Shown one piece after another: positions 1 to 64,000 of a stretch of 64,000 nucleotides of DNA. Below the pieces are notes generated by a model, which saw only the letters and a list, made by a program, of their open reading frames with translations, did not search any database and was not told the origin of the DNA. How positions within the stretch are numbered: position 1 is the first letter of the stretch; each line of letters opens with the position of its first letter. Origin of the DNA: Actinomycetes bacterium (GTDB lineage Bacteria > Actinomycetota > Acidimicrobiia > Acidimicrobiales > Bog-793); NCBI GenBank assembly GCA_021838945.1, contig JAKCCH010000002.1:6441-70440 (forward strand). The letters are read 5' to 3'. The position numbers and the translations under genes are program-made.

Positions 1-197
1 GGCACTGCAGCCGTCGGCGAAGTAGCGGCCTTCGACCCGGAGGGACGGGAGCGACGGCATCAGTGCTCTACCCGCTCCTTTCGACTGTCGTCGTCCGGGT
101 CGAGTCCGAGTACATGGTCGCGACCGTAGTGACCGCGCCGCTGGAAAGGCCGACTTGCAGTTCGACAGCACTCCTTGCACCGGCGCTAACATGTCCC

Positions 198-1289
198 ATG
201 GTCCGTCATCGTGTTGCGGCAGGAGTCGTTCTGGCAGCTGCCTGCCTCGTGACGGCGGCTTGCAGCTCTTCCGGGGGCAGTGCAGGCACCACCGACCGGC
301 GGGGTGGCAGTCCGACGGCGGAGGCCCACGGAACGGCGACCGTCGACTACGCCGGATCGCTCACCGGCCTCATGCAGACGAGCCTCGTCCCCGCCTTCCA
401 GAAGGCGACGGGCGACCAGGTCGTAGGCAAGGGTGCGGGTTCCTCGCTCATCGCCCAGGGCATCCTCGACGGCGAGCTCAGCCCCGGCGTCTTCGTGTCC
501 ATAGGCGAGAAGGCGATCACGTCGTTGTGGCCGGCGCATTCTCATTACGTCCTCGCGTTCGCGACCGATCCCCTCGTCGTCGCCTACTCGGCGAAGAGCG
601 AGTACGCCTCGCAGCTCGACGCCATCCGGTCGGGCCAGCGCCCGCTGAAGGACCTCTTCACACTTATGGAGAAGCCAGGGTTCCGCCTCGCGAGGACTGA
701 TCCCACGGCCGACCCGCAGGGCGCCTTCTTCATCCTCATGGTGCGTCTCGCGCAACGTGAGCTGCACCTGCCGGCGGGCACGGCCGACAGGATCCTCGGG
801 ACGTCGGCCTCCAACCCGATCGGCTCGTCGAGCCAGATCGTCGACGAGGACGCCATCGCGGCGGACATCGCGTCGGGCTCGGTCGACGCAGGGAGCGACT
901 TCGTGACAGAGGCGCGCCAGTTCCACCTCCGCTACATCACCTTGCCGCCCAGCCTCGACTTCGCCTCGCCATCCGACGCGAGCCTCTACGCCACGATGCG
1001 GCTCGATCTCTCCACCGGGCCGTTCACGGGCGGCCTCATCACGCTCACCGAGACCTACGTACTGCCACCGAGCGGCCAGGCGCGCTCGAGCGCCGACGCG
1101 AGCGCCGATGCAGCGTGGCTTGCCTTCATGCTGTCGACGAAGGGCCAGGCGCTGCTCCGGTCCGCCGGCTACCAGCTCGAGAAGCCGGTGCTGCAACTCG
1201 CGCCGGGCGTAGCCTCGGCCTCGGCCGCAATGCCGCCGCCCGTCCTCTCGGCATTCCACCGCCTCGGAGGAACGGTCTCGGGAGCGTGA
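198..1289 (+). CDS. Periplasmic molybdate/tungstate-type oxyanion-binding lipoprotein of an ABC importer (ModA/WtpA-like)
   Basis: In-frame ATG at 198 inside ORF 63..1289 gives MVRHRVAAGVVLAAACLVTAAC, a signal peptide with a lipobox-like Cys. The mature part looks like a family-1 solute-binding protein (YAGSLTGLMQTSLVPAFQKATG). RTDPTADPQGAF resembles the anion-binding loop of WtpA/ModA-type proteins as I recall them. The stop overlaps the next start (GTGA, 1286-1289). Confidence 0.75.
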   Translation: MVRHRVAAGVVLAAACLVTAACSSSGGSAGTTDRRGGSPTAEAHGTATVDYAGSLTGLMQTSLVPAFQKATGDQVVGKGAGSSLIAQGILDGELSPGVFVSIGEKAITSLWPAHSHYVLAFATDPLVVAYSAKSEYASQLDAIRSGQRPLKDLFTLMEKPGFRLARTDPTADPQGAFFILMVRLAQRELHLPAGTADRILGTSASNPIGSSSQIVDEDAIAADIASGSVDAGSDFVTEARQFHLRYITLPPSLDFASPSDASLYATMRLDLSTGPFTGGLITLTETYVLPPSGQARSSADASADAAWLAFMLSTKGQALLRSAGYQLEKPVLQLAPGVASASAAMPPPVLSAFHRLGGTVSGA

Positions 1290-2173
1290 CTGTGGCGATC
1301 CGCCGGGCAGGCACCGCCGCCGCGCTCGCGGGCACCGCCATCTGCTGGGTCCTGCTGCTCGCACCGCTCGCGGAGCTCCTGGCGCACATCTCCGGGCACG
1401 GGATCGCCCACACGCTCACACAGACAGGAAGTCCCGGCTACGGGCCGCTGTGGCGATCGCTCGTCGCCAGCGCCATCGCGCTCGTGCTCATGGTCGCGCT
1501 CGGCACCCCGCTCGCCTACCTGCTCGCCCGTGGACGCCTCCCGTTCCCACGGCTCGTCGAGGCCGGCCTCGTCATCCCGCTCGCCATGCCGCCGCTCGTG
1601 ATCGGGCTGCTACTCATCTTCCTCATCGGACCCGCGTCTCCGATAGGAGGACCGATCGACCGCATCAACCCGAACATCTTCGGGATCAACACGTTCTATG
1701 CCCTCGTCGTCGCCGAGTTCTACGAGGCGGCCCCGTACTACGTCCTCGCCGCTCATGCCGCCTTCTCGACCGTCGAGCGGCGTCTCGAGGAGGAGTCGCT
1801 GCTGCTCGGGGACTCGCCCCTCGCAGCCTTCCGGCGGGTGACGCTGCCCCTCGCCGCTCCGGGTCTCGCCGCTGGACTCTCGATGGCATGGGCCAGGGCG
1901 ATGGGCGCCTTCGGCGCGGTGGTCATCATCGCCTACAACCCGCCCGGCCTGCCGATGGCCATCGACACAGGGCTCCAGGCATTCGGGCTCGACGGCGCGC
2001 TCCCCTACGCCCTCCTGCTCGTCATCGCGGTTCTCCCGCTCCCCATCGTCACGTTGCTCTGGAGCTCGAGGGCCCGGGACGTCGAGGGACGGCACGACGT
2101 ATCGCTCCTGTCCGAAGAGCTTGTCGGCGGGCTGGCAGGGCTGCGGTCCCGCGAACAGCAGGAGACGGCGTGA
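1286..2173 (+). CDS. ABC importer permease (ModB/CysTW-type)
   Basis: GTG at 1286 overlaps the upstream stop. Multi-TM protein with an EAA-loop-like segment EEESLLLGDSPLAAFRRVTLPLAAPGL. The 5' part of ORF 1115..2173 overlaps the binding-protein gene and is discarded. Confidence 0.8.
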   Translation: MTVAIRRAGTAAALAGTAICWVLLLAPLAELLAHISGHGIAHTLTQTGSPGYGPLWRSLVASAIALVLMVALGTPLAYLLARGRLPFPRLVEAGLVIPLAMPPLVIGLLLIFLIGPASPIGGPIDRINPNIFGINTFYALVVAEFYEAAPYYVLAAHAAFSTVERRLEEESLLLGDSPLAAFRRVTLPLAAPGLAAGLSMAWARAMGAFGAVVIIAYNPPGLPMAIDTGLQAFGLDGALPYALLLVIAVLPLPIVTLLWSSRARDVEGRHDVSLLSEELVGGLAGLRSREQQETA

Positions 2174-3321
2174 CGCGGCTCGCAACCGGACTCGGCGCCG
2201 AGCCCGGGCTCGGTCCCCGCCTCGAGTCCGGCCTCGGCCGGGCGACGAGCGGCCGTGGGGCACCGGCTCTCGAGATCGCGGTCACGGTCCCCCGCCGCGG
2301 GTTCAACGTCGCCGTCGACCTCCGCATCGAACCGGGCGAGCGCCTCGCGCTCTTCGGTCCATCGGGAGCTGGCAAGACCACGATCGTCGACGCGGCGGCC
2401 GGTCTCGTCGAACCGGCGGCCGGCGCCGTCCGGCTCGGTGACCTCGTGCTGTCGCGGCCCGCCGCGCTCTCGGGGGCGGCCCGCCGCCGTCTGCGCAGCA
2501 CCCTCGCCGGGACGGCGCCGCCCGCTGCGGCGGTCGACCACGTCTCCGTAGTGCGCCAGCCGCCGGCGCTCTTCCCCCATCTCGACGTCGCTGCGAACGT
2601 CTCGTACGGGCGCTCTGACGAGCAACTCGGTGCGCTGCTCATCGGCAGGCTCGGTCTCGCCCGCCACCGGTCCGCCCGCCCGGCCGAGCTGTCGGGTGGA
2701 CAGGCCCAGAGGGTGGCGTTGGCGAGGGCGCTCGCGCGGCGTTTCTCCGTGCTGCTGCTCGACGAACCGGTCTCGGCGCTCGACGCCGCCACCCGCGCTG
2801 ACTGCTACGAGCTCATCTCGGAGCGATGCGAGGAGGAGGGAGCCATCGCCGTCCTCGTGACCCACGACCTGCACGAGGCACAGGCGTTCGGCAACAGGAT
2901 CGCCGTCATGGACGCAGGATCAGTGCTCGCTGTCGGGGACCCGCACGAGCTCGTGGCGGCTCCACGGATTCGCCGCGTCGCCGAGCTCGTCGGCTACCGC
3001 TCCTTCCTCCGGCTGCGGCCGGCAAGCTCGAGCACCGGGCAGGTGGAGCTGGCGCTGGACGCAACATCTCTCCAACCGTGCGACGTCGCCTCGCCCGACT
3101 CCGCGCTGACTGTTCGCGGGCGCGTCGCGTCATGCCGGCCTGCTGGGGCGAAGTTCCTCCAGAGCGTGCTCGTCCCGGCCGACACTCCAGTGGGCACCAC
3201 TCTCAGTGGTGAGTGGGTCACAGCGCTGACCTGCGAATTGCCGCTTCTGTTGACCTCACCTGTAACTGTGGGTAAGGAAATACTTGCGACTGCACCGACG
3301 CCGCTGGTGGTCGTGACCTAG
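2170..3321 (+). CDS. ABC importer ATPase with C-terminal regulatory-type extension (ModC/WtpC-like)
   Basis: GTG 2170 overlaps the permease stop (GTGA). Motifs: Walker A GPSGAGKT, Q-loop VVRQPPALF, signature LSGGQAQRVALARAL, Walker B LLLDEP, H-loop VTHD. An extra C-terminal domain of about 130 aa is present. The first 240 codons of ORF 1450..3321 are a spurious extension. Confidence 0.8.
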   Translation: MTRLATGLGAEPGLGPRLESGLGRATSGRGAPALEIAVTVPRRGFNVAVDLRIEPGERLALFGPSGAGKTTIVDAAAGLVEPAAGAVRLGDLVLSRPAALSGAARRRLRSTLAGTAPPAAAVDHVSVVRQPPALFPHLDVAANVSYGRSDEQLGALLIGRLGLARHRSARPAELSGGQAQRVALARALARRFSVLLLDEPVSALDAATRADCYELISERCEEEGAIAVLVTHDLHEAQAFGNRIAVMDAGSVLAVGDPHELVAAPRIRRVAELVGYRSFLRLRPASSSTGQVELALDATSLQPCDVASPDSALTVRGRVASCRPAGAKFLQSVLVPADTPVGTTLSGEWVTALTCELPLLLTSPVTVGKEILATAPTPLVVVT

Positions 3322-3351
3322 GCAACGCTCCACCAATGCAGGGAGGCTTTC

Positions 3352-4497
3352 GTGGCTAATGACGCGAAGCGGCAATCAGACGACCGCCTGAGGCTGACAC
3401 GACTCGCCCGCGGGCTGTCTCAGGGAGATCTCGCCCGCACCGCCGGTGTCACCCGGCAGGCCATCTCGGGCATCGAGTCGGGACGATGGTCTCCATCACT
3501 CGATGTGGCGCTGTCGCTCGCGACTGCGCTCGACTCGACCGTCGAGGAGCTCTTCGGATCAGCCGCGGACGCTCCGCCCATCCGGAGTCGCCTCGCCGTG
3601 GCGGCCGACCCCCCTGGATCCGAGAGCGGCGAGGGCCGGCTGATCCTGGCCGAGGTTGCCGGAGATCTCGTGGCGTTCCCGCTGACGGGCGATCACACGA
3701 TGGTGCCCGGCTTCGCGCCCGCGCTGGCGTCGGGTCCGATCGCTGTGGACGGCGCCGACGGTTCGGGTCCCCGGCCACGCTCGGCACGGTCACGTGACAT
3801 CGAGGCTCGCCGGATCGCGGCCCCGACCGCGACGCTGACGGTTGCCGGGTGCGACCCGGCGCTCGCGCTGCTGCTCGGGCCGCTCCAGCGGCACGACCCG
3901 CCGGTGAGCCTGGCGTGGTGGGCGACCTGCAACGCCAACGCGATGGAGCTCCTCGAAGCTGGCGCCATCCACGCCGCCGCCATCCATCGCGGCGCCGAAG
4001 CCCGTACCCGGTCACGTCCCGGGATCGAAGTCGTCGGGTTCGCCGGCTGGCGTGAGGGCCTCGCCTTCCACCCCCGGCACCGCGGGAAGATCCGCGACAT
4101 CGGCGACGTCGTGCGCCTTGGCCTCCGCATCGCCAACCGGGAGCTCGGCGCCGAGTCCAGGCGCCTGCTCGACATCGAGCTCAGCCGGCTGAAGCTCGAG
4201 CCCGCACACGTCAACGGCTACGCGAGCGTCGTGAACGGCCACCTCCTCGCGGCGTCGGCCATAGCCGCCGGGCTCGCCGACGCCTCCATCATCTCCGAGC
4301 CGGCCGCCTTGTCCTACGGTCTCGAGTTCATCCCGTGGCAGGAGGAGCTGTCAGAGCTGCACATCCCCCGTTCGCTCGTGGGCAGCGTCGAGGTCCGGGC
4401 GCTGTTGGACGTGCTCGCCGGCCGCGAGCTCCCGGCACAGCTGGGCGCTCTCGAGGGGTACGACCCGGAGCCCTGCGGGCGAATCCTCGCCGCCTGA
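3352..4497 (+). CDS. One-component regulator: XRE-type HTH fused to a periplasmic-binding-protein-like (molybdate-binding-type) domain
   Basis: GTG 3352 is preceded by GGGAGG 5 nt upstream. The N-terminus LTRLARGLSQGDLARTAGVTRQAISGIESGRWSPSLDVALSLATAL is a classic XRE HTH. The C-terminal 250 aa or so (TLTVAGCDPALALLLGPL...) looks like a PBP-type ligand domain. It sits directly downstream of the Mo/W ABC genes. Confidence 0.7.
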   Translation: MANDAKRQSDDRLRLTRLARGLSQGDLARTAGVTRQAISGIESGRWSPSLDVALSLATALDSTVEELFGSAADAPPIRSRLAVAADPPGSESGEGRLILAEVAGDLVAFPLTGDHTMVPGFAPALASGPIAVDGADGSGPRPRSARSRDIEARRIAAPTATLTVAGCDPALALLLGPLQRHDPPVSLAWWATCNANAMELLEAGAIHAAAIHRGAEARTRSRPGIEVVGFAGWREGLAFHPRHRGKIRDIGDVVRLGLRIANRELGAESRRLLDIELSRLKLEPAHVNGYASVVNGHLLAASAIAAGLADASIISEPAALSYGLEFIPWQEELSELHIPRSLVGSVEVRALLDVLAGRELPAQLGALEGYDPEPCGRILAA

Positions 4498-4511
4498 TGA
4501 GCGGCCATCGC

Positions 4512-4540
4512 AGGCTGACCAGCTGAGTGCTGGCCAGCCT
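4512..4540. terminator. Hairpin between convergent genes (possible bidirectional terminator)
   Basis: AGGCTGACCAGC-tgagt-GCTGGCCAGCCT forms a 12-bp stem with one A-C mismatch and a 5-nt loop. It lies between the stop at 4497 (+) and the stop at 4589 (-). No U-tract. Confidence 0.4.
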
Positions 4541-4588
4541 GCTCCGTCCGTCCGCGCCGGCTCGGGTCGCTAGGCGGGAATCTCAGCG

Positions 4589-5310
4589 CTAGAAGCGCGC
4601 CATCCCGATGGTGTCCGACACGTGGGGCCGGCCGAGCCACTTGGCGGCACCGTAGGCGAAGACCGACCCGTTCTTCTCGACGAGCCAGTAGCCGTCGCCG
4701 AAGGCCGTGGCTGCCATGCCGACGATCGGGGAGGCGAGCTGCTCGTGGGCGGCCGAACCGTGGAACCTGGCGGCTCCGAAACGGAAGACCGACCCGTTGG
4801 CGGCCGCCAGCCAGTAGCCGTTCCCAGCAGTCGTTGTCGCCATGGCGACGATGGCGTACTTGAGGTGCGAGGCCGAGCCGTAGCCCTTGGCGTCTCCGAA
4901 GTGGTAGACGTGGCCGTTCGCCCCGGCCAGCCAGTAACCGCGCCCGTCGGGGGTCGAGGCGATGGCGACGATGTCCTTCACCCGGCGTGCTGAGCCGTAT
5001 CCCTTCGCGTCCCCGTAGTGGAAGACGTGGCCGTTCGCCCCGGCCAGCCAGTAGCCGCGGCCGTCTTCGGTCGTGGCGATCCCGACGATGTCGTCGACCT
5101 TGCTCGTGCGTGCCGAGCCGTAGTACTTCGCGCCCCCGAAGTGGAACACGGCCCCGTTCCGCCCTGCAAGCCAGTATCCCCCGCCGTCGGGCGTCGCGGC
5201 GATCCCGACGACGTCGCTCACCTTGCGTGGCGAGCCGAAGCCGCTCGAGGCGTGGAAGTGCGCGACCGCTCCGTTCGAGCCGGCGATCCAGTAGCCGAGC
5301 GGTGGCGTGA
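4589..5310 (-). repeat. Tandem coding repeats of about 117 bp (the GYWL module)
   Basis: The 27-mer gtggccgttcgccccggccagccagta occurs at 4910-4936 and again at 5027-5053, an offset of 117 nt. Neighbouring units are visibly similar at the DNA level. Confidence 0.7.
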
Positions 5311-7372
5311 AGCTCGAGACGATGGCGCCGCCGAAGCCCGTCGCCCAGCAGCCGTACTTCGTGCAGGAGACACCCGGGGTGCCGTGGGCACGCGAGGGCG
5401 GAACGTCCCTCTTCCACTGGGCTCCGCCGTCGGTCGTGGAGAGAATGAGCGGCGGATGCCCCGGCGCATCGAAGCCTGTGCCGCCGGTCGCCGTGCAATC
5501 CGAGTCGTTCCGGCACGAGACGCTGGGCAGGCCCCAGGTCTCGTTCGTGGGAACCGAGATCGCCGGCGACGGCTGCTTCCACGTGGTGCCGCCGTCGGTC
5601 GTGTACAAGATGCCGGCCACATTGCCCGAGCTCGGGAACCCCGTGATCACGCAGTGCAGGGTGTCGTGGCACGAGACGCCGTGCAGATTCGTGGTGACAG
5701 GGCTCGTCTGGGGGACCCACGTCGACCCACCGTTGGAAGTGTGCAGGACGGTGCTGCGTTCTCCGACGACGACGCAGACACTCGTGGTCGGACAGGAGAC
5801 GCCGTAGAGCGGATCGGATGCGCCGGATGCCTGTGCCGTCCAAACGGCTCCCCCGTCGGTCGTGTGCAGGATGGTCCCGGCGTTCCCGAGGATGAAGCAG
5901 GTGCTCACCGCCGGGCAGGAGACTCCCCACAGTTTCTCGGAGGTCCCCGACGTCTGAGACTTCCAGGTCACCCCGCCGTTCGTGGTGGCAAGGATCACGC
6001 CGGTATTCGCGGTCTTTTCGTAGCCCGTGACGATGCAGTCAGACGTGCTCGCGCACGAGATCGCGTGCAGGGCGCCCGTCCCGGCAGCCCCCTGGTACAC
6101 CTGGAACCAGTGGATGCCGTCCAGCGTCTCGAAGATCACGTCGGCACCGGCACCGCCGTTGATCGGCCCCGCACCGCCGACGGCGAAGCACTGCGTCGGC
6201 GCCGGGCACGAGATGGAGTCGCCCCCGGTCGTGCCGAGTTTGCGCACAAGCGTACGCGGCTCTTTCATCCCCCAGCTCTTCCCGCCGTCGGTCGTGTAGA
6301 GCACATCCGCGCCCGTCGTCGAGTTCACGTGGCTCGTGCCCGCGACGCACCCCGAGGTGCTGTAGCACGCGATCGAAGGGATCGTCGCCGTCGAGCCGGA
6401 CGTCCCTGCCGCCCACAACGTCCCACCGTCAGTCGTGTAGACGATGGCACCTGAGGCGCCCGCGGCCACGCACGAGGTCGTGCTCGCACAGGACACGCCC
6501 CACAGGTCTTGGTTCACGGTCGATGTCTGGGGGCTCCAGGACGAGCCGCCGTCGGTCGTTGCGATCACCGTGCCCGAACTGCCAGTCGCGACGCAGGCGC
6601 TGCGCGTCGGGCACGAGACGGCATACAAGTCGTTGCCGTTGGGCGAGGTCTCGGCACTCCACGACGTGCCGCCGTCAGTGCTCTTCAGCACCGTGCCGCC
6701 GTAGCCCACGGCGAAGCAGGTCGTGGCAGTCGGGCAGGAGGCCCCGGTGAGCTCTTTGGTCGTGCCGGAGGTCGCGACCTTCCACGAGCTTCCGAAGTCC
6801 GTCGTCGTGATGACGAGCCCGCCCAGTCCGACAGCGACGCAGTCGCTGCTCGAGCCGCACGAGACGCCCTTCAGATTTGCCCTGGCCGACGTGAAGACCG
6901 ATGCAGGCATCGTGAGGAAGGACCAGCTGCGCCCACCGTTGGTCGTGCGCACCGCACTCGGCTCCTGTTCGTCCTGCGGTTGGCCCATCTGCGCCCCGAC
7001 TGCGACGCATCGGGAAGACGTTGGGCAGGAGATGCCGTCGAGGCCGTTCTGCATCGGGCCGATGTCTTCCTCGGGGCTCCAGCTCTGCCCTCCGTTGGTC
7101 GTCTTCGCGATCTGGGGGACGGCGCCGAAGGTTCCGCCGACGACCCAGCACGTCTTCGTCCCCTTCACGCAGCTCGACCCGTGGTACTCGTACGGTGTGA
7201 ACCCGACCGGAGCCTGCAGCCGCCAGCTGGTGCTGGCGGTCGTGAGCGCGTTGCCCGACGCCCCGGCGCTCGAGCTCGGTGAACGGAAGAGGGCCGGGAC
7301 CGCCAAGGCCGTCGTCAGTGCAAGCACCGATGTCGGAACCGCGATCAGGAACAGACGTCGAGTCGTGCGCAT
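4589..7372 (-). CDS. Secreted 927-aa two-module repeat protein: Cys-pair Asp-box (BNR/Ycf48-like) beta-propeller repeats plus C-terminal GYWL repeats
   Basis: ATG at 7372 gives MRTTRRLFLIAVPTSVLALTTALAVPALF (signal peptide); the ORF-track start at 7423 is a TTG. There are 13 [ST]-x-[DN]-G-G-x-x-W motifs (TTDGGSSW, TTNGGQSW and similar). Each follows a [VI]SC-x5-7-C-[VF]A.G motif, of which there are 14 Cys pairs. Six C-terminal repeats have the form GYWL(A)G.NG.VF.FG.A...GS. Confidence 0.8.
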   Translation of the reverse strand: MRTTRRLFLIAVPTSVLALTTALAVPALFRSPSSSAGASGNALTTASTSWRLQAPVGFTPYEYHGSSCVKGTKTCWVVGGTFGAVPQIAKTTNGGQSWSPEEDIGPMQNGLDGISCPTSSRCVAVGAQMGQPQDEQEPSAVRTTNGGRSWSFLTMPASVFTSARANLKGVSCGSSSDCVAVGLGGLVITTTDFGSSWKVATSGTTKELTGASCPTATTCFAVGYGGTVLKSTDGGTSWSAETSPNGNDLYAVSCPTRSACVATGSSGTVIATTDGGSSWSPQTSTVNQDLWGVSCASTTSCVAAGASGAIVYTTDGGTLWAAGTSGSTATIPSIACYSTSGCVAGTSHVNSTTGADVLYTTDGGKSWGMKEPRTLVRKLGTTGGDSISCPAPTQCFAVGGAGPINGGAGADVIFETLDGIHWFQVYQGAAGTGALHAISCASTSDCIVTGYEKTANTGVILATTNGGVTWKSQTSGTSEKLWGVSCPAVSTCFILGNAGTILHTTDGGAVWTAQASGASDPLYGVSCPTTSVCVVVGERSTVLHTSNGGSTWVPQTSPVTTNLHGVSCHDTLHCVITGFPSSGNVAGILYTTDGGTTWKQPSPAISVPTNETWGLPSVSCRNDSDCTATGGTGFDAPGHPPLILSTTDGGAQWKRDVPPSRAHGTPGVSCTKYGCWATGFGGAIVSSFTPPLGYWIAGSNGAVAHFHASSGFGSPRKVSDVVGIAATPDGGGYWLAGRNGAVFHFGGAKYYGSARTSKVDDIVGIATTEDGRGYWLAGANGHVFHYGDAKGYGSARRVKDIVAIASTPDGRGYWLAGANGHVYHFGDAKGYGSASHLKYAIVAMATTTAGNGYWLAAANGSVFRFGAARFHGSAAHEQLASPIVGMAATAFGDGYWLVEKNGSVFAYGAAKWLGRPHVSDTIGMARF

Positions 7373-7486
7373 GGGCGGACGATAGTCCGGTCCAGCTGGC
7401 GCTGCACCGATGGTTCGGCGCAACGCCGCGTGAGAAAGGGTCGCGCGCCGGATTGCGCGGCCTCTGCCGTGTTGCGGCGACCTCGA

Positions 7487-9022
7487 CTACGTCGGTGGGA
7501 CGCCGGGAACGGGAGGCGTGAGGGTGAGCGGGAGTGCCGCCTCGTAGCCCAGCCCTCGGCCGTGTCCGCCGCCCGTGCCGGAGCCGGGCGAACGCAGCTG
7601 CTCCTCGGGCGGACGGATCGGACCGAGGAGACCAGCCCAGAGGGCAGCGTTCGTCACCTGTGCAGCCGCCGCTATCAGGAACGGCACGGCGAGGCTCACC
7701 TCCTCGAACAAGTACCCCACCAAGGCATGCGCCCCCGCCTGCACGCCCTGAGAGGGCAGGTTCGACCAGGCAGCCATCCGGCCACGCTCGGAAGCATGTG
7801 CGACGCCCTGTACGTACGACTGCCTGAGCGGCATGCCGAGTCGCTGCACGAGTTGACGGAGCGAGAACACGACACCCGCGACGGCGAAGTCCGGCGCGAA
7901 GGCAAGGGGCAGCAGCAGAAGCCCTTGAGCGGCTCGGAGCACTGCCACGGACCTCACCGTGCCGACGCGCCGGGCGAGCGGCGAGGCTGCCAGCAGTGCG
8001 GCCAGCGATACGCCGTTCGCTATCGCGTACACGACACCGATCTCGCCGGGCGTCGGGCCGAACCTGCGGTGGAGCCAGTAGGCGAAGAGCGGCCCTACGA
8101 CGACAGTTGCCAGCCCGTTGGTGGAATTGGTGAGGAGCAACCGCCACAGGACCCGCCAGGACCGGCGCGGGACGACGACCGACTCCCGTCCGCGGCCGCC
8201 CTGCTCCGCCCCTGCAGTGCGCGTCCGGGGCGCCCGCCGCCCTTCGGGCTCCTGCTCGGAGACCGCAGCCCCGCCCGGGACCGCAGCCCCGCCCGGAACC
8301 GCAGCCCCGCCCGGGAGCGCAGCCGGCTCAGCCGGTGGCTCCGGGGCGCGCCCCAGCCACGCGGCGAGGAACGACGCCGCCGCGGCCAGCCACGCGACGA
8401 AGAGGAACGCAGGACGGTACGAGACGGTGGCACTCCTCACCATGGCCGCCGTCGGAGCGCTCGAGAACCCAACCGCCCGCGCCGTACCCGCGAGGAGGCT
8501 ACCGAGCAGGGCGCCTCCAGTCGAGGCGATCGCCAGCCAGGCGAAGGTCGAGTTCCGCCGGAGAGCAGGCACTATCGCCGAGACATAGGCCGATTCGGCG
8601 GGTTGGTGCGGCCCGACCGAGGCTCCGCCGGCTCCCTGCCCGCGCCCGATGCTCCCGAGGGCGATCCCCACCTCGAGCACGATCGCCTGGCCCGAGTAGG
8701 CCATCATCAGCGCCCCGGCGGTGAGCAGGAGGGGTGAAGCCACGAGCAGTGCTCGCTGGTCGACCCGGTCGGCAAGCGCGCCCACTGCCACGGCCAGGAC
8801 GGCGGAGGCGGCCGTCATGACGAGGAACGTCACACCGATCCTCAGCGCCGAGAAACCGACCGATGCCAGATAGAGCGCCGCGACGACACCCGCGAGAGCG
8901 CGGGCTCCGCCGAGGAAGGCCCTCGCTGCGAGCACGATCCCGAGATCGCGCCCGATGCCGGGCCGCAAGCGACGGATCAGCTCGGACATGGCCGCCGGTC
9001 GTGCCGCTCGCGACGCCGGCAC
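7487..9022 (-). CDS. MFS transporter (last gene of the cyclase-mosBA operon)
   Basis: Polytopic hydrophobic protein with a long central loop. The start is either GTG 9022, 18 nt after the upstream stop, or ATG 8989 (MSELIRRL). It is co-directional with the TupA-like gene and directly downstream of it. Confidence 0.75.
   Translation of the reverse strand: MPASRAARPAAMSELIRRLRPGIGRDLGIVLAARAFLGGARALAGVVAALYLASVGFSALRIGVTFLVMTAASAVLAVAVGALADRVDQRALLVASPLLLTAGALMMAYSGQAIVLEVGIALGSIGRGQGAGGASVGPHQPAESAYVSAIVPALRRNSTFAWLAIASTGGALLGSLLAGTARAVGFSSAPTAAMVRSATVSYRPAFLFVAWLAAAASFLAAWLGRAPEPPAEPAALPGGAAVPGGAAVPGGAAVSEQEPEGRRAPRTRTAGAEQGGRGRESVVVPRRSWRVLWRLLLTNSTNGLATVVVGPLFAYWLHRRFGPTPGEIGVVYAIANGVSLAALLAASPLARRVGTVRSVAVLRAAQGLLLLPLAFAPDFAVAGVVFSLRQLVQRLGMPLRQSYVQGVAHASERGRMAAWSNLPSQGVQAGAHALVGYLFEEVSLAVPFLIAAAAQVTNAALWAGLLGPIRPPEEQLRSPGSGTGGGHGRGLGYEAALPLTLTPPVPGVPPT
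8261..8330 (-). repeat. 18-bp tandem repeat, about 3.5 copies, inside the MFS central loop
   Basis: gaccgcagccccgcccgg at 8261-8278 and 8279-8296, aaccgcagccccgcccgg at 8297-8314, then a partial copy. It encodes (VPGGAA)x3. Confidence 0.85.
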
Positions 9023-9040
9023 CTCATCGTCGCGGGACCG

Positions 9041-10345
9041 CTATGCGCTCGTGGCGGCGGCGGGCCAGAACGTGGGGTTCGCAAACCCGGGCTCTCTGAA
9101 ATCCAACACCGCAGCCTGAGCCGCCGGTGTGGTCAGGTACTCCTGGAAGGAACGGGCACCTGGGGCGTTGACACCGGCCACGCGCTGCGGGTTCACGATG
9201 ATGCTCACCATGGTGCGCTGCAGGACGGGATCCGTCGTCACGAGCGGCTCGAGCTTTCCCTCGACCACTCCGAGCGACGCGCTCTCGTCGCCCCAGACGG
9301 TATAGGCACCGAGCCTGGCGGCCTCTTGCAGGAGAGCTGTCCCCACTGCAGTCGATCGGACGTACCACGCGCCCTGCTCCACCTTGGCGGCCGATACCAG
9401 CAGCTGGTCGAGGAAGTCGATCCTCACGTCGAGCGCGGCCGCGAGGAATTCGCTCCCGTGGCTCGCGATACGTCGGACCGCCTCGGTGCCGCTCGACAGG
9501 CCCCTCACGCCTGCGGGATCCGAGACCGGCCCGACGAGAACAGCCTGGTTCGCGAAGACGGCCATCGGCCAGAGGCCGTAGCCTTCGAGGACGAAGGCGC
9601 CGGTCGTCATGGTCCCCGAGCTCGCGCCGGCCGGGAAGGTCATGTTGCCCGGGAGCAGCGCTGCGCTCGCCACCGCGCCTGTGCCGAGGCCACCTCCACC
9701 CCCCGAGCCGTTCCCGTGACGATGGCCCTCGCCGCTTCCGGGGATCACCCCGGAGCCGGGACCGCCGCCGCCACCTGTGCCCCCACCCTCGCCACTCCCG
9801 GGAATGACGCTCGACGAGCTCCCGTGGCCTCCGCCGCCGGAGCCCGAACCCGAACGCCCGCCGGCGCCCGAGCCCCCGCCGGAGCCCGAGCCCGCGCCCC
9901 CGCCGGTGCCCGGTCCCTCTCCGCTTCCCGGGATCACTCCCTTGACCTTCGTGTGCGAACCGGTGCGGCCGGGATGCCGAGATGGCTGGCCGACGTGGAA
10001 GAAGTGGACGATCAGGAGATCGGCGTCGCCGTTGATCCCGGGCGTGAAGACGTCGTTCGTGGGCTGGAACTCCACGCGCAGCGCGGGGTTCACGGACTCG
10101 AACGACTGGGCGAGCATCGGCAGCAGCCCGCTCGAGTACGGGGTGTACACCGTCGCGACCCGGATCAGGTCGGGATGCTTCGCGGGCGAGATCTCGTCCG
10201 ACGCCGCGAGCTTCGCCCCAGGCGTGCTCGTGGGTGTGCAGGCAGCCCCGACGACAGCCGCCCCGCCGAGGGTGGCCAAGCCGAGGAAGGTGCGTCTCCC
10301 CAGCTGGCCCGGCTTCAGGCGTCCTTCGTCATCTCCTGCTGCCAC
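9041..10345 (-). CDS. Tat-signal lipoprotein, TupA-like tungstate/molybdate-binding protein with a large Gly-rich insertion
   Basis: GTG 10345 lies 8 nt after GAGGAG; the track start at 10351 is a TTG only 2 nt from the SD. A twin-arginine motif GRRTFLGLATLGGAAVVGAAC precedes the lipobox Cys. IRVATVYTPYSSGLLPMLAQSFE, DLLIVH and ANQAVLVGPVSDPAGVRG resemble TupA-type proteins as I recall them. Confidence 0.65.
   Translation of the reverse strand: MAAGDDEGRLKPGQLGRRTFLGLATLGGAAVVGAACTPTSTPGAKLAASDEISPAKHPDLIRVATVYTPYSSGLLPMLAQSFESVNPALRVEFQPTNDVFTPGINGDADLLIVHFFHVGQPSRHPGRTGSHTKVKGVIPGSGEGPGTGGGAGSGSGGGSGAGGRSGSGSGGGGHGSSSSVIPGSGEGGGTGGGGGPGSGVIPGSGEGHRHGNGSGGGGGLGTGAVASAALLPGNMTFPAGASSGTMTTGAFVLEGYGLWPMAVFANQAVLVGPVSDPAGVRGLSSGTEAVRRIASHGSEFLAAALDVRIDFLDQLLVSAAKVEQGAWYVRSTAVGTALLQEAARLGAYTVWGDESASLGVVEGKLEPLVTTDPVLQRTMVSIIVNPQRVAGVNAPGARSFQEYLTTPAAQAAVLDFREPGFANPTFWPAAATSA
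9677..9991 (-). repeat. Low-complexity Gly/Ser-rich coding insert with three VIPGSGEG anchor repeats
   Basis: The protein segment GQPSRHPGRTGSHTKVKGVIPGSGEGPGTGGG...SVIPGSGEGGGTGGGGGPGSGVIPGSGEGHRHGNGSGGGGGLGTG interrupts the binding-protein fold between DLLIVHFFHV and the PGNMTFPAG...FANQAVLVGP part. Confidence 0.8.
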
Positions 10346-10357
10346 GGCCAAACTCCT

Positions 10358-11242
10358 CTAGCCAACGTCGAGATCGGGCCCGCTCGGCTCGCCGCCAAGT
10401 GGGCGAGGCGCCTCGATCAAGCTGCCAACCGGCTCACCCTCGAGCGCTCTGCTGAGCATCTTCGGGACGGTGCCGTTCACGACCTGCACGGTCCTGCAGT
10501 GGCGGCCGAGCGGGAGAAGATCGAGGAGCAATTCGTCGAAGGGCAGTGTCTTCGGGCGGCCTTGCCGGAGCTCGTCCACGGTCATCCGGTCGAAGCGGGT
10601 AGCACCGGCATCCGTCTTCGGATCGCTCGAGTAGAGCCCGTCGACGTCCTTCACCAAGATCACGCGATCCGCTCCGCAGATCTCCGCGAGCAGGTACATG
10701 CCGACGTCGGTCCGGTTTGCGGGGATGCGCCCGATCATCGGAGGGTGCTCCCAGAGCTCGAACGGGGGCACCCCGTTCACGACGACGGCGTTGCCGAGGC
10801 TGAGCAAGGCGGGGAGGAGATGCGTCACGAGCGGTGGCGGGAGCGACACCACGCCGAAGCGCGCCAGCAACGCCGCCACGATGTGCGCGTTCTGCTCAGC
10901 GTCGGTGGCCGAGAGGGCGGCGAGCACGCCGGTCGGCAGACCGAGGTCGAGGCCGACCCCGAACACGTGCCTCGACCGGGACCCACCGCCCACCCCGATG
11001 ATGATCTTGTGCTCTCTCATCGCGAGCTCGAGCTCGTCGAGCACCGGGCCGAGGCGTTCGCTGCCGTGGTCGATGATGCTTCGGCCGCCGAGCTTGATCA
11101 CCTTCACGAACGGGAGGAGCGGCACGACGTCGGTCGCCGTGCTGAGCCTGGTCGCCTGCGAGAGCAGGGAGTCTCGCATCAAGAGGGACGAGAGGTGGCG
11201 GTTCCCGCCGAGGTCCAGCTGATCGTCTTCGTTTACCGACAT
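10358..11242 (-). CDS. mosA: Molybdenum storage protein alpha-subunit-like (amino-acid-kinase/UMP-kinase fold)
   Basis: ATG 11242 (MSVNEDD) follows GGGAG. The alternative ATG 11260 overlaps the upstream gene by 8 nt. [59 protein letters not shown] and [24 protein letters not shown] match my recollection of A. vinelandii MosA ([38 protein letters not shown]). Confidence 0.7.
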   Translation of the reverse strand: [294 protein letters not shown]

Positions 11243-11252
11243 CCCATCTCCC

Positions 11253-12098
11253 TCACGCATGGATGATCGTCCCGACGTGCTCGCCCTTGAGCGCCCGAGT
11301 CAGGTTGCCGGGCACCAAGCCGTTGACGATGTGCACTGAGCGGACGTGCCGGGCCCGACCCATGAACTCGAGAACCGCCCTCTCGATCACGATGTCGTCG
11401 AAGTCCTCCGAGAGCAGGTCCGCGGCGGCGATCTCCGGTATGAAGCGGGCGCTCGGGTCCCGCTTCGGGTCGTCGCTGTACAGGCCGTCCTCGTCCTTCA
11501 CATAGATCATGGAACGGGCACCGAATACCTCGGCGACGAGGTAGGTGCCGGTGTCGGTCCGATGCGGCGGTATGAGACCCACGTCCGGATTGTGCTCCCA
11601 GTAGGTGTAGGGAGGCATGCCGGGGAAGACGACGGCATGGCGCTCCTCGAGGTAGATCGGGAGCTGTGCGAACTCCACTGGGGTGATCACGGGGATCCCG
11701 TGCTTGGCGAGGAGGTAGCCGAGGATCCGGGCGTTCTGCATCGCCACACCGGTACCGAGCATGGTGAGGACGCCCGTCGGAAGGCGAAGGTCCACCCCGA
11801 CGCTGTAGGCATGCCGCGCCCTCGTGCCCGCTCCCGTGCCGATGATCAGGCGGTGCTCCGGAAGGAGGCTCTCGATCTCCTCGAGGAGCGGGAACACTGC
11901 CCGCCTGCCCCGGTCGATGATGCTCTGCCCACCGATCTTGATGACGGTTGCCGACGGCAGCAGGCGGGTGTCGAGCCCCTCTCCTGTGTCGGCGAGTAGG
12001 GAAACGTCCGCCAGCGACCCCTCGAGAAGGCGGTCGGCGAGCAGACCCGGAGCGTCAGCCATGGCGGGCGAGGCTACCAAGCGCGGAAGGGTGGTCAC
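11253..12098 (-). CDS. mosB: Molybdenum storage protein beta-subunit-like (amino-acid-kinase/UMP-kinase fold)
   Basis: GTG 12098 overlaps the cyclase stop (GTGA); the alternative start is ATG 12062. ATVIKIGGQSIIDRGRRAVFPLLEEI, LIIGTGAGTRARHAYSVGVDLRLPTGVL, FPGMPPY, IPPHRTDTGTYLVAE, IYVKDEDGLY and IVNGLVPGNLTRALKGEHVGTIIHA are near-identical to the A. vinelandii MosB stretches I remember. Confidence 0.75.
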   Translation of the reverse strand: MTTLPRLVASPAMADAPGLLADRLLEGSLADVSLLADTGEGLDTRLLPSATVIKIGGQSIIDRGRRAVFPLLEEIESLLPEHRLIIGTGAGTRARHAYSVGVDLRLPTGVLTMLGTGVAMQNARILGYLLAKHGIPVITPVEFAQLPIYLEERHAVVFPGMPPYTYWEHNPDVGLIPPHRTDTGTYLVAEVFGARSMIYVKDEDGLYSDDPKRDPSARFIPEIAAADLLSEDFDDIVIERAVLEFMGRARHVRSVHIVNGLVPGNLTRALKGEHVGTIIHA

Positions 12099-13381
12099 GA
12101 AGCCCCTGCGTGACCCCCGTCAGCCACACCCATCGCGCCGATCACGCGCTCCCCGCGTGCGCGGAGCGTGGCGAGCTCCGAGCTCATGTCCGAGAGGCGG
12201 CGCCACCGGTGGCCGGACCGGCGCTCCTCGGAGGTACCCGTACCGGCATGACGCACCTGCCAGAGCTTCACGCGACCGATGTCCTTCAGCTCGCGCGGCT
12301 TGAGGGGCGCCCATACGAGGTCGTCGGGGTCGCCGTCCGGCAGCACCTGGATCTCCGCCCTGACCTCGTCGCCGGCGAGCACTGTGCCGGCGTCCGCGAT
12401 CGACACGGTTCGATGGGCGCGATTCACCACGCTGCCGAAGAAGTCACCCTCCCGCAAGAGCACGGGGCCAGTAGCCAGGCCCACCCTGACATCGGACAAC
12501 AGCTCGTCGTCCGCGTAGGCGTCGACGAGAGAGAGAGCGATCCTCACGGCGTCGAGAGGCTGGCTCGCCACGAACATGACCTCGTCACCGATCATCTTCA
12601 CGGGACGGCCGCCGCCGCCCACGACCGTGGAGTGCGCCAGATCCTCGAAACGATCGACCAGCTGGGCCAGAGCATCCGCAGAGAGCTGCGAGCTGAGCGC
12701 CGTGAACCCGACCATGTCCGCAAAACCCACCGTCATCCTCGTCAACATCGAGCTCTCGTACGAGCCGTCACGGCGCACGGACGCGAGCCGGCGTGCGGCG
12801 GCCTGGATGTGGCGGCGCCACGCATAGACGAGCAGCTTCTCCATGCTCGGGAACACAATCTCGGAGGAGAAGGCGATGGCCTCGGCGAGCAGGAGGCCCT
12901 CGCCCCCGGCTTCGGTCGCCCACGCGGGACGTCCTCCGTCCTGCGCCGCGGCGTCGGCGGACGCGACGAGCGCGTCCGCTAGGCGCGCCATCGACTGACC
13001 GAGCACGCGTGTCACCTGGACCGAAGTGTCCGCTCCCGAGACGCCGAGCTCGGTGAGCCCGCGGATCGTGCGCAACGCGTCGACGTCCTGCTCGTTGAAC
13101 ATCGGAGTGGCGCCCGGCTCCGGGAAGCCGAGCGCGCGCCAGAGCTTTCCTGCCTCCTCGAGAGGCATACCCGAGGCCTCGCTGATCTCGGGGCCGGTCA
13201 TGTCTCTCGACTCGTGCGGCATGAGCAGGCGGTCGATGACAAGGAGGTCCACCCGATCCTCGGCGAGAGCTCGCTCGAACTCCTCCTCGGAGGACCCGCG
13301 GGCGAGCAGCAACGTACGGAGTGCCGCGACGATGTCCTCCCGGCAACTCGAACCGAAGACCGGTGCGCTCTTGGCCTCCAC
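12095..13381 (-). CDS. Class III adenylate/guanylate cyclase with an N-terminal non-membrane domain of about 200 aa
   Basis: GTG start at 13381. The catalytic core has FADMVGFTALS (metal Asp), VKMIGDEVMFV (substrate Lys plus second metal Asp) and GSVVNRAHR (transition-state Asn/Arg). No TM segments. Confidence 0.8.
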   Translation of the reverse strand: MEAKSAPVFGSSCREDIVAALRTLLLARGSSEEEFERALAEDRVDLLVIDRLLMPHESRDMTGPEISEASGMPLEEAGKLWRALGFPEPGATPMFNEQDVDALRTIRGLTELGVSGADTSVQVTRVLGQSMARLADALVASADAAAQDGGRPAWATEAGGEGLLLAEAIAFSSEIVFPSMEKLLVYAWRRHIQAAARRLASVRRDGSYESSMLTRMTVGFADMVGFTALSSQLSADALAQLVDRFEDLAHSTVVGGGGRPVKMIGDEVMFVASQPLDAVRIALSLVDAYADDELLSDVRVGLATGPVLLREGDFFGSVVNRAHRTVSIADAGTVLAGDEVRAEIQVLPDGDPDDLVWAPLKPRELKDIGRVKLWQVRHAGTGTSEERRSGHRWRRLSDMSSELATLRARGERVIGAMGVADGGHAGAS

Positions 13382-13440
13382 GCCGCTCCTTCCGAGACTC
13401 GGTGTCAGGCTACCTGTCCCGGTGAGCCGTCCCCCTTAGC

Positions 13441-14016
13441 ATGGCTCGGGTGAAGGCAGTTCTCGTACCCGTGAAGGCGTTCCACGACTCGAAGCTGCGC
13501 CTCGCGCCCGTGCTGGCGCAACCCGGCCGTGCGGCGCTCGCGCGTGAGCTCGCGGCTCGGGTCATCCTCGCCGCGTCGCCCTTCCCCGTCTCGGTCGTGT
13601 GCGACGACCACGACGTGGCGGCATTCGCCGAGTCCCTCGGAGCTGCCGTCATCTGGACGCCGGGACGCGGGTTGTCGGGTGCCGTCGAAGAGGGAGTCGC
13701 CCGCCTGGCGGACACCGGCGCCCGGGTGGTCGTAGTCGCCCATGCCGACCTGCCCCGCGTGAGCAGCTTCGGTCGCATCGGAGACGCCGGCAGTCGCTCT
13801 CCCTCGGTCACGATCGTGCCAGACCGTCGCCGGGACGGGACGAACGTGATCGCGGTGCCGGTGGGGATGGGCTTCCGTTTCTCGTACGGACCGGGGTCGT
13901 TCGGGCGTCACCTCACCGAGGCGGTGCGTCTCGGGCTCGAGTGCGAGGTCGTGGAGGACGACGACCTAGCTGCCGATGTCGACGTGCCGTCCGACCTCGA
14001 GCTGCTCGCCCGCTGA
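13441..14016 (+). CDS. fbiD: Phosphoenolpyruvate/2-phospho-L-lactate guanylyltransferase (F420 biosynthesis, CofC/FbiD)
   Basis: MARVKAVLVPVKAFHDSKLRL..., VVVAHADLP and PDRRRDGTNV are typical CofC/FbiD strings. The length of 191 aa fits. Confidence 0.75.
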   Translation: MARVKAVLVPVKAFHDSKLRLAPVLAQPGRAALARELAARVILAASPFPVSVVCDDHDVAAFAESLGAAVIWTPGRGLSGAVEEGVARLADTGARVVVVAHADLPRVSSFGRIGDAGSRSPSVTIVPDRRRDGTNVIAVPVGMGFRFSYGPGSFGRHLTEAVRLGLECEVVEDDDLAADVDVPSDLELLAR

Positions 14017-14065
14017 GGCCTGCACCTTCCTGCCTCAGTCGGCCTCCCCGATATCGTCGGCGATC

Positions 14066-14815
14066 ATGCCGACATCTCCCACGACGAACCTGTCCGTCCC
14101 GAGCATCGCCCTCGCCATAGGAGCCCATCCTGACGACATCGAGTTCGGTGCCGGCGGCACCCTCGCCAAGTGGGCGGCGAGCGGTTGCGAGATCCACCAT
14201 CTCGTCTGCACGGACGGGTCCAAAGGAACCTGGGACGCTTCGCAGGATCCGGCTGAGCTCGTTGCAGTCCGGCGCGAGGAGCAGCGCGAAGCGTCGCGAG
14301 CCCTCGGTGGCAGGGGCGAGGTGGTCTTCCTCGGCTGGCACGACGGTGAGCTCGACTCCGGTCTACGTCAGCGGATCGAAGTCGCGTCGTGGATCCGGAG
14401 GGTCCAGCCCGACGTGGTGCTCGGTCACGATCCATGGAAGCGCTACCGGCTCCACCCCGACCACCGTCATGCCGGTTTCCTCGTGACCGACGGGATCGTG
14501 GCGGCCAGGGACCCCCTCTTCTTCCCCGAGCTCGGCACGGAGCCGCACCGCCCGACGACTCTGCTGCTGTGGGAAGCCGACGAGGCCGACCACGTGGAGG
14601 ACGTGACCGGCTTCGAGGAACGCAAGATCAAGGCGCTCCTCGCTCATCGGAGCCAGTTCCGCTCGACGATGGGGATCTCCACACACAAGTGGCCCGACGA
14701 GGACAACCCGGAGATCGCCGGCTTCCGCAGTCACGTCCTCAACCGCCTCGGCGAGCACGGTGCGCTCGCCGGGCTCGAGCGAGGCGAAGCGTTCAAGCGG
14801 ATCGAGCGGCTCTGA
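14066..14815 (+). CDS. PIG-L/LmbE-family deacetylase
   Basis: In-frame ATG 14066. ALAIGAHPDDIEFGAGGTLAKW carries the HPDD zinc motif, followed later by HPDHRHAG. Confidence 0.8.
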   Translation: MPTSPTTNLSVPSIALAIGAHPDDIEFGAGGTLAKWAASGCEIHHLVCTDGSKGTWDASQDPAELVAVRREEQREASRALGGRGEVVFLGWHDGELDSGLRQRIEVASWIRRVQPDVVLGHDPWKRYRLHPDHRHAGFLVTDGIVAARDPLFFPELGTEPHRPTTLLLWEADEADHVEDVTGFEERKIKALLAHRSQFRSTMGISTHKWPDEDNPEIAGFRSHVLNRLGEHGALAGLERGEAFKRIERL

Positions 14816-14862
14816 CCGGCGGTGGCGGCGTCGGCAAGGCGAGGCTCGGGCCAGACGGACGC

Positions 14863-14900
14863 GACAGGTCCCGGTAGTCGAACGACCACCGGGACCTGTC
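14863..14900. terminator. Perfect 13-bp stem hairpin between convergent genes
   Basis: GACAGGTCCCGGT-agtcgaacgacc-ACCGGGACCTGTC. It lies between the stop at 14815 (+) and the stop at 14923 (-). Confidence 0.55.
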
Positions 14901-14922
14901 GGACGAGTCTGAGAAGCGGAGC

Positions 14923-15552
14923 TCAGCGCTTCTTCGTGGCCTTCTTCGTGGCCTTGGCAGCCGACGTCTTCTTTGCCGAAGCCTTCGTCGTGGCGGCCTT
15001 CTTGGCCGGAGCTTTCTTGGCCGGAGCCTTCTTGGCCGGAGCCTTCTTGGCTGGGGCCTTCGTCGTGGGGGCCTTCTTGGCCGGAGCCTTCTTGGCCGGG
15101 GCCTTCTTCACCACAGCCTTCTTCGCAGGCGCCTTGTTCGCCGCAGTCTTCTTGGCAGGAGCCGCCTTCGCAGGCGCCTTCTTCGCCACCGCCTTCTTGG
15201 CAGGCGCCTTGTTGGCGGCAGTCTTCTTCGCCGGCGCTGCTGCGGCCGCTGGCGCACCCGGCGCCGGCAGGGCTCCGCGACTGTTGAGCGCCGCCTTCAA
15301 CGTGGCACCCGGCGAGAAGGCGATGCCCTTCGATGCCGGGATTCGAACTGCCGCACCCGTCTGCGGGTTGCGACCCATGCGAGCGGAACGGGCGCGCGGA
15401 CGGAACGTACCGAAACCGGTGATCCGCACGACGTCCCCGCCCTTCACCGCAGACGTGATCGCGTGGATCGTGTGCTCGATGGCCGACTCAGCCTCACGAC
15501 GGCCCAATCCCGCCGCCGCGCTCACTCGACCGATGAGCTCTGTTCTGTTCAC
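14923..15552 (-). CDS. hupB: HU-family nucleoid protein with Lys/Ala/Pro-rich C-terminal tail (HupB/MDP1/HupS type)
   Basis: GTG 15552 lies 5 nt after AGGAGG. The HU fold is visible in [28 protein letters not shown]...[41 protein letters not shown] tail of about 110 aa made of (P)AKKA repeats follows. Confidence 0.9.
14926..15265 (-). repeat. Degenerate tandem coding repeats (AKKAPAKK tail of HU)
   Basis: The plus strand shows reiterated gccttcttggccgg(a/g)gc units. The translated minus strand is [30 protein letters not shown]... Confidence 0.85.
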
Positions 15553-15720
15553 CGTCACCTCCTGTTGAGACGTGAGAAGTCCCACCCATACAAGAGGAAT
15601 TCTGTAAGAAAAGCAAGCATCACCGGCGCGCGAAAGGCGAGTGCCGTTGAAAACGGCGGCGTTTCGGGGCAGGTGTGCCTGGATGCCTCGGTGAGACTGC
15701 TCCGGCCCTGGAGGGGGAAA

Positions 15721-15739
15721 CGCCTTGTGACAAAAGGCG
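15721..15739 (-). terminator. Short hairpin plus U-run after the acyl-CoA synthetase gene
   Basis: The minus-strand RNA CGCCUU-uugucac-AAGGCG is followed by UUUCCCCC. It starts 8 nt after the stop at 15747. The stem is only 6 bp. Confidence 0.35.
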
Positions 15740-15746
15740 GTTCGCC

Positions 15747-17294
15747 TCAGTTGACAAGGCGATCACGGCCCTCCCAGTAGGCCTGGCGCAGCTTGAACTT
15801 CTGGAGCTTGCCCGTCGCCGTGCGTGGGAGCTCCGAGCGGAACTCCACTGATGTCGGGCACTTGAAGTGTGCGAGCACGCTGCGGCAGTGGTCGATCAAC
15901 TCGGCCTCGCGCACGTCTGCGTCCGGCCGGAGCACGACGAGTGCCTTCACCGTCTCGCCCCACCTCTCGTCCGGAACGCCGATCACCGCGGCCTCGGCTA
16001 CCGCCGGATGCCGGTACAGCGCATCCTCCACCTCGATCGAGGACACGTTCTCTCCCCCGGTGATGATGACGTCCTTCTTGCGGTCCGCGATGACGGTGTA
16101 GGCGCCGTCGAGGTGCCCCCCGTCGCCGGTGTGGAACCAACCGTCCACCAACACCTTCGCGCTCTCTTCGGGCTGCTGCCAATACCCCGCGAACACGTGG
16201 TTCGAGCGGGCGAGCACTTCCTCCTCCTCGTCGACGTCCATCCGAACGCCGATCGCCGGGACTCCGGCGCGCCCGAGCAGGACCGAGCGCTCGGTCGAGT
16301 CGAGGTCGTCCCACTCGGCGGGCGCGCGGTTGATCGTGAGGAGCGGGGCGGTCTCCGTGAGGCCGTAGATCTGGATGAATTCCCATCCGAGCTCCATTTC
16401 GACGCGCTCGATCACCCGGCTCGGCGGCGGCGCGCCGGCGACGACGATCCGCACATGGTGCGCGCCCGGGACCGCTTCGCCGCGCTCGCGGCGCGCCTCC
16501 GCCGCGCTCAAGATCGCAGCGACGACGGCGGGAGCACCGCACATGAGGGTCACACCCTCACGCTCGACGCGGCGCAGGATCTCCTCCCCGTCGACCTTGC
16601 GGAGCACGACGTGACGGGCACCCATGCCTGTCGCGGCATACGGCATTCCCCAGCCGTTGCAGTGGAACATCGGCAGTGTGTGGAGGAGCACGTCGCGGTC
16701 CGTCACCGTTGTGTGCCAACCGAAGGCCATGGCGTTGAGGGTGCAGTTGCGGTGCGTGAGCTCGACGCCCTTCGGCCGCGCCGTTGTGCCGGAGGTGTAA
16801 TTGATCGAGCACGTCGCCGCCTCGTCGGGCTCCCAGCCGAGCGGTGACCTCCCGGGAGCGATCTCGGCGAACACGTCACGATCAGCCTCTCCGTCGAGGA
16901 CGATCCGGTGACCCGCCTTCACCGAAGACAGCTGCTCGTCCACCTCCGGGTCGACGAGCAGCACCTCGGCTCCGGAGTGTTCGACGATGTACGCCACCTC
17001 GGTCTCGTTGAGCCGGAAGTTGATCGGCACGAGGATCCGGCCCGACCCGCTCACGCCGAAGTAGGCCACGAGGAACCGCGCGGAGTTGGGGCTGACGATG
17101 CCGACGCGGGCACCGACCGGCAGGCCGAGGTCGTCGAGGAAGGCTGCCATGCCGTCGGCGCGCGCAGCGAGCTCGCGATACGTAACCGAACCGAGACCCG
17201 CCACCGCTCCCGGCTCGTCGACGACTGCCACGCGGTCGGGGTAGACGAGCGCTGCACGTTCGATGAAGTCCGAGACGGTGAGAGGGACGTGCAT
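15747..17294 (-). CDS. AMP-dependent acyl-CoA synthetase/ligase (FadD-like)
   Basis: AMP-binding motif [20 protein letters not shown], then GWFHTGDGG and C-terminal [14 protein letters not shown]. 515 aa. Confidence 0.85.
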
Positions 17295-17342
17295 GCCGTC
17301 TGCTTACCACCGTGAAGGAGCGTTCGGTAGGGTTACGAAGTC

Positions 17343-20300
17343 GTGACGACGTACCAGACCCCTGCACCCGTGCGCGGGCTGAAGGGCGGGTCGAAAGGCA
17401 CACGGTCACTGCTTATCTGGCGGGCCATGCGCTGGCGGGCCGGCTCTTCCATCATGCTGCTGGCGGTTGCCGTCGCCGCCGTCATGGCCGCCACCGCCGG
17501 ACCCGTCTACCTCCGCGCCGCCGATCAGTCACTCGTCACCTCGGAGCTCCAGAAGGCCAACTTCATCGACACCGGTATCTCGCTCACACCTCAGACCTCC
17601 GCCCAGTACTTCGACGTCGGCCGGTTGCGGTCGGCCGCCGCGAGCGTGCCCGGGGGTGTGGGAGAGAGGGGCAGTCACTTCTCGAGGCCGATCGTGACGA
17701 TCGACTCGCAGGTCGTCGTGAACGACGTGACGGCTGCCCTGCCCGCTGTCATGCAGCTCGTCTACCGCTCCGGCGTCTGTCCCTACTTGAAGATGGTCAA
17801 GGGACATTGCCCGAGCAGCAGGGCCGACGTCGTCCTCTCCACTCGGACGGCTGCTGCCATGCACGTCGGCGTGGGCGACAAGGTGCGTCCGGCGCTGACG
17901 AGCCGCACCCACGCCGCACTCCCTGCGCTCACCGTCTCGGGCCTCTACGTCCCCGGCAATCCGAGCGCTCCGGAGTGGTGGGGGATCAACTACTTCCCGT
18001 ACGGAACCGGCTCGGTGAAGCAGCCGTTCGTCGACTCCGGGTTCGTCACCGAAAAGGGAGCACTCGCCTATTCGGGCCTCGCCCCCACCGAGGACTGGAT
18101 CGACATGGCGCTCCGGCCGAGCTCGATCTCGGCGACAGAGGTCCCGGCGGTTCTGTCCCGACTGTCGGCTTGGCAGAGCCATGTGCAGACGACCGACGGG
18201 GTCCAGGTCGCCACCCAGCTCCCCTCCGTGCTCGGCGTCGCGAGCTCCGAGGAACATTCGGCACAGACGATCGTCGCCATGATCTCGCTCGAGCTCATCC
18301 TCCTCGTGCTGCTCGTCGTCTACGGGATCGCGCGGGCGACGAGCTTCCTCCGCGAACCGGACGTGCGAGTCGCAGAGCTGCGAGGGCTCCCGCGGCGCCG
18401 GATCGCCCGCGTCGCCCTGCGGGAGCCGGCCGTGCTGCTCGTCCTCGCGGTTCCGATAGGCCTCCTGCTCACCTGGCTCGTGCTCGACGTCATAGATCGC
18501 AACGTCCTCGGCCCGGCGGCGACAACCGGGCTCGACTCGCTCGCGGTCGAGGCGGCCCTCGTCGGCTGCGTCGCCGGACTCTTTTCGGTCGCGCTCGGAT
18601 CGCGCAACATGCTCGGCAACCGGCGACCGGACGATACGGCCGAGGACGCGCGCCAGCGCCGCATACGCAACGCCGCCATCGTCGACGCTCTCGGCCTCGC
18701 GCTCGCGATCGCAGGGGTCGTGGAGCTCGTCGGGCAGAGCAGTCACTCGAGCTCGTCGGTGTCGCCTTTCGCCTACCTCGGCCCGGGTCTCGTCGCCCTC
18801 GGCGCCGGCATCCTCGTCGCGCGGTTGCTCCCGCTCCTCGCGGTGCTCGCAGCCCGCTCGCTGACGTGGTCGCGGCGCACCGCCCTGACACTCGCCGCGC
18901 GAAGCGTCGCGCAGCGCCAGGCGCTCACTCGGCAGGCCCTCGTCCCGGCCATCGCGACCGGCCTCCTCGTCTTCGGGGTGGCAGGTCTCGAGGTCGCGGC
19001 GGCGAACCACTCCATGCAGGCCCGGTTCACCGTAGGTGCCCCAGTCGTGTACGACGTTCAGCCGCACGCGGGGGTGGACCTCGTGAGCGCGGTGAGGGCG
19101 GCCGATCCGACGGGGCGGGAGGCTATGGCAGCCGCGAGGATCAACGCCTCGACTGGCACGACGTTGGCGGTGGACAGCACTCGCCTGGCACAGGTGGCGT
19201 CGTGGCCCGCTTCCTTGTCGCCTGTCCCCGCGTCCGTCGTCGCCCGCCAGCTGCGGCCCCCGATGCCGCCACCGCGCATCGTGCCGAACGGCCGCACCGT
19301 CACCATCTCCCTCGACGTCGCCACCTCGATCTCACCCGGACCGGACCTCCAGATGGCCCTGTACGACCGCCACGGCCAAGGGGAGTTCGACGTCGACTTC
19401 GGCGACCTCTCGGCAGGCTCGCACACCTATCGGGGCTCGATCGCCGGCTTCTGCCCTTCCGGCTGCCGTCTCGACCAGCTCATCCTCGGTTGGAGCGGTC
19501 CGCCCCCGCATGCTCCGATGTCGGTGCGCCGAGCCGAGAGGGCCACGGCCTCCAACTTCCAGATGCGGGTGCTCGGGATCGGGGTCATCCGCCGAGCGGG
19601 GGGCGCTTCCGACCTGGTGCCGGTGCCGGCGCGACTGACTCAGCCCGGAGCGTGGCAGGGCAATCCCGCGGCTGTTGTGACGCCCAGCGCGGCGGGGCTC
19701 GGGCTGGACGCGAACCTTGTGAGCACTGCGGGCACACCGATCGCCTCACCGGTCGACGTGCCGTCCGTGCTGCCGAGTGCCGCCACGTCGGAGCTCGTCT
19801 CTCTCGACGGCACACCCGGCAACCCGAAGGGGGTCTTCGCACTCGGGCTCGACGGCGCCCAGCTCGCAGCACACGCCGCCACCGTCGTGCCCGTCCTTCC
19901 GTCGGTGGGTAACGACGCCGCCATGGTCGATCTCACCTTCGAGGAGCTGCTCCAGGGCGGCCAGGCACAGGACGTCACGTGGCAGGTGTGGTTCCACTCC
20001 CCGCCAAGCGCGGCGCTCTTGAGACGGCTGCAGGACCAGGGTGTGTCCCTGCTGTCACAGCACTCGGCCGCATCGGTGCTGCAGGGGATCGATCACACGG
20101 GGCCGGCTTTCGGTTTCGACCTGTACGGGCTGGCTGCAGCCGGCGCCGCTCTGCTCGCGCTCGGCGCGCTCCTGTTCTCGATCGCATCTGACGCCAGACG
20201 GCGGCGGGTCGAGTTCGCCGGGCTTGCGGCAGTCGGGGTGCCACGAAAAACGCTGCTCGGCTCACTGCTCGTCGAGTCCGCCGTGCTCTCGCTCGCCGGT

Positions 20301-20528
20301 GCCGTGGCGGGGACACTGGCAGCAGCCTTGTCCGCGTATTTCGCACTCAGGTTCCTGCCGGAGTTCCCACCGGGTCGCGTCGGTCCCGCTCTGCAGGTCG
20401 GTGTGCCGTGGCTCGACGTCGTGCTCACCGGGCTCGGCATGCTGGTCGTCCTCGGCACAGCCGCCATCGCCGCGAACATCGTGCTCGTGCGCGGCATTCG
20501 TGCAGACCTCCTGAGGTTGTCGCAATGA
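17343..20528 (+). CDS. Large ABC permease with two FtsX/MacB-type domains (about 10 TM, two big extracytoplasmic domains)
   Basis: 1061 aa. An N-terminal TM (SSIMLLAVAVAAVMAATAG) precedes a large soluble domain. A TM bundle follows, containing VAELRGLPRRRIARVALREP, which is FtsX-like. A second soluble domain precedes a second FtsX bundle with EFAGLAAVGVPRKTLLGSLLVES. The stop overlaps the next ATG (ATGA). Confidence 0.75.
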   Translation: MTTYQTPAPVRGLKGGSKGTRSLLIWRAMRWRAGSSIMLLAVAVAAVMAATAGPVYLRAADQSLVTSELQKANFIDTGISLTPQTSAQYFDVGRLRSAAASVPGGVGERGSHFSRPIVTIDSQVVVNDVTAALPAVMQLVYRSGVCPYLKMVKGHCPSSRADVVLSTRTAAAMHVGVGDKVRPALTSRTHAALPALTVSGLYVPGNPSAPEWWGINYFPYGTGSVKQPFVDSGFVTEKGALAYSGLAPTEDWIDMALRPSSISATEVPAVLSRLSAWQSHVQTTDGVQVATQLPSVLGVASSEEHSAQTIVAMISLELILLVLLVVYGIARATSFLREPDVRVAELRGLPRRRIARVALREPAVLLVLAVPIGLLLTWLVLDVIDRNVLGPAATTGLDSLAVEAALVGCVAGLFSVALGSRNMLGNRRPDDTAEDARQRRIRNAAIVDALGLALAIAGVVELVGQSSHSSSSVSPFAYLGPGLVALGAGILVARLLPLLAVLAARSLTWSRRTALTLAARSVAQRQALTRQALVPAIATGLLVFGVAGLEVAAANHSMQARFTVGAPVVYDVQPHAGVDLVSAVRAADPTGREAMAAARINASTGTTLAVDSTRLAQVASWPASLSPVPASVVARQLRPPMPPPRIVPNGRTVTISLDVATSISPGPDLQMALYDRHGQGEFDVDFGDLSAGSHTYRGSIAGFCPSGCRLDQLILGWSGPPPHAPMSVRRAERATASNFQMRVLGIGVIRRAGGASDLVPVPARLTQPGAWQGNPAAVVTPSAAGLGLDANLVSTAGTPIASPVDVPSVLPSAATSELVSLDGTPGNPKGVFALGLDGAQLAAHAATVVPVLPSVGNDAAMVDLTFEELLQGGQAQDVTWQVWFHSPPSAALLRRLQDQGVSLLSQHSAASVLQGIDHTGPAFGFDLYGLAAAGAALLALGALLFSIASDARRRRVEFAGLAAVGVPRKTLLGSLLVESAVLSLAGAVAGTLAAALSAYFALRFLPEFPPGRVGPALQVGVPWLDVVLTGLGMLVVLGTAAIAANIVLVRGIRADLLRLSQ

Positions 20529-21538
20529 GCGGCTTCGATGCAGAGGTTCCGATCCTGCCGGACCTGGTGGACACCGAGCCCGCCCTCCCATCACGCCCGC
20601 CGCCGGGCGGCTCGGCGATCACGCCCGACCCGGCGCAGGGCGCCTTCGCGATCGAGTGCGTGTCGCTCGTGCACCTCTACCACCTCGGTGACACCGATGT
20701 CGTGGCTCTGCGCGGCGTCGACCTCGACATCGACGCCGGCGAGCTCGTCGCGCTGCTCGGGCCTTCGGGTACGGGCAAGTCCACGCTGCTGCGGATCATG
20801 GCCGGGCTGCTTCGTCCGTCGGCCGGGCAGTGCCTCGTCGGCGGGCGCGACATAGGCCGCATGAATGCCACCGAGCTGCGGCGCTACCGGGCCACCGACG
20901 TGGGGATCGTGCTGCAGGACGCGCTCGCGAACCTGCTCCCCTATGCGACCGTCTTCGAGAACATCCACTTCGCATCCGAAGGAGCTCGCTCTCTCGAGGT
21001 GGCACCGCGGCTGTCGGAGGACGACCTCGTCGCCATCCTGGGGCTCGAGGCGTACGCCCACCGCGTGATCTCGACCCTCTCCGGCGGCGAGCAGCAGCTG
21101 GCTGCCCTCGCAACTGGCGCGGCTGCCGGAGCGGGCCTGCTCCTGATCGACGAGCCCACCAGCCAGCTCGACCCCCATGAGCGGGACCGAGTCGCGGCGG
21201 CCCTTCACGACCTGCACGACGGCAGTGGCGCCACCATCGTCATGGTGACGCATGATCCTCATCTGGCGGGCACGGTCCCGCGGACGGTCACGATCCGCGA
21301 CGGTCGCGTCGGCGCGGAGGGGCGTCACGGGACCCAGTACGCGGTCGTCGGGCGGGACGGCACGATCCAGTTGCCGCCGGAGATCTTGGAATTCCTGCCG
21401 CCGGACACCCTCGTGCGGATCGTGAAGCACGCGGACGGCATCGAGCTGCGTCCGCCCTCGGCGGCCGAGGTGCCCGGGACGCCCGGGGCGGCCGGCACGG
21501 CGGGGGTGGCAGGCGGTCACGTGGATCCGCTGCCATGA
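20525..21538 (+). CDS. ABC ATPase 1 (MacB/LolD-type) with N- and C-terminal extensions
   Basis: ATG 20525 overlaps the upstream stop. Motifs: Walker A GPSGTGKST, Q-loop GIVLQD, signature LSGGEQQ, Walker B LLLIDEPTSQLD, H-loop MVTHD. An extra C-terminal segment of about 80 aa (VVGRDGTIQLPPEILEFLPPDTLVRIVKHADGIELRP) is present. Confidence 0.8.
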   Translation: MSGFDAEVPILPDLVDTEPALPSRPPPGGSAITPDPAQGAFAIECVSLVHLYHLGDTDVVALRGVDLDIDAGELVALLGPSGTGKSTLLRIMAGLLRPSAGQCLVGGRDIGRMNATELRRYRATDVGIVLQDALANLLPYATVFENIHFASEGARSLEVAPRLSEDDLVAILGLEAYAHRVISTLSGGEQQLAALATGAAAGAGLLLIDEPTSQLDPHERDRVAAALHDLHDGSGATIVMVTHDPHLAGTVPRTVTIRDGRVGAEGRHGTQYAVVGRDGTIQLPPEILEFLPPDTLVRIVKHADGIELRPPSAAEVPGTPGAAGTAGVAGGHVDPLP

Positions 21539-22218
21539 CGGGAGAGCCGGTGCAGTCGGGCCCGGGCGCGGGAACGGACGCAGGGGCGGCACTTGAGCCC
21601 GCCCCGCTCGTCGCCCATGGCCTGTGCCTGCACCTCGGCGGGCGCCAGCTCATCGACGGGATCGACCTCGTCGTCGAACCGGGAGAGCTGGTGGGGATCC
21701 TCGGTCCGTCCGGGGCGGGGAAGACGTCGCTTCTCATGGTGCTCGCCGGTGTGCTCAAGCCCGATGCCGGATCCGTGTCCCGCACCGGGAGGCTCGGGTT
21801 CGTGCCCCAGACGCTCGGCCTCTCGCCCACGTCGACGGCGTCGGAGAACGTCGCTTTGACCCTGCAGGTGCACCGGACCGAGAAGGCCGAGATGCAACGG
21901 CGCGTGCGGGCATCGCTCGCGGCGGTCGGGCTGGCACAGCACGACCGGATCGTGGCGGAGCTGTCAGGTGGGCAGCGTGCCCGCGTGGCGATCGCCCGGG
22001 CCGTGGCCCTGCAGCCGCAGGTGCTCATCGCTGACGAGGCGACGGCCGAGCTCGACGTCGAGAATCAGAGGATCGTGATGGATTTGTTCGAGCAGGCGGC
22101 CGACGCCGGCGCTGCCGTCGTCCTCGCGACGCACGATCCGCTCGTGGCGGAACGCTGCACGCGGACATACCTGCTCGACGACGGCCACCTCATCGAGGGT
22201 GGCACGCTCGACCAGTAG
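21535..22218 (+). CDS. ABC ATPase 2 (second, different nucleotide-binding subunit)
   Basis: ATGA overlap at 21535-21538. Motifs: Walker A GPSGAGKTS, Q-loop GFVPQT, signature LSGGQRARVAIARA, Walker B LIADEATAELD, H-loop LATHD. Confidence 0.8.
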   Translation: MTGEPVQSGPGAGTDAGAALEPAPLVAHGLCLHLGGRQLIDGIDLVVEPGELVGILGPSGAGKTSLLMVLAGVLKPDAGSVSRTGRLGFVPQTLGLSPTSTASENVALTLQVHRTEKAEMQRRVRASLAAVGLAQHDRIVAELSGGQRARVAIARAVALQPQVLIADEATAELDVENQRIVMDLFEQAADAGAAVVLATHDPLVAERCTRTYLLDDGHLIEGGTLDQ

Positions 22219-22259
22219 CGCGCGCCACCGCGTTTTCGGGAAACCTGCGGTAGTCGTGG

Positions 22260-22320
22260 GGTAAGGGCGCAGGAGTCGTCCGGTAGGTACTCCGGTAGGT
22301 CCCCATGGTTCGCTGTCGCG
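22260..22320 (+). promoter_or_regulatory. Upstream element GGTAAG-N6-GGAGTC-N16-GGTAGG-N21-GTG, shared with the relaxase gene
   Basis: GGTAAGGGCGCAGGAGTCGTCCGGTAGGTACTCCGGTAGGTCCCCATGGTTCGCTGTCGCG, then GTG at 22321. An ungapped alignment to the minus-strand sequence 26388..26328 gives 37/61 identities. All four blocks sit at identical distances from the start codon. It contains a 12-nt tandem TCCGGTAGGTAC/TCCGGTAGGTCC (22279-22302). Confidence 0.55.
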
Positions 22321-23763
22321 GTGGATCCGCTCGACGAACTGCGGGCTGCAACGGCCCTGTACGGCTATGGATTGCGCATCGGTTGTCCGTCCGGCGACGG
22401 TGCCCCCGATATCTTCGTGGACCCCGAGCGGTCCCTCCTCGCCATCGGTCCGCCCCGCTCGGGCAAGACCTCCGCCCTCGTAGTGCCGAACGTGCTCGCC
22501 GCCTGTGGTCCCGTCGTGACCACTTCGACCAAGCCTGACGTCGTCCTCATCACATCCCCCGCCCGCTCCCGCGTCGGCCGCTGCATGCTCTTCGACCCCG
22601 GCGGCAGCACTCGAGACGTCCCCGGAGTGGAAAGGATCTCCTGGTCACCGCTGTCGACTGCGATCGAGTTCCACGGAGCCGAGCTCATGGCACGGACCAT
22701 GGTGGAAGCGGCCCGACCCGGTGCAAGACAGGGTGAGTCGACCCACTGGCTGGAACGGGCCGAGACGCTCCTCGCGCCGGCCTTCCACGCTGCCGCGATC
22801 GACGGGATGCCCATGTCACGCTTGCTGTCGGCCATCGACCGTCGCCAGGGCGAGGACTTCCGCGCCATCCTCGCCCGGCACGACCGTGAGGTCCCGCTCT
22901 CGAGCCTCGACGGGATCCTCGCAACCGAGGACCGCGAGCAGAGCGGCATCTGGTCGACGGGATCCTCGATCCTCTCCGCCTACCGGTCCGAGCGGGCACT
23001 CGAGAGCACCGCCGGCCGGACGGTCGACTTCGAGGAGCTCGTGCGGAGTGGCGACACCTTGTACATCTGCTCGCCATCCGAAGAGCAACGCCGCGCCGCG
23101 CCCATCGTCTGCGGCCTCCTGCGCGACGTCCGCGCAGCGGCATACGACGCGTCTGCCGCCGGCGAGCTCGGGGCCGCGAACCGGCGGCCGCCCCTGTTGT
23201 TGCTCCTCGACGAGGTGGCGAACATCGCGCCGCTACACGACCTGCCCGATCTCGTAGCGACAGGCGGGAGCCAGGGCGTCGTGACGCTGGCCTGTCTGCA
23301 GGACCTCTCGCAAGCGGTGGAGAGGTGGGGGCGGATCGGCGAGGGTTTCTTGGGGATGTTCAACGCGAAGGTGATCTTCCCCGGCGTCGGGTGCGTCCGG
23401 ACGCTCGAGGAGGTCTCCCGCCTCGCCGGCGAGCACGAGGTCACGACGGTGTCGACGAGCGAAGGGCACCGCCTGCCCGGTCTGGCGGGCGCTCTCGGCA
23501 GACGGACGCCACCGGCCAGGACGTGGTCGACCCGGCGCGAAAGGGTCCTCCCAGTCGAGCACGTCGCACAAGGATGGCCGGGTCACGTCGTCTGCCTTGA
23601 AGGCGCCCGCCCTTCGCTCGTCGAGGCACGCCCGTGGTTCCAGGTCCCACGGCTGGCGCGTGTCGTCGAGCAGTCGCGGACACCGGAACGGAGCTACATC
23701 GAGAGTCCCCGGCCGCCGATCTCACGCGCGGAGCGGGCGGGCTCACGCCCTCTCGGCCGCTGA
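22321..23763 (+). CDS. VirD4/TraD/TraG-family coupling-protein-like ATPase lacking transmembrane segments
   Basis: Walker A IGPPRSGKTSALVVPN, Walker B PPLLLLLDEVANIAP, then TLACLQDLSQAVERWG, as in type IV coupling proteins (T4CPs; TraG-D_C-like). There is no hydrophobic N-terminal helix. GTG start. Confidence 0.7.
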   Translation: MDPLDELRAATALYGYGLRIGCPSGDGAPDIFVDPERSLLAIGPPRSGKTSALVVPNVLAACGPVVTTSTKPDVVLITSPARSRVGRCMLFDPGGSTRDVPGVERISWSPLSTAIEFHGAELMARTMVEAARPGARQGESTHWLERAETLLAPAFHAAAIDGMPMSRLLSAIDRRQGEDFRAILARHDREVPLSSLDGILATEDREQSGIWSTGSSILSAYRSERALESTAGRTVDFEELVRSGDTLYICSPSEEQRRAAPIVCGLLRDVRAAAYDASAAGELGAANRRPPLLLLLDEVANIAPLHDLPDLVATGGSQGVVTLACLQDLSQAVERWGRIGEGFLGMFNAKVIFPGVGCVRTLEEVSRLAGEHEVTTVSTSEGHRLPGLAGALGRRTPPARTWSTRRERVLPVEHVAQGWPGHVVCLEGARPSLVEARPWFQVPRLARVVEQSRTPERSYIESPRPPISRAERAGSRPLGR

Positions 23764-26327
23764 GGGTCGTGTGCAATTCCTGATCGGGCGATCTCGATCT
23801 CGGCGCGGATCTCGCTCATCCGGCGCCGCAGCGACCGCGCTCCCACATCGGCGTCACGACCGAAGGCCGAGGCCTCGGCGGTGATGCCGCAGCTCTCGCG
23901 GTAGGACTCGAGCAGCCCGGCGCCAAGGCGCCACAACCGGCGGGCTTCCGGCTCGCGTTGCACGGGCCCGAGCTCGGCCACGAGGTGCGGCGCCCGCACA
24001 ACCTCGGCAGCGCGGGCGAGAGCCCCCATGGGGTCTCTCGTCGCTCCTACGGCAACGACGACGTGAGTCCGCTCGAGCTCGGCCAGCCGTGTCGCGCTCA
24101 TGGAGAGAGGGGCCGTCCCGCCGATCACGACGACGGCTGGTGGCCGGTGATCGAACCTGCCTCGGTCCCGGTGCGAGCTCGCAAGGCGGGCGGAGACCTT
24201 GCTCGCCGGGAGGACCATGAGCGAACCGGGTTCCCGTGCATGAGCCCGCGGGTCCGGGGTGGGCACGCCGGCCGGCACACCGACTACCGGTTGCTTCGCC
24301 GCCAGCGCGGCCTCGACGTGCGCGACGAGGGAGTGGTCCGGCAGGACGAGCAGCGCGTCGCGTCCCTGCTCCTGCTGCTCGATGGCGTGGCGCATGGCGG
24401 CAGCGCACGCCGCTTCGAGATCCGGAGCGAGCTCGACCGACAGGTTCGGACCGAGTGAGCGCGGTGCAGCTGGCTCGAGGGAGGGGGCGGTGCCGGCAGT
24501 GGTAGCCGCGAGTCGTTCGGGCTCGGGTCGCCAACCGTCGATCGATGCGATCCGGGGTGCCTCGGCCTGCACGACCTCGAGCATGCGGGCCGCCTCGAGC
24601 GCGTGCTCGGCGGCGAGCAGCACGGGCTGTGCACCGCGGAGCCGGCATGCCGTCATGACATCTGCCACTTCCGCCTCCAACATCGAAGCGCAGTCCGCCA
24701 GGACGACCACGTCGCCACGACCGAGATGTGGCACGACTGACCTCGCCTCCCTCACCGGGAAGGACTCGACTCCGGTCGACGCCTCGAAGCGCGCGGCTGC
24801 CGCCGGGCCGACCGCAAGGGCGACGACCCGACGTTCGCCTGGTGCGGCTGCGCCGCCTGGGCCGTTCGCACCACTCGGGTCACCGGTGATGCCTCCCTCG
24901 ATCCCAGGCGGCCGTCCCGCCAGTCGAACGACCGCAGCCAGTGCGCCGGCGCGTCCGAGGGGTCCTGCTGCGTCGTAGGTGAGCACGCTCGCGGCAGTCT
25001 CCCGAGCGAGTGAGCCGAGCCGGGAGGCCGACTCCTGCAGCAGCTCCTGCTGCGCGACCGTCGTGTAGCGGTCGCCGTCTGCCTGGAGCACGTCCGGACG
25101 GGCGAGAGCTCGGTCGACAGCGATGACGGCCGCGCCGATGCTGATGCCTTCGGAGAGCGATGCACAGCGTGCGATCAACAGGTCGTGACGAGTGAAGGTC
25201 CCGTCACCGCGGCCGGCGGCCGCGCCGAGCCACTCGAGGTCGCCCTCCGCTCCCGGATGCTGCACCTCCGGCACCGGCGCGGTCCTCTGCACAGCCGGCG
25301 CAGCCGGCGCGTCGCGGCGCTCGATGTGCGCCGCGTCCGCCTCGGGCGCCGTGCTGGCCCCGCCTGCGGCCAACAGGTGCAGCGCCGGCTCGAGACCGGC
25401 CGCTCGATCGAGGCGGCTCTGCGACAGACCGCAACGGTGGGCGAGCTCGCGCCACTCCTCCTGAAGCTGCTGGTACGGGCGGGACCGATCCTTCTCCGGG
25501 CGGATCTGCCTCGCGATGGCCGCCGCCTCCTCCGGCCCTTCGAGCCCGGCAGCCGCCATGTGGAGCCCGATGAGCTCGCTCTGGCGGGAGAAACGACGAA
25601 TCGTTCCGACATCGATCCCCACCACGTCCGCAAAGTCGCGCCTCATCGGACCGAAGCGCATGCCGATCGCCGTCAACTCCTTCCGCAGGTGCGCCTCAAA
25701 CAGCACCTTCGCGACACGTTGGCTCCGGTAGATGCGGCGGCTGTCGAGGGATCTCCACCGGTCGTCCACCCCACACGCCACGTTCGCGATGACGAGGTGG
25801 GTGTGAAGGTGCGGGTCGTTCGCCCTGCTCGTCCTGTGCGGGAAGGCGACGCCGACAGCACCCCGCGTCCCGAGGAGCTCGCGGCGCCCGCCCGGCCGTT
25901 CGCCGCGCAACCCGGCCGGGACGACGGCACGCCGCCCCGTCCGGAGCACCTCGTCCTCGAGGAACCGGAGAGTCGCCACCACGGCTGCCTCCTTCGCGGC
26001 GCCGATGCGGTCGGAGGCCTCAGGGCTCGCCAGCGCGTGCAGCAGCGACACGGACTTCGGTGTGGACAGGACGACGTCGAAAGCAGCGATCGTGCGACGC
26101 GACTGCCACTGAGGAGACAGCGTCTCGCCCGAGGTCGGGTCGATGCCGTGGAGGAGCCGCCGGACCTCTTCGAGGATCGGACTGCCGCGCAGGCCGAGCT
26201 CGAGTGCACCTTGCCCGATCCAGTACGGGTCGGGCTCGATCAGCCCGTCGGGGAGGTCTGTCGTGGCCCTCAGGGTCGAGAAGTAGTAGCCCTCGCCCCC
26301 GGGCCTGATGGGTGAGACCTTGAGCAT
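23694..26327 (-). CDS. MOBF (TrwC/TraA-type) relaxase with a degenerate C-terminal helicase-like region
   Basis: ATG at 26327. The N-terminus MLKVSPIRPGGEGYYFS has paired Tyr residues. The His triad is FPHRTSRANDPHLHTHLVIAN. The rest aligns loosely with RecD-like/AAA_30 parts, but there is no GK[ST] anywhere. The best P-loop remnant is AAGPLGRAG and the best Walker B remnant is VVVLADCASM. Confidence 0.75.
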   Translation of the reverse strand: MLKVSPIRPGGEGYYFSTLRATTDLPDGLIEPDPYWIGQGALELGLRGSPILEEVRRLLHGIDPTSGETLSPQWQSRRTIAAFDVVLSTPKSVSLLHALASPEASDRIGAAKEAAVVATLRFLEDEVLRTGRRAVVPAGLRGERPGGRRELLGTRGAVGVAFPHRTSRANDPHLHTHLVIANVACGVDDRWRSLDSRRIYRSQRVAKVLFEAHLRKELTAIGMRFGPMRRDFADVVGIDVGTIRRFSRQSELIGLHMAAAGLEGPEEAAAIARQIRPEKDRSRPYQQLQEEWRELAHRCGLSQSRLDRAAGLEPALHLLAAGGASTAPEADAAHIERRDAPAAPAVQRTAPVPEVQHPGAEGDLEWLGAAAGRGDGTFTRHDLLIARCASLSEGISIGAAVIAVDRALARPDVLQADGDRYTTVAQQELLQESASRLGSLARETAASVLTYDAAGPLGRAGALAAVVRLAGRPPGIEGGITGDPSGANGPGGAAAPGERRVVALAVGPAAAARFEASTGVESFPVREARSVVPHLGRGDVVVLADCASMLEAEVADVMTACRLRGAQPVLLAAEHALEAARMLEVVQAEAPRIASIDGWRPEPERLAATTAGTAPSLEPAAPRSLGPNLSVELAPDLEAACAAAMRHAIEQQEQGRDALLVLPDHSLVAHVEAALAAKQPVVGVPAGVPTPDPRAHAREPGSLMVLPASKVSARLASSHRDRGRFDHRPPAVVVIGGTAPLSMSATRLAELERTHVVVAVGATRDPMGALARAAEVVRAPHLVAELGPVQREPEARRLWRLGAGLLESYRESCGITAEASAFGRDADVGARSLRRRMSEIRAEIEIARSGIAHDPQRPRGREPARSAREIGGRGLSM

Positions 26328-26388
26328 GGCATCACGCTGCCAAACGCCCTTACCGTTGGATCTCCCGGAGGACTCCCGCTTGCTTACC
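26328..26388 (-). promoter_or_regulatory. Upstream element GGTAAG-N6-GGAGTC-N16-GGTAAG-N21-ATG, partner of 22260-22320
   Basis: The minus strand reads GGTAAGCAAGCGGGAGTCCTCCGGGAGATCCAACGGTAAGGGCGTTTGGCAGCGTGATGCC, then ATG. The first 24 nt are 19/24 identical to 22260-22283. Confidence 0.55.
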
Positions 26389-26406
26389 GGCCTTTCCGAT
26401 GCGCTC

Positions 26407-28503
26407 TCACCTCGGTGCGGCTGAGTTGCCGTCCTCGTACCGCCGTAGCGCCCGACGAGCCGCCCGCGCCGCGATCTCCACGAGCTCGGGTGGTGACAGC
26501 ACCTCTGCGCCGGGACCGAGGCGGAGCATCAGCCATCCGAACCAGCCCTCGGCATCACCGACGAGGATGTCGGTGGCGAGGCGTCCGTCGCCGAGCGGCT
26601 CGATCGCCGAAGCGGCGTACTGCTCGACCCCGAGGGCGGACTCCGGTGCGAAGGCGATCCGCGCCCGCACTGAGTCCGGCCCGCCGACGAACGCTTCCGG
26701 CCCGGTGAGCGATTCGTCGAGCTCGGCCGGCGGCTCGAAGTGCTCCCCCGTGCCGCTCACTGCCCGGATGCGGTCGACCTGGAAGCGCCGTTGATCGTCG
26801 ACGAGATGGCACCATCCGTCGAGGTACCAACGCCCCTCGCGGAGCACGACCTGGTACGGGTCCACCTGGCGGCGGGTCGGCTCGGTCGCAGCGCTCGAGA
26901 AGTACTCGATCTCGACGCGCTCGCGACGCTCGACCGCCTGTTGCAGCACGCGGAGGAAGGCCGGCTGCTCGACGTCGACGGAGAGACGCGCCTGCCCGAG
27001 CACGGCCTCCAACTTCGCGAGCGCTGAACGCAGCGCCCCTTCCTCGTCCGCACCGGCGACCTCCGTCAGAGCCTTGGCAGCCGCCGCGAGCGCGAAGCCC
27101 TCCTCCGGCGTGAGGCGCCGGGGTCTGGCGAGATGCCCCAGCCCGAACGCCGAGACGTGGTCACCGTCGACGATGAGCTCGATCAGCTGATCAGGCGTGT
27201 AGGGCGGCACTCCGCAACATGCGGCCAGCTCGAGGTCGTGGACGAGCTCGGCCTCGTCCATGTCGAAACGCTGCGCGATCTCGCCGATCCCCGCCTCCCC
27301 CACTCTCGCAAGGTGGACGAGGACGGCAAGCAAGCGGCGGAGCCGCTCTCCCGCCACCAGCCCTTGTGCGGGTGTGCGGCGGCGACGTGCGCCCGGGATC
27401 CTGCCCCCGGGAGAGCCGCCAGATGAAGCGCCCGAGGAATTGTGGTGGGGCGCGCCAGCTGCCATCGGCTCTCTTGCGAGGCCGTCCTTGTCAACCCGAG
27501 CATCCTTGCCCCTGGGGCGGCGCCCTTCTCGTGGAGATCGGGATGAGGGACGACCGCCCGACTCGGCTGCCTCGACCAGGTGCTCGACGACGAGCGCACG
27601 AAGTCGCTCCGGACCGAGAACGACCGCAGTGTCCCCGAGGCCCGAGACCCACGAGACGAAGGCTCGCTCGTCGGCGATCGGGAGGCGCAACCGCACCGAA
27701 CCCTCGGCCTGCCACTCGGCGATCGCGCTCGCCGGGACGAGGGACGCCACGTGGCGTGCCATGCGGGCGTCGACCACGACCTCGGCCACCGGGAGGTCCT
27801 GCGAGCCGGATGAGCCGAAGGGGAGCAGTTGGATCTCCGAACGCAGGTCGAGATCGGCCGGAGGTGAGAACGCGCCCGATTCCCCGAGCTCTGGCCGCGT
27901 CTCGAGGCGATCCACCCGGAACGTCCGCATCGCACCGCCTTCGCCCACCGTGCGGTCCTTCGCGACGAGGTACCAGGCGGCCTGGCGGAAGGTGAGCCCA
28001 TATGGCTCCACCTCCCGTTCCCGACCGCGGTAGCGGAACCTGAGGAGTGCGTTGCGCCGGAGCGCCTCGTGCACGGGCCCGAGCGCAGGCACGGACGGGA
28101 GGACCGCGACAGGTGCCTCGAGCCGTGGACCTGTTCCGTGGCCGAGGGCCGAGAGCGCGTCCCGCCCGGCGTTGCCGCCGAGCTGCACCGCCGCCACCGC
28201 GAACGCCAACGCCTGCGCCTCCGCCTCGTTGAGGTCGAGGTCCGGCAGGTAGTAGTCCTCGGGTCGCACGACGTAGCCGACCTGCTCCTCCGCGTTGATC
28301 GGCACACTCGTGATCGGGATGCCGAGATCGCGAAGCGCCCGCTTGTCGCGCTCGAAGGCCTGGCGGGCGGTCTCCTTGCCCCCGGGGTAGCCCTCGACCC
28401 GAGCCGCGATCTCGCGGAGGGAGAGCGGCTGCTCCGCGTCGAGCAACACGAGCATCAGGTTCGTGAGCCGTTCGAGACGGTCGGGGCGCGGCTCAAAGGC
28501 CAT
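26407..28503 (-). CDS. pafBC: Fused double HTH-WYL-WCX regulator (PafB-PafC fusion-like)
   Basis: 698 aa in two tandem units. Unit 1 has a wHTH (RLERLTNLMLVLLDAEQPLSLREIAARV) and a WYL domain (RFRYRGREREVEPYGLTFRQAAWYLVAKD). Unit 2 follows a basic/Gly-rich linker and has LRRLLAVLVHLARVGEAGIGEIAQRF and EIEYFSSAATEPTRRQVDPYQVVLREGRWYLDGWCH. Confidence 0.75.
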   Translation of the reverse strand: MAFEPRPDRLERLTNLMLVLLDAEQPLSLREIAARVEGYPGGKETARQAFERDKRALRDLGIPITSVPINAEEQVGYVVRPEDYYLPDLDLNEAEAQALAFAVAAVQLGGNAGRDALSALGHGTGPRLEAPVAVLPSVPALGPVHEALRRNALLRFRYRGREREVEPYGLTFRQAAWYLVAKDRTVGEGGAMRTFRVDRLETRPELGESGAFSPPADLDLRSEIQLLPFGSSGSQDLPVAEVVVDARMARHVASLVPASAIAEWQAEGSVRLRLPIADERAFVSWVSGLGDTAVVLGPERLRALVVEHLVEAAESGGRPSSRSPREGRRPRGKDARVDKDGLAREPMAAGAPHHNSSGASSGGSPGGRIPGARRRRTPAQGLVAGERLRRLLAVLVHLARVGEAGIGEIAQRFDMDEAELVHDLELAACCGVPPYTPDQLIELIVDGDHVSAFGLGHLARPRRLTPEEGFALAAAAKALTEVAGADEEGALRSALAKLEAVLGQARLSVDVEQPAFLRVLQQAVERRERVEIEYFSSAATEPTRRQVDPYQVVLREGRWYLDGWCHLVDDQRRFQVDRIRAVSGTGEHFEPPAELDESLTGPEAFVGGPDSVRARIAFAPESALGVEQYAASAIEPLGDGRLATDILVGDAEGWFGWLMLRLGPGAEVLSPPELVEIAARAARRALRRYEDGNSAAPR

Positions 28504-28525
28504 GCCGCCGATGGTAGGTGCCGTC

Positions 28526-29152
28526 TCAGATGCCGAAGTTCGACTTCTCCACCGCAGCGACTGCGTCAGCGGGACCGTCCAGCTCCACCTTGGCGACCGA
28601 CTGCCGCCCGAACAGGTACAAGGTGAGCTCCTGGGGGCTTGCGGTCATGGTGACCTTCGGGGCTCCCGGGCGAGCCGTGATCGAGCCGTACCCCGGTGCC
28701 ACGAGCTCGAGGCCGGCCCCACGCACCCGTCGCGCGAGCAGTCGTGCACCACGGCGGAGCCTTGCCCACAGGGCGTCATCGAGCTGCTTGTCCTCCCGGG
28801 ACCCCGGGTTCTCGTCGCCGGCACGGCGGACATCTTCATGGTGCACGAAGTACTCGGCGGTGTTCACCTGCTCGTCGAGCAGCTTGAAAGGGAGGGGCGG
28901 ACCGGATCGGACGCGGCGGATGAGGCCTTCGTAGCCGTAGGTCCGTTTCGCCGAGTCCATGGCCGACTGCGTCAGGCCGGCAAGCGGGCGCACCACCATG
29001 CCGGCGCCCGCCCACGGTCTTGACTCACGAACGAAGAGGTGGGCGGCCAGGTCAGAGGTGACCCACCCTTCGCAGAGGGTCGGCGCGAGCGGTCCCTTGT
29101 CCTCGAGAAGGGAGCAGAGCGCCTGGCGTTCTGACTGCGCCACGCTGGTCAT
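28526..29152 (-). CDS. DinB/YfiT-like protein (mycothiol-dependent maleylpyruvate-isomerase N-terminal domain family)
   Basis: In-frame ATG 29152 (MTSVAQSERQALCSLLEDKG...). CEGWVTSDLAAHL and FVHHEDVRRA are typical of the actinobacterial DinB-like families. The 25-codon upstream extension is Arg/Gly-rich. Confidence 0.65.
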   Translation of the reverse strand: MTSVAQSERQALCSLLEDKGPLAPTLCEGWVTSDLAAHLFVRESRPWAGAGMVVRPLAGLTQSAMDSAKRTYGYEGLIRRVRSGPPLPFKLLDEQVNTAEYFVHHEDVRRAGDENPGSREDKQLDDALWARLRRGARLLARRVRGAGLELVAPGYGSITARPGAPKVTMTASPQELTLYLFGRQSVAKVELDGPADAVAAVEKSNFGI

Positions 29153-29237
29153 GACTTGCACGGTACCGCCGGCGGTGCCGTCGCGTGGCCCACCCGGCCG
29201 GCGGCCGCGGCGGCGCCGCAGCCGCATCGGCGCCGGC

Positions 29238-29765
29238 TCAGCCCCGGCCCGCCAGCACCCCTCGCTCGTGGGCGAGCAGCTGCTCCTTCAGCGCGATCCC
29301 GCCTCCGAAGCCGACGAGCTTCCCGTTCGAGCCGATCACGCGGTGACACGGGAGCACGATCGGGAGCGGGTTGCGTGCGTTCGTCGCCCCGACGGCGCGG
29401 AACGCCGTCGGGTGGCCGACTCTCGCCGCCACCTGCCCGTACGTTGACGTCTCGCCGTAGGGGATCTGACCGAGCGCGAACCACACCGAGCGCTGGAACG
29501 GCGTCCCGCGCGGATCGAGGGGCAGCTCGAACTGCAGCCTCTCGCCGGCGAAGTACTCCTTCATCTGCTGCTCCGCCTCTGCCACGGCGCCCGGGCGTCC
29601 TTCCCGCTCGTCCTCGAGCGTCTCGCGCACCTCCTCGGTCGCGTTCGGCAGCAAGACGTGATGCAGCTCATCCTCACTTCCTGCCAGCAGCATCTCGCCA
29701 TACGGCGTGTCGACGACCCACCACTCGTCACCCTCCACCATCCATGATGTCGTGTCCCTGCTCAT
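29238..29765 (-). CDS. ogt: Methylated-DNA-protein-cysteine methyltransferase
   Basis: ATG 29765 overlaps the upstream stop (ATGA). The active site is IVLPCHRVIG. The DNA-binding part is FQRSVWFALGQIPYGETSTYGQVA. 175 aa. Confidence 0.9.
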   Translation of the reverse strand: MSRDTTSWMVEGDEWWVVDTPYGEMLLAGSEDELHHVLLPNATEEVRETLEDEREGRPGAVAEAEQQMKEYFAGERLQFELPLDPRGTPFQRSVWFALGQIPYGETSTYGQVAARVGHPTAFRAVGATNARNPLPIVLPCHRVIGSNGKLVGFGGGIALKEQLLAHERGVLAGRG

Positions 29766-31339
29766 GCCACGTTCTCCTCGTCTCTCTCGGCCCTCGTCGC
29801 CTGCGTCATCTGCTCGAGGGGACCTCGCGCAGCGCCGTCCCCGGCACTGCCGAGCGCTCCCGACCACACGTACTGGAGGGCGTAGGCCCGATACGGCCGC
29901 CACCGCTCGCCCATGGCGGTGGCAGAACGCTCGTCGCCGGGCAGACCGGCGCGCTCGAGGGCGCGCCGAACACCGAGGTCGCTCGGCAGGTATGCGTCCG
30001 GATCCGCCAGCGCCCGCATCCTCACGTACGCGATGGTCCACCGACCGATCCCGGGAAGCTCGAGGAGCCGGGCGCACGCCTCCTCGCGGTCTGCACCAGG
30101 ATCCAACCTCACCTTCCCGAACGCGAGCGCATCCGCGAGCCCGATCAACGCCTTGGCGCGGCTCACCGGCATCGGGAGGTCGGCAGGTGACAGGGAGGCG
30201 ATGGTCTCGGGGGACGGGAAGGTCCGCTCGATCCCGAGTCCTTCGGGCAACCGTGACCGGATCGAATCCGGGAGCGGTGCTCCGTACCGGGAGGCGAGCC
30301 GTCCCGCCAGCGTCCTCGCACCGGCGACGCTGACCTGCTGGCCGAGAACGGCGCGCACGGCCAGCTCGTCGCCGTCGACGTGGCCGGGGACTCGCAAGCC
30401 GGGGCGCCCCGACACCGCCCTCGCCAGGATCGGGTCGCTCGCCAGCACCTCGGCGACTGCCGACGGGTCGGAGTCGAGGTCGAAGAGCTGCCGCAGCCGC
30501 TTGACGGCGCTGTTCAGGTCCCGCAAGTCCTCGAGCCACAGAGTGGCGCGACACCAGGTCTCGCCGTCGACGGGCGCTCGCACGTCCGCCACCCCCGCAC
30601 CGTTCGGCAGGCGCAACGACCGGCTGTAGCGCGATTCGTCTCCCGCTTCGACGCCCGGCACGGCCCGCGCCGAGAGGAACCCCCACAGCTGCGCGCCGGC
30701 GAGCGGTGGGCGGAATGCGAGACGAAGGGTCACGGCGCCGCCAGAGCCCGGGGCGAGCCCGACCGCAGCTCCCGGCCGCCGCGCCGCACGGGCCCGCAAG
30801 GCGGTCGGCGTCTCGGCGAAGACGGCGAGCACCGTGTCGTTGAACTGGCGCACGCTCCCGAACCCGGCCGCGAAGGCGATCTCGGCCGCGCGCAACGACG
30901 TGGTCTCGAGGAGGATCCGCGCAAGTTGGGCGCGCTGCGCTCGCGCCAGCTCGAGCGGGCCGGCTCCGACTTCGGCGACCAGGAGTCGCCCCAGCTGCCT
31001 CGCGCTGTATCCGAGACGCGCGGCGAGCCCCGACACGCCCTCGCGGTCGACGACCCCGTCGGAGATGTACCGCATCGCCCGGCCGACGACGTCACCTCGC
31101 CGGTTCCACTCAGGCGACCCGGGCGCAGCGTCGGGCCTGCACCGCTTGCACGCTCGGAAGCCGGAACGCTGCGCTGCCGCGGCGGTCGGGAAGAAACGCA
31201 CCCGGTCCCGCCTCGGCACGACGGACGCGCAGCTCGGCCGGCAGTAGATGCCTGTCGAGGTCACTGCCACGAAGAACCACCCGTCGAAACGGGCGTCACG
31301 GCTCTGCACCGCCCGGTAGCGGAGATCATCCTCGTGCAT
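29762..31339 (-). CDS. alkA: Ada-AlkA fusion: Ada N-terminal Zn methyl-acceptor domain, AraC HTH and DNA-3-methyladenine glycosylase II
   Basis: ATG 31339 (MHEDDLRYRAVQSRDARFDGWFF); the alternative start is ATG 31390. Zn ligands: YCRPSC...ACKRC. AraC HTH: AAEIAFAAGFGSVRQFNDTV. HhH-GPD part: LLELPGIGRWTIAYVRMRAL. The gene order with ogt is the same as in the mycobacterial alkA-ogt pair. Confidence 0.85.
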   Translation of the reverse strand: MHEDDLRYRAVQSRDARFDGWFFVAVTSTGIYCRPSCASVVPRRDRVRFFPTAAAAQRSGFRACKRCRPDAAPGSPEWNRRGDVVGRAMRYISDGVVDREGVSGLAARLGYSARQLGRLLVAEVGAGPLELARAQRAQLARILLETTSLRAAEIAFAAGFGSVRQFNDTVLAVFAETPTALRARAARRPGAAVGLAPGSGGAVTLRLAFRPPLAGAQLWGFLSARAVPGVEAGDESRYSRSLRLPNGAGVADVRAPVDGETWCRATLWLEDLRDLNSAVKRLRQLFDLDSDPSAVAEVLASDPILARAVSGRPGLRVPGHVDGDELAVRAVLGQQVSVAGARTLAGRLASRYGAPLPDSIRSRLPEGLGIERTFPSPETIASLSPADLPMPVSRAKALIGLADALAFGKVRLDPGADREEACARLLELPGIGRWTIAYVRMRALADPDAYLPSDLGVRRALERAGLPGDERSATAMGERWRPYRAYALQYVWSGALGSAGDGAARGPLEQMTQATRAERDEENVA

Positions 31340-31465
31340 GCGAGCCAGTATCCCAGCAGGGTGCGCGCCCGTCTGGCGGAAATCGGACATGCACGTGGGT
31401 GGCGGCGTGCGTGACGGCGAGCTCGACCTTTTCGAGGCGATCTGGGACGCGCGAGATTTACGGCC

Positions 31466-32881
31466 ATGCCCCTGCACCGAAACGCCCCGAGTCACGCCGA
31501 AGAGCCGCTCAGCGTCCGGCCACAGTTCGCCGGGAACCTCGACCGCGAGATCCCGCGACACGCCCTGCCGGCGAGGTCGATGCCAGCCTCCACCGCCTAC
31601 CAGATCGTCCACGACGAGCTGATGCTCGACGGGAACGCCCGGCTCAACCTCGCAACGTTCGTCACCACGTGGATGGAGCCCGAGGCCGGCAGGCTCATGG
31701 CGGAGTGCGCCGAGAAGAACATGATCGACAAGGACGAGTATCCCCAGACCGCCGAGCTCGAGCGACGGTGCGTGAACATCCTGGCGCGGCTCTGGCACGC
31801 CGACGGTGACGGCGACGCAACCGGCTGCTCCACCACCGGATCGAGCGAGGCGTGCATGCTCGGCGGTCTCGCGCTCAAGTGGCGCTGGAGAAAGGCGCGG
31901 CAGGCAGCCGGCCTCGCCTCGGACCGGCCGAACCTCGTCATGGGAGCGAACGTCCAGGTCTGTTGGGAGAAGTTCTGCCGCTACTGGGACGTCGAACCCC
32001 GCCTCGTGCCCGTCGGGCCGGACGTGGCGCACCTCACCGCGGACAAGGCGGTCGAGCGCTGCGACGAGAACACCATCGGCGTCGTCGCCGTCCTCGGGAG
32101 CACCTACGACGGCGCCTACGAGCCGGTGCAGGAGATCTGCGCAGCGCTCGACCGGCTCGCCGCCTCGGGTGGCCCGGACGTCCCGGTGCACGTCGACGGC
32201 GCGAGCGGCGCCATGGTGGCACCCTTCATCGACGCTGATCTCGACTGGGACTTCCGCCTGCCGAGAGTGCAGTCGATCAACACCTCCGGCCACAAGTACG
32301 GCCTCGTCTACCCAGGGGTCGGCTGGATCGTCTGGCGTGAGACGGCCGCGCTGCCCGAGGAGCTCGTGTTCAGGGTCGACTACCTCGGCGGCGAGATGCC
32401 GACGTTCGCCCTGAACTTCTCACGGCCCGGAGCCCAGGTCGCCGCCCAGTACTTCAACTTCCTCCGTCTCGGGGAGGCGGGGTACCGCGAAGTCCAGCAG
32501 GCGTGCCGGGAGACTGCGTCGTGGCTCGGCGACGAGATCTCGGCGATGCCCGAATACGCGCTCGTGTCCGGTGGGCGTGGGATTCCGGTGTTCGCGTTTC
32601 GGACGGTCGGCACGGCCTTCAGCGTCTACGACGTCTCAGACGCGCTGCGAGCGAAGGGATGGCTCGTCCCGGCCTACCCCATGCCGACCGGGATGGAGGA
32701 CGTGTCGGTGCTCCGCATCGTCGTGAGGAACGGCTTCTCACGCGACCTCGCCCACCTTTTCCTCCGGGACCTGCACGCCGTCACTGATCGCTTGACGGGG
32801 ACATCGGGCGGCGCCGGCACAGGCGGTTCCCTTGGACCGGCCGACGCCGCCCAGAGGGAGCGGACGGCGTTCCACCACTGA
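31466..32881 (+). CDS. gadB: Glutamate decarboxylase (PLP-dependent)
   Basis: YQIVHDELMLDGNARLNLATFVTTWMEPEA, NMIDKDEYPQTAELE, and the PLP lysine motif NTSGHKYGLVYPGVGW. Confidence 0.9.
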   Translation: MPLHRNAPSHAEEPLSVRPQFAGNLDREIPRHALPARSMPASTAYQIVHDELMLDGNARLNLATFVTTWMEPEAGRLMAECAEKNMIDKDEYPQTAELERRCVNILARLWHADGDGDATGCSTTGSSEACMLGGLALKWRWRKARQAAGLASDRPNLVMGANVQVCWEKFCRYWDVEPRLVPVGPDVAHLTADKAVERCDENTIGVVAVLGSTYDGAYEPVQEICAALDRLAASGGPDVPVHVDGASGAMVAPFIDADLDWDFRLPRVQSINTSGHKYGLVYPGVGWIVWRETAALPEELVFRVDYLGGEMPTFALNFSRPGAQVAAQYFNFLRLGEAGYREVQQACRETASWLGDEISAMPEYALVSGGRGIPVFAFRTVGTAFSVYDVSDALRAKGWLVPAYPMPTGMEDVSVLRIVVRNGFSRDLAHLFLRDLHAVTDRLTGTSGGAGTGGSLGPADAAQRERTAFHH

Positions 32882-32926
32882 ATCCGCCGCCCGCTCGGGC
32901 GGCACGGACCGCCGAGGCGCCGAGGG

Positions 32927-33589
32927 TCAGGCTGCGATCGCCCGGTCCCGGAGCGGCGTCGACTGGGCGACGACCGTGGAAGCACGGCGGGTCAAGGTCG
33001 CGAGACCCATCGCGATCCCGCCGAGCAGAATGAGCACGCAGCCCGGGCCGAACATGAAGCCCAGCGTGTAGAGGAAGTGCCACCACGCGCTCGATGGGCG
33101 GATCACCTGCGTGCCCTCGGCGACTGGCCAGGCGGCGAGCGCGAACACGAGCCAGGCGCCGCAGCACGCCGTGACGAGCCCAGTCCAGATGTGCCCGCGA
33201 CCGCCGAGACCGGCTCGCGCCACCGGCGCCCGCGACAGCATCATGAGACCCATCACCACCGCGACGGCACCGGGCGCGAGCCAGATCAGCGCGTGCGGCA
33301 GGTTCCACACCCACGCCTTCGTACCGTTCGCGTTGTAGCCGAAGAGCGGCCCGACGAACGGCACGATCCCGGCCCACGCCCCGAAGAGCACGGTCAGGAT
33401 GCCGACGGTCCCGAGGCTCGCGCCAGCCCCCGGGTTGACGACGGCGGGTGCCGCAGTTGCCAGTGGCGCGGCCGTCGTCACAGGACCGGCCGACCCTGAA
33501 GCCGTACCTGCCGGACCCGGCGTGGCGGCCGGGTCGTAGGCGCCCTCCTCGTATGCAGCTTGTCGTGACCTTCTGAACATCTCACTCAA
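32927..33589 (-). CDS. Hypothetical integral membrane protein (Pro/Ala-rich N-terminus, about 4 TM)
   Basis: G/C-ending codon bias and four clear hydrophobic helices (for example [22 protein letters not shown]). I recognise no family. Confidence 0.55.
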
Positions 33590-33733
33590 CCTCCTGTTCC
33601 CACGGCCCGCGAGCTCCGTGGGCAGCGGTCGCTCTCGCCCCCCTGGTGGAGGGCGTCGCGCAGCGGGTATCGGGCATCCATGCCGTCTAGGGAATACCCG
33701 AGAGCTGCCCCCGACATTCCGTCGCCAGGCGCT

Positions 33734-34163
33734 CTGCAGGTCGAAGTGCTGGTCATCGGGGGTGGATCCGGCGCCGAGGAGCTCTGCCAGGCACTCGCCG
33801 AAGAGTCAGGCTGCGAGCGCGTCCCCTACCGCGTGGCCGTCGTCGAGCGTGCCCTCGTCGGCGGCGAGTGTCCCTTCGTCGCCTGCATGCCGTCAAAGGC
33901 CATCCTGCGCTCGGCGTCGGTGCGCCGCTCGGCCGGGCGAAGCCGAGGTGACGGCCCCTGACGGCACGGCACAGCCGATCACCTGGAAGCGCCTCGTCAT
34001 CGCGACGGGCTCCGAGCCGTCGATCCCCCCGATCGACGGCATCGACCAGATCGGCGCATGGACGAGCGACGACGCCCTCCGCAGCGCCGACCAGCCCGAA
34101 ACGGTCGCCGTCCTCGGAGGCGGCCCGGTCGGATGCGAGCTCGCCGAGGCGTACTCGGCCTTC
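33734..34163 (+). pseudogene. Decayed pyridine-nucleotide-disulfide oxidoreductase (frameshifted, internally deleted, 3'-truncated)
   Basis: Frame A contains [15 protein letters not shown] (FAD GxGxxG) and [21 protein letters not shown] (redox CxxxxC). The homology continues in another frame: [19 protein letters not shown]...[22 protein letters not shown] (NAD GxGxxG). It then runs into non-homologous sequence and stops, so the C-terminal half is absent. Confidence 0.7.
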
Positions 34164-34319
34164 CTCGACCCACCCGTTCCCGACTTACTGCGAAGGCCTC
34201 GAGCCTGCCCTGCACGAGCTACTGCGCCGGTGCGACGCAGCCCCGTGAGCGGACCGTCGTGACTATCGTCAGGAGCGGGACAACGACAGCGGCGTCCACT
34301 CGCCCGCATGGAGGTTCTC

Positions 34320-35432
34320 ATGAGCACCACGGCACCCGACCACGATCCGCTCGACCTCGAAGCCGTCGACGCCATCGAGCTCTGGGTCGGCAACGCGCTC
34401 CAGGCGGCGCACTTCTACCGGACCGGGTGGGGTTTCGACATCGTCGCCTATGCGGGCCCGGAGACCGGGGTGCGCGACAAGGTGTCCTACGTGCTGCAGC
34501 AGGGCAAGCTGCGCCTCGTCGTCACGAGCTCACTTCGCGAGGGCACCGAGATCGCCCGCCACGTCGCCCGTCACGGCGACGGGGCGAGGGACATCGCCCT
34601 GCGGGTAGCCGATGCGGAGGCCGCCTTCAAGGAGGCCGTGCGGCGCGGCGCCGTGCCGATGAGAGGCCCGTGGGACGAGAAGGACGACCACGGCATCGTC
34701 CGCCGTGCCACGATCGGCGCCTACGGCGAGACCGTCCACACCTTCGTGGAGCGTTCCGACTACAGCGGCGAGTTCGCGCCGGGCTACGAAGCCCGCACGA
34801 CCGTGCCGGACCCGCTTCCGCCCGTCGGGCTGCTCGACTTCGACCACTCCGTCGCGAACGTCGAGCTGAACCGGATGAACTTCTGGGTCGACTTCTACGA
34901 GAAGGTGCTCGGGTTCCACCTCATCCAGGGCTTCACGGACGAGGACATCTCGACCGAGTACTCCGCCCTCATGTCGAAGGTCGTGTCCGACGGCGTCGGC
35001 CGGATCAAGTTCCCGATCAACGAGCCGGCACCCGGTAAGAAGCGCTCCCAGGTCGACGAGTACCTGGACTTCTACAACGGACCCGGGCTGCAGCACATCG
35101 CAATTGCCACCGACGACATCGTCTCCTCCGTGCAGGCGCTCGAGGCGCGTGGCCTCGAGTTCATGCGGGTCCCGGACACCTACTACGAGGACCTGCGGGA
35201 CCGCTTCGAGGATCTCGATCTCGATGTCGACGTCCTGGAGCGCTACGGAATCCTGGCCGACCGGGACGACGAGGGCTACCTCCTGCAGATCTTCTCCCGC
35301 ATGAACCAGGACCGCCCGACGGTCTTCTTCGAGCTGATCGAGCGGCACGGATCGCGGGGCTTCGGCAACGGCAACTTCAAGGCGCTGTTCGTCGCGCTCG
35401 AGCGTGAGCAGGAGCGCCGGGGCAACCTCTGA
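34320..35432 (+). CDS. hppD: 4-hydroxyphenylpyruvate dioxygenase
   Basis: ATG 34320 lies 5 nt after GGAGG; the track start 34308 is also possible. IELWVGNALQAAHFYRTGWGFD, HGDGARDIAL, GLQHIA and the C-terminal FGNGNFKALFVALEREQERRGNL are typical HPPD strings. Confidence 0.9.
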   Translation: MSTTAPDHDPLDLEAVDAIELWVGNALQAAHFYRTGWGFDIVAYAGPETGVRDKVSYVLQQGKLRLVVTSSLREGTEIARHVARHGDGARDIALRVADAEAAFKEAVRRGAVPMRGPWDEKDDHGIVRRATIGAYGETVHTFVERSDYSGEFAPGYEARTTVPDPLPPVGLLDFDHSVANVELNRMNFWVDFYEKVLGFHLIQGFTDEDISTEYSALMSKVVSDGVGRIKFPINEPAPGKKRSQVDEYLDFYNGPGLQHIAIATDDIVSSVQALEARGLEFMRVPDTYYEDLRDRFEDLDLDVDVLERYGILADRDDEGYLLQIFSRMNQDRPTVFFELIERHGSRGFGNGNFKALFVALEREQERRGNL

Positions 35433-36610
35433 TGCCGTACTACCGGCGCGTCGGCGACCTCCCGAAGAAACGCCACACGGCGCATCGCGACTCCTCCTCC
35501 CACCTCCGGGCGGAGGAGCTCATGGGGCTGAACGGGTTCTCGGAGGAGAGCGCGCTGCTGTACCACCGCTTCCTGCCGACGGCGATCGTCTCCGCCGAGG
35601 CCGTCGAGTCCGAGCCGCACCGGCTGCACGCGAACCACCCGCTCCTGCCGCGCCACTTCAGGCTCCACGAGTGCAAGCAGGGCGGCGACGCCGTGACCGG
35701 GCGCCAGCTCCTGCTCGCGAACGAGGACGTGCTGATCTCCTATGCCGTAGCGGTCGAGACGAGCCCGCTCACCCGGAACGCCGTCGGAGACGAGCTCGCG
35801 TACGTCGAGTCGGGCCGGGCGACGCTCGAGACCGTCTTTGGCACCATCGAGGTCGGCGCCGGCGACTACGTGGTGATCCCGACGTCGACGACACATCGCT
35901 TCGTCGTGGACCCGGTCGGAGGCGAGCCGCTCCGCGTCCTGTTCGTCGAGGCGGTCGGGCACGTCAACGTTCCCGACCGCTATCTGTCGTCGCGCGGGCA
36001 GTTGAAGGAGGGCGCGCCGTTCTCCGAGCGCGACATCCGCGGTCCGGACGGCCCTTTCGTCGTCGACGGCGAGGACGTCGAGGTCCTCGTCCGCAACCGG
36101 GCCGGGCTGACGCGCTACGTCTACGCGCACCACCCCTTCGACGTCGTCGGATGGGACGGCTGCCTCTATCCCTGGGCGTTCTCCATCCACGACTTCGAAC
36201 CCATCGTCGGACGCATCCACCAGCCGCCCCCCGTGCACCAGACGTTCGCCGGCCCGAACTTCGTGATCTGCTCGTTCGTGCCGAGGCTGTTCGACTTCGA
36301 CCCCGAGGCGATCCCGGTTCCCTACAACCACGCGAACGTGGACTCGGACGAGGTGCTCTTCTACTGCGGCGGCAACTTCATGAGCCGGGCGGGCTCGGGG
36401 ATCGGGCAGGGCTCGGTGTCGCTGCACCCCTCCGGCTTCGTCCATGGTCCGCAACCTGGGAGTGTCGAGGCCGCGATGGGCAAACCGTCGACGGAGGAAT
36501 TGGCCGTCATGATCGACACGTTCAGGCCGTTGCAGCTCGGCCAGGTCGCCCTCGATGTCGAGGACGACGCGTATCCGTGGACGTGGGCTCGCCGGTCAGC
36601 GCAAGGCTGA
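35432..36610 (+). CDS. hmgA: Homogentisate 1,2-dioxygenase (actinobacterial type)
   Basis: The ATG overlaps the hppD stop by 1 nt (TGATG). The N-terminus MPYYRRVGDLPKKRHTAHRD...EELMGLNGFSEESALLYH matches the actinobacterial HGD N-termini I remember. It forms a tyrosine-catabolism pair with hppD. Confidence 0.85.
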   Translation: MPYYRRVGDLPKKRHTAHRDSSSHLRAEELMGLNGFSEESALLYHRFLPTAIVSAEAVESEPHRLHANHPLLPRHFRLHECKQGGDAVTGRQLLLANEDVLISYAVAVETSPLTRNAVGDELAYVESGRATLETVFGTIEVGAGDYVVIPTSTTHRFVVDPVGGEPLRVLFVEAVGHVNVPDRYLSSRGQLKEGAPFSERDIRGPDGPFVVDGEDVEVLVRNRAGLTRYVYAHHPFDVVGWDGCLYPWAFSIHDFEPIVGRIHQPPPVHQTFAGPNFVICSFVPRLFDFDPEAIPVPYNHANVDSDEVLFYCGGNFMSRAGSGIGQGSVSLHPSGFVHGPQPGSVEAAMGKPSTEELAVMIDTFRPLQLGQVALDVEDDAYPWTWARRSAQG

Positions 36611-36823
36611 CATGGCCGCCCGAAAGCGGGCCACATCGAGATCGCCCCGCCTGACCTGGTGCTCTGCCTACGCGCTCCCCTGCTTCGAGACGCAGACGCT
36701 ACGCCTACCCGACCCTCAACGGGCCGAGGCCATCCCTCAGATGGCGGTCCACGCCGCCGCCATCCCGACTCGCCTCACCGGTCGATACCGCCGGCCTGCC
36801 CTGGGGTGGCCGAGGCGGCCGTT

Positions 36824-36899
36824 CTTCGTATCCCCTCGCTTCGTATCCCCTCGCTTCCTTTCGTCGAAGGGCATCCTGAGCCGGACGGGCCCGTCCGGC
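36824..36899. repeat. 15-bp tandem repeat plus a perfect 20-nt palindrome in a 332-bp intergenic region
   Basis: cttcgtatcccctcg at 36824-36838 and 36839-36853, plus a partial cttcc. The palindrome gccggacgggcccgtccggc lies at 36880-36899. Confidence 0.8.
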
Positions 36900-36941
36900 T
36901 GGCCTGAGCGTCCCTGCCGAGGTCGGCTCGTCCTGACGGAG

Positions 36942-37958
36942 TCAGGCCTCGTGGGAAGCGGCCCATGCGAGGAGCTCGCCGGCGGACCCCGTGTTCACGA
37001 TCCGTCTCGCGTCGAGGCCCGCTTCGGCGGCCTGCTCACAACCGAGGTACAGCCACTCGAGCTGCCCCGGGGCGTGGGCGTCGGTGTCGACAGTCACGAC
37101 GCATCCGGCATCCACAGCCTTGGCGAGGAGATCCGGGGGCGGGTCCCGACGCTCGGGGCGTGAGTTGATCTCGACCGCGGTCCCCGTACGGGCGCAGGCG
37201 GCGAACACCGCCTCGGCATCGAACTGCGACTGCGGCCGGCCTCTCCCCACGATCAGCCGTCCCGTGCAGTGACCGAGGATGTCGACCTGCGGGCTCTCGA
37301 TCGCCCGGATCATGCGTTCGGTCATCTGCGGCGCCTCCATGCGCAGCTTCGAGTGCACGCTCGCGACGACGACGTCCAGCTGCGCCAGCAGCTCCTCGGT
37401 CTGATCGAGCGTCCCGTCCTCGAGGATGTCCACCTCGATGCCCGTGAGGAGACGCCAGGGCGCCATCTCCTCGTTCACCTGCGCGACGACCTCGAGCTGG
37501 GACCGCAACCGGTCGGCATCGAGGCCGTGCGCCACCGTGAGACGCGGGCTGTGATCGGTGAGCACGAGGTACTCGTGCCCAAGGGCCCGCGCCGCCTCGG
37601 CCATCTCTCGGATCGGGCTCCCGCCGTCGGACCAGTCAGAGTGCGAGTGGCAGTCACCCTTCAACTGCGCGCGGAGCGCCTCGGCCGCATCCGACACGCC
37701 GTCGCCCTCCTCGCCCTCCAGCTGGCGGAGGTAGGACGGCACGCCGCCCTCGAGCGCCTCCGCGACGACCTTCGCCGTCGTGTCGCCGACGCCCTCGAGG
37801 TCCTTCAGCCGACCGGCCCTGGCGAGCCGCTCGAGCGTCTCGCGGTCGGTCACGTCGATCGTCGCTGCCGCCCGCCGAAACGCCCGCACCTTGTAGCTCT
37901 CCGCCCTCCCCCGCTCGAGCAGGTAGGCGACGCGGCGGAGGGCCTCTGCGGGTTCCAT
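36942..37958 (-). CDS. PHP-domain phosphoesterase with N-terminal helix-hairpin-helix region (PolX-related, no polymerase core)
   Basis: In-frame ATG 37958 (MEPAEALRRVAYLLE). HhH: LKDLEGVGDTTAKVV. PHP motifs: GDCHSHSDWSDG, LVLTDHSP and VTVDTDAHAP. Confidence 0.8.
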   Translation of the reverse strand: MEPAEALRRVAYLLERGRAESYKVRAFRRAAATIDVTDRETLERLARAGRLKDLEGVGDTTAKVVAEALEGGVPSYLRQLEGEEGDGVSDAAEALRAQLKGDCHSHSDWSDGGSPIREMAEAARALGHEYLVLTDHSPRLTVAHGLDADRLRSQLEVVAQVNEEMAPWRLLTGIEVDILEDGTLDQTEELLAQLDVVVASVHSKLRMEAPQMTERMIRAIESPQVDILGHCTGRLIVGRGRPQSQFDAEAVFAACARTGTAVEINSRPERRDPPPDLLAKAVDAGCVVTVDTDAHAPGQLEWLYLGCEQAAEAGLDARRIVNTGSAGELLAWAASHEA

Positions 37959-38007
37959 CGCCGGGTGACCGTACCTGCTCACCGCCGCTCCGTGGCACGA
38001 TGGCCGG

Positions 38008-39663
38008 GTGAGGGTCGACGCCGTGTACCGGGGGCGGATCGTGAGCTGGGACGATGCCCGCCCGATGTCGACGGCGATGGCGGTCCAAGACGGGAGGGTC
38101 GTGGCCCTCGGAGGCGAAGCCGAGGCCCTCGCCGGCGACGCAGGCGAGCGTGAGGACTTCGGCGCGGCATACCTGTTCCCCGGCTTCCACGACGCCCACT
38201 GCCACACGACCGCCTTCGGGCTCTCGCTCGGGCAGCTCGACGTCTCGAGCCCGCCGGTGTCGTCCCTCGACGACGTCTACGCCGTGGTCGCCGGCGGAGC
38301 GGCTGTGGCGGACTCGGAGGGACGACGCCACGACTGGGTCATCGGAAGCGGCTACGACCAGAACAAGCTCGGTGGGCAGCATCCGTCCCGGGCCGCTCTC
38401 GACGCCGCCGCGGGCGATCATCCGGTCTGGCTCACCCACACGTCCGGTCACATGTGCGTCGTCAACTCGGCGACCCTGGCGCTCATCGGCCCCCGCCTCG
38501 ACGAACCGATCGAGGGAGGCGTGGTCCTGCGGGACCCTGCCGGCGCGCCGACCGGGCTCCTCCAGGAGCGGGCGCAGGGTCTCGTACGAGACCTGGTCCT
38601 GCCTCGCTCGCTCGAGTCGATCGCTCAGGCCATCGGCGACGCCCACGACCGCTACCTCTCCGAGGGGATCACGTCGGTGTGCGACGCCGGGATCGGCGGC
38701 GGGTGGATCGGCCAGAGCCCTCTCGAGCTCGCCGCCTACCAGCTCGCTCGAGACACGGGCAGGCTGAAGGTCCGTTCGACGGTCATGCTCTCATCGGACC
38801 TCCTCGAGCCGATCGTCGGGCACGCCGACGACTTCCCCGGAGCCGTACCCGTCCGCGGGCTGCCAGCGGGCCTGCGGAGCGGGCTCGGTGACGACCGGCT
38901 CCGGCTCGGGCCGGTGAAGGTCTTCTCCGACGGATCGCTCATCGGGCGCACGTGCTGGATGGAGCACGGTTTCGATGACGACCCCGCCAACACGGGCTTC
39001 CCGCAGGCGGACCCGGAACGCCTGCGCAGCCTCATCATCGGGGCGCACCTCGCCGGATGGCAGGTCGCGACGCACGCGATCGGGGACGCGGCGGTGCGTT
39101 TCGTACTGGACTGCTACGAGGAAGCGCTCTCGCTCGTTCCCCGTGACGACCACAGGCACCGGATCGAGCACTGTGGGATCACGCCGTCCGACTCGCTCCA
39201 GAGACTCGTCGACCTCGGCGTCGTCCCGGTGCCACAGGGCCGGTTCATCGGCGAGATCGGTGACGGGATGCTCGCCGCGCTCGGGCCCGAGCGGGCGGCC
39301 TACGCCTACCGACTGCGCAGCTTCCTCGAGGCGGGCATCGTCCTTCCCGGCAGCTCGGACCGGCCCGTCGTGGATGGGCGTCCGCTCCTCGGCATCGCGG
39401 ACATGGTGAGGAGGTCGACCCAGTCGGGGGCGCCGTTCGCCGAGGGCGAGGCGCTCACCGCCGAGCAGGCGATGCGGGCATACTCGGCGGGGTCCGCGCA
39501 TGCCGAGCGGACCGAGCGCGAGCGAGGGTCGCTCCGCCTCGGTCAGCTGGCAGACTTCGTCGTCCTGGCCGACGATCCGCGCGCGGTCGATCCGATCGAC
39601 ATCGCGTCGGTGCCGGTGATAGCGACGTCCGTCGGCGGCCGGATCGCGCACGACGCGCGCTGA
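38008..39663 (+). CDS. Amidohydrolase-family (amidohydrolase_3) metal-dependent hydrolase
   Basis: GTG start. PGFHDAHCHT metal motif, ATHAIGD, HRIEHC and GSSDRPV. Confidence 0.8.
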   Translation: MRVDAVYRGRIVSWDDARPMSTAMAVQDGRVVALGGEAEALAGDAGEREDFGAAYLFPGFHDAHCHTTAFGLSLGQLDVSSPPVSSLDDVYAVVAGGAAVADSEGRRHDWVIGSGYDQNKLGGQHPSRAALDAAAGDHPVWLTHTSGHMCVVNSATLALIGPRLDEPIEGGVVLRDPAGAPTGLLQERAQGLVRDLVLPRSLESIAQAIGDAHDRYLSEGITSVCDAGIGGGWIGQSPLELAAYQLARDTGRLKVRSTVMLSSDLLEPIVGHADDFPGAVPVRGLPAGLRSGLGDDRLRLGPVKVFSDGSLIGRTCWMEHGFDDDPANTGFPQADPERLRSLIIGAHLAGWQVATHAIGDAAVRFVLDCYEEALSLVPRDDHRHRIEHCGITPSDSLQRLVDLGVVPVPQGRFIGEIGDGMLAALGPERAAYAYRLRSFLEAGIVLPGSSDRPVVDGRPLLGIADMVRRSTQSGAPFAEGEALTAEQAMRAYSAGSAHAERTERERGSLRLGQLADFVVLADDPRAVDPIDIASVPVIATSVGGRIAHDAR

Positions 39664-39733
39664 AGCGCCGCCGACCAACGCCGCCCAACGGCGGCCTACG
39701 GGCGACCGACACGAGGAGAAGGCGAGGACGACG

Positions 39734-40675
39734 ATGCCCGAGGCGTACCACTGGATCAGCCAGAGCAACGTGACAGATCCCGGGACCTTGAAGGCCGCCT
39801 TGGACGAGCTGCCCGACGGCCTCGCCGGCCTGCAGAGGCTCAGCCAAGAGCTCGTCTTCCACTACCGGGCCGGCGGCGACTGGGACGCGGCCGGTGTCGC
39901 TCGGGACCGCATCCGCGAGGTCGACATCCGCTACGTCGAGGACATGCTCCGGCGCCTCACGGAGCTCGAAGGGGACCTGTCGAGCGAACGAGCACCGTCA
40001 CAGCGGATCGTCGGCTGCTGCCGCGACTACACCGTGCTGCTCGTGGCGATGCTGCGCCACAAGGGGATACCTGCTCGTGCCCGCGTCGGGTTCGCCACCT
40101 ACTTCGCACAGGACTGGATCCTCGACCACGTCGTGGCCGAGGTGTGGGACGAGGCGGATGCTCGCTGGCGCCTCGTGGAGGCGCAGGTCGGCGAGGACTT
40201 CGTGCCCGCGGACGGGCCCGGCTTCGATCCGCTCGACATCCCGCGGGATCGTTTCCTCACCGGTCCGAAGGCCTGGCTGGAGGCGCGGGCGGGGGTGCGG
40301 GAGCACGAGCGCTTCGCCGTCGCGCCCGACGTCGACGTCCCGGCGACGAGGGGATGGCCCTACCTGCGCCACAACCTTCTGCACGACCTCGCCGCCGTCG
40401 CGAAGACGGAGATGATCCTCTGGGACGAGTGGGGCCTGATGACCGGCCCGCCCCCGCGGATCTCGAACGCCACCCACGCTCGGCGACAGCTCGAGATGCT
40501 CGACCACGTGGCACGGCTGCTCGCCGATCCCGATTGCCCGGTCGAGAACATCGAGGAGTGGGCTCAGCGGGAGGGGTTGGCCGTGACCGAGACCGTCACG
40601 AGCTACAGCCCGGCGTCCGGTGAGCCGCTCACCGTCGATGTCAGGCGTGCGCTGGGGTCGCTCGACACGGCCTGA
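39734..40675 (+). CDS. Transglutaminase-like cysteine-protease-fold protein
   Basis: Catalytic-triad context IVGCCRDYTVLLVAMLRHKGIPARARVGF and DHVVAEVWD. Confidence 0.7.
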   Translation: MPEAYHWISQSNVTDPGTLKAALDELPDGLAGLQRLSQELVFHYRAGGDWDAAGVARDRIREVDIRYVEDMLRRLTELEGDLSSERAPSQRIVGCCRDYTVLLVAMLRHKGIPARARVGFATYFAQDWILDHVVAEVWDEADARWRLVEAQVGEDFVPADGPGFDPLDIPRDRFLTGPKAWLEARAGVREHERFAVAPDVDVPATRGWPYLRHNLLHDLAAVAKTEMILWDEWGLMTGPPPRISNATHARRQLEMLDHVARLLADPDCPVENIEEWAQREGLAVTETVTSYSPASGEPLTVDVRRALGSLDTA

Positions 40676-40857
40676 CCCGGCGCCCGGGTCGTACACGGCG
40701 GAACGACACACCCACCCGCTACGGTTGCCGAGCCGAGCACACGACATTGGCCGCCGCCTTCGAGGGGCTGAGGATGGCGGATGCCCGGGGTTATCGGGCG
40801 TCCTCACCTCGGGACGCCCCACCGACCCGTGAGAGCTTCAGAAGGACCGAAGAACCC

Positions 40858-41541
40858 ATGCCTGCTGTGTCACGACCACAAGCCAGCTCCGGCGCGCGCG
40901 GCGGCCGCAGTCGCTCCGCCCCCTCCCGCGCACCGGCCGCGCAGCGGATCCAGCTCGCCTACTCGATCCCCGTGCCACTCGGGCAGAGCGGTGTCGCCCA
41001 CGTCGAGATCCGCGTGAGCAACCGGCGCCGCAAGACGTCGCAGGCGCATCTCGAGGCCGGGAAGGTCGTCGTGGTCGTGCCCGCCCTCATGTCGGTCGCC
41101 GAACGGGAGGACGTCGCGGCCCGGCTCGCCCTCCGCGTGCTCGATCAATCCCGGCGCCGGCACGTCTCGTCGGATCGCGATCTCGAACGTCGGGCGCACG
41201 ACTTGGCCGACCGGTACCTCGACGGGGTCCGGCCGACCTCGGTCAGGTTCGTGACGAACCAAGTGAGGCGGTGGGGGTCCTGCACACCCTCGACGGGCGC
41301 CGTCCGCATCTCGTCGCGCCTGGGCACGATGCCGGACTGGGTGCTCGACGCGGTCATCGTGCACGAGCTCGCCCACCTGCTCGAGCCGTCGCACTCAGGC
41401 GCCTTCCGGGCTCTGTGCGACCGGTACCCGCGCGAGGCGGAGGCGGATGCCTACCTGCTCGGCTACGAGCACGGGGCGAACACCGCGGGGATGCCGCTCG
41501 GACCGCTCCCGGAGGAGCCCTGGGGGGCCGGTCTGCGTTAG
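40858..41541 (+). CDS. YgjP-like (DUF45/M48-related) metal-dependent hydrolase
   Basis: In-frame ATG 40858. RWGSCTPSTGAVRISSRL and VIVHELAHLLEPSHSGAF carry the HExxH motif. Confidence 0.75.
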   Translation: MPAVSRPQASSGARGGRSRSAPSRAPAAQRIQLAYSIPVPLGQSGVAHVEIRVSNRRRKTSQAHLEAGKVVVVVPALMSVAEREDVAARLALRVLDQSRRRHVSSDRDLERRAHDLADRYLDGVRPTSVRFVTNQVRRWGSCTPSTGAVRISSRLGTMPDWVLDAVIVHELAHLLEPSHSGAFRALCDRYPREAEADAYLLGYEHGANTAGMPLGPLPEEPWGAGLR

Positions 41542-41552
41542 CGTCCCGATCG

Positions 41553-42968
41553 ATGCCGCGAGACCCCACGGCGCACCGGCTCGACCAGCGGCTGGCGGCC
41601 GAGCAATCGCGCTCCCGGCTGCCGTCGGTCGCGGCCGGGATCGTCCGCAAGGGCAAGCTGGCCTGGTTCGGCTCCGCGGGGGAGGTCGACGGGGCGGCAC
41701 CGACCGAGGACACGCAGTACCGGTGCGGCTCGATCTCGAAGACGTTCGTGGCGGTCGAGGTCATGCGCCTTCGCGACGAGGGGCTCGTCGACCTCTCCGC
41801 CCCGATCGGCACGTACCTGCCCGAGCTCGCGCACGTGCCCTGCAACATCGCCCACCTGCTCTCGCACACCTCGGGTCTCCGGGCGGAGACCGCCGGTCCG
41901 TGGTGGGAGCGCACGCCGGGGGTGTCGTTCGCCGAGCTCGTCCAGTCCTCCGTGAGGGTCGTCGACCTGCTCGACAGCCCGGGTCGGCGGTTCCACTACT
42001 CGAACGTGGGCTACGCCGTGCTCGGCGAGCTGATCAGTCGCGTGCGCGCCGAGGCGTGGGACGACGTCGTCGACACCGAGTTGCTCAGAGCGCTCGGGAT
42101 GGTGCGGACGACGACCCACCCGGTGCGACCCTTCGCCGGCGGCCTCGGCGTGCACCCGCATGCCGACGTCGTCCTCTCCGAGCCCGAGCACGACGCAGTG
42201 TCGATGGCTCCGGCCGGCCAGCTGTGGACCACGGTCAGCGACCTCTGCCGCTGGTCGGCAGTTCTCGCCGGCCAACGACCGGACGTCCTTTCCCCGGAGA
42301 CGGCGGCCGAGATGCGAGAGCCGATCGCGATCTCGGACCTCCCGGACCTGCCGTGGACGACAGCCCACGGCCTCGGGATCCAGGTGTTCAACCGGGACGG
42401 GCGGCGCAGCTACGGACACTACGGATCGATGCCCGGCTTCCTCGCCGCCCTCCGGATCGACGCACCGACCGGAGACGGCGTGATCGTGATGACGAACACG
42501 ACCTCCGGCCTGGCTCCAACCCTGGAGGCAGAGCTGCTCTCCTCGTTCCAGGAGCACGAGCCGATGCCCGAGGAGGCGTGGAGCCCTGTGCGAGGCGGGG
42601 TCGACCGCGCTCTCCTCGAGATCACGGGAGCCTGGTACTGGGGGACGAGCGCCTTCGTGCTGTCGGTGTCGAAGAACGGGGACCTCTCCCTGCGGACGCT
42701 CGCCCTCGGGCGCGAAGCAGACTTCCGGCCCGCCGGCGACGACACATTCGTCGGGTTGTCGGGGTACTACGCCGGCGAGACCCTGCACATCGTTCGCGAC
42801 GAGGCCGGCCGGGTGAACGCCCTCGACATCGGATCGTTCATCCTCACCCGAGCCCCCTACGACCCGTCCGCCCCGGTGCCGGGGGGCGTCAGCGGGCAGG
42901 GCTGGACAGGTTCAGCTCCAGAGCCGGCGCGACACGTGCCCCTCCCCCACCTGCGCCGGCGGGACTGA
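41553..42968 (+). CDS. Serine hydrolase of the class C beta-lactamase/esterase family
   Basis: In-frame ATG 41553. The SxxK motif is YRCGSISKTF and the YxN motif is FHYSNVGY. The 3' end overlaps the convergent MFS gene by 80 nt. Confidence 0.8.
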   Translation: MPRDPTAHRLDQRLAAEQSRSRLPSVAAGIVRKGKLAWFGSAGEVDGAAPTEDTQYRCGSISKTFVAVEVMRLRDEGLVDLSAPIGTYLPELAHVPCNIAHLLSHTSGLRAETAGPWWERTPGVSFAELVQSSVRVVDLLDSPGRRFHYSNVGYAVLGELISRVRAEAWDDVVDTELLRALGMVRTTTHPVRPFAGGLGVHPHADVVLSEPEHDAVSMAPAGQLWTTVSDLCRWSAVLAGQRPDVLSPETAAEMREPIAISDLPDLPWTTAHGLGIQVFNRDGRRSYGHYGSMPGFLAALRIDAPTGDGVIVMTNTTSGLAPTLEAELLSSFQEHEPMPEEAWSPVRGGVDRALLEITGAWYWGTSAFVLSVSKNGDLSLRTLALGREADFRPAGDDTFVGLSGYYAGETLHIVRDEAGRVNALDIGSFILTRAPYDPSAPVPGGVSGQGWTGSAPEPARHVPLPHLRRRD

Positions 42969-44433
42969 CCGGAGGGCCCGGGGAGACCGGCTTCGGGACG
43001 AGCACGGCCGCGAGCGCCGACACGAGGGCGATCAAAGCAGAGATGCGGAACGCCAGCGTGTAGCCGGACGTCGCCGCCGCGAGCGGGCCGATGTGAGCCA
43101 CCGTGCCCGCCATCCGAGACGTTGCCACCGTCGCCAGCGCCGCCAGGCCGACGGCGCCGCCGATCTGGCGGGACGTGTTCACGAGGCCTGACGCGAGGCC
43201 GGCCTCCTGTGGGAGCACGCCGGAGGTGGCGACGAACGCGAGAGGCGTGAAGCACAGGCCGAGCCCGAGCGCGATGAGGACGCTCGGGACGAAGAAGGCC
43301 GACCAGTAGCCGGTCGAGACACCGAGCTGGCCGAACCAGAGCAGTCCGCCGGCCGAGAACAGTGCACCGACGACGAGGATGGGCCTCGGTCCGAGCCGCA
43401 CGAGCAGGCGGGACGACAGCTGGGCACCGAAGATGATCGCCAGCGTCTGGGGGATGAAGGCCAGTCCCGTGCCGATGGGCGTGTACCCGCGCACCTGCTG
43501 CAGGTAGAGCGACACGAAGAACCACATGGCGAAGAGTGCACCCGACAGCAGGAACATCGTCAGGTTCGAGCTCCAGATGGACCGGTGCCGGAACATGCGA
43601 AGCGGCATGAGCGGTGCCTTGGCGATCTTGGCCTCGAAGACGAGGAAAGCTGCCAGCAGCACCACGGCGCCACCGAGCGCTGCCACGGTCTCCCACGAGC
43701 CCCATCCGACGCTCGTGGAGCGGACGACACCGAGGACGAGGGAGCTGAGCCCGGCCGTCACGAGGACGGCCCCGGGCACGTCGGGGGGCGGTTGGTCGCC
43801 CACCGCTCGGCTTTCCTGCAGGTAGGCCCAACCGAGCAGCATGGCGGCGACGCCGATCGGGATGTTGATGAACAGGATCCAGCGCCACGACAGCTCCTCG
43901 GTCAGGACGCCGCCGAGCAGCGCCCCTGCTGCCCCGCCTGCGCCCGCCACAGCGCTCCAGATGCCCATCGCGCGCGAGCGCGCCCGCGGCTCGGTGAACG
44001 TCGTCGTGAGGATCGTCAGCGTTGTGGGTGAGAGGATCGCCCCGCCGACGCCCTGTGCAGCCCGGGCCGTGATGAGCCAGGCCTGGTCCTGGGCAAAGCC
44101 GCCGAGCAGGCTCGCCCCGGTGAACACGGCGAGACCGACGAGGAAGATACGACGGCGGCCGAGGAGGTCGGCAGTCCGGCCGCCGAGGAGCAGGAACCCG
44201 GCGAACGTCAAGGTGTAGGCGTTGAGCACCCACTGCAGCCCCGACTCCGAGAAGCCCAGGCTCGCCTTCATCGCCGGCAGCGCCACGTTGACGATCGAGA
44301 CGTCCAACAGCACCATGAACTGAGCGACGCAGGCGAGGGTGAGGACGAGCCAGTCGGGCGCGTGGCGCGTCCCGACCTTCGTCACGGATGCGCCGGCAGC
44401 ACGCGCGTCGGCTCCCTCGAGGTCCGTGGCCAT
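42889..44433 (-). CDS. MFS drug/H+ antiporter, 14-TM DHA2 (EmrB/QacA) family
   Basis: ATG 44433 (MATDLEG). FMVLLDVSIVNVALPAM, LNAYTLTFAGFLLLGGRTADLLGRRR and AAQGVGGAILSPTTLTIL. Confidence 0.85.
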   Translation of the reverse strand: MATDLEGADARAAGASVTKVGTRHAPDWLVLTLACVAQFMVLLDVSIVNVALPAMKASLGFSESGLQWVLNAYTLTFAGFLLLGGRTADLLGRRRIFLVGLAVFTGASLLGGFAQDQAWLITARAAQGVGGAILSPTTLTILTTTFTEPRARSRAMGIWSAVAGAGGAAGALLGGVLTEELSWRWILFINIPIGVAAMLLGWAYLQESRAVGDQPPPDVPGAVLVTAGLSSLVLGVVRSTSVGWGSWETVAALGGAVVLLAAFLVFEAKIAKAPLMPLRMFRHRSIWSSNLTMFLLSGALFAMWFFVSLYLQQVRGYTPIGTGLAFIPQTLAIIFGAQLSSRLLVRLGPRPILVVGALFSAGGLLWFGQLGVSTGYWSAFFVPSVLIALGLGLCFTPLAFVATSGVLPQEAGLASGLVNTSRQIGGAVGLAALATVATSRMAGTVAHIGPLAAATSGYTLAFRISALIALVSALAAVLVPKPVSPGPPVSPAGAGGGGARVAPALELNLSSPAR

Positions 44434-44482
44434 TAATTGGCAGCAACGCAAGGGCTGCGACCGGCATTCCCGGGCTGCACGG

Positions 44483-46765
44483 TCAGTCGCCGAGCCGCTC
44501 GACGAGCCACGTCACGATCTGCTGCTCGAGGTAGGCGCGGTCCTCCGCCTTGCGAGGCAGGTGCCGCTCCGAAGGCAGGCACAGCAACTGGTAGGGCTTG
44601 CGCGCCTCGATCAGTCGGTTTGCCAGGCGGGCGGTGTGGCGGAAGTGCACGTTCTCGTCGATGAGGCCGTGCACGAGCAGGAGGTCGCCGCGGAGAGACG
44701 CGACGTGGGCGAAGACAGAGCTCGCGGTGTAGCCGGTCGGGTTCGTCTCCGGCGTGCCCATGTAGCGCTCGGTGTAGTGCGTGTCGTAGCCGTCCCAGTG
44801 CGTGACGGGAGCGCCCGCGACACCCGCGCGGAAGACACCTGGAGCCCGCATCAGGCACTGCAGCGTCATGTAGCCGCCGTAGCTCCAGCCGTAGACACCG
44901 ACCCGCCGTGGGTCGGCAAGACCCCGCTCGACTGCCCACCGCACGGCCGCGACCTGGTCGGCCACCTCGACCTCCGACATCCGGTGGCGCAACGCCGCTT
45001 CGAAACGAAGGCCCCTCCTCGCACTCCCCCTGTTGTCCACGACGAGGACGGCGCAGCCGAGCCGCCGCAAGGCCTGTCGCCGGAGCGTCACCGTCGGCGA
45101 CCAGTCGTTCACGACGAGCTGGGCGTGCGGGCCCCCGTAGAGGCTCACGACGAGCGGTGGAGGTGGTGACGCTTGTATGCCAGAACCGGGAGGGTCTGAC
45201 ACGTCCGGACCCTCGGGCGAGTAGTAGAGGCCGTGGAGGACGGTGCCGTCGTCGGCCTCGAGGGTGACGAGCTCTGGCGGCGTGAGGCCGAGCTCGTCGA
45301 TCCGCGGATCGCGCCGGTCGGCCAGGACGGCGACCACGGTCGGCGACGAGCTGCCCGGTGCGAAGCGAAGAAGGCGGACCACCGGCGGGAGAGTGAGAGA
45401 CGAGTGGGTGTCGACGACGAACCCGCCACTGCCCGAGACCGTGACCGTGTGCGAACCGTCCTCGCTCGTGAGACGGCAGACCTCACCGCCTGCGAGAGGC
45501 ACCGCGTACAGGTGGCGCTCCGTCGGCCCGTCCTTCGTGCCGGTGAAGTAGGCGACACCCGCCTCCTCGTCCACGGCCTCGAGGCGGTCCACCTGCCAGT
45601 CGCCCCCGGTCAGCGTCCGCAACAGATCACCGCCGGCGGCCCGCACTTCGAGGTGACGGAAGCCGGACCGCTCCGAGCTCCAGAGCCACTCTCCCGCCGA
45701 GAGCTCCCGGAAGTCGTCGTGCAGGTTCACCCACGGCTCGACCACTTCGGTGTGGAGAACGGTCCGGACGCCGGTCGACGGGTCGAACGAACAGACCCGG
45801 AGCACCGTCTGATCCCGCGACTCGAGCTCTGCGAGGAGCGTGCCGTTGCGGGACCAGCAGACGCGGGCGAGATAGCCGTCGCCTTCCTCGACCCCGTCGC
45901 CGAGGTCCATCCAGACGGGTTCGCCACCGTCGGCGGACACCACTGCGAGGCGCACGTGACAGTTCGCCCTCCCGGCGAACGGGTACCGGTGGTCCTCCTG
46001 CGCCTCCGGCGGGAGGTCGTCACTTCCCTGGTGCACGATCCGGTAGACGGGCACGTGGCGCTCGTCCACTTCCTCGAAGGCCAAGAACCTCGAGTCCTTC
46101 GACCACCACAGCCCGTCCGCCCGATCCATCTCCTCCTGCGCGACGTACTCGGCGAGACCGTTCGTGACGCCCTCGGCCGCCGTCGTCGTCAGCCGGATTG
46201 GCGTCGAGCCGGCTCCCGCATCGCAGACGTACAGGTCCCCGCCGCGGACGAAAGCGAGCTTTTGACCGTCCGGGGACAGGCGTGGTGCCACGACCTCGCC
46301 GTCTGCTCCTGCTCCTGTTGCGAGGACGTGCTCGACCACGGGGCTCGCAACGTCCTGCGCAAGGCCGCGCACGAGCCTCACGCCATCGGGCAGGGGAACG
46401 AGCAGCGCGTCGGCGTCAGCGTCCTCGGCCCACACGGCCGAGGTGATGCCGAGCCCGACCTCGCGCGACCGTTCGCGGCGCAGGCGCTCCTCCAGGGTCA
46501 GTCCGGCCTCGTCGCGGGCGCCGCCATCGATCGCGATCTCGACCGGCTCGGGTGACTCAGCGGTGAGGTCGACCGCGAACAGCCGCCTGTCCAGCCCGCC
46601 TTCGGGGCTTTGGACATAGGTGAGCACCTTGCCACCCGGAGCAAAGGCGACCTGGACGGGGACTGCCATCCCGGGAAGCGGTAGGCGGGCGATCTCCTCG
46701 AACGGGATCGGCCTCCGGCCGATGGCGGGGCGCGGCGAGGAGGACGGCACGGGAGGACCAGTCAC
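44483..46765 (-). CDS. S9-family serine peptidase (dipeptidyl aminopeptidase / prolyl oligopeptidase-like)
   Basis: An N-terminal propeller-like region is followed by the catalytic GVYGWSYGGYMTL (GxSxGG). Later Asp and His contexts are LLVHGLIDENV and RHLP. GTG start. Confidence 0.85.
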   Translation of the reverse strand: MTGPPVPSSSPRPAIGRRPIPFEEIARLPLPGMAVPVQVAFAPGGKVLTYVQSPEGGLDRRLFAVDLTAESPEPVEIAIDGGARDEAGLTLEERLRRERSREVGLGITSAVWAEDADADALLVPLPDGVRLVRGLAQDVASPVVEHVLATGAGADGEVVAPRLSPDGQKLAFVRGGDLYVCDAGAGSTPIRLTTTAAEGVTNGLAEYVAQEEMDRADGLWWSKDSRFLAFEEVDERHVPVYRIVHQGSDDLPPEAQEDHRYPFAGRANCHVRLAVVSADGGEPVWMDLGDGVEEGDGYLARVCWSRNGTLLAELESRDQTVLRVCSFDPSTGVRTVLHTEVVEPWVNLHDDFRELSAGEWLWSSERSGFRHLEVRAAGGDLLRTLTGGDWQVDRLEAVDEEAGVAYFTGTKDGPTERHLYAVPLAGGEVCRLTSEDGSHTVTVSGSGGFVVDTHSSLTLPPVVRLLRFAPGSSSPTVVAVLADRRDPRIDELGLTPPELVTLEADDGTVLHGLYYSPEGPDVSDPPGSGIQASPPPPLVVSLYGGPHAQLVVNDWSPTVTLRRQALRRLGCAVLVVDNRGSARRGLRFEAALRHRMSEVEVADQVAAVRWAVERGLADPRRVGVYGWSYGGYMTLQCLMRAPGVFRAGVAGAPVTHWDGYDTHYTERYMGTPETNPTGYTASSVFAHVASLRGDLLLVHGLIDENVHFRHTARLANRLIEARKPYQLLCLPSERHLPRKAEDRAYLEQQIVTWLVERLGD

Positions 46766-46819
46766 GACGGCCGACGCTACAGGCGGTGGTTCGCGACCGC
46801 CTCAGGTAGCCTCGGAGCC

Positions 46820-47923
46820 ATGCGGTCGGTCACGGACCAGCTGGACTACACCGAGGCAGAGCTCCTCGCCGACCACGACATCACAGAGCCGCTCATGGCG
46901 AACGGCGTGCGCTGCCACGGCGGCTTCGACGCCGACGGCCGGTACTTCTCCCCACGGACGAAGAACCGCTGGCCGGCGATCCGCGCCTGGGAAGCCGAGC
47001 GGCAGGCGCAGTTCGGCACGCCGCTCCTCGACATCCCCCTCGAGACGTGGCCGGCGCCGTTCCCGAACGTCGAACAGTCGAAGTTCCTCTTACGGCGTGG
47101 CGTCACCGGGCCGACAGTGGCCACGTTGACGAGGATCGGGACGGTGGAGGGTTTCGGAGGGATGTTGCGGCTGCTCCCGATCCCGGACTTCCCGCGGGCC
47201 TTTGCCGAGGACGTCTCGTCCACGGCGACCGCTCACATCGACCGGGGGCTGTTCGAGGCCCATGCCCGCGACGAGGCGGGGTACGGCGAACAAGCCGGGC
47301 ACAAGGAGATGTGGTTCGTCTGCCGGGACATCGCGTTCGGCAACCCCGTGACCGAGGACGAGACCGCCCGGATGCTCGAGCGCATGGGCGTCGCCGGTCG
47401 GCCGAGGACAAAGGAGGAGATCGACAGGGCGCAAGCCGAGGCGTTCGCGAGCCGCCTCCTCCCCGACGGCGTCGACTACCGCCTCGAGGTCCTCGTGTCC
47501 CGCATGATCGGGCTTCTCCTCATCGAGATCTCCGCCTTCCACAGCTTCGCCTGGGCAGAGGACGTGCTCTCAGACGACGAGCTCGTCGCCGGTGAGGGCG
47601 AGGCTGCGCAGATCGTCCGGTACATCAGGGCTGACGAGTCGCCGCACGTGGCCTGGCTGCGAACCGCCCTGTCGGAGATGCGCGACCGCACGTGGGTCGG
47701 CGATGACGGCCGGCAGCACGCAGGGACGGAGATGATCGGGCGCTTGTGGGACCGTGCGGTGCACGAGTCACTCGGCGTGCGGCGCCAGGAGGCTCTCGCG
47801 GGGACCTGGCGCGAGCTCGAGTTCGAACTCGCCGGCCGGCCGGGCGCCGACGACCTGCTGGCGGAGATGATGAGCCTCGGCTCGGTCGTGCGGCACGAGG
47901 ACGGGACCTTCACCCAAACCTGA
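46820..47923 (+). CDS. Hypothetical soluble protein, family not recognised
   Basis: 367-aa ORF with consistently G/C-ending codons and a normal amino-acid composition. It has no TM segment or signal peptide. It is divergent from the S9 peptidase gene (54-nt spacer). Confidence 0.6.
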   Translation: MRSVTDQLDYTEAELLADHDITEPLMANGVRCHGGFDADGRYFSPRTKNRWPAIRAWEAERQAQFGTPLLDIPLETWPAPFPNVEQSKFLLRRGVTGPTVATLTRIGTVEGFGGMLRLLPIPDFPRAFAEDVSSTATAHIDRGLFEAHARDEAGYGEQAGHKEMWFVCRDIAFGNPVTEDETARMLERMGVAGRPRTKEEIDRAQAEAFASRLLPDGVDYRLEVLVSRMIGLLLIEISAFHSFAWAEDVLSDDELVAGEGEAAQIVRYIRADESPHVAWLRTALSEMRDRTWVGDDGRQHAGTEMIGRLWDRAVHESLGVRRQEALAGTWRELEFELAGRPGADDLLAEMMSLGSVVRHEDGTFTQT

Positions 47924-47932
47924 GCCCCGGCG

Positions 47933-48091
47933 CTACCGGTCCAGGTTGGCGCTCAGGAGGATCTCCGGCTCGAGCCCGAGCTCGCGCACGGCGTCGGTCG
48001 CGATGGCGGTGATGGTGAGGGCCGCAGTGGCGGCCTCCGGCGGGACCACGGCAGCCCTTCCGTGCCGGGCCGGCCATCGTGTGAGCGCCAT
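47933..48091 (-). CDS. Possible 52-aa small protein
   Basis: MALTRWPARHGRAAVVPPEAATAALTITAIATDAVRELGLEPEILLSANLDR. Almost every third codon position is G/C. The ATG lies 12 nt after the stop of the upstream phosphotransferase-like gene. No clear SD and no family recognised. Confidence 0.3.
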   Translation of the reverse strand: MALTRWPARHGRAAVVPPEAATAALTITAIATDAVRELGLEPEILLSANLDR

Positions 48092-48102
48092 CGCTCTCGA
48101 GC

Positions 48103-49242
48103 CTACGGAGCCCGTCTCTTCGAGCCCAGGTCGCCGACGAGCGAGCGCGAAGTCTCGAGGTCCTCGTACGCGGCCGCGTAGCGCTCGATGGTGCGCAGGC
48201 AGATGTCGAGAGGTTGAAAGCTCCCGGCGCCGATGGTGTGGAGCCAGGTCGCGAGGCCGAACGCCGGCGCTGCCCGGTACCGCTCCCAGGCATCCGCCCA
48301 CGTCGGCGCCCCGGCACTCGGGTCGACGCCGGCTCTCGCGAGATCCTCGAGATAGCCCCGGAGCAGATCCTGCTCGTGACGCCTGCGATCCGGAGGATCG
48401 AGGCTGCCGGCGACGAAGTAGCCGACGTCGTGCGACCAGCTCCCCGTCCTCACGAGCTGCCAGTCGAGAAAGCCGGTGACGCCTCCGACCGCGTAGGTGT
48501 TCGCCGGATGGGCGTCGCCGTGCAGCACGGTCTGCGGTCCATGCGAAGCGAGGAGGGCGCTCCGGCGGAACTGGCGCTCGAGCTGCCGGACACCGGTCCC
48601 GGCCGGCATCTGCGCCACAGTCGTCCCGTCCTGCGCGTCGCGCAGACGGCGACAGCCCCGTGCAAGGCTGAGAGCCGACACCGGTGCCCAGCCTCCACCG
48701 AGCTGCCAGGGCCGGAGGAAGGCGAGCTCCTGTGGGAGCGGGCGATCCCAATAGCGGGCGTGCAGGCGCGCCAGGCCGGCGAGGCCGGACCGCACTCGGG
48801 CAACCGAGAGCGGCTCGGTGCCGCGGGCGATGGCGCCGCCTCTGTTCGCCACATCGTCCACCACCACCACCCATTCGAGGCGACGGCGGTCGAAGGCGCC
48901 GCCGTAGGGCCTCGGGTGCTCGAGCGGGAGGTCGACGTGAGCTCCTGCCAGGCGGGCCTCGGCCGACCACGCTCGAAGGGCGAGGAGCGCCAGCCGGTGG
49001 AGCCAACGGCCGTGCATCTTCACGAACACCGTCGGCGGGTCGGAAGGCGAGCCTGCGCCACCCTCCCGGTACGTGAGGCGGAGGAGTGCCCGGCGGTTCG
49101 TGCCCTCCTCGGACTCGACCACATCCACCTCTCCCACCTCGGCCCCCGGAGAGCGTCGTTGCATCACAGCGCTCAGCCACGCCGGCGTGAGGCCGGACAA
49201 GGTCGAAGGGACGGCCAACACGCTCCGGCGACGGTAGTCCAC
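48103..49242 (-). CDS. Phosphotransferase-fold (APH/choline-kinase-like) protein
   Basis: GTG 49242 is chosen as the first start after the upstream stop. Kinase-like catalytic strings are VLHGDAHPANTY and FLDWQLVRTGSWSHDVGY. The remainder of ORF 48103..50328 is a shadow of the permease gene. Confidence 0.65.
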   Translation of the reverse strand: MDYRRRSVLAVPSTLSGLTPAWLSAVMQRRSPGAEVGEVDVVESEEGTNRRALLRLTYREGGAGSPSDPPTVFVKMHGRWLHRLALLALRAWSAEARLAGAHVDLPLEHPRPYGGAFDRRRLEWVVVVDDVANRGGAIARGTEPLSVARVRSGLAGLARLHARYWDRPLPQELAFLRPWQLGGGWAPVSALSLARGCRRLRDAQDGTTVAQMPAGTGVRQLERQFRRSALLASHGPQTVLHGDAHPANTYAVGGVTGFLDWQLVRTGSWSHDVGYFVAGSLDPPDRRRHEQDLLRGYLEDLARAGVDPSAGAPTWADAWERYRAAPAFGLATWLHTIGAGSFQPLDICLRTIERYAAAYEDLETSRSLVGDLGSKRRAP

Positions 49243-49280
49243 GCTCAGAGGCCCGCCCTGCCTCTTGCCGCCTCCGGCGC

Positions 49281-50426
49281 TCAGGCGTCTCGCGTCGCCA
49301 TCCGCCACACGCCGACGACCGACCACACGACGATCCACCCGACGATCACGCTGATCATCGCCCAGGTGGGCATGGGTGCGATGCCGAGCCCTCCGCCCCC
49401 GCCGAGGAGCACGTGGCGAGGTCCTCCGCCGCCTCCTCCCGCGACGCCGATCCGGCCGCCGGACAGCACGGCGGGCTTCAGCTGGTCCATCGCGACGCCG
49501 AAGAAGAGCCGCTGCCCGTTGATGAAGTACGGGATCGAAGCATGCGACATGATCGGCGTGATGATGATCTCGAGCACGATCAGCAACGTGACCACGACCG
49601 TCCGCTGCCCGAAGAGCGACCCGAGCCCGAGCCCGACGAGGAACCCGATCAGGATGTCCAGCTCGAGCCAGAGCCCGACCTTCGTCATCTCGCCCGCGGT
49701 CGGGTTGAACTGGGAGGTCTGGTTCGCCGAGTAGAGCGAGTAGATCGACGAGATGTGACGGTCGATGAACCGGTCGACGTTGTAGATCTGCCCCGGCCCG
49801 GTGAAGATGACCGCCCCCGTCGTGCCCGGATGGTCGACCAGGTACGTGCGGAGCTGCTGCTCGGAGAGGTTGGCGGTGATGGAGACCCCGTTCACGTTCA
49901 CCGTCTTCGGATTCGGTGTTCCGGCGAAGGCGGTGACGAGGCAGAGCGAGGCGAACGCGACGGCGACGAGGGGCAGCAGGATTGCAAGCCCGGCTGGGAT
50001 CCGCGCGAGGTAGAGGGCGACCCGCGACCGGCCCGTGATCACGAGGTGACGGAACATGCCGTCCGTCAGATCCGTCGACCCCGCCGTGGCGCCGATGGTG
50101 GCGGCGATGATGAAGCCGAAGGCAGACATCGGGTCGAGGAGGCTCGTGAACACACCCGGGCTCCCGGCCGGGCCGTAGCTCTTCGGAGCGAAGGCGTGGA
50201 AGAGCAGGCGGAGACCGAGGACCAGCCAGGGCAGCCCGATCGTGAGGATGAGGGTGGTGATCATGAGACCCCGCCGCTTGCGCAGCTCGAGAAGCCTCGT
50301 CGTGACGAGCGACCGGGTCGGGATCCACGAACCGCGGTGGTCGCCTGGTGTGGGAAGGGAGGTGGCGGTGCCGCTCTGTCCGGGCTCGGCACCGTGGGCG
50401 AGGACGCCGGTGTCGGTGGCCGTCAT
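49281..50426 (-). CDS. ABC-2-type transporter permease
   Basis: The ATG overlaps the ATPase stop (ATGA, 50423-50426). It has six or more hydrophobic helices and a large extracytoplasmic loop after TM1, as in ABC-2 permeases. It also has a Gly-rich loop GGRIGVAGGGGGGPRHVLLGGGGGLG. Confidence 0.7.
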   Translation of the reverse strand: MTATDTGVLAHGAEPGQSGTATSLPTPGDHRGSWIPTRSLVTTRLLELRKRRGLMITTLILTIGLPWLVLGLRLLFHAFAPKSYGPAGSPGVFTSLLDPMSAFGFIIAATIGATAGSTDLTDGMFRHLVITGRSRVALYLARIPAGLAILLPLVAVAFASLCLVTAFAGTPNPKTVNVNGVSITANLSEQQLRTYLVDHPGTTGAVIFTGPGQIYNVDRFIDRHISSIYSLYSANQTSQFNPTAGEMTKVGLWLELDILIGFLVGLGLGSLFGQRTVVVTLLIVLEIIITPIMSHASIPYFINGQRLFFGVAMDQLKPAVLSGGRIGVAGGGGGGPRHVLLGGGGGLGIAPMPTWAMISVIVGWIVVWSVVGVWRMATRDA

Positions 50427-51742
50427 GGCTGCGCCCCGAAGCGGCTCGTCACCGACAGGAACCAGTCCTCGAGGGACGAGTGCACCTCCTGCACGCCGTA
50501 CACGGCGACGTCGTGCGTGACGAGGCGCCGTACGACCTCGGCGACGACATCGCGTGTGGCACCCTCGGGAAGGCGCACCGTCACCCGACCGTCGGCGGCC
50601 GTCGCATCGAGGCTCAGCCCGCTCTCGGCCGCGACCCGTGCCGCCGAGGCCGCGTCGGAACAGTCGATGACGAGCGCACGGCTCGACCGCCGAACGAGCT
50701 CGTCGATCGATCCCTGCCGGATCAGGCGCCCGCGGTCGACGATGCCGACGGCGTCACAGGTCCGCTCGACCTCGTCCAGCAGGTGCGACGAGAGCATGAC
50801 CGTTCGGCCCTCGTCGACGAGGCCGTCGATCATCGTCCGCATCTCCTGCATCCCGGCGGGGTCGAGCCCGTTCATGGGCTCGTCGAGGATGAGCAGTTGG
50901 GGATCACCGAGCAGGCACCCCGCCACGCCGAGCCGCTGGCGCATGCCCATCGAGTACGAGCGGACCTTGTCGTCGGCGCGTCCCACGAGCCCGACCCGTT
51001 CGAGCGATGGCGCGATGCGGTCGTCGGCCCCGTCCCCTCTCGCCGCCGCGAGGATCGTCAGGTTCTGCCGCCCGGTCAGATGCTCGTGGAAGCGGGGCTC
51101 GTCGACGATGGCGCCGACGCGCGCGAGAGCGCGGCTGCGCTCGGCAGGGACGGGGATCCCGAGCAGGGACATCGTCCCGCTGTCAGGGTGCGTCAGCCCG
51201 AGGAGCGTACGGATGAACGTCGTCTTGCCGGCGCCGTTCGGTCCGAGATAGCCGAAGGCACAGCCACGTGGCACCCGCAGGCTCACGTCGTCCACGGCCA
51301 CGTTCGGCCCGAAACGCTTCGTCAACCCCTCCGTCTCCACCGCCCACTCCCCGGTCGTGCCCGCCCCGAAGAGCACCCTCGGTGCGCGCGTGCGCGGCGC
51401 CGGTGGGGGGACGCTCGGTGGCCCCGGCAGGGTGGTGGCCGGCATTCCTGGCGCCGGCGACGGTGGCACCGTCGCCGGCGTTGACGCCTCGGGAGGCGAG
51501 GATGGGGGCGAGGGCGGCGGTGCTGCCGTGAACGGTGGCGGTGCTGCCGTGAACGGTGGTGGCGCCGCGCCAGGTGGAACGCTCGACCGCTGCCATGTGT
51601 CAGCGTCCTGATGAGGCGAGTGATGCGAGCGGCGCCGGCCGTTCAGCTGGACCACGATGTACACGAGCACCGCGACGACGAGCAGCCCGAGGATGATGAG
51701 GCCGAACCGTACGTGGGCGTGGTGCACCGCAGCGAGGATCAT
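50423..51742 (-). CDS. ABC ATPase (ABC-2/bacitracin-type) with N-terminal TM helix and Pro-rich linker
   Basis: Walker A GPNGAGKTT, signature YSMGMRQRLGVA, Walker B LLILDEPMNGLD, H-loop LSSH. An in-frame N-terminal extension of about 130 aa, FGLIILGLLVVAVLVYIVVQL plus a Pro-rich segment, keeps G/C-ending codons. Confidence 0.75.
   Translation of the reverse strand: MILAAVHHAHVRFGLIILGLLVVAVLVYIVVQLNGRRRSHHSPHQDADTWQRSSVPPGAAPPPFTAAPPPFTAAPPPSPPSSPPEASTPATVPPSPAPGMPATTLPGPPSVPPPAPRTRAPRVLFGAGTTGEWAVETEGLTKRFGPNVAVDDVSLRVPRGCAFGYLGPNGAGKTTFIRTLLGLTHPDSGTMSLLGIPVPAERSRALARVGAIVDEPRFHEHLTGRQNLTILAAARGDGADDRIAPSLERVGLVGRADDKVRSYSMGMRQRLGVAGCLLGDPQLLILDEPMNGLDPAGMQEMRTMIDGLVDEGRTVMLSSHLLDEVERTCDAVGIVDRGRLIRQGSIDELVRRSSRALVIDCSDAASAARVAAESGLSLDATAADGRVTVRLPEGATRDVVAEVVRRLVTHDVAVYGVQEVHSSLEDWFLSVTSRFGAQP
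51520..51561 (-). repeat. 21-bp tandem duplication in the Pro-rich linker
   Basis: gtgctgccgtgaacggtggcg (51520-51540) and gtgctgccgtgaacggtggtg (51541-51561). They encode AAPPPFT twice. Confidence 0.9.
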
Positions 51743-51845
51743 CGGTGCTCATCCTGCCCGAGTTCCGGCACGCTGTCGTCGTCCTCGAGCATCGATCTCG
51801 CGTCATCCTCGAAGCTGACGTGAAGGCGTCGAGAGCTCGGACGCC

Positions 51846-52520
51846 TCAAGCCCCTGCGAAGCCCGCCGCGTATGCGATCACGACCAGCTGGGTGCGATCA
51901 CGGGCCCCGAGCTTGCTGAGGATCCGGCTGACGTGCGTCTTCACCGTCGGCATGCTCACGTGGAGCCTCTCTGCGAGCTCGGCGTTCGAGAGCCCGCGGG
52001 CGATGAGCTCGAGCACCTCCCGCTCGCGCTCGGTCAGCTCGTGAAGGCTCTCCGGCACTCGTAGCGGCGACAGCGCGCGGCTGGCGAAATGGCCGATGAG
52101 CCTGCGAGTGACGCTCGGGGCGAGCAGCGCCTCGCCTGCGGCGACGACTCGCACCGCCGTCAGGAGCTCCTCGAGCGGCCGGCTCTTCAGGGCGAAACCG
52201 CTCGCGCCCGCTCGCAGCGCCTCGAACACGTACTCGTCGAGATCGAACGTGGTGAGGATCAGGACGCGGGGGACGCTCGGCTGTGGCAGGGCGGTGATGC
52301 GTCGAGTCGCTTCGATGCCGTCCAGGACCGGCATCCGCACGTCCATGAGCACCACGTCGGGCTGTAGCTCGACCGCGAGCTCGACCGCCTGAGCGCCGTC
52401 CGCAGCCTCACCGACGACCCGCAGGTCCTCCTCGGCGTTGATGAGCGAGGAGAACGCGGTACGCAGAAGTGCCTGGTCGTCGACCACGAGGACCGTCGTC
52501 ACCGCCGCCGCGGCCGTCAC
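51846..52520 (-). CDS. NarL/LuxR-family response regulator
   Basis: GTG 52520 overlaps the kinase stop (GTGA). Receiver: VLVVDDQALLR...VVLMDVRMPVLDG. LuxR HTH: LTEREREVLELIARGLSNAELAERLHVSMPTVKTHV. Confidence 0.9.
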   Translation of the reverse strand: MTAAAAVTTVLVVDDQALLRTAFSSLINAEEDLRVVGEAADGAQAVELAVELQPDVVLMDVRMPVLDGIEATRRITALPQPSVPRVLILTTFDLDEYVFEALRAGASGFALKSRPLEELLTAVRVVAAGEALLAPSVTRRLIGHFASRALSPLRVPESLHELTEREREVLELIARGLSNAELAERLHVSMPTVKTHVSRILSKLGARDRTQLVVIAYAAGFAGA

Positions 52521-53779
52521 GAGGACTCCCCGGGCTCGATCGGGATCGAGGCCGTCACACAAAAGCCGCCCGCCGCGGCCGGGCCGGCTTCGAGCGTGCC
52601 CCCGAACGCCGCCACCCGCTCCCGCATGCCGACGATGCCGTGCCCGGACTCCGCCGGAGACGAGCCGTACCGGACCACACCCGAGGTCCCTCCGTCGTCC
52701 AGCACTTCCACCCGCACCTCTCTGCTCGACGCGGCGATCTCGACGTGGGCAGAGGTGCCGGGGGCGTGTTTGACGACGTTCGTGAGCGCTTCCTGGACAA
52801 CGCGGTAGATCGAGAGCTCGAGCGCCGGCGAGAGCGGCCGGTCCACACCCGCCGTGGAGAGCGTGACGGGGCAGCCAGAGGCGCGGACCGTTTCGACGAG
52901 CTCCTTCACGTCGACGAGCCGGGGCGCCGGAGCGAGCTCGGCCCGATGTCCCGTTTCGTCACGCAGCAGGCCCAGCACGACGCGGAGCTCGTCCTGGGCG
53001 GTGCGACCGATCGTCTCGATGGAGTCGAGCGCGGTGCGCGCCTCGTCGGGACGCCCGTCCATGAGGCGACGTCCCACCCCTGCTTGCACCGTGATGACGG
53101 CAAGAGTGTGCGCCACGACATCGTGCAGCTCCCTCGCGATGCGCACACGCTCCTCGCGCACCTCCTGCCGGGCTCGCTCGGCCTCGGCCTCCCGTTCGCG
53201 CTGGGCCTGCTCGGCGAGTCCTGTCAGGTACCGGCGGCGCGCCGCCACGCTGTCGCCGACGAACCAGGCGGCGACGAGCGGCAGGAAGCTCAGTACCGTC
53301 GCTTCGAGGACCAACGGGCTCGGGACGACGAGCGTCGACAGGACCAACCCGACGCCGAGCACGCCCACGGTCACAGCGACCGCCTGGAGCGACCGGCGCC
53401 GCGGCAGGCGGAGCGCGGCGGAGTACATCGCGAGCCCGAGCATCAACCCGACCGGCAACGAAGCCACTCCGATGGCCATCGTCGCGGCCGTGAGCGCGGC
53501 GGCCACGGCGAGGACCGTGATCGGCCAGCGGCGCAGCAGGATGACCGGTCCGCAGGCTACGAGGAGGAACAGCACGATGCTCCTCGCGCGGCCGTGGTGC
53601 ATGGGGCCGGCGACGACCACGAACACTGCGAGCGCGACACAGGTCCCGAGGACGGCGGCGACGAACCAGTGGCGCTCTGTGCGCGACGCGACGGCGAGCC
53701 GGGACCGCGGCTCGGGCTCGGCAGCTGGCGCGTCGCTCCGCACGTGGTTCACCGTACTGACGGCGGTCGGGCGGCGCAT
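52517..53779 (-). CDS. Sensor histidine kinase, HisKA_3 (NarX/LiaS-like), membrane-embedded sensor
   Basis: ATG 53779 (MRRPTAV). About 5 TM helices with short loops, then the H-box RIARELHDVVAHTL and the HATPase strings QEALTNVVKHA and GHGIVGMRERV. Confidence 0.85.
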   Translation of the reverse strand: MRRPTAVSTVNHVRSDAPAAEPEPRSRLAVASRTERHWFVAAVLGTCVALAVFVVVAGPMHHGRARSIVLFLLVACGPVILLRRWPITVLAVAAALTAATMAIGVASLPVGLMLGLAMYSAALRLPRRRSLQAVAVTVGVLGVGLVLSTLVVPSPLVLEATVLSFLPLVAAWFVGDSVAARRRYLTGLAEQAQREREAEAERARQEVREERVRIARELHDVVAHTLAVITVQAGVGRRLMDGRPDEARTALDSIETIGRTAQDELRVVLGLLRDETGHRAELAPAPRLVDVKELVETVRASGCPVTLSTAGVDRPLSPALELSIYRVVQEALTNVVKHAPGTSAHVEIAASSREVRVEVLDDGGTSGVVRYGSSPAESGHGIVGMRERVAAFGGTLEAGPAAAGGFCVTASIPIEPGESS

Positions 53780-53868
53780 CGGTCCGGAGGATGATCCTGC
53801 GCTCTCACGGATGAGCCGGAGCTGGCCGCTCCCGCCGTGGCCAGGTGCTGGCGCACCTGGAAGAGGGC

Positions 53869-55269
53869 TCAGCGCGGGCGGAAGAAGGTGTGGACCTGTG
53901 CGGCGATGGACGGCCACAGCATCGCCGCGATCAGCACCCCTGCCACGACCGAGCCGGAGACGAGCCAGAGGCGCAGCAGCCGCCCGCCCGGGCTGCGCAA
54001 CCGGTAAGGCCGGCGCCTGCTGAGGTCGCGCCGGACGATGCCGGGCACCTGCCACATGTAGGCCAGCACGTGGACGGCGAGGACGGCGAACCAGAGCAGG
54101 AAGTCGTAGCGGTGCACGACGTAGAGCCAGCCGTTCGGGCGGTGGATGACGACGAGGGCGATGCCCGACGCGAACAGCACGACCGTGCTGAGCACGAGGA
54201 ACGGTGCCATGACGCGGAGCGCCGTAGCCGGCGGACCCTTCCGTAGGTAGACGGGATGGCCCGAGTAGTACCGGAGAAAGCGCCACCCGGTGCTGCCGAG
54301 CTTCACCAGCACCGGTGGGACGAGGATGAGGCCGATGACCACGTGCAGGGTCATCATGCTGCCGATCCGCAGCAGGGTCAGCCCCTCGAGGAAGATGAGC
54401 ACGAAGAGTGCCGCGCCGGCGGCCGCGGTCAGGCGCTCGTTCGCGGCGGCGCCGTCTTGCTCTCCGGCGCCCTGTCCCGGCTCCGCCAAGCGCTTCACGA
54501 GGGCGATGAGCTCCTCGCGCGGGTTGCGCAGCTCGGTGCCGGCATCACCGGCAGTGCCGGCGAAGGCTCCACCCGCTCCGGGTGCGAGCCGCACCGTCTC
54601 GACGCTCCTCGTCCCCGTGGCGCCACCGGCGAACGTCGCTGCCGCCGCGGAAGCGTGCGGCGTGGCGGTCTCGGTGGCATAGGAGCGCCAGCGATGCACG
54701 ATGGCAAAGCCGAGCGCCACCACCGCGAGAGCACCGAGGACGTACCCGGCGTCGCTGAAGGTGCGGATGATGGCGTGCCAGTGGCTCCCGACGCCATAGC
54801 CGATACCGGCCATGGCGCCATCCCAGATCAGGCTCCCGGCTGCGGTCAGCAGCCCGAAACGCAGGAGCGGCACTTCGGCCACGCCCGCCGGGAGGGCGAC
54901 GAAGTTGCGGATGACCGGTACGAGCCGGCCCCCGAATACCCCCCAGCGCTCATGACGGGAGTACCAGGCCTCGGCCCGGTCCAGGTCGTGGTGCGTGAGC
55001 AGCAGGTACTTGCCGTACCGATCGACGATGGCGCGTCCGGCTGTGCGACCGATCATCCAGGCCAGGTATGCCCCCACGACCTCTCCGGCTGCGCCCGCGA
55101 GGATCGCTCCGGCAAGGCTCATGTGCCCGGTGGCAGCGAGAGCACCGGCGAAGCCGAGGGTCAGCTCGGAGGAGGTGGGGACGCAGCACGACTGGGCGAC
55201 GCTCAGCACGAAGACTGCGACGTATCCGAACGAGCTGACGAGGTTGGTCGGGTTGAGCAGCGCTTCCAT
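53869..55269 (-). CDS. DedA/SNARE-associated membrane protein fused to an additional 4-5 TM His-containing domain
   Basis: The N-terminal half has the DedA strings YVAVFVLSVAQSCCVPTSSE, GRLVPVIRNFVALPAG and IWDGAMAGIGY. After an Ala/Gly-rich linker, the C-terminal 180 aa or so have TM helices with conserved-looking His (TLHVVIGL, YVVHRYDF, LAVHVLAY). Confidence 0.7.
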   Translation of the reverse strand: MEALLNPTNLVSSFGYVAVFVLSVAQSCCVPTSSELTLGFAGALAATGHMSLAGAILAGAAGEVVGAYLAWMIGRTAGRAIVDRYGKYLLLTHHDLDRAEAWYSRHERWGVFGGRLVPVIRNFVALPAGVAEVPLLRFGLLTAAGSLIWDGAMAGIGYGVGSHWHAIIRTFSDAGYVLGALAVVALGFAIVHRWRSYATETATPHASAAAATFAGGATGTRSVETVRLAPGAGGAFAGTAGDAGTELRNPREELIALVKRLAEPGQGAGEQDGAAANERLTAAAGAALFVLIFLEGLTLLRIGSMMTLHVVIGLILVPPVLVKLGSTGWRFLRYYSGHPVYLRKGPPATALRVMAPFLVLSTVVLFASGIALVVIHRPNGWLYVVHRYDFLLWFAVLAVHVLAYMWQVPGIVRRDLSRRRPYRLRSPGGRLLRLWLVSGSVVAGVLIAAMLWPSIAAQVHTFFRPR

Positions 55270-55411
55270 GTGTCTCGTAGGTGGAGGTCGTTCAGTCCGC
55301 CGTTAGCGATCGTACGGACCCCGCATCATGGCTCGTGCGAGAGCCGAGGAGCAGTCGCCCCCCGGCTCCCCGGGCGGCAGGGCGCGACCGCACCCCACCG
55401 CCCACCCGCCG

Positions 55412-56902
55412 TCAGGTGTCGGAGGAGCGAACCGCCGACTGTTGGGCAGCAACCGGTGTGGCCTGCGGAACATCGTGTGTCGAGAGAACTCGCTCGGCCG
55501 CGAGCACGACCTCCTGTTCGCCGGACAGCTCGTCGAGGCTCCGCTGTTTGGCCTCGGGCAGGAGCAGGGTCAGCAACAGTCCGACGAGCGAGAAGCCGGC
55601 CGAGATCTTGAGCGCCCCGGCAATGCCGAAGTGGCCCTTGATGATCGGGAACAGGTAGACCCCGATGAATGCGCCCACCTTGGCGATGCCGGCCGAGATG
55701 CCGTGACCGGTGGTCCGCTGGCTCGTCGGATAGAGCTCGGCCGACATGACGAAGGTCGTCGTGTTCGGCCCGAACTCTGCGAAGAAGTAGCTGATGCCGA
55801 AGAGCAGGAGGAACGGTGTCACCATCCCGGTGAGGTTGGGGATCACCCCGATCAGGAGGAACATCAGGCCCATGAAGAAGAAGCCGATGAGCTGGAGCAT
55901 CCTGTGCCCGATGCGGTCGATGAAGTTGGTCGCGAGGTAGTAGCCCGGCACGGCCGCAACGACGAAGACGATGAGAGCGAGAGCGAGGGACTCCGAGAGG
56001 CTCTTCGCCCCCGTCTTGCCGAGGACGCTCTGGTAGATGAGTGGCGCAGAGACCGAGTTCCCGTAGTACGCGTAGTCGAAGACGAACCATGTCCCTGCGG
56101 TACCGAGGAGGAGGAGCAGGTACTTCGGCGTGGAGAGGAACTGGCCGAGCTTCATCCGGGCACGGAACTCGCCGGAAGCGTTCGCCTGCACCACCCCGTT
56201 CGAGTAGCGGGCGATGTCCGCTGCCGCCTTCTCCTGCCCGCCGAGCACCCGTGCCTGGAAGCGGGGCGACTCGGGCATCGTGCGGCGGAGGTAGATGACG
56301 ATCGCCGCCGGCACCGCGCCGAGAGCGAGCAGGATCCGCCACACGTAGTCGGTGTTCATCCCCGTCGAGACGAGTGCGAGGCCGGCGACGTAACCGGCCA
56401 CGGTGCCGAGCGCCTGCATCGAGAAGACCAGCCCGACGAGCTTGCCGCGGCTCTTGCGGTTGGCGAACTCACTCATGAGCACGGCGGACATCGGATAGTC
56501 GCCACCCACGCCGACGCCGAGGATGAACCGGAAGACGACGAGCCAGATGACGTTGGGAGAGAAGGCCGAGGCGAGGGCTCCAACGGTCATGAGAGCAGCC
56601 TCGACGCCGTAGATCTTCTTCCGCCCGAACACGTCTGCGATCCGTCCGAAGAAGAACGCACCGAGGAAGGCGGAGATCAGCGTGATGGAGTTGATGAGGC
56701 CGACGGAGTTCACGAAGCTCGTCGAGGAGGTGGAGAGGCCCCACTCCTTGGCGATCATCGCCGACGCCGTGCCGATGATGAACAAGTCGTAGGCGTCGGT
56801 GAAGAAGCCCAGCCCCGCCGTGATCACCGCTCTCGAGTGGAAGCGGCTGAGCGGCGCTTCGTCGAGCGCTTCCGAAATCGTTCTCGCCTGTTCGATGGCC
56901 AC
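55412..56902 (-). CDS. MFS inorganic phosphate:H+ symporter (PHS/Pho84-like)
   Basis: GTG start. LDEAPLSRFHSRAVITAGLGFFTDAYDLFIIG, GRIADVFGRKKIYG and FRFILGVGVGGDYPMSAVLMSEFANRKSRGKL match the PHS family as I recall it. Confidence 0.8.
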   Translation of the reverse strand: MAIEQARTISEALDEAPLSRFHSRAVITAGLGFFTDAYDLFIIGTASAMIAKEWGLSTSSTSFVNSVGLINSITLISAFLGAFFFGRIADVFGRKKIYGVEAALMTVGALASAFSPNVIWLVVFRFILGVGVGGDYPMSAVLMSEFANRKSRGKLVGLVFSMQALGTVAGYVAGLALVSTGMNTDYVWRILLALGAVPAAIVIYLRRTMPESPRFQARVLGGQEKAAADIARYSNGVVQANASGEFRARMKLGQFLSTPKYLLLLLGTAGTWFVFDYAYYGNSVSAPLIYQSVLGKTGAKSLSESLALALIVFVVAAVPGYYLATNFIDRIGHRMLQLIGFFFMGLMFLLIGVIPNLTGMVTPFLLLFGISYFFAEFGPNTTTFVMSAELYPTSQRTTGHGISAGIAKVGAFIGVYLFPIIKGHFGIAGALKISAGFSLVGLLLTLLLPEAKQRSLDELSGEQEVVLAAERVLSTHDVPQATPVAAQQSAVRSSDT

Positions 56903-56972
56903 AGTCCGTTCTCCTCCTGTAACGCTCTTTGGACACGTTGATGGCTGATTGCATCGTTACAGCGGCGGGTTA

Positions 56973-57018
56973 CCGCAAGGTGAAGGCAGAGGACTGGCAA
57001 GGTGAACCTTTGGTTAAC
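56973..57018 (-). promoter_or_regulatory. PHO-box-like array of 11-nt direct repeats upstream of the phosphate transporter gene
   Basis: The minus strand reads GTTAACCAAAG GTTCACCTTGC CAGTCCTCTGC CTTCACCTTGC. Three of the four phased units fit 8-9 of 11 positions of the Streptomyces-type consensus G(G/T)TCAYYYR(G/C)G. The array ends 70 nt upstream of the start codon. Confidence 0.5.
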
Positions 57019-57147
57019 GTCGCCCTACACCCCGGCGACACCCACCTCTCCGGAGTCGGGCCGGCACGGTCGGGCAGGCCGCTGCCTCCGTCACCGGGCT
57101 GACCGCCACCTCACCGTGTCCCGCGGGCCATCTGCGAAGCTGTCGGC

Positions 57148-57846
57148 ATGCACGACCGGCTGATCCTCTGGGACATCGACGGGACGCTTCTCACGACCGG
57201 CCCGGTCGGCCGGCTCGCCCTCGAGCACGGGACGCTTGCCGTGAGCGGCCTCGAGAGAGCGCCCTTCGTCGAGATGAGCGGCAAGACCGACCCCCAGATC
57301 ATCCGGGAGATGCTCGCCCTCGAGGGCATGCGGCACGACGAGATCGACCGGGTGTTGCCGGAGGCGTTGGTGGAGGCGGAGCGTTTCTTGGAGGGCGAGA
57401 CGGAGCGGATGCTCTCGGAGGGCCGGGTGCACCCAGGCGTCCGCGCGCTGCTCGATGCCCTCTCGGAGACGGACGGCGTCCGCCAGAGCCTCCTCACCGG
57501 AAACGTGGCCGCGAACGCCATCGTGAAGGTGCGGACGTTCGGGCTCGACTCCTATTTCGACTTCGAGATCGGCGCTTACGGGACGGATCACGCGGACCGG
57601 GCCGAGCTCGTGCCGTTCGCGTTGCGCCGGGCCCGCGAGCTCCGGGACGAGGACTACCGACCGGACGAGGTCTGGATCATCGGCGACACGGCGAACGACC
57701 TCCGGTGCGCGACGGCCGCTGGAGCGCACTGCCTCATCGTCGGAACCGGGAAGGACGGCTTCGACGCCGTCCGCTCGCTCGCTGCCGACGCCGTCCTCGC
57801 AGACCTCTCGGACACGTCGCTCGCCCTCAAGATCCTGCTCGGCTGA
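57148..57846 (+). CDS. HAD-superfamily hydrolase (phosphoglycolate-phosphatase-like)
   Basis: Motif I LILWDIDGTLL, motif II LLTGN, motif IV VWIIGDTANDL. Confidence 0.85.
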   Translation: MHDRLILWDIDGTLLTTGPVGRLALEHGTLAVSGLERAPFVEMSGKTDPQIIREMLALEGMRHDEIDRVLPEALVEAERFLEGETERMLSEGRVHPGVRALLDALSETDGVRQSLLTGNVAANAIVKVRTFGLDSYFDFEIGAYGTDHADRAELVPFALRRARELRDEDYRPDEVWIIGDTANDLRCATAAGAHCLIVGTGKDGFDAVRSLAADAVLADLSDTSLALKILLG

Positions 57847-57880
57847 CGCCGGGGTCGCTCGCCCGGTACCCTCCACTTGC

Positions 57881-57899
57881 CGATATATCGTGATATACT
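57881..57899 (+). promoter_or_regulatory. AT-rich extended -10 promoter (TGaTATACT) overlapping the palindrome CGATATATCG
   Basis: cgatatatcgTGaTATACT. A perfect 10-bp palindrome lies at 57881-57890 and direct GATATA repeats sit 10 nt apart. The patch is conspicuously AT-rich in GC-rich DNA, immediately upstream of the PadR gene. Confidence 0.45.
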
Positions 57900-57937
57900 C
57901 ATGAGGTATCGACATGGAGTACCAGGAGATAGAGACG

Positions 57938-58597
57938 ATGACTGACTTCCACGACCACCCTCACCGCCGCCACCACCCTCACGGAGAGGCCGGGATGCAC
58001 GGCCGAGCGTTCCGGCACGGCGGCGCACCTGGTTTCGGACCCGGTCCGGGATCCGGGCACCACTGGCACGGTGGACCTCCTCCCTGGCGGGGTGGGCGCC
58101 GGGCTCGCCGCGGCGACATCCGTTGGGCACTGCTCGTGAGCCTGCTCGAAGGGCCGGCACACGGCTACGAGCTCATCACCCGGCTCGAGGGGCGCACCGG
58201 CGGCATGTGGCGCCCGAGCGCCGGCTCGGTCTACCCCACGCTCCAGATGCTCGAGGAGGAAGGACTCATCAAGGGCCGCGACGAGGACGGCAAGCGCATC
58301 TTCGACCTGACCGACGAGGGACGGGTGGCAGCCGGCGAGGCGTCCGAGCGCATCGGCACCGGTCCCTGGGGCGAAGGCGTCGGGCACCACGTCGAGCTGC
58401 GGCAGGCGATGCGGTCCTTGATGCTCGCTGTGCGGCAAGTGGCCTCGAGCGGTGAGGACGATCACGTCGCCGCTGCTACCACCGTGCTCACCGAGGCACG
58501 CCAGCGGCTGTACCGGATCCTCGCCGGCGACGCCGTTGCCGGCGACGGTGGCGACGCCGGGCCCGAGGCGGAGGCACAGGCTCCGGGCGAGGGCTGA
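57938..58597 (+). CDS. PadR-family transcriptional regulator with His/Gly/Pro-rich N-terminal extension
   Basis: ATG 57938 lies 9 nt after AGGAG; the track start 57914 is also possible. PadR wHTH: LLVSLLEGPAHGYELITRLEGRTGGMWRPSAGSVYPTLQMLEEEGLI. N-terminus: MTDFHDHPHRRHHPHGEAGMHG...GHHWHGG. Confidence 0.85.
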   Translation: MTDFHDHPHRRHHPHGEAGMHGRAFRHGGAPGFGPGPGSGHHWHGGPPPWRGGRRARRGDIRWALLVSLLEGPAHGYELITRLEGRTGGMWRPSAGSVYPTLQMLEEEGLIKGRDEDGKRIFDLTDEGRVAAGEASERIGTGPWGEGVGHHVELRQAMRSLMLAVRQVASSGEDDHVAAATTVLTEARQRLYRILAGDAVAGDGGDAGPEAEAQAPGEG

Positions 58598-58639
58598 CCG
58601 CGAAGGCGCGAGCCGCGGGACCTCGAGCCAGGCCGGCGA

Positions 58640-59908
58640 CTAGTCGCTGACGCCCTTCGGCGCCTGCTGGTGCATGAAGCCGAACATGTAGCCGGCGATC
58701 CGCCGCATCTGGATCTCGTCCGCACCCTCGGTGATGCGGTAGCGACGGTGGTGCCGGTAGATGTGCTCGAACGGCTTGTGCCGCGAGTACCCGAGGCCGC
58801 CGTGCACCTGCATGGCCCAGTCAGCCGCATCACAACAGAGCCGGTTCGCCTGGTAGTTGCACATCGAGACCTTGTCCGAGACCGAGAACGCGCCGTAGCG
58901 GTCCATCATCCACGCCGTCTTGTGGATGAGCGCCCGCAGCATCTCGGCTCGCGTCTGCAGCTCGACGAGGGGGAATTGGATGCCCTGGTTCTGCGCGAGC
59001 GGCTTTCCGAAGGGAGCCCGCCGGCGTGCGTAGGCCACCGACTCGTCGATGCAGTACTGCGCCGCCCCGAGTGATGACGCCGCCTGGCGGATGCGGTTCT
59101 CGTTGAAGAAGTGCTGCACGACCATGAGCCCCCGGCCCTCGCCACCGAACACGGCGCTGCCGGGCACCCGCACGTCGCCGAGCCTGATGTGGGCGTGGTC
59201 GGTCGGCATGTTGAAGGTCCACAGGTACTCGACCACCTCGAAGCCCGGCGCCTCACGCGGCACCAGGAACGCCGTGATCCCGGCCGCGTCGCCGGGCGCA
59301 CCGCCCGTGCGGGCGAAGATCAGATCATGGGACGCCCGGTGGATCCCGGTGTTCCAGGTCTTCTCACCGTTGATGACCCACTCGTCCCCGTCGCGCCGGG
59401 CCGTCGTCTCCATGAAGGTCGCATCGGAGCCGTGCTCGGGTTCGGTGATGCCGAAGGAGAAGCCGCCGCGTCCCTCCGCCAGGTCCTCCACCCACTCCGC
59501 CTTCTGCTCCTCCGAGCCGTACTCGATCATGAGGAGGAGGCCGACGTTGTTGCCGACGACGGCGAACTCGTTCTGCAGGTCGCAGTGCAAGCCGAGGCCC
59601 TTCGAAGCGAGGTGCTCGCGGATGACGGCCATGTCGAGGTTCGTCCCGTCCCGGCCGCCGTACTCGGCCGGGAACGGGTAGCGGTAGTGGCCGGCCGCGT
59701 CCGCCCGGCGGCGGGCCTCGCCGAGCAACGCCTCCCACTCCTCGTTCGGCAGGCCGCCGCGCTCCCAGTCGGTCCTCGCATCCTCCCGACGATGATCGAA
59801 GAAGCGCACGTTGTCGCCCTCCGCCTCGAGCGGCCGGATCTCGCGCTCGATGAACTCGTCGAGCTCGGCGAGGTAGGCCCTCAACTCGTTCGGGATGTCG
59901 AAGTCCAC
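58640..59908 (-). CDS. Acyl-CoA dehydrogenase family protein
   Basis: 422 aa. FGITEPEHGSDA, a GxxW-type middle domain (INGEKTWNTG) and the C-terminal helical domain ending YRITEGADEIQMRRIAG. Confidence 0.85.
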   Translation of the reverse strand: MDFDIPNELRAYLAELDEFIEREIRPLEAEGDNVRFFDHRREDARTDWERGGLPNEEWEALLGEARRRADAAGHYRYPFPAEYGGRDGTNLDMAVIREHLASKGLGLHCDLQNEFAVVGNNVGLLLMIEYGSEEQKAEWVEDLAEGRGGFSFGITEPEHGSDATFMETTARRDGDEWVINGEKTWNTGIHRASHDLIFARTGGAPGDAAGITAFLVPREAPGFEVVEYLWTFNMPTDHAHIRLGDVRVPGSAVFGGEGRGLMVVQHFFNENRIRQAASSLGAAQYCIDESVAYARRRAPFGKPLAQNQGIQFPLVELQTRAEMLRALIHKTAWMMDRYGAFSVSDKVSMCNYQANRLCCDAADWAMQVHGGLGYSRHKPFEHIYRHHRRYRITEGADEIQMRRIAGYMFGFMHQQAPKGVSD

Positions 59909-59971
59909 ATCGCTCCTTCCCTGGCTCGGGGGGTCAGCGTAGGGGCAGGCGGCCTCGGCTGCCGAGGCGGG

Positions 59972-61501
59972 TCATGCCGCATCGACCGGCTCCAGCTCGA
60001 GCGCCGCCGCGACGTCGACGTCGACCGGCAAGGGCGCCGAGGCCTGGGCAGGCATCCGCACCATGACGGCCACCATGACGAGCGCCGCCAAGGAGAACAG
60101 CGCTCCGGCGGCGAAGGTCACGTCGAGCCCATGAACGACTGCCGTGCGGGCAGCAAGGCTGCCGGAACGGCCGAGCGAGGTGGCGGCGCCACCGGCGACG
60201 CCGTCGAAGATGGTCACGAGCACCGCCAGCCCGAGCGCTGCTCCGAGCTGTTGCACCACGTTGACGAGCCCGGACGCCGCACCGGCGTCACGAGGATCGA
60301 CACCGGCGAGCCCCGCCGCCGTCAGGCTGACGAACGAGATGCCCATACCGACACCGATAAGCACGAGCGAGGCGAACAGCTGTGGGTACGGCGTCGTGAC
60401 GTGCAGCTGCGTGGCAAGGAGGAGTCCCGATGCCGAGATGGCCGATCCGACCAGCATCAGCACCTTCGCCGGCAGGCGGTTGACGAGCACGCGGCTCGTG
60501 ATCTGTGAGGACACGAAGACCAACAGCGGCGTCGGCAGGAAACCGATCCCGGTCACCAACGCCGAATGCCCCTGGACGTCCTGGAGGAACTGCGTCAGGA
60601 AGAAGACCATCCCGTACATGCCCGCGTAGCCGAGGCCGCGGGCGAGGTTGGCGCCGGAACGGGTCCGGTCGGCGAGGATGCGCAGCGGCAGCACCGGCTC
60701 CGCCGCCGTGCGCTCGATCGCCACGAACGCGACGAGCAGGCCGACTCCGGTGACGAGGGGCGCGATCGTGAGCGGCGCGTGCCAGCCGGCCGAGCCGGCC
60801 TCCACGAGACCGAGGACGACGGCACCCATGCCGGCCGTCGACGTGAGGGCACCGGCCAGGTCGAAGCGACCCGAGCGTCGCTCAGTCTCGGCGAGGCAGG
60901 CGGCGCCGAGGACGACGACGGCGATCCCGATCGGCACGTTCACGAACATCACCCACCGCCAGGACGCCCACTGCGTGAGCAACCCGCCGGCGACGAGGCC
61001 GGTCGCCCCACCGGCCGCGGACACCGTCGTGTAGAGCGCGATGGCGCGCACGCGGGCAGCGCCCTCGGGGAAGATGCCGGTGAGGAGCGCCAACGCCGCA
61101 GGAGCGGCGAGCGCGGCGCCGACGCCTTGCACGGCCCGGGCGGCGAGCAGCATCCACGCCGAGGTGGCGAGCCCGCCCGCGAACGAGCTCAACGTGAACA
61201 GGCCGATCCCGGCCAGAAACGTGCGCCGCCGCCCCGAGAGGTCCCCCGACCGCGCACCGAGCAGCAGTAGACCGCCGAAGCTGAGCACGTAGGCGTTGAG
61301 AACCCACGAGAGCGAAGAGCTCGAGAAGGAGAGACTCCTCTGGATGTGAGGCAGCGCGACGTTCACGATCGTGGCATCGAGCACCACCATGAGCTGCGCC
61401 GACAGGATGACGGCGAGCACGAGTGACTGGTTCCGGCGTGGTAGGGCGCCGAGATCGCGCATCGGGGCGCGACGCGGCAGAGAGTTGGCTGGTTGAGCCA
61501 T
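59972..61501 (-). CDS. MFS drug/H+ antiporter, 14-TM DHA2 (EmrB/QacA) family
   Basis: ATG 61501 (MAQPANS); the track start 61507 is a TTG. LMVVLDATIVNVALPHI, LNAYVLSFGGLLLLGARSGDLSGRRR and AVQGVGAALAAPAALALL. Divergent from the TetR gene. Confidence 0.85.
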   Translation of the reverse strand: MAQPANSLPRRAPMRDLGALPRRNQSLVLAVILSAQLMVVLDATIVNVALPHIQRSLSFSSSSLSWVLNAYVLSFGGLLLLGARSGDLSGRRRTFLAGIGLFTLSSFAGGLATSAWMLLAARAVQGVGAALAAPAALALLTGIFPEGAARVRAIALYTTVSAAGGATGLVAGGLLTQWASWRWVMFVNVPIGIAVVVLGAACLAETERRSGRFDLAGALTSTAGMGAVVLGLVEAGSAGWHAPLTIAPLVTGVGLLVAFVAIERTAAEPVLPLRILADRTRSGANLARGLGYAGMYGMVFFLTQFLQDVQGHSALVTGIGFLPTPLLVFVSSQITSRVLVNRLPAKVLMLVGSAISASGLLLATQLHVTTPYPQLFASLVLIGVGMGISFVSLTAAGLAGVDPRDAGAASGLVNVVQQLGAALGLAVLVTIFDGVAGGAATSLGRSGSLAARTAVVHGLDVTFAAGALFSLAALVMVAVMVRMPAQASAPLPVDVDVAAALELEPVDAA

Positions 61502-61583
61502 TGACAACGACCTTTCCGCTGGTATCCTGAACTAAGCGGAAGCTTCCTCCGGTTAGTATACGGAGGGTGCCTCCGTTTTGCAA
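61501..61583. promoter_or_regulatory. Divergent promoters with candidate TetR operators
   Basis: Plus strand: TTGACA (61501-06), 16 nt, TATCCT (61523-28), for tetR. Minus strand: TTGCAA (61583-78), 17 nt, TATACT (61560-55), for the MFS gene. Inverted repeats: TTCCGCT/AGCGGAA (61514-20 / 61535-41) and CCTCCG/CGGAGG/CCTCCG (61546-51, 61561-66, 61570-75). Confidence 0.45.
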
Positions 61584-61621
61584 GCGGTAGGGCGCGCGGA
61601 AGACCTGTGGAGGTTCCGGTG

Positions 61622-62230
61622 ATGGCCGGACGGAAGAAGAGGACCACGGAGGGGGACGGGCACGAGAGCTCGGAGGAGTCGACACGACCGATGCGAGCCG
61701 ACGCGCGGCGCAACTACGAGCGCTTGCTCGAGGCGGCGCGCAAGGTTTTCGCCGACCAGGGCGGTGGCGCCTCCATGGAGGCCATCGCCAGGCAGGCAGG
61801 TGTCGGGGTGGGAACGCTCTACCGCCACTTCCCGAAGAGGGTCGCCGTGGTCGAGGCGCTCTTCCGCGACGACGTCGAGGTCCTCGTGAGCACGGCAGAG
61901 CGCGACGCCGGGCTCGATCCTTGGGACGCCCTCGCGCGATGGCTCCATGCCTACGTGGACTACTCGCGAACCAAGCGGACGCTCCTCAACGAGCTGCACG
62001 AGGCCTTCGACAAGAACCCGGACCTGAAGCTCGTGTCGCGCGACCGCGTCGTCGCGGCTTGCGATGCCGTCCTGCGCCGCGCCCAGGCGGCAGGGGTCGC
62101 CCGCCGCGACATCAGCGGGGAGGACCTGATGCAGCTCGTGAGCCCCATGTGCATCAGCGCCACGCTCACACCCGAGCAGGCCGACCGGCTGATCCCCCTC
62201 GTGCTCGATGGCCTGAGGGCCCACTCCTGA
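61622..62230 (+). CDS. TetR/AcrR-family transcriptional regulator
   Basis: ATG 61622 lies 8 nt after GGAGG. HTH: ARRNYERLLEAARKVFADQGGGASMEAIARQAGVGVGTLYRHFP. Confidence 0.9.
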   Translation: MAGRKKRTTEGDGHESSEESTRPMRADARRNYERLLEAARKVFADQGGGASMEAIARQAGVGVGTLYRHFPKRVAVVEALFRDDVEVLVSTAERDAGLDPWDALARWLHAYVDYSRTKRTLLNELHEAFDKNPDLKLVSRDRVVAACDAVLRRAQAAGVARRDISGEDLMQLVSPMCISATLTPEQADRLIPLVLDGLRAHS

Positions 62231-62287
62231 GCATGGTGCGGACCGGGAGGGACCCCGAGGACGACTGCATGCACCCGGACGAGTCGG

Positions 62288-63595
62288 ATGAAGCGCCTGT
62301 CGGAACCCGCGTCGCTATCTGAGCAGATCGCCGCGACGCTGGAGCCGGTCCTCGGCGACGCGGCCATCTCGAACCTCGAGCGGCTCTCGGGTGGCGCCTC
62401 GCGGGAGACATGGTCGTTCTCCGCCGGAGACCGGGAGCTCGTCCTGCGTCGTGACCCGCCGGGACGGCCCGGCGCTCCCGGCTCGATGGCACGTGAGGCG
62501 AGCGCGATCCGGGCGGCGCACCGAGCCGGCCTCTCCGTGCCGGCCGTGCTCGCCGAGGACGACGGAGAGCTCCTCGGGACAGCCGGCCTTGTGATGGCAC
62601 GGGTCCCAGGGGAGACGATCGCGAGGCGCATCCTCCGCGACCCGGAGTTCAGGGAGGCGCGGTCCGTGCTGACCCGGCAGATCGGCGCGTTCCTCGGCGG
62701 GCTGCACTCGATCGATCCCGGCGAGGTTCGCGGCCTCGCCGCCGACGACCAGCTCGAGTCGTACTGGATGGTTTACCAGCTCGTCGGCGACCGCAGCTTG
62801 ACCTTCGAGGCTGCCTACGAGTGGCTGGCCGCGAACCGGCCGCCTCCACCGTCGCAGCCGGCGATCGTGCACGGTGACCTGCGCCTCGGGAACCTCATCG
62901 TCGGTCCCGACGGCCTGCGCGCGGTGATCGATTGGGAGCTCGTCCATCTCGGCGACGCGCTCGAGGACCTGGCGTGGTTGTGCACGAAGGCGTGGCGCTT
63001 CGGGGAGGCGATGCCGGTCGCCGGCGTGGGCTCGGTCGAAGACCTGTTCGAGGCCTACTCGTCGGTGTCCGGCTCGGCCGTCGATCGGGACGCCTTCCAC
63101 TGGTGGCTCGTGCTCGGCACGCTCAAGTGGGGGATCATCTGCATGGGGCAGGCGGCCACCCACCTGTCCGGTGCCTTTCGCTCCGTCGAGCTCGCGGCGA
63201 TCGGCCGGCGGGTCGCCGAGCAGGAGTGGGACCTCCTCGAGTTGCTGGCTCCCGACGAGTGGGCGAGGGCGCGCGACGACGTGCGGGACGACGAGGCACC
63301 AGATGTCCCCGGGTTGCACGGGCGACCCACGGCCCGGGAGCTGCTGGAGGCGGTGCAGGAGTTCCTCACGGACCAGGTGATGCCGTCGACCGGCGGGCAG
63401 CTGTCGTTCCACGCGCGGGTGGCGGCCAATGCCCTCGCGATCGTGGACCGCGAGCTCGCCTCAGGTGCAGCGCAAGCAGCGAGGGCGGCGGCGTCAGGTG
63501 CGGGCGGAGCAGGCGAGCCGCCGGGCTGGGCGGCTCTTGCATCGGTCGTGCGCGACAAGCTAGCAGTGGCGAATCCTCGGCACCTCGGCCGCTGA
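62288..63595 (+). CDS. Phosphotransferase-family (APH-like) protein
   Basis: LERLSGGASRETWSF, IVHGDLRLGNLIV and VIDWELVHLGDALEDLAW (kinase-like HGD and DxE motifs). A C-terminal helical extension is present. Confidence 0.75.
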   Translation: MKRLSEPASLSEQIAATLEPVLGDAAISNLERLSGGASRETWSFSAGDRELVLRRDPPGRPGAPGSMAREASAIRAAHRAGLSVPAVLAEDDGELLGTAGLVMARVPGETIARRILRDPEFREARSVLTRQIGAFLGGLHSIDPGEVRGLAADDQLESYWMVYQLVGDRSLTFEAAYEWLAANRPPPPSQPAIVHGDLRLGNLIVGPDGLRAVIDWELVHLGDALEDLAWLCTKAWRFGEAMPVAGVGSVEDLFEAYSSVSGSAVDRDAFHWWLVLGTLKWGIICMGQAATHLSGAFRSVELAAIGRRVAEQEWDLLELLAPDEWARARDDVRDDEAPDVPGLHGRPTARELLEAVQEFLTDQVMPSTGGQLSFHARVAANALAIVDRELASGAAQAARAAASGAGGAGEPPGWAALASVVRDKLAVANPRHLGR

Positions 63596-63602
63596 GCGAC
63601 GG

Positions 63603-63647
63603 GCCGCAGGGCCTATCTGTAAGGAGCCGCAGGGCCTTATCTGTAAG
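63603..63647. repeat. 21/22-nt direct repeat between convergent genes
   Basis: gccgcagggcctatctgtaag (63603-63623) and gccgcagggccttatctgtaag (63626-63647). The second copy contains the TAA stop (63637-63639) of the minus-strand gene. Confidence 0.85.
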
Positions 63648-64000
63648 AGCCTGAGGGCGCCAACCGCAACGTTCGCCGCTGCTCGACGTCGTGGCCGTAG
63701 ATCATCATCGCCTCACGCTCGTCCGCGACGGACTGCAGCATCAGCGCGCTCTCCCGCGCGCGCTCGGGGTCGGCCTGGCCGTCCCATGCGTCGTGCTCGT
63801 AGTTGTCCTGGCAGTAGACGGCATCGCCGCAGATGACGACGGACCCCGTCTCGGGAAGATCGAGAGCGACGGACTGGTGCCCCTCGCAGTGACCGGGGGT
63901 GGGGAGGATGTCGAGGGCGTCGAAGAGCCGCGCCCTCCCGTCGAGGAGCTCGTAGCTGAGGACAGGGAGGTTCCAGTACTGGTTGGGGAAGCTCGGGTTG
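63637..64000 (-). CDS. MBL-fold metallo-hydrolase (lactonase-like), 3' part only; gene continues beyond the window
   Basis: My own translation of the minus strand: ...NQYWNLPVLSYELLDGRARLFDALDILPTPGHCEGHQSVALDLPETGSVVICGDAVYCQDNYEHDAWDGQ...MMIYGHDVEQ...SYR*. The TPGH motif and the late His/Asp contexts are typical of MBL hydrolases. This ORF is not in the track because it is open at the window edge. Confidence 0.6.
   Translation of the reverse strand, partial: NPSFPNQYWNLPVLSYELLDGRARLFDALDILPTPGHCEGHQSVALDLPETGSVVICGDAVYCQDNYEHDAWDGQADPERARESALMLQSVADEREAMMIYGHDVEQRRTLRLAPSGSYR

Follow-up and report, generated by a model that had tools for sequence, protein, structure and literature searches.

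Near the start of the window (the whole stretch of 64,000 nt analysed here), five co-directional minus-strand genes lie beside a plus-strand block of molybdate/tungstate transport genes, with the gene of a repeat protein between them. The two middle genes of the run are referred to below as AAK1 and AAK2. The features are listed by position, with the open reading frames (ORFs) of the five-gene run taken from an ORF check.

63-4497, plus strand: ModA/WtpA-like binding protein, permease, ATPase and an HTH_3 + PBP_like (PF12727) regulator, identified with Pfam
4589-7423, minus strand: secreted BNR/Ycf48-like repeat protein, 944 aa (PF14870)
7487-9022, minus strand: MFS_1 transporter (PF07690, 2.7e-21), start somewhere in 8989-9022
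9041-10345, minus strand: divergent TupA-related solute-binding protein, 434 aa, with an RR signal and Cys, recognized by PDB homology (ORF 9041-10351)
10358-11242, minus strand: AAK2, MosA-type (alpha) subunit, 294 aa from ATG 11242, assigned from PDB scores and clade HMMs (ORF 10358-11260)
11253-12062, minus strand: AAK1, MosB-type (beta, putative catalytic) subunit, 269 aa from ATG 12062, assigned from PDB phmmer, clade HMMs and motifs (ORF 11253-12098)
12071-12076, minus strand: TAGCCT, a -10-like hexamer with TGG in front of it (extended -10), lying 8 nt before ATG 12062
12095-13381, minus strand: Rv1264-type class III adenylyl cyclase (Ad_Cy_reg and catalytic domain), identified with Pfam and by its match to 1y10

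An earlier note on this DNA had described the five minus-strand genes as almost free of spacers, and the ORF check bore this out: all five reading frames are present where they had been placed, and the overlap and gaps are as described. AAK1 and AAK2 overlap by 8 nt, or are separated by 10 nt if AAK2 starts at ATG 11242, which has GGGAG 6 nt to its 5' side. Gaps of 12 nt and 18 nt then precede GTG 10345 of the binding protein and GTG 9022 of the MFS transporter. The tetranucleotide GTGA at 12098-12095, shared by the cyclase stop and a GTG of AAK1, had been taken to couple these two genes. It is present in the sequence, but GTG 12098 is probably not the real start of AAK1, since the gene callers on four public MAG contigs chose ATG 12062, the alignment of Azotobacter vinelandii MosB (AvMosB) begins at the Met of this codon, and a conserved -10-like element lies between the cyclase stop and ATG 12062.

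The pattern T(T/C)G(C/G)TA(G/C)(C/T)CT, with a start codon after a further 7-8 nt, can be aligned between the window and the related loci L089, L085, L087 and L005. The hexamer TANNNT belongs to the known architecture of actinobacterial promoters and leaderless transcripts. By analogy, the conserved TAGCCT 7-8 nt 5' of the AAK1 start suggests a candidate promoter giving a leaderless transcript from ATG 12062. The modA-mosB spacers of L005 and L089 have a conserved 17-nt element in common, which was considered as a shared operator; allowing up to 3 mismatches, the window does not contain it. Scans for sigma-70 and intrinsic-terminator consensus sequences between 7200 and 13700 gave no match, a result that is uninformative for an actinobacterium of 70% GC and was counted against the explanation preferred below.

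AAK1 and AAK2 both match PF00696 (AA_kinase) and are 42% identical to each other in pairwise alignment, which confirms them as paralogous proteins of the amino-acid-kinase fold. In phmmer searches of the PDB, AAK1 matched MosB (2ogx_B) at 4e-90 with 305 bits, compared with 37 bits for PyrH; AAK2 scored 207 bits with MosB, 187 bits with MosA and 56 bits with PyrH. The proposal that the pair resembles the molybdenum storage protein (MoSto) rather than PyrH thus came through both alignment and HMM comparison. Its signature stretches had been said to match MosB and MosA almost residue for residue. This is true of the motifs (21/26, 20/28 and 22/24 for MosB, 14/17 for MosA in pairwise alignment) but not of the whole proteins, for which identity is only 54% between AAK1 and MosB and 40% between AAK2 and MosA.

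That the two proteins are ordinary UMP kinases (PyrH) or other enzymes of the amino-acid-kinase fold, as could be read from the name 'uridine kinase' given by NCBI to some homologues and from weak matches of both proteins to PyrH, IPK and aspartate kinase, is extremely improbable. The MoSto scores exceed those of PyrH by 150-270 bits, and the NCBIfam equivalog cut-offs for PyrH (158 bits for TIGR02076, 244 bits for TIGR02075) are missed by about 100 bits, AAK1 reaching 59.7 and 32.9 bits and AAK2 64.6 and 24.5 bits, respectively. Furthermore, nearly all of the 80 surveyed loci keep the tandem hetero-pair. On sequence grounds, AAK1 and AAK2 belong to the MoSto family and are genuinely related to the molybdenum storage protein of Azotobacter.

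The subunits were assigned with clade HMMs. AAK1 scored 438 bits with the first-gene model and 297 with the second-gene model; for AAK2 the values were 336 bits (second gene) and 232 bits (first gene). AvMosA behaved in the same direction as AAK2, by a small margin (251 against 224). These models were used because a midpoint-rooted NJ tree of 156 subunits placed the long AvMosA branch on the first-gene side, which was rejected as a rooting artefact.

MoSto is an (alpha-beta)3 cage in which more than 100 Mo/W atoms accumulate in an ATP-dependent manner. In MoSto of A. vinelandii, the covalent ligands of the polyoxometalates are alphaGlu129 and alphaHis156 (Mo8) and alphaHis140 (Mo3/W3), and many clusters are also held non-covalently (PMC4504029). 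The pair studied here resembles this system (MosA/MosB; PDB 2OGX, 4F6T, 6GU5) in the tandem beta-then-alpha order of the paralogues, the nucleotide-binding motifs, beta Met149, the N-terminal arm of the alpha subunit and the linkage to genes of molybdate transport and regulation. Met149, KIGGQS and VKDEDGLY of the beta subunit are kept in AAK1 and in 78 of 78 homologues, and the arm residues L15, R17 and L20 of the alpha subunit are conserved. The work of Brunle et al. in PNAS in 2019 is said to have dealt with the role of beta Met149 as a gate.

The alpha subunit is unlike its A. vinelandii counterpart at the cluster sites. AAK2 has Pro, Leu and Glu at the positions of Glu129, His140 and His156, and none of the three residues is found in the alpha homologues of its clade (76 of 76 without the A. 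vinelandii residue), which speaks against the explanation preferred below. Among the classical MosA relatives, PPYHHHE is kept in 119 of 120 and Y(V/I)EHP in about 107 of 120. At the position of A. vinelandii alpha-160, His is invariant across the clade of AAK2. The comparison of cluster-pocket and ATP-site residues suggested in the earlier note therefore gave a divided result, with the beta ATP-site motifs and Met149 retained and the covalent ligands of the alpha subunit absent. AAK1 and AAK2 also differ from the A. vinelandii protein in belonging to a separate clade, the classical MosA relatives being at least 82% identical to one another, and in their partners (a TupA-like lipoprotein, a BNR protein, an MFS transporter and a cyclase). 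The host is an actinobacterium, and neither nif genes nor genes of Mo/W enzymes were seen in the window; both results were counted against the preferred explanation.

Relatives of the pair are carried by at least 506 GTDB species of many phyla. The closest GTDB match is an Acidimicrobiales MAG, in agreement with the actinobacterial origin proposed for the pair. An actinobacterial MoSto is nothing unique: homologues are numerous and have already been labelled 'molybdenum storage protein' by JGI. No description of the clade of AAK1 and AAK2 was found in the literature searched. The beta-then-alpha gene order is shared with Azotobacter chroococcum and with Nitrotoga, whose classical locus has a ModE/TOBE/modABC context. 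A supposed difference in gene order from Azotobacter was dropped, as the beta-length gene comes first in L090 and L091.

Among the closest relatives, at 77-81% identity, the unit that is conserved comprises modCBA and, divergent from it, the mosB-like gene, the mosA-like gene, the gene of the TupA-related binding protein and usually that of the BNR protein. The BNR protein is a recurrent neighbour in the clade; in L085 and L087 it comes after the binding protein, and in L005 and L007 it flanks the pair. The five closest independent relatives, and 13-14 of the 77 wider loci, have a modABC-type transporter beside the pair. The genes found most often as neighbours in the wider clade encode a SAM methyltransferase (38 loci), a multicopper oxidase and an ABC-2 exporter; their tie to Mo storage is not obvious, which also weighs against the preferred explanation. 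Not one of the 85 other loci carrying the pair has the cyclase or the MFS transporter. Hence the five-gene arrangement is not syntenic in relatives, and just three of its members stay together.

An uptake context for Mo/W near the pair was confirmed, the molybdate/tungstate ABC transporter genes and the PBP_like regulator at 63-4497 adjoining the locus. This set is comparable to the ModABC/WtpABC importers with Mo-responsive regulators (ModE; PBP_like COG1910-type). Unlike in ModABC systems with ModE, the regulator is HTH_3 + PBP_like rather than HTH_1 + TOBE, and at its C-terminal end it gave a match to the PBP domain of PRK14498, a MoeA fusion. NCBIfam gave a weak WtpA match in the block. 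In relatives, the mod block is divergent from the pair and directly adjoins it.

The binding protein is related to TupA of the TupABC transporter, with significant homology over both lobes in the range of 1e-16 to 1e-9 (PDB 3MUQ, 1.3e-16; TupA 5MY5, 4.2e-12; 3LR1, 1.4e-9). It had no match in Pfam or NCBIfam, nor in Pfam after the removal of an insert. This Gly-rich insert of about 125 aa carries V(I/V)PGSG(E/Q)G repeats and lies at the hinge after His116. The TTTS motif, Arg118 and Thr124 of TupA were shown to be necessary for Mo/W binding (PMC5517513). In the HMMER alignment they are replaced by TVYT, Ala305 and Ile311, which counts against the preferred explanation; the equivalent of His59 is retained. 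TVYT or TVFT is kept in the four clade members of the binding protein, and the invariant Arg310 close by might compensate. Only 28 relatives of the protein were found among 5.8 billion proteins, and JGI annotates relatives as binding proteins of tungstate transport. A homologue lies directly 3' of the pair in L005/L086, L085 and L087/L088; in L007 it is inside the modABC operon. The earlier identification of a TupA-like protein thus stands as to homology and to its place as a conserved downstream partner in close relatives, but not as to the TupA signature residues. Unlike in TupABC, no TupB or TupC adjoins: the next gene downstream is that of the MFS transporter (of the BNR protein in relatives), and the only ABC permease and ATPase genes here are the mod/wtp-like ones at 1115-3321.

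The cyclase matches PF16701 (8e-11) and PF00211 (5e-10) and aligns with Rv1264, the pH-sensing adenylyl cyclase of Mycobacterium tuberculosis (PDB 1Y10/1Y11), over residues 27-384 (1y10, 6e-28). It shares the two-domain architecture with Rv1264, and the catalytic positions FAD, K.IGD, GD.fG, N and R align with its D, K, D, D, N and R. At 101 bits this is a weak match, and unlike Rv1264 the cyclase stands beside MoSto-like genes, an arrangement unique to this lineage. No relative of the MFS transporter was found in the PDB. Its central loop is encoded with an 18-nt tandem repeat at 8261-8324, in 3.6 copies here and 4.6 in L001. Judged by their distribution, the cyclase and MFS genes are recent, lineage-specific neighbours that may be co-transcribed with the pair by read-through.

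The locus probably serves molybdate/tungstate homeostasis in an actinobacterium of the Acidimicrobiales type, with a MoSto-family core and an exported binding protein, beside which the cyclase and the MFS transporter stand as lineage-specific neighbours. A probably leaderless transcription unit from ATG 12062 would encode the MosB-type and then the MosA-type subunit of a MoSto-family heteromer. If it works like its counterpart in A. vinelandii, the beta subunit would bind ATP and the oxyanion and drive the latter past Met149, acting as a gate, into an (alpha-beta)3 cage. Since Glu129, His140 and His156 are missing from the alpha subunit, metal-oxo clusters, if any, would depend on non-covalent contacts or on other residues, for example the His at A. 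vinelandii alpha-160. The exported TupA-related protein, with its re-modelled anion site, most likely feeds the nearby importer of the ModBC/WtpBC type.

The homeostasis locus has to be weighed against two other explanations. It is quite improbable that all five genes form one operon in which cAMP/cGMP sensing by the cyclase, uptake by the binding protein and MFS transporter, and storage by MoSto are combined, with translational coupling of cyclase and MosB. The genes are indeed co-directional with gaps of at most 51 nt, the catalytic set of the cyclase is intact, and the consensus scan, uninformative at 70% GC, revealed no terminator-like site between the genes. The cyclase and MFS genes, however, are missing even from the relatives at 77-81% identity, the GTG of the GTGA overlap is backed neither by gene callers nor by homology, and the promoter-like element separates AAK1 from the cyclase. 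The wiring of the pair to a cNMP-producing enzyme proposed in the earlier note thus finds no support, and neither does a link of the MFS transporter to the binding protein. We know of no MFS transporter that depends on a binding protein, and the L007 homologue lies among modABC genes.

Somewhat less unlikely, though still doubtful, is a MoSto homologue with a different job, such as the storage or processing of another oxyanion (tungstate, vanadate, phosphate) or an ATP-dependent oxyanion activation without clusters. The clade-wide loss of the three covalent ligands, the frequent linkage to methyltransferase, ABC-2 exporter and multicopper oxidase genes in the wider clade, and the membership of the weakly WtpA-like and TupA-related binding proteins in tungstate-type families argue for it. 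The strict conservation of the catalytic and gating features of the beta subunit, the non-covalent holding of many clusters in A. vinelandii MoSto itself (PMC4504029) and the recurrent linkage to modABC-type genes argue against it.

In the literature MoSto has figured as a peculiarity of a few diazotrophic proteobacteria, and it was said in 2019 to have no known homologues (PMC6448029). The clade of AAK1 and AAK2 is far larger and extends over many phyla. The idea of a five-gene unit for sensing, uptake and storage matters less, as only three of the genes co-travel. A joint reading, rather unlikely as a whole, would be that a large MoSto branch (hundreds of species in at least 10 phyla, mostly ones not known for nitrogen fixation) keeps the ATP-driven beta 'pump' with a different alpha cluster template or for another oxyanion, e.g., tungstate; that Acidimicrobiales recruited an exported TupA-derived binding protein, in which a Gly/His-rich insert replaces the canonical anion-site loop; and that here alone cAMP signalling and the MFS transporter became functionally coupled to it. 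If the proteins of the clade store Mo or W, cage-type metal storage would be a general bacterial strategy, and its cluster chemistry would not be fixed by the covalent ligands. If they do not, the MoSto family would have a second function.

The five genes described in the earlier note are all present on the minus strand, and their junction sequences agree with its description:

12095-13381, minus strand, cyclase with Ad_Cy_reg and Guanylate_cyc domain matches
11253-12098, minus strand, open reading frame of AAK1, amino-acid-kinase fold (Pfam PF00696)
10358-11260, minus strand, open reading frame of AAK2, amino-acid-kinase fold (Pfam PF00696)
9041-10351, minus strand, binding protein of 436 aa, no Pfam or NCBIfam match
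7487-9022, minus strand, MFS_1 transporter (Pfam)

The observation is confirmed, and its interpretation is partly supported. The peptide stretches quoted in the note do resemble the subunits of Azotobacter vinelandii molybdenum storage protein (MoSto), with 21/26, 20/28 and 22/24 residues matching MosB (beta) and 14/17 matching MosA (alpha). In a search against all PDB sequences, AAK1 matched MosB with 4e-90 (305 bits) and MosA with 218 bits, the best UMP kinase reaching 37 bits. AAK2 scored 207 bits to MosB, 187 bits to MosA and 56 bits to PyrH. Both proteins fell about 100 bits short of the NCBIfam PyrH equivalog cut-offs. The reading of the pair as UMP kinases, named in the note as a refuting outcome, was rejected on these scores. 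Full-length identity is 54% between AAK1 and MosB and 40% between AAK2 and MosA (the MosA reference used is 100% identical to 2ogx_A).

Since AAK2 matches MosB slightly better than MosA in the PDB scores, tandem pairs were gathered from 80 genome loci for subunit assignment. Separate HMMs were built for the first-gene and second-gene families, with the closest relatives of the window excluded. The first-gene HMM gave higher scores than the second-gene HMM for AAK1 (438 vs 297 bits) and A. vinelandii MosB (363 vs 291). The second-gene HMM was preferred by AAK2 (336 vs 232 bits) and A. vinelandii MosA (251 vs 224). In A. chroococcum and Nitrotoga, a 270-aa gene of MosB length likewise lies 5' of the MosA homologue. 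Given this assignment and this gene order, the beta-then-alpha arrangement is common to the window and the classical loci.

The two subunits differ in how well the known functional residues are kept. Conservation is strong in the beta subunit: it retains the KIGGQS and VKDEDGLY nucleotide motifs, and Met149, reportedly proposed by Brunle et al. in 2019 as a gate for molybdate entry, is found in 78/78 homologues. The N-terminal arm residues of the alpha subunit are also conserved. In A. vinelandii MosA, Glu129 and His156 are covalent ligands of the Mo8 cluster, and His140 serves the threefold-axis Mo3/W3 cluster in the same way (PMC4504029), whereas AAK2 lacks all three and carries Pro, Glu and Leu at the positions of Glu129, His156 and His140, respectively. 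None of the three A. vinelandii residues occurs in any of 76 second-gene homologues, whose consensus at these positions reads P, S and F. A His at the position of A. vinelandii alpha-160 is invariant in the clade and may line the cavity. Among classical MosA relatives, PPYHHHE is kept in 119/120 and Y(V/I)EHP in about 107/120. With the beta motifs and Met149 conserved and the alpha ligands replaced, the ATP-driven part of the protein looks intact while the best-characterized cluster anchors are missing. This loss weakens strict membership in MoSto; it may still be compatible with storage, because several clusters in A. vinelandii MoSto are themselves held non-covalently (PMC4504029).

A genome scan found a relative in at least 506 GTDB species. 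The best 80 of these belong to Acidimicrobiales, other Actinomycetota, Chloroflexota, Acidobacteriota, Planctomycetota, Myxococcota, Gemmatimonadota, Proteobacteria, Bacteroidota and Cyanobacteria. A metagenome protein search yielded about 8000 relatives, many of them named "molybdenum storage protein" (JGI) and "uridine kinase" or "hypothetical" (NCBI). The classical group, taken as the 120 proteins nearest A. vinelandii MosA, includes members from Azotobacter, Azoarcus, Nitrotoga, Rhodocyclus and Methylocystis; each is at least 82% identical to that MosA, which by sequence places the alpha-like subunit of the window (40%) outside the group. Fusion forms also occur in the MoSto family, as in the 732-aa protein P0292 with a MoSto-like domain at residues 454-728. 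One paper of 2019 described MoSto as having no known homologues (PMC6448029), and no survey of the present clade was found in the open-access literature mentioning molybdenum storage protein, which amounts to only 24 papers.

The proteins of the window were compared by tblastn with the 80 genome loci and 5 metagenome loci. None of these loci, other than contigs of this organism, carried the cyclase or the MFS transporter. The nearest independent relatives (77-81% identity; loci L005/L086, L085, L087/L088 and L089) carry modC-modB-modA on one strand, divergent from the mosB-like and mosA-like genes. A binding-protein homologue follows the mosA-like gene in all of these except L089, and a BNR/Ycf48-like secreted protein is usually next. 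In locus L007 the binding-protein homologue heads a modABC operon. In the window, mod-like genes together with an HTH_3 and PBP_like regulator lie beyond the BNR gene:

63-4497, mod-like genes and HTH_3 + PBP_like regulator

The large BNR/Ycf48-like protein itself (4589-7423), with C-terminal GYWLAG..NG.VF.FG repeats, recurs next to the pair in this actinobacterial clade (L085, L087, L005 and L007); we know of no link between it and metal handling. Across the wider clade, the gene directly upstream is a same-strand SAM-dependent methyltransferase in 38/77 loci and the one directly downstream is an ABC-2 type exporter in about 17-23 of 77, with a multicopper oxidase nearby in 18/77 and modABC in 13-14 of 77 (neighbors in L005-L084; example coordinates L055:6873-7793, L053:9244-10032 and L055:10709-12304). 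The linkage to methyltransferase, exporter and oxidase hints that the function of the clade may exceed simple Mo storage. On the synteny across the surveyed loci, the link to Mo/W recurs without the five-gene unit: the set that moves together comprises AAK1, AAK2 and the binding protein, and not the cyclase or the transporter. The five-gene sense/uptake/storage operon proposed earlier is not supported.

The binding protein shows homology to TupA-type proteins of known structure (3muq, 1e-16; 5my5, 4e-12; 3lr1, 1e-9). The TTTS, Arg118 and Thr124 features that define TupA (PMC5517513) are replaced in it by TVYT, Ala and Ile. Arg310, located five residues beyond the Arg118 position, is invariant, and one may speculate that it stands in for Arg118. 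The conserved His116 is followed by a low-complexity Gly/Ser/His-rich insert, about 125 aa long and containing V(I/V)PGSG(E/Q)G repeats (residues about 120-245; window 9650-10000). The insert is conserved as a feature and variable in length among Acidimicrobiales homologues, and it is lacking in the Rubrobacteraceae homologue (L073). To judge by its N-terminus, RRTFLGL...GAAC, the protein may be exported by the Tat pathway and perhaps lipidated. The family is very small: of 5.8 billion proteins, 28 matched at E<1e-5.

Directly 5' of the AAK1 start is the sequence T(T/C)G(C/G)TA(G/C)(C/T)CT, followed by 7-8 nt and ATG/GTG, which recurs in four independent relatives (in the window, TAGCCT at 12076-12071 and ATG at 12062). 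Actinobacteria use the -10 element TANNNT, positioned for leaderless mRNA. The TAGCCT element would fit this role. It sits within the 32-nt spacer 3' of the cyclase stop codon, and relatives with modA in place of the cyclase upstream still keep it. The conservation of the element, the gene calls and the N-terminus of A. vinelandii MosB make ATG 12062 the likely start of AAK1, so that the GTGA read in the note as coupling of cyclase and AAK1 would contain an in-frame GTG that lies upstream of the true start. Transcription may nevertheless read through from the cyclase, as no terminator-like site was found between the two genes. The divergent modA-mosB spacers of L005 (6680-6710) and L089 (930-960) have in common a 19-nt candidate operator, GTGTCAAGGACCACTTGCG, with CAAG-N5-CTTG inside it; the window lacks this element.

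A full-length alignment of the cyclase with Rv1264 (6e-28) shows every catalytic position conserved; the enzyme is probably an active adenylyl cyclase whose regulatory domain is autoinhibitory. The transporter has a generic MFS_1 match only, and no solved relative was found in the PDB. Its central cytoplasmic loop contains an 18-nt tandem repeat encoding PGGAAV (8261-8324), whose copy number is polymorphic: 3.6 in the window, 4.6 in the near-identical MAG contig L001 (13739-13820). No nif or Mo/W enzyme genes were found in the rest of the window. Upstream of the locus (13441-15585), CofC of F420 biosynthesis, a PIG-L deacetylase and an HU protein with a Lys/Ala-rich tail are typical actinobacterial markers, which fits the Acidimicrobiales assignment. 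Three further genes, about 10 kb from the locus, suggest a conjugative or mobilizable element:

22321-23763, TraG/TrwB-type T4SS coupling protein
23694-26327, TrwC relaxase
26407-28503, WYL/PafC-like regulator

The cyclase and the transporter are tied to Mo/W by position alone and in this one lineage only; they are incidental or recent additions beside Mo/W uptake genes and a MoSto-family pair. As judged from sequence comparison, that pair belongs to a widespread uncharacterized clade of the MoSto family and has a clade-specific TupA-derived partner.

Follow-up and report, generated by a model that had tools for sequence, protein, structure and literature searches.

The closest described counterparts of the promoters analyzed here are those controlled by mycobacterial PafBC ('RecA-NDp' promoters), in which a -35 element is absent and a G/T-rich hexamer sits a single helical turn ahead of a SigA-type -10 element (PMC8635444, PMC11804915). 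The published PafBC consensus, tGTCgg(N10)tA(N3)T, places a single such element at -28 to -23, where it is read by one DNA-reading HTH, with an arginine reading the partner G of the C in the GTC triplet (PMC8635444). To bind promoter DNA, mycobacterial PafBC needs RNA polymerase holoenzyme and single-stranded DNA (PMC11804915). This PafBC-type sigma adaptation has so far been characterized in mycobacteria only, and motif comparisons have been limited to the class Actinomycetes (PMC8635444). Another WYL activator, SiwR of M. smegmatis, is a homodimer that activates adjacent DinB-like genes under genotoxic stress through a -26 region with a GGA triplet (PMC10693628).

The window, a 64,000-nt stretch of DNA from an uncultured Acidimicrobiia MAG, holds two convergent genes beside a fused PafB-PafC regulator gene. 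One (trwC) encodes a TrwC-like relaxase and the other (t4cp) a T4CP-like ATPase, and the two share the same cis-regulatory architecture. Much as in the mycobacterial promoters, a -35 element appears to be lacking and a G/T-rich hexamer stands about one helical turn ahead of a putative, weak -10-like element. The features are as follows, with promoter positions counted from the start codon.

22249..22254, forward strand: possible fifth, most distal t4cp box, GGTAGT, read from the sequence; in phase, 11 nt upstream of box 1
22260..22265, forward strand: t4cp box 1, GGTAAG (-61..-56), from lattice alignment; the t4cp promoter of L003 has a box 1 too
22271..22276, forward strand: t4cp box 2, AGGAGT (-50..-45), from lattice alignment; GGTAGA in the L003 orthologue and GGTACC in that of L005
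22282..22287, forward strand: t4cp box 3, GGTAGG (-39..-34), from lattice alignment
22294..22299, forward strand: t4cp box 4, proximal, GGTAGG (-27..-22), from lattice alignment; proposed -26-type activator element
22309..22314, forward strand: t4cp -10-like hexamer, TTCGCT (-12..-7), weak, no A at -11; placed by position
22321..23763, forward strand: T4CP-like ATPase gene (Pfam), 480 aa, soluble product with Walker A at residue 43; its GTG is the proposed transcription start
23694..26327, reverse strand: TrwC-like gene, 877 aa, combining a MOBF relaxase domain and a RecD2-like fold that lacks Walker A (profile and structure comparison); its ATG is the proposed transcription start
26334..26339, reverse strand: trwC -10-like hexamer, CAGCGT (-12..-7), preceded by TG at -15/-14; from alignment
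26349..26354, reverse strand: trwC box 4, proximal, GGTAAG (-27..-22), from lattice alignment
26361..26366, reverse strand: trwC box 3, GGGAGA (-39..-34), from lattice alignment
26372..26377, reverse strand: trwC box 2, GGGAGT (-50..-45); orthologues GGTAGC (L003) and GGTAAC (L005)
26383..26388, reverse strand: trwC box 1, GGTAAG (-61..-56), from sequence and lattice alignment
26407..28503, reverse strand: fused PafB-PafC gene (pafBC), 698 aa, two HTH-WYL-WCX modules (Pfam and PDB sequence matches); candidate trans-factor

Aligned without gaps from their start codons, the 61-nt upstream segments of the T4CP-like gene (22260-22320, plus strand) and the TrwC-like gene (26388-26328, minus strand) are identical at 37/61 positions, and at 19/24 in the first 24 nt. 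These are the figures of the first-pass annotation, and both strings lie where it placed them, followed by GTG at 22321 and ATG at 26327. Against a null of random 61-mer pairs drawn from the window (mean 17.7, sd 3.8), only 2 of 2,000,000 pairs reached 37 or more, which makes chance unlikely even after correction for ~10^3 gene pairs. The identity peaks at -61 to -22 (28/40), falls to background level beyond, and sits in the boxes, with the spacers differing between the two promoters. An exact-pattern search of the window gave 2 matches versus 0 expected, a circular result in that the pattern was taken from the same pair, and one that we do not count as evidence.

The annotation had described three blocks, GGTAAG, GGAGTC and GGTARG, at matching distances from the two start codons. 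The shared spacing holds, but the sequences are better parsed as four copies of one hexamer, GG(T/G)A(G/A)G, phased at 11/11/12 nt with the last copy ending 21 nt before the start codon. A one-base shift turns the GGAGTC block into GGGAGT/AGGAGT, recognizable as a degenerate version of the hexamer, and yields the 11/11/12 spacing seen in orthologues; the copy missing from the three-block parse is GGTAGG at 22282-22287 and GGGAGA at 26366-26361. Short inverted repeats are also present in the two upstreams and differ between them. Elsewhere in the window, GGTARG occurs at 17303 and 17326, where two divergent leaderless genes have their -10 regions, and at 28513, as the reverse complement of the pafBC -10. 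We count none of these three sites as an activator box.

The same box recurs in other members of the class. Across ~20 diverged Acidimicrobiia genomes, in which the TrwC proteins are only 31-40% identical, it is enriched ~25-fold upstream of both gene families, with P-values that ignore phylogenetic relatedness. Counts of GGTA[AG][GC] within -80 to -1 are 22 for the 22 trwC upstream regions, where 0.89 would be expected, and again 22 for the 21 t4cp regions, where 0.85 would be expected; among the control genes there are 4 boxes in 18 pafBC and 0 in 10 mdmpi regions. Some pafBC promoters bear a GGTAGG box of their own. The distance from box end to start codon takes the values 21, 33, 44 or 55 nt, forming a fixed lattice, and in 461 kb of related sequence the complete geometry precedes a long ORF at 13 places, 9 of them trwC or t4cp. 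The enrichment, the exact distances and this near exclusivity bear out the proposal of a common promoter/operator type; the shared cis-regulatory architecture is real, and the two genes are probably co-regulated.

Over 26 promoters, the columns of box 3 read G21, G18/T8, T16/G9, A24, G17 and G22, and at the position of GGAGTC orthologues have GGTAGC, GGTAAC, GGTAGA, GGTACC or GGGAGA. The arrays vary among clades, from 4-5 copies in clade A to clade B t4cp promoters, where one box stands alone at 9 nt from a TAnGAC -10, and the best box of clade B/C trwC promoters is at -39 to -34 (N21), not at -26. Some clades carry quite different AT-rich repeats at trwC or t4cp, and motif types can be mixed within single genomes.

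Downstream of the boxes lies the hexamer at -12 to -7, whose T(-12) and A(-11) are each present in 20/26 promoters. Those of the window (CAGCGT and TTCGCT) are weak, the t4cp one lying 9 nt from box 4, whereas the TAGCCA, TACCGT or TAGGAC of clades B and C is good and clear, with N6-8 between it and the start codon. Clade B t4cp promoters carry TAGGAC, TAAGAC or TACGAC at -12 to -7. Among trwC orthologues we find CAGCTT, AACCGT, GACGCT, TAGCCA and TAGCGT, plus TACCGT in the separately aligned clade C; A occupies -11 in all trwC promoters that align in register, the rows of L006 and L009 needing a 1-nt shift. There is no Shine-Dalgarno sequence in either window leader and no sigma-70 -35/-10 match in 22000-28700. 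Because both a -35 element and a Shine-Dalgarno sequence are lacking, the two promoters look leaderless and activator-dependent. The start codons themselves are well placed: the MobF relaxase model aligns with the TrwC-like protein from residue 1, and GTG 22321 is the earliest possible start in its ORF, with the N-terminus (V/M)DPLD conserved in orthologues. At the same loci, pafBC and ada likewise show a -10, N7 and ATG. No RNA element was matched in Rfam at E<=1, and 22000-28700 contains no intrinsic terminator, the pafBC-trwC gap included, so read-through from pafBC into trwC is possible.

The proteins encoded by the two genes recall the MOBF relaxase/coupling protein pairs of conjugation, TrwC-TrwB of R388 and TraI-TraD of F, in the relaxase fold, the YY pair, the HxDPHLHTH motif and the TraG/VirD4-type P-loop ATPase. 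The TrwC-like protein scores 166 bits against the MobF model NF041492 (cut-off 100), its relaxase fold has a TM of 0.85-0.89 to TrwC (Foldseek), and it contains the Tyr pair and 3-His motif of a MOBF relaxase domain, with YY at 14-15 and HRTSRANDPHLHTH at 164-177. Its helicase part has no Walker A and keeps a RecD2-like fold at the structural level only, resembling the vestigial helicase domain of F TraI; the gene does not qualify as encoding an active SF1B helicase within a transfer-competent element with oriT and T4SS. The T4CP-like protein matches TraG-D_C and T4SS-DNA_transf in Pfam, scores far below the NCBIfam TraG/VirD4 cut-offs and has no sequence match in the PDB. Of the N-terminal TM anchor, P-loop NTPase and all-alpha domain that together mark a type IV coupling protein, it lacks the anchor: a Walker A is present, but there is no hydrophobic or TM segment (maximum KD19 1.39). 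Unlike the R388 and F pairs, which belong to one transfer operon, the genes here are convergent and separately promoted, lie in a chromosomal, syntenic context and are vertically inherited across the class, with no active helicase or membrane anchor and with no T4SS or integrase at the inspected loci. PADLOC matched neither protein to a defense system.

The candidate trans-factor is encoded immediately upstream of trwC on the same strand, with its stop codon 79 nt before the trwC ATG. Pfam finds HTH_PafC, two WYL and two WCX domains in it; the whole protein matches A. aurescens PafBC (6sj9, 1.8e-47), and compared with M. smegmatis (7p5x/9fnd) the N-terminal half corresponds to PafB (4e-18) and the C-terminal half to PafC (8e-25). 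Both JGI and NCBI label its homologues PafB. The protein thus has the two-module HTH-WYL-WCX architecture of the PafBC family, here as a natural fusion of the kind found in Arthrobacter, Kocuria and Thermobifida (PMC6789036). The fused gene is always adjacent to trwC, in loci found via TrwC as well as via PafB, and is the only transcription factor always adjacent in the inspected loci. A DinB/MDMPI-like gene (TIGR03085) adjoins pafBC in the window, and no pafA or proteasome genes, a typical though not strictly defining trait of the family, lie within +/-9-10 kb at any inspected locus. The literature that we searched contains nothing linking PafBC/WYL regulators to TrwC or relaxases, or PafBC to Acidimicrobiia.

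Much of what mycobacterial PafBC uses for contact is retained: by alignment (with PMC8635444), the backbone-contact residues are kept (K5 to R, R8, K52, R56, Y76), as are the sigma4-contacting acidic residue of PafC (D62 to E, LIELIV) and, from the ssDNA-binding WYL domain, the R181 equivalent in REVEP and the W-Y-L motif in AWYLV. The PafB wing residue W70 is absent. The reading helix of PafB, by contrast, is RQAFERDK rather than the mycobacterial SRMFERDK; of ~45 Acidimicrobiia homologues, only L083 (RRAFERDK) and L072 (RQAFEKDK) deviate from it. R50 is kept, and the equivalent of R46 is Gln, with Arg at 45 (ARQAFERDK).

The boxes depart from the canonical element at a corresponding point. 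The element found here, GGTAGG or GGTCGG at -27 to -22, shares G2, T3, G5 and G6 with tGTCgg, and over 26 promoters the proximal box has G(-27) in 24, G(-26) in all 26 and T(-25) in 20. In place of the invariant C of the GTC triplet, position -24 is degenerate (A15/C5/G3/T3). The change of R46 to Gln parallels this degeneracy, and G(-26) and T(-25) stay conserved. Unlike mycobacterial PafBC promoters, those here further have N9 rather than N10 to the -10-like element (with the hexamer at -27 to -22 rather than -28 to -23) and 2-5 phased copies, and the transcripts proposed are leaderless. The canonical TGTCGG-N10-TAnnnT itself has 0 matches in 1.36 Mb of loci and, with one mismatch, 2 in the window against 4.7 expected.

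Classical repair genes, the targets of mycobacterial PafBC, are replaced here by relaxase-like and T4CP-like genes as the proposed targets. Searches by tblastn for RecA, LexA, RuvB and UvrA in all loci and the window returned nothing, and the only classical damage genes in the Pfam annotation of the window are ada-alkA and ogt. A strict metagenome pattern scan (box-N9-TA...DREKAL codons) gave 0 matches; a relaxed scan for recA promoters gave at least 120, and among the matches listed were 2 real recA genes, neither on the lattice. SiwR offers a partial parallel: its GGA triplet resembles the GGGAGN boxes, and a DinB/MDMPI-like neighbor is found in both cases, but the SiwR homodimer, which needs no ligand, recognizes a 19-bp imperfect palindrome (PMC10693628), in place of the direct repeats and PafB-PafC fusion seen here. 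The shared architecture is probably a new variant of the PafBC-type promoter.

We propose, as the best explanation, that each gene is driven by its own -35-less, activator-dependent promoter and that the adjacent fused PafBC is the most likely reader of the boxes, a reading that we regard as evenly poised between right and wrong. Each promoter would consist of a weak -10-like hexamer at -12 to -7 and, 9 nt away, the GG(T/G)A(G/A)G box at -27 to -22, and transcription would begin at, or within one base of, the GTG or ATG to yield a leaderless mRNA. The equal start-codon spacing would then follow from promoter geometry, which fixes the start codon as +1. The three or four additional boxes (at -39, -50 and -61), phased at 11-12 nt, would lie on one face of the helix. 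By analogy with mycobacterial sigma adaptation, we infer that single-stranded DNA born of damage activates PafBC, which would take a position between the DNA and region 4 of sigma-A while the PafB HTH reads the -26 element, thereby activating rather than repressing transcription. The adjacent WYL protein, which the first-pass annotation had named as candidate binder, is indeed a reasonable one as a fused PafB-PafC that is always adjacent, with the proximal box where PafBC/SiwR-type activators bind; these parallels suggest that it may bind the boxes. Against PafBC stand the N9 spacing, the missing A(-11) of the window t4cp promoter, the absent wing residue W70, the best box of clade B/C trwC promoters at -39 to -34 and the arrays of 4-5 phased boxes, which it leaves unexplained and which are more typical of OmpR/SARP-type activators.

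Tandem direct repeats beside a -10 element without a -35 are the textbook site layout of the SARP and OmpR families. With SARP/OmpR-PhoB-type sites the present arrays share the 11-12 nt phasing, the multiple direct repeats (4-5 copies in clade A), the 8-9 nt from the proximal repeat to the -10 and the replaced -35. The boxes could thus bind a different tandem-repeat winged-helix activator (OmpR/PhoB-, GlnR- or SARP-type) encoded elsewhere, with PafBC adjacent through shared biology. The PafB helix, invariant across clades with different upstream motifs, shows no helix/motif co-variation, which says little about the reader and is mildly unfavorable to PafBC. We consider such an activator unlikely, if far from negligible: no regulator of this kind is found in the conserved neighborhood, where PafBC alone is constant, clade B t4cp promoters have one box only, and the box resembles the GT..GG element of PafBC with a degenerate position that fits R46Q. 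To our knowledge, moreover, the repeats do not resemble the boxes described for SARP, PhoP or GlnR. A further reading starts from the common autoregulation of relaxase operons at or near oriT: the array may be a repressor operator, or an autoregulatory or relic oriT-like site, at which the TrwC-like protein, the T4CP-like protein or some other repressor occludes the promoter until it is released. The boxes do span the whole of -61 to -22, a GGTAG-containing 13-nt tandem array precedes an ordinary MOBF relaxase in L052, and clade C trwC promoters combine a good -10 with a box near -35 only. This is nonetheless improbable, as across clades the box keeps an exact N9 or N21 distance from the -10, a sign of direct contact with RNA polymerase rather than simple occlusion, the weak -10s and absent -35 suggest that activation is needed, and the inverted repeat and nic-site arrangement typical of a MOBF oriT is not seen, the window inverted repeats being unshared.

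The remaining alternatives fare worse. The annotation had tentatively read GGAGTC-N16-GGTARG as an alternative-sigma promoter with the upstream GGTAAG as a regulator half-site, and an ECF-type -35/-10 pair with a ~14 nt leader would match the sigma-like 16-17 nt between boxes 2 and 4 and the likeness of GGTAAC in L005 to an ECF GGAAC -35. GGAGTC, however, is confined to this genome and unconserved in orthologues, box 4 is often GGGAGG, GGGAAG or GGGGGC and not -10-like, boxes 1 and 3 go unexplained, and a 14-nt leader without Shine-Dalgarno would be unusual. No sigma -35/-10 pair can use the 9 nt that separate the single clade B t4cp box from its TA-type -10, and we regard the ECF promoter as very improbable. 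To chance likeness, or a recent functionless local duplication of an intergenic segment, we give almost no credence. The high identity is admittedly limited to this genome (ungapped t4cp/trwC promoter identity is 37/61 here, 29/61 in L003 and 22/61 in L006 and L009, the last two near background). The probability per pair is nevertheless ~1e-6, the likeness is limited to boxes between diverged spacers, and the same boxes and lattice recur in genomes as distant as the TrwC identities indicate.

Returning to PafBC as the reader, the presence beside it of relaxase-like and coupling-ATPase-like genes with a shared promoter type suggests a previously undescribed damage-controlled gene pair. Tentatively, and with the expectation that it is possible but probably not right in full, we extend this to a class-wide, vertically inherited damage module of Acidimicrobiia, in which an R46Q PafBC acting at the phased GGTAGG boxes of leaderless promoters without a -35 would switch on a domesticated conjugation pair. 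One member would be a MOBF relaxase whose catalytic site is intact but which is joined to an inactive RecD-like domain, and the other a soluble T4CP-like motor. The diverged element and the matching change in a reading residue would amount to a natural specificity swap and, if the module is real, to a second natural specificity class of sigma-adaptation promoters; the box lattice provides a search motif with which the regulon could be delimited in complete Acidimicrobiia genomes. What typifies conjugation (helicase motor, membrane anchor, T4SS and mobility) has been lost from the pair, yet both genes have been kept beside a damage regulator across the class. This retention beside PafBC points to an unrecognized role for HUH relaxases in chromosome maintenance or stress-induced DNA processing, and the module, if true, would represent a new pathway of DNA processing, repair or export assembled from the components of conjugation.

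The two convergent genes considered here, which encode a T4CP-like ATPase and a TrwC-like relaxase, share a promoter architecture that extends well beyond a single genome.

22321-23763, plus strand: t4cp-like gene, 480-aa TraG/VirD4-type P-loop protein
23694-26327, minus strand: trwC-like gene, 877-aa protein with a relaxase and a helicase-like fold

Both of the 61-nt upstream strings reported in the first-pass annotation are present, directly followed by GTG 22321 and ATG 26327, and their ungapped identity is as described there (37/61 overall, 19/24 at the 5' end). The similarity is limited to positions -61..-22 relative to the start codon (28/40), with background levels further upstream and within the genes. 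Random 61-mer pairs from the window (70% G+C) share 17.7 +/- 3.8 identities. Because just 2 of 2,000,000 such pairs reach at least 37, the resemblance is not a chance one, even when every gene pair in the window is taken into account. An exact-pattern search matching only these two sites is circular and was given no weight.

Alignment of the regions upstream of t4cp and trwC from about 20 non-redundant genomes resolves the annotated blocks into repeats of a single hexamer, GG(T/G)A(G/A)G, spaced by 11/11/12 nt in the window and identically in the orthologous loci L003 and L005. The block read earlier as GGAGTC is box 2 displaced by one base, and it lacks conservation elsewhere.

Box arrays in the window, boxes 1 to 4 from distal to proximal
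t4cp: GGTAAG, AGGAGT, GGTAGG, GGTAGG
trwC: GGTAAG, GGGAGT, GGGAGA, GGTAAG

Measured from the end of each box to the start codon, the distances form a lattice of 21, 33, 44 and 55 nt. When 26 promoters are aligned on this lattice, the proximal box (-27..-22) has column counts of G24 G26 T20 A15 G18 G19 and the hexamer at -12..-7 has T20 A20 n n n n; in clades B and C, two of the promoter groups, the latter is clearly a -10.

Promoter layouts
trwC, clade B: GGTAGG-N6-GGTYGG-N9-TAGCCA-N6-GTG
t4cp, clade B: GGTAGG-N9-TAGGAC-N6-GTG/ATG
trwC, clade C: GGTAGG-N21-TACCGT-N7/8-GTG

Strict boxes (GGTA[AG][GC]) at -80..-1; relatedness among the genomes makes the enrichment P-values overstate independence
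trwC: 22 boxes in 22 regions, 0.89 expected
t4cp: 22 boxes in 21 regions, 0.85 expected
pafBC (control): 4 boxes in 18 regions, 0.73 expected
DinB-like gene (control): 0 boxes in 10 regions, 0.41 expected

Identity between the TrwC proteins compared is only 31-40%, a distance at which non-coding DNA cannot otherwise be aligned. Across the related loci scanned, the box geometry is locally almost confined to trwC and t4cp. We consider it very probable that these arrays function as a cis-regulatory promoter element common to both genes. Clade B t4cp promoters (L014, L016, L018, L020, L021) also carry a conserved (A/G)TGATGTCG at -41..-33, abutting the single GGTAGG box on its upstream side; in L014 and L016 it includes TGTCGG, the canonical mycobacterial PafBC hexamer, yet 17 nt from the -10.

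The -10-like element lies 6-8 nt from the start codon, and promoter-to-start distances are exact to the nucleotide across distant genomes. No Shine-Dalgarno sequence was found upstream of t4cp or trwC in the window, and pafBC and ada at the same loci likewise show a -10, N7, ATG layout. This arrangement is what leaderless transcription would predict, and it would explain the identical spacing to the start codons remarked on earlier. There is no -35 match in the window promoters and their -10 elements are weak (CAGCGT for trwC, TTCGCT for t4cp), so both probably need an activator. Elsewhere in the window, the 48-nt divergent intergenic region at 17295-17342, between an AMP-ligase gene (15747-17294, minus strand) and an FtsX/ABC operon (from 17343, plus strand), carries GGTAAG and GGTAGG at distances of 8-11 nt to the start codons on either side. 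Rather than activator boxes, these sites look like the -10s (TAAGCA, TAGGGT) of two back-to-back leaderless promoters.

The gene that ends 79 nt upstream of the trwC ATG (26407-28503, minus strand) encodes a natural PafB-PafC fusion and not a generic WYL regulator. The published PafBC element occupies -28..-23 in tGTCgg(N10)tA(N3)T; the PafB HTH reads both guanines of GTC via R46 and R50, and PafC uses its own HTH to contact sigma region 4 (PMC8635444). SiwR, a WYL activator, also works through a -26 GGA element (PMC10693628). The proximal box here, at -27..-22, has G2, T3, G5 and G6 in common with the canonical PafBC hexamer, and the clade B trwC box is literally GGTCGG. The fourth box position, the invariant C of the canonical element, is the degenerate one in the 26-promoter alignment; PafB helix 3 in this lineage reads RQAFERDK instead of SRMFERDK, so that R50 is kept and R46 is replaced by Gln. 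That one Arg no longer contacts a guanine and that the corresponding base pair is no longer conserved would be mutually consistent, a link that we infer because PMC8635444 does not assign R46 or R50 to individual guanines. Residues that contact the backbone are conserved, as is the acidic PafC residue that contacts sigma4. Based on these residues and the invariant adjacency of pafBC, we propose that PafBC is the best candidate reader, with DNA damage (ssDNA) as the likely signal; the annotation's choice of the adjacent WYL protein as candidate binder holds up. We would give roughly even chances to the joint claim that PafBC reads the boxes and that DNA damage is the signal. The pafBC promoters of L020, L022, L016, L027 and L036 are themselves canonical leaderless ones (TACCAT, TACGAT or TAGATT, then N7 and ATG). 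In several clades autoregulation of pafBC is hinted at by a GGTAGG/GGTAGA box that precedes its -10 by 18-22 nt; upstream of pafBC in the window there is none.

Several features sit uneasily with PafBC. The spacing to the -10 is N9 whereas the canonical one is N10, clade A promoters have 4-5 phased copies where mycobacteria have one element, the best copy in clade B/C trwC promoters lies one helical turn further upstream (N21), and wing residue W70 is absent. An identical PafB helix also occurs in clades whose promoters bear quite different, AT-rich phased repeats within high-GC DNA, namely (C)ATGAAA direct repeats upstream of trwC (L013, L015, L019, L053, L062, L088, L211) and GAAA..TTTTTC elements upstream of t4cp (L044, L058, L071, L074, L210). 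Motif types are even mixed within genomes, with GG-type t4cp and AT-type trwC regions in L013, L015 and L019 and the reverse in L210. Given these misfits, a tandem-repeat-binding activator of another family, with a SARP/OmpR-like architecture, is a serious rival to PafBC; the AT-rich elements and their mixing suggest a second regulatory input. A lesser rival is that the array serves as an operator for repression or autoregulation. Of the annotation's interpretation, the common regulatory architecture and the proposed regulator stand, but the parse of GGAGTC-N16-GGTARG as an alternative-sigma promoter is poorly supported, as the supposed -35 lacks conservation and some promoters have a single box. 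Neither the window nor the comparison loci contain recA, lexA, uvrA or ruvB. In metagenome sequences scanned for recA promoters, a strict box pattern matched none, and among at least 120 matches to a relaxed one 2 were genuine recA genes, neither with the box on the lattice.

The two regulated proteins look like conjugation parts that have been domesticated: the relaxase active site is intact, the helicase fold is dead, and the coupling ATPase lacks a membrane anchor. Residues 1-300 of the TrwC-like protein form a genuine MobF relaxase domain whose catalytic YY and HxDPHLHTH motifs are intact; its C-terminal part adopts a RecD2-type helicase fold without Walker A (AlphaFold model pLDDT 77.7; Foldseek match 3gp8, E 1e-4), which recalls the vestigial helicase domain of F TraI. 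The T4CP-like protein has Walker A at residue 43, scores far under curated TraG/VirD4 cut-offs and has no predicted transmembrane segment; judged by its sequence, it cannot be a membrane-anchored coupling protein. The two ORFs overlap tail-to-tail by 70 nt (23694-23763) in the window genome, and 0.3-6 kb of unrelated genes lie between them in related genomes. An unrelated actinomycete MAG (L052, 9242-9336) has a 13-nt unit, GTCTGCACGGTAG, repeated 7.3 times in tandem, with GGTAGG formed where two units meet; located some 650 nt upstream of a gene for an ordinary MOBF relaxase, the repeats may be an iteron or oriT-associated array.

The contig comes from an Acidimicrobiales-like MAG and has housekeeping flanking genes. 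Related MAGs preserve, in synteny, the order ada-alkA, ogt, DinB-like, pafBC, trwC-like, convergent t4cp-like and ABC transporter, with variable genes inserted between trwC and t4cp. Dozens of Acidimicrobiia genomes (window 22321-28503; L003-L089, L210-L212) have the pafB(C)-trwC-t4cp trio, with separate pafB/pafC or fused pafBC, and it was recovered both from loci retrieved with TrwC and from loci retrieved with PafB. The trio is a chromosomal module passed on vertically and does not constitute an ICE; no pafA or proteasome genes adjoin it. Directly upstream of pafBC is a gene for a TIGR03085/DinB-like (MDMPI_N) metal-binding protein (28526-29227, minus strand), preceded by ogt and ada-alkA (29238-32293, minus strand); in M. 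smegmatis, SiwR also acts on DinB-like genes that neighbour its own. The conserved promoter of ada-alkA has a GCGCA (Ada-box-like) element and GATACT-N7-ATG.

Functionally, the system appears to resemble most closely the PafBC/SiwR-type sigma-adaptation promoters. Because the boxes lack the invariant GTC triplet of the PafBC-type class and the PafB part lacks R46, and spacing and copy number differ, we class it as a variant and not as a member. Acidimicrobiia were not among the groups compared for the published PafBC motifs (PMC8635444). In the literature searched, no paper links PafBC or WYL regulators with relaxases or describes the pafBC-trwC-t4cp module, and PADLOC returned no matching defence system for the pair or module. 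If confirmed, the PafBC link and a damage-induced role of the relaxase/T4CP pair would raise the interest of the finding.

Follow-up and report, generated by a model that had tools for sequence, protein, structure and literature searches.

The window, by which we mean the whole 64-kb stretch of DNA that was analysed, contains three adjacent genes of kinds that usually belong to plasmid transfer or to transfer control: a coupling ATPase (T4CP), a relaxase and a PafBC-type regulator. All three were confirmed at their predicted positions by open reading frame (ORF), Pfam and NCBIfam analyses. The features of the locus are as follows.

22249 to 22299, forward strand: operator and promoter of the T4CP gene, with five phased hexamers
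22321 to 23763, forward strand: soluble T4CP-like ATPase without a transmembrane domain (TMD), 480 residues (Pfam, NCBIfam, AF2, Foldseek)
23694 to 26327, reverse strand: MOBF/TrwC-type relaxase, 877 residues, without helicase activity as judged from motif loss
23883 to 25244, reverse strand: vestigial RecD-like helicase region of the relaxase, about residues 362 to 815 (hhalign, Foldseek)
25428 to 26327, reverse strand: trans-esterase (HUH nickase) domain of the relaxase, about residues 1 to 300 (invariant columns, Foldseek)
26349 to 26388, reverse strand: operator and promoter of the relaxase gene, with four phased hexamers
26407 to 28503, reverse strand: fused PafB-PafC-type regulator, 698 residues, HTH-WYL-WCX twice (Pfam, PDB)
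28526 to 29227, reverse strand: DinB/MDMPI_N-like gene, ending 22 nt before the regulator gene

The relaxase gene and the convergent T4CP gene share 70 nt at their 3' ends, and the PafBC-like double HTH-WYL gene stands just upstream of the relaxase gene, as had been claimed, with a gap of 79 nt. The original prediction held that the window has no VirB4, type IV secretion system (T4SS), integrase, tRNA or att repeats, and every scan agreed: no integrase, VirB4 or T4SS gene was found among the approximately 45 ORFs scanned across the 64 kb, a tRNA search of the window was negative and no att-like repeats were found flanking the module. The same ORF scans revealed no other defence genes near the module. 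Its GC and GC3 equal those of the rest of the window, in line with the codon style described earlier. The DinB-like gene has no Pfam match in the window copy, and its orthologues in two related loci (L001 and L003) match MDMPI_N weakly. It was found by tblastn at 50-71% identity in about 13 distinct loci and has been conserved as a neighbour both in the clade of the window and in sister clades. It may be co-transcribed with the regulator gene, and it is treated here as context since its membership of the module is not proven.

The coupling ATPase and the relaxase

The T4CP consists of a nucleotide-binding domain and an all-alpha domain and matches the Pfam families TraG-D_C (2.8e-19), T4SS-DNA_transf (4.7e-18) and TrwB_AAD_bind. 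Walker A (GPPRSGKT, residues 43-50) and Walker B (LLLLDE, with D297/E298) are intact, and both are invariant, with about 90 further columns, among 26 homologues of 46-76% identity. The predicted lack of a membrane anchor was borne out, as no hydrophobic or transmembrane segment precedes Walker A. In contrast, plasmid T4CP homologues have 590-608 residues in Iamia and M. kansasii, with two transmembrane segments ahead of a Walker A at residues 181 and 189; the module T4CP is missing the N-terminus of about 140 residues that carries these segments in plasmid T4CPs of the same class. Both TrwB-deltaN70 and Cag-beta can be superposed on the AF2 model (pLDDT 87), and Foldseek returned Cag-beta 8dol (E 2e-16) and TrwB-deltaN70 1e9s (TM 0.71), with HerA-type defence ATPases (SIR2-HerA, DndH) also among the structural neighbours. 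The dN/dS of the gene is 0.10-0.22. TMD-less T4CPs are a recognised subfamily and, with a partner in the membrane, can nonetheless function in conjugation, as TraJ of pIP501 does (PMC7434980), an observation that speaks against a purely intracellular role.

The relaxase matches Pfam TrwC at residues 35-297 (2.8e-56) and NCBIfam MobF at 166 bits, where the cut-off is 100 bits. Its nickase domain resembles TrwC and pKM101 TraI in Foldseek (TM 0.80-0.89, E about 1e-17), has a dN/dS of 0.09-0.29 and keeps Y14/Y15, D84 and H164...D171-P-H173-L-H175-x-H177; all 51 sequences compared retain the catalytic residues. The HUH/Tyr motifs had been described as intact. This holds for the His triad and Y14/Y15, but the window relaxase lacks the second of the two Tyr pairs in MOBF motif I. 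That pair, which in TrwC is proposed to act in DNA recircularisation in the recipient (PMC10359608), is found in all 27 classical relaxases and in none of the 54 of the linked type. The analysis identified no nic site.

In the C-terminal part of the relaxase, Pfam recognizes no helicase domain and the GK[ST] motif is missing. In an hhalign profile-profile comparison, this part aligned at 99% probability (E 2.5e-18) with the portion of classical MOBF relaxases that holds the helicase, and the alignment upheld the predicted loss of Walker A and B, as the AGTGKT and DEAG positions are replaced. The recognizable sub-domains are a helical one at the N-terminus and two that are RecA-like, and the Foldseek matches are F TraI 5n8o, RecD2 3gp8/3e1s and RecD 3k70_D. 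In F TraI, a vestigial helicase domain that binds ssDNA lies next to the relaxase domain and provides a precedent (PMC5422253). The helicase region has a dN/dS of 0.36-0.49, and that of the whole relaxase is 0.18-0.37 in relatives, with one pair at 0.73.

The relaxase was compared across 82 relaxase-bearing loci from MAGs whose labels read Acidimicrobiia or stop at phylum or class. Walker A is absent from all 50 linked relaxases (46 WYL-linked and four T4CP-linked on cut contigs) and present in 23 of the 31 others. Among the eight unlinked relaxases without Walker A, five retain the second Tyr pair and have at most 600 residues, and three (L026, L045 and L055) group with the linked clades. Relaxases occur in long, short and extra-long forms; about 20, of 415-470 residues, are too short for any helicase region, and in one locus (L086) the nickase domain is apparently missing. 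The C-terminal tail is conserved. The fast divergence of the relaxase, its varied forms and the pair with a dN/dS of 0.73 are more like a conflict system than housekeeping repair.

The shared operator and the WYL regulator

In the T4CP promoter, the hexamers are GGTAGT (22249), GGTAAG (22260), GGAGTC (22272), GGTAGG (22282) and GGTAGG (22294). The last stops 21 nt short of the GTG start codon and would occupy -27 to -22 if the mRNA is leaderless. Those of the relaxase promoter are GGTAAG (26388-26383), GGGAGT (26377-26372), GGGAGA (26366-26361) and GGTAAG (26354-26349), with a period of 11, 11 and 12 nt and the last at -27 to -22 from the ATG at 26327. The regulatory element that the two genes were said to share is real: a GGTAGG-type direct-repeat operator lies at an equal distance from both start codons. 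The exact 10-mer GGTAAGGGCG of the T4CP promoter occurs otherwise only in the relaxase promoter. A paired-repeat pattern matched the T4CP promoter and one other site in the window, apparently by chance, and the relaxase repeats fall just outside it.

The operator is conserved amid otherwise unconserved intergenic DNA. That of the T4CP gene aligns without gaps to the relaxase and T4CP promoters of two related loci (L001 and L005), with T-15, G-14 and T-7 invariant, and eight loci that are more distant carry a related element, CCGGTAGGT-N5-GGT, without variation. With the strict motif, 16 of the 26 matches in 1.36 Mb were relaxase and T4CP promoters. No canonical -35/-10 promoter was found in the region. 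In other clades, the position of the operator relative to the start codon varies among promoters, and some have AT-rich motifs instead of GGTAGG repeats with the same HTH helix, RQAFERDK. Such variation is also compatible with a repressor or some different factor.

The regulator contains two WYL, two WCX and one HTH_PafC domain by Pfam, with a PafB-like N-terminal half and a PafC-like C-terminal half. Among solved structures it is best matched by the PafBC of Arthrobacter, a natural fusion (6SJ9, E 1.8e-47); PafC and PafB of M. smegmatis match as well (E 8e-25 and 4e-18, respectively), and its dN/dS is 0.10-0.25. PafBC is triggered by ssDNA and works through a -26 element on promoters without a -35 element (PMC8635444; PMC11804915), and the WYL regulator SiwR controls DinB-like genes that lie next to its own (PMC10693628). 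The mycobacterial PafB HTH contacts -23 to -28 (PMC8635444), compared to -27 to -22 for the last repeat in the window's clade, and the GGTCGG of a sister clade differs from the mycobacterial tGTCgg at one position. The equivalent of PafB R46 in the HTH is Gln in the window regulator, with the Arg moved by one position. PafBC is canonically encoded next to pafA or the Pup-proteasome locus. Such a neighbourhood is absent here and in the related loci where that side was scanned, so the regulator may be a dedicated PafBC paralogue. No mycobacterial-type PafBC box (tGTCgg-N10-tAnnnT) was found in the window, and the GGTAGG operator was not found ahead of the neighbouring repair genes or the regulator's own gene. 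The lack of the box, of the canonical location and of the operator at repair genes, like the Gln at the R46 position, counts against a role in the damage response.

Conservation of the module

In 46 of the 82 loci, the relaxase gene is preceded on the same strand, within 4 kb and usually immediately, by PafBC-like genes, either as a pair or as a fusion. The convergent T4CP gene is also present in 31 of these 46; in the other 15, some of them through contig ends, it is not beside the relaxase gene, and this, like the locus L086, tells against the leading interpretation given below. The module had been called an orphan, which is misleading because it is a conserved chromosomal module. The common order is PLP-decarboxylase, Ada/AlkA, Ogt, DinB-like, PafBC-like and relaxase genes, followed by the convergent T4CP gene, ABC/FtsX or AMP-ligase, and PIG-L/CofC/cyclase genes. 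Identity to the window declines in parallel for neighbour and module genes, with the relaxase diverging much faster (30-55% identity compared to 76-79% for the neighbouring AMP-ligase).

The idea of a domesticated module would have been refuted by a flanking ICE or T4SS, by strain-specific genes with near-identical plasmid copies, or by decay into pseudogenes, and none of these was found. No ICE or T4SS was present in the window or, by Pfam gene scan, within 10 kb on either side of six related loci. Synteny of the trio extends to MAGs with relaxase identities of only 30-55%. Neither gene has a close plasmid copy; the best plasmid matches have about 35% identity to the T4CP and about 30% to the relaxase, the latter confined to its N-terminal part. 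The catalytic residues are invariant, with dN/dS at 0.10-0.37. Within the same class, classical MOBF relaxases that have both the helicase and the second Tyr pair are often found, and T4SS-bearing MOBF plasmids occur in Acidimicrobiia. The trio is best read as fixed at a chromosomal site and inherited vertically under selection in many Acidimicrobiia.

Possible roles of the module

Our leading interpretation, held tentatively at a probability of roughly 45% without expression, binding or activity data, is that a domesticated conjugation-derived module processes DNA inside the cell in the host's response to damage or ssDNA. Its sequence and structural features are observed, every mechanistic step below is inferred and all the relatives are uncultured MAGs. 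The double-WYL regulator would sense ssDNA, as inferred from PafBC, SiwR and DriD; by this analogy the module is probably ssDNA-responsive. It would then activate the relaxase and T4CP promoters, which have no -35 element and are probably leaderless, through the shared operator. This activation is inferred from the position of the operator and its similarity to the mycobacterial -26 element tGTCgg. With its single Tyr pair and His triad, which are conserved, the relaxase would cut ssDNA and become covalently bound; cleavage itself is presumed. The ATPase-dead helicase domain, recognized from its fold and lost motifs, may hold the strand if it binds ssDNA as in F TraI. Since the relaxase has neither a second Tyr pair for termination or recircularisation in a recipient nor a helicase motor, it would not perform a normal transfer cycle. 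The soluble T4CP, as a ring ATPase, would act as the motor, either translocating the strand bound by the relaxase or stripping it. Whether the target is the cell's own damaged DNA or incoming DNA is a matter of inference, as is the part played by the regulator.

Another possible explanation, which we consider rather unlikely, is that the same machine is directed at foreign DNA as immunity against conjugation or other MGEs. Incoming conjugative or rolling-circle phage or plasmid ssDNA would activate the WYL regulator, the relaxase would cap or cut the strand at MOBF-type nic sequences or block recircularisation, and the soluble T4CP would strip off the incoming strand or compete for it. The classical MOBF relaxases in the class mean that a cognate threat exists, and the relaxase's fast divergence, variable architecture and dN/dS 0.73 pair are as in an arms race. 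Defence systems occur under WYL regulators, PADLOC WYL models match this regulator, and the HerA-type neighbours of the T4CP also fit. However, the relaxase had no PADLOC match and the T4CP only a marginal one (mad8, E 1e-3), no further defence genes lie nearby, and vertical inheritance at one syntenic housekeeping locus in deep clades is uncommon for defence systems, which tend to be patchy and carried on islands.

It is also conceivable, though improbable, that nickase and motor are co-regulated by something other than the neighbouring WYL protein, which would be a mere syntenic neighbour. The GGTAGG repeats could be bound by the relaxase in autoregulation, as in plasmid oriT-promoter regions, or by an unlinked factor. 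The missing PafBC box, the variable or AT-rich motifs despite an identical HTH helix and the lack of the operator at the regulator and adjacent repair genes would be explained. The regulator is nevertheless adjacent to and co-directional with the relaxase gene in 46 loci from several deep clades, whether fused or split and also where other neighbours differ, the last repeat in the window's clade lies where mycobacterial PafB contacts DNA, and the sister-clade GGTCGG is one position away from tGTCgg.

Mobilisation in trans is less probable still. The relaxase and T4CP would nick a chromosomal oriT-like site and pass the DNA to a T4SS elsewhere, on an ICE or plasmid, as by an integrative mobilizable element that lost its integrase and was then fixed. 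Some mobilizable elements do carry their own T4CP beside the relaxase (PMC7434980), and a membrane partner as for TraJ, the T4SS-bearing plasmids in Acidimicrobiia and a recognition signal in the conserved relaxase tail could all contribute. Against this stand the losses of the second Tyr pair (54 of 54) and helicase motifs (50 of 50), the short relaxases, the absence of integrase and att sites and the stable chromosomal position. No conserved hairpin-plus-nic oriT was found; the conserved non-coding elements are the promoter direct repeats, and the relaxase and T4CP genes are tail to tail with no space between them.

That the module is a functionless, decaying remnant of an old integrated conjugative element can hardly be maintained: the helicase motifs, second Tyr pair and TMD are lost and some loci lack the T4CP gene or nickase domain, but ORFs are intact in dozens of lineages at a module dN/dS of 0.1-0.4, the catalytic and Walker residues are invariant and the operator is conserved.

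No description of the module was found in the literature. Its novelty lies in the combination, chromosomal fixation and systematic losses and not in single features, since the dead helicase (PMC5422253) and the TMD-less T4CP (PMC7434980) have precedents. WYL control and the biological role, whether repair, defence or mobilisation, remain inferences. Because the export parts are stripped, the site is fixed and inheritance is vertical under selection, the trio is most likely an undescribed DNA-processing system that works inside the cell and does not export DNA.

Proteins of the module

The three genes of the module were found where the original prediction had placed them.

Genes of the module and their family matches
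22321-23763, plus strand: coupling protein (T4CP)-like ATPase, 480 aa; Pfam TraG-D_C, T4SS-DNA_transf and TrwB_AAD_bind
23694-26327, minus strand: TrwC/MobF relaxase, 877 aa; Pfam PF08751 (2.8e-56) and NCBIfam MobF
26407-28503, minus strand: fused PafB-PafC-type regulator, 698 aa; two WYL and two WCX domains, HTH_PafC (6.9e-26)

The TrwC domain of the relaxase lies at residues 35-297. The protein scored 166 bits with the NCBIfam MobF model, for which the cut-off is 100, and no helicase family matched any part of it. The AF2 model (pLDDT 78, pTM 0.71) was compared with known structures using Foldseek. The N-terminal domain resembled TrwC and pKM101 TraI with TM scores of 0.80-0.89 (0.85-0.89 for TrwC), the C-terminal part matched RecD2 and RecD, and the whole chain aligned to F TraI (5n8o) over 751 columns. 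Eighteen full-length relatives, 31-50% identical, aligned end to end, and TrwC was their only Pfam domain. The C-terminal profile of these relatives matched the helicase region of classical MOBF relaxases with an hhalign probability of 99% (E 2.5e-18) and kept a motif Ia-like sequence, VVALAPGxRAAxxFEAxTGIE. In this alignment, residues that do not form a P-loop lay opposite the classical AGTGKT, and V(L)ADxG lay opposite VDEAGM. The predicted loss of Walker A and B from the helicase part was upheld, with fold and homology kept and the P-loop and DE motif gone. What had been called a dead helicase is a vestigial helicase domain, as in residues 1 to about 850 of F TraI. The vestigial domain of F TraI is also without Walker A and B and acts in ssDNA binding (PMC5422253).

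Relaxases reconstructed from the related loci comprised 50 linked to a WYL or T4CP gene and 31 others. Walker A was found in none of the 50 linked relaxases, compared to 23 of the 31 others. Among the remaining eight, five still have the second Tyr pair and do not exceed 600 aa (two of these five are cut by contig ends), and the last three (from loci L026, L045 and L055) group with the linked clades. D84, H164, R168, D171, H173, H175, H177, N182 and the first Tyr pair were kept in 51 of 51 linked relaxases, with the one exception of a single Tyr-to-Phe change at the second position of that pair. The His triad (HxDxxxxHxH) and the Asp of the metal-binding site are among these residues. All 27 classical relaxases have the second Tyr pair of motif I in MOBF proteins ("EEYY", which aligns to Y25/Y26 of TrwC, whose first pair is Y18/Y19). 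It was found in none of the 54 linked-type relaxases, and it is missing from the window relaxase as well. The original prediction of intact HUH and Tyr motifs was therefore right about the His triad and the first Tyr pair (Y14, Y15) and wrong about the second pair. In TrwC, Y18 makes the initial cut, and Y26 has been proposed to recircularise the DNA in the recipient by strand transfer (PMC10359608).

Linked relaxases occur in a long form (730-830 aa) with the vestigial helicase, a short form (415-470 aa) with no space for a helicase region, and an extra-long form of 1037 and 1127 aa at two loci (L024 and L027). In a neighbour-joining tree, the classical relaxases formed a single clade, and the linked relaxases fell into several deep clades. 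This tree is crude and midpoint-rooted, and the number of domestication events was not inferred from it. Walker A and the second Tyr pair are both absent from the extra-long relaxases of L024, L027, L026 and L045. Those of L024 and L027 are PafBC-linked with no T4CP gene adjacent. Those of L026 (at least 1113 aa, cut by a contig end) and L045 (1107 aa) lie on contigs that are short or cut at an end (5.7 kb; about 2.4 kb from relaxase to contig end), and no regulator was detected in the 2.4 kb upstream. At another locus, L086 (contig_21845, 1.67 Mb), a 448-aa gene at 11713-13059 lies between the T4CP gene and a fused PafBC-like gene and has a weak AAA_30 match but no TrwC match; here the nickase domain appears to have been lost or split and the helicase-like part kept. 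Most linked relaxases have a short conserved tail, G-[LI]-[GS]-R (or LSR or GRSR; about 23694-23770 in the window), at their C-terminus, compared with GLGL, GIEL or DLGL in classical MOBF relaxases of the same class. The T4CP, or another partner, may recognise this tail.

The T4CP consists of a nucleotide-binding domain and an all-alpha domain, as seen from Pfam and from Foldseek matches to Cag-beta and TrwB-deltaN70. Walker A (GPPRSGKT) starts at residue 43 and Walker B (LLLLLDE) is present; both motifs and about 90 further columns were invariant among 26 homologues of 46-76% identity. The AF2 model (pLDDT 87, pTM 0.84) superposed on the soluble parts of Cag-beta and TrwB, with a TM score of 0.71 over 414 columns for TrwB-deltaN70, and HerA/FtsK-type ATPases were weaker structural neighbours. 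No hydrophobic segment was found ahead of Walker A, even in the longest possible ORF, which agrees with the prediction of a VirD4/TraD-like ATPase without a membrane anchor. Plasmid homologues from M. kansasii and from Iamia sp., a member of Acidimicrobiia, are 590-608 aa long and have two TM segments before a Walker A at 181 and 189. A hydropathy scan of the T4CP homologues reported 56 TM-like segments. These lie at about 45-90, mostly 55-75, where the window T4CP has AAVVVPNVLAA directly after Walker A, and they were read as the strand following Walker A instead of as anchors. This reading rests on position, since Walker A was not located in each homologue. T4CPs without a TMD are a recognised subfamily, e.g. 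TraJ of pIP501 (PMC7434980).

An FtsX-type permease gene (1061 aa) and two ABC ATPase genes (17343-22218) lie directly upstream of the T4CP gene, co-directional with it and separated by 102 nt. The same arrangement was seen at two related loci, L003 and L005, and was absent from other clades. Having this membrane complex beside an anchor-less T4CP could be a coincidence, or the complex could be a docking partner.

The closest solved relative of the regulator is the naturally fused PafBC of Arthrobacter aurescens (6SJ9, E 1.8e-47). M. smegmatis PafB matches its N-terminal half and PafC its C-terminal half. A PafBC-like double HTH-WYL gene had been predicted about 80 nt upstream of the relaxase gene, co-directional with the ada-alkA, ogt and DinB-like cluster; the gap is 79 nt, and annotation of the neighbours bore out the shared direction. 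Canonically, the PafBC genes lie immediately after pafA within the Pup-proteasome locus (PMC8223512, PMC6789036). No pafA, Pup-ligase or proteasome genes were found in the window or in the related loci scanned on the regulator side. The recognition helix is RQAFERDK, compared to SRMFERDK in PafBC. Of the two PafB residues that read the target promoters, R50 has its equivalent here, and the R46 position holds Gln with an adjacent Arg. PafBC is known to be activated by ssDNA (PMC11804915), and SiwR, a WYL protein that activates the DinB/YfiT-like genes next to it in Mycobacterium smegmatis, binds both ssDNA and the -26 region (PMC10693628). For the regulator studied here, only the presence of WYL domains was established; ssDNA sensing and activation of both the relaxase and T4CP genes are inferred by analogy.

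Chromosomal setting, descent and selection

G+C content is about 70% across the whole window, and composition shows no break at 22-29 kb. The three genes share the high-GC3 pattern of their neighbours, in keeping with the earlier remark that their codon style is that of the rest of the window. One flank consists of the co-directional DinB-like, ogt and ada-alkA genes followed by a divergent PLP-decarboxylase gene, and the other of the two ABC ATPase genes, the FtsX permease gene and an acyl-CoA ligase gene. The remaining genes of the 64 kb are metabolic or transport genes. Pfam, tRNA and repeat scans of the 64 kb returned no VirB4, T4SS, integrase, tRNA or att repeats, as predicted, and no Rfam families were found in the window. 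A PolX-like gene (36942-38276, minus strand; HHH_8 and PHP) adds to the repair flavour given to the neighbourhood by ada-alkA, ogt and the DinB-like gene. A tandem array at 14917-15267 has a 15-nt unit in about 16-24 copies with the consensus GCCTTCTTGGCCGGA. Its minus-strand translation gives pentapeptide repeats of the PAKKA type, resembling the lysine-rich tails found in HU/Hlp proteins of actinobacteria, and at one related locus (L087) the corresponding place between the PIG-L and T4CP genes is taken by an HU-family gene.

Window proteins were searched by tblastn and one genome per species was scanned. The 80 best relaxase matches and a few look-ups gave 82 distinct loci; all the comparison genomes were MAGs, nearly all of them labelled Acidimicrobiia or assigned only to phylum or class. 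In 46 of the 82 loci, a PafBC-like fusion or an adjacent pafB/pafC-like pair was found upstream of the relaxase gene on the same strand within 4 kb, usually adjacent, and 31 of these 46 also have the convergent T4CP gene. Four further loci have the T4CP gene on contigs that end before the regulator side, and 32 have neither a PafBC-like gene nor a T4CP gene. The figure of 46 of 82 is not an estimate of prevalence. The sample was biased to query-like, relaxase-bearing loci and, thus, nothing can be said about how many Acidimicrobiia are without the module.

The same gene order was seen in Acidimicrobiales MAGs whose relaxases are just 38-40% identical, so the trio is conserved and syntenic in diverged relatives. 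The shared order is PLP-decarboxylase, Ada/AlkA, Ogt, (peptidase S51), DinB-like, double-WYL, relaxase, zero to five variable genes and convergent T4CP, with ABC/FtsX and/or AMP-ligase beyond. In further loci, synteny on the T4CP side extends to PIG-L, CofC, adenylate cyclase and GH38 genes, and the regulator side has housekeeping genes, never Pup-proteasome or T4SS genes. No T4SS genes were found within 10 kb on either side of the related loci whose genes were scanned; the rest of these genomes was outside the scan. Identity of the AMP-ligase to that of the window was steady at 76-79% (tblastn). From the closest loci to the next group, identity fell from 68-71% to 64-67% for Ada/AlkA, 68-72% to 53-58% for the regulator, 59-64% to 43-54% for the T4CP, 49-55% to 39-43% for the nickase domain and 32-35% to 27-29% for the vestigial helicase. 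Flank and module identities fall in parallel, as expected under vertical descent.

In most related clades, the relaxase and T4CP genes are arranged tail to tail, from an 11 nt overlap to 60 nt apart, and this tight convergent arrangement is therefore probably ancestral. In the window, their 3' ends overlap by 70 nt (23694-23763). Abutting ends leave no space for a terminator or oriT between the genes, and an oriT-like element at that position was excluded in most clades. No conserved hairpin-plus-nic oriT was found near the relaxase or T4CP genes either; the conserved non-coding elements are direct repeats in promoters, and the only inverted repeats seen by eye inside the promoters were short and not conserved.

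A mobile-element (ICE/IME) reading was rejected based on the absence of tRNA, integrase, T4SS, att-like repeats and a compositional shift, and on the same housekeeping flanks in deep clades. Near-identical copies on plasmids would have refuted the original prediction. None were found by tblastn against 72,556 plasmids, where the best identities were about 30% for the relaxase and about 35% for the T4CP, and a plasmid origin was rejected since nothing exceeded about 35% for either protein. Taken with the gene order, these data show a module made from conjugation proteins at a fixed, syntenic chromosomal site in diverged genomes. The TMD, the second catalytic Tyr pair and the ATPase motifs of the helicase have been lost from it, and no T4SS is nearby.

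Selection was estimated as NG86 dN/dS for pairs of closely related loci, with some dS values near saturation. Values were 0.18-0.37 for the relaxase (0.09-0.29 for the nickase domain and 0.36-0.49 for the C-terminal part), 0.10-0.22 for the T4CP and 0.10-0.25 for the regulator, showing that all three genes are under purifying selection. The low dN/dS and the invariant columns, including the Walker motifs of the T4CP, mean that the genes are not decaying pseudogenes, the other outcome that would have counted against the original prediction. The short relaxases of one pair of loci (L040, 10001-11326, and L052, 10001-11329) had a dN/dS of 0.73 at a dS of 0.19, compared to about 0.10-0.16 for the adjacent T4CP, regulator and AMP-ligase genes. 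From these sequences, the short form would seem to be under relaxed or diversifying selection.

Operators of the relaxase and T4CP genes

GGTAGG-like hexamers, phased with a period of 10-12 nt, were found upstream of both the relaxase and T4CP genes.

Putative operators
26388-26349, minus strand: relaxase operator, four hexamer copies
22249-22299, plus strand: T4CP operator, five hexamer copies

In both promoters, the final hexamer ends exactly 21 nt before the start codon. The predicted sharing of a regulatory element was supported by the same repeats at the same distance. The relaxase and T4CP promoters of the window and of two related loci (L001 and L005) aligned without gaps to the start codon, and T-15, G-14 and T-7 were invariant. 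This may indicate an extended -10 element and a leaderless transcript, although gene starts and transcription starts were inferred and not mapped. No canonical sigma-70 promoters or intrinsic terminators were found in 22.0-28.8 kb.

Eight loci of a sister clade have an invariant CCGGTAGGT, N5, GGT(C/T)(G/A)(G/C), N9, TAnnCA, N6 and the start codon, with the CCGGTAGGT element standing in otherwise unconserved intergenic DNA; the T4CP promoters of this clade have GGTAGG-N6-GG(T/C)TA. In a third clade, GGTAGG was again common to the relaxase and T4CP promoters. The operator is thus shared by the window's clade and two related clades. A strict two-repeat pattern had 26 matches in 1.36 Mb on both strands, 16 of them in relaxase or T4CP promoters and none before the regulator, DinB-like or ada genes. 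The PolX-like gene does not have the GGTAGG operator upstream.

The mycobacterial PafBC box is tGTCgg-N10-tAnnnT; the PafB HTH contacts -23 to -28 and the promoters have no -35 (PMC8635444). This box was not found in the window with one mismatch allowed. The repeat at -27 to -22 and the GGTCGG variant resemble it, with a spacer that is 1-2 nt shorter. GGTAGG was rejected as one universal motif, as a loose count of single hexamers was not discriminating and other clades have AT-rich motifs. These clades have AT-rich promoter islands in 66-71% GC genomes and no GGTAGG repeats. CATGAAA-like repeated words lie about 100 nt upstream of the relaxase gene at L009, L015, L020, L024, L027, L031, L054, L072, L077-L079 and L084, and a conserved TTTGCAAGGATTATT element lies upstream of the T4CP gene at L040, L043, L054, L067, L070 and L072. 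Judging from sequence, the operator appears to have been exchanged for these motifs in the course of evolution, although the recognition helix RQAFERDK is unchanged. Co-regulation of the relaxase and T4CP genes is well supported. Binding of the operator by the neighbouring WYL protein is a reasonable inference and not a result.

Possible functions and relation to known systems

An intracellular role in a DNA-damage or ssDNA response is the most likely function of the module, and we give it a probability of about 0.45. The WYL regulator would sense ssDNA and then activate the relaxase and T4CP genes; the relaxase would nick ssDNA and hold the strand covalently, and the soluble T4CP would supply the motor. 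Each of these steps is inferred, including the nicking activity itself. On a broader and more novel reading, that of an exapted relaxosome core, the ssDNA could come from damage or from incoming conjugative DNA, with covalent capture and ATP-driven handling of the strand as the proposed outcome in either case.

Immunity against incoming conjugative ssDNA is a serious rival, with perhaps half the weight of a role in the damage response. The relaxase evolves fast and is plastic in form, and classical MOBF elements are abundant in the class, both of which favour immunity. The module does not correspond to a known defence system in PADLOC-DB 2.0, where the relaxase had no match, the T4CP matched just mad8 (E 1e-3) and the regulator matched generic WYL models. 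Mobilisation in trans is unlikely because the second Tyr pair and the helicase are missing, but T4CPs without a TMD can work in conjugation (PMC7434980). Decay of an old element is effectively excluded by the evidence for selection.

Each part of the module has a precedent: the vestigial helicase of F TraI, the TMD-less TraJ, fused PafBC, and SiwR beside DinB-like genes. Residues 1 to about 850 of F TraI (5n8o; PMC5422253) likewise have an HUH trans-esterase followed by a RecD2-like fold without Walker A and B. F TraI differs in having an active helicase, a C-terminal recruitment domain and further catalytic tyrosines, and in being plasmid-borne with a T4SS partner, whereas the window relaxase is chromosomal and WYL-linked with neither an active helicase after it nor a second Tyr pair. 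The module resembles R388 TrwC/TrwB in its nickase fold and active site, in the soluble part of TrwB and in the linkage of relaxase and T4CP genes. Identities to the R388 proteins in Foldseek structural alignments were only 26-28% for the relaxase and 17-19% for the T4CP, and the module is without a TrwA-like gene, TMD, helicase activity, Y26 equivalent, T4SS or recognisable IR-plus-nic oriT.

The regulator is like PafBC in its two HTH-WYL-WCX units, PafB-then-PafC order and PafC-type HTH (PF19187), and its putative target promoters likewise have no -35 and an element at about -26. The PafB-PafC fusion is also known in some Actinomycetes. In contrast to PafBC, the regulator lies away from pafA, has another recognition helix and phased GGTAGG repeats as its putative operator, and only two target promoters were seen. 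SiwR is similarly a local WYL protein beside a DinB-superfamily gene, but it is a single-chain homodimer with no relaxase or T4CP partner (PMC10693628). An anchor-less T4CP is shared with TraJ of pIP501, and a relaxase-T4CP pair without a T4SS is shared with the mobilisation modules of plasmids and IMEs (PMC7434980). Those modules are on mobile elements, have complete relaxase chemistry and use a helper T4SS, and IMEs have integration functions; the window module is vertically inherited at a syntenic housekeeping locus and has no second Tyr pair. HerA-NurA, SIR2-HerA and TdpAB follow the same logic of a ring translocase and a DNA-cutting enzyme inside the cell. The module differs in that its ATPase belongs to the T4CP clade with an all-alpha domain and its partner is an HUH trans-esterase forming a covalent adduct, not a hydrolytic nuclease.

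The module fails defining tests of each of four categories: a working MOBF relaxase-helicase, a T4SS-coupled T4CP, a canonical PafBC locus and an ICE/IME. It is built from known families, and there is a substantial chance that it is a new kind of system. Full-text literature searches found no published description of a relaxase, T4CP and PafBC-type ensemble. We tentatively propose, at somewhat short of even odds, that it is an exapted relaxosome core, comprising a single-tyrosine HUH trans-esterase with a vestigial helicase and a soluble motor, wired to a PafBC-type ssDNA sensor as a new, old and widespread chromosomal system of Acidimicrobiia.

Acidimicrobiia are abundant in soil and water, and callers of ICEs, IMEs and plasmids that use MOBF and T4CP matches will mislabel these loci. 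The conserved PafBC-type linkage provides a testable target set, with a sharply defined operator, for a WYL regulator outside Actinomycetes, and comparison with the natural single-Tyr, helicase-dead relaxases gives access to the roles of the vestigial helicase domain and of the second tyrosine. Both relaxases and coupling proteins are regarded as hallmark proteins of mobile elements. Exaptation is known for transposases and phage parts, and no reports of exaptation of conjugation proteins by a host were found in the literature searched. A vertically inherited, selected chromosomal lineage stripped of export functions would show that relaxosome parts can be exapted by the host and, if true, would be the first case in which conjugation machinery had been domesticated to serve repair or immunity inside the cell.
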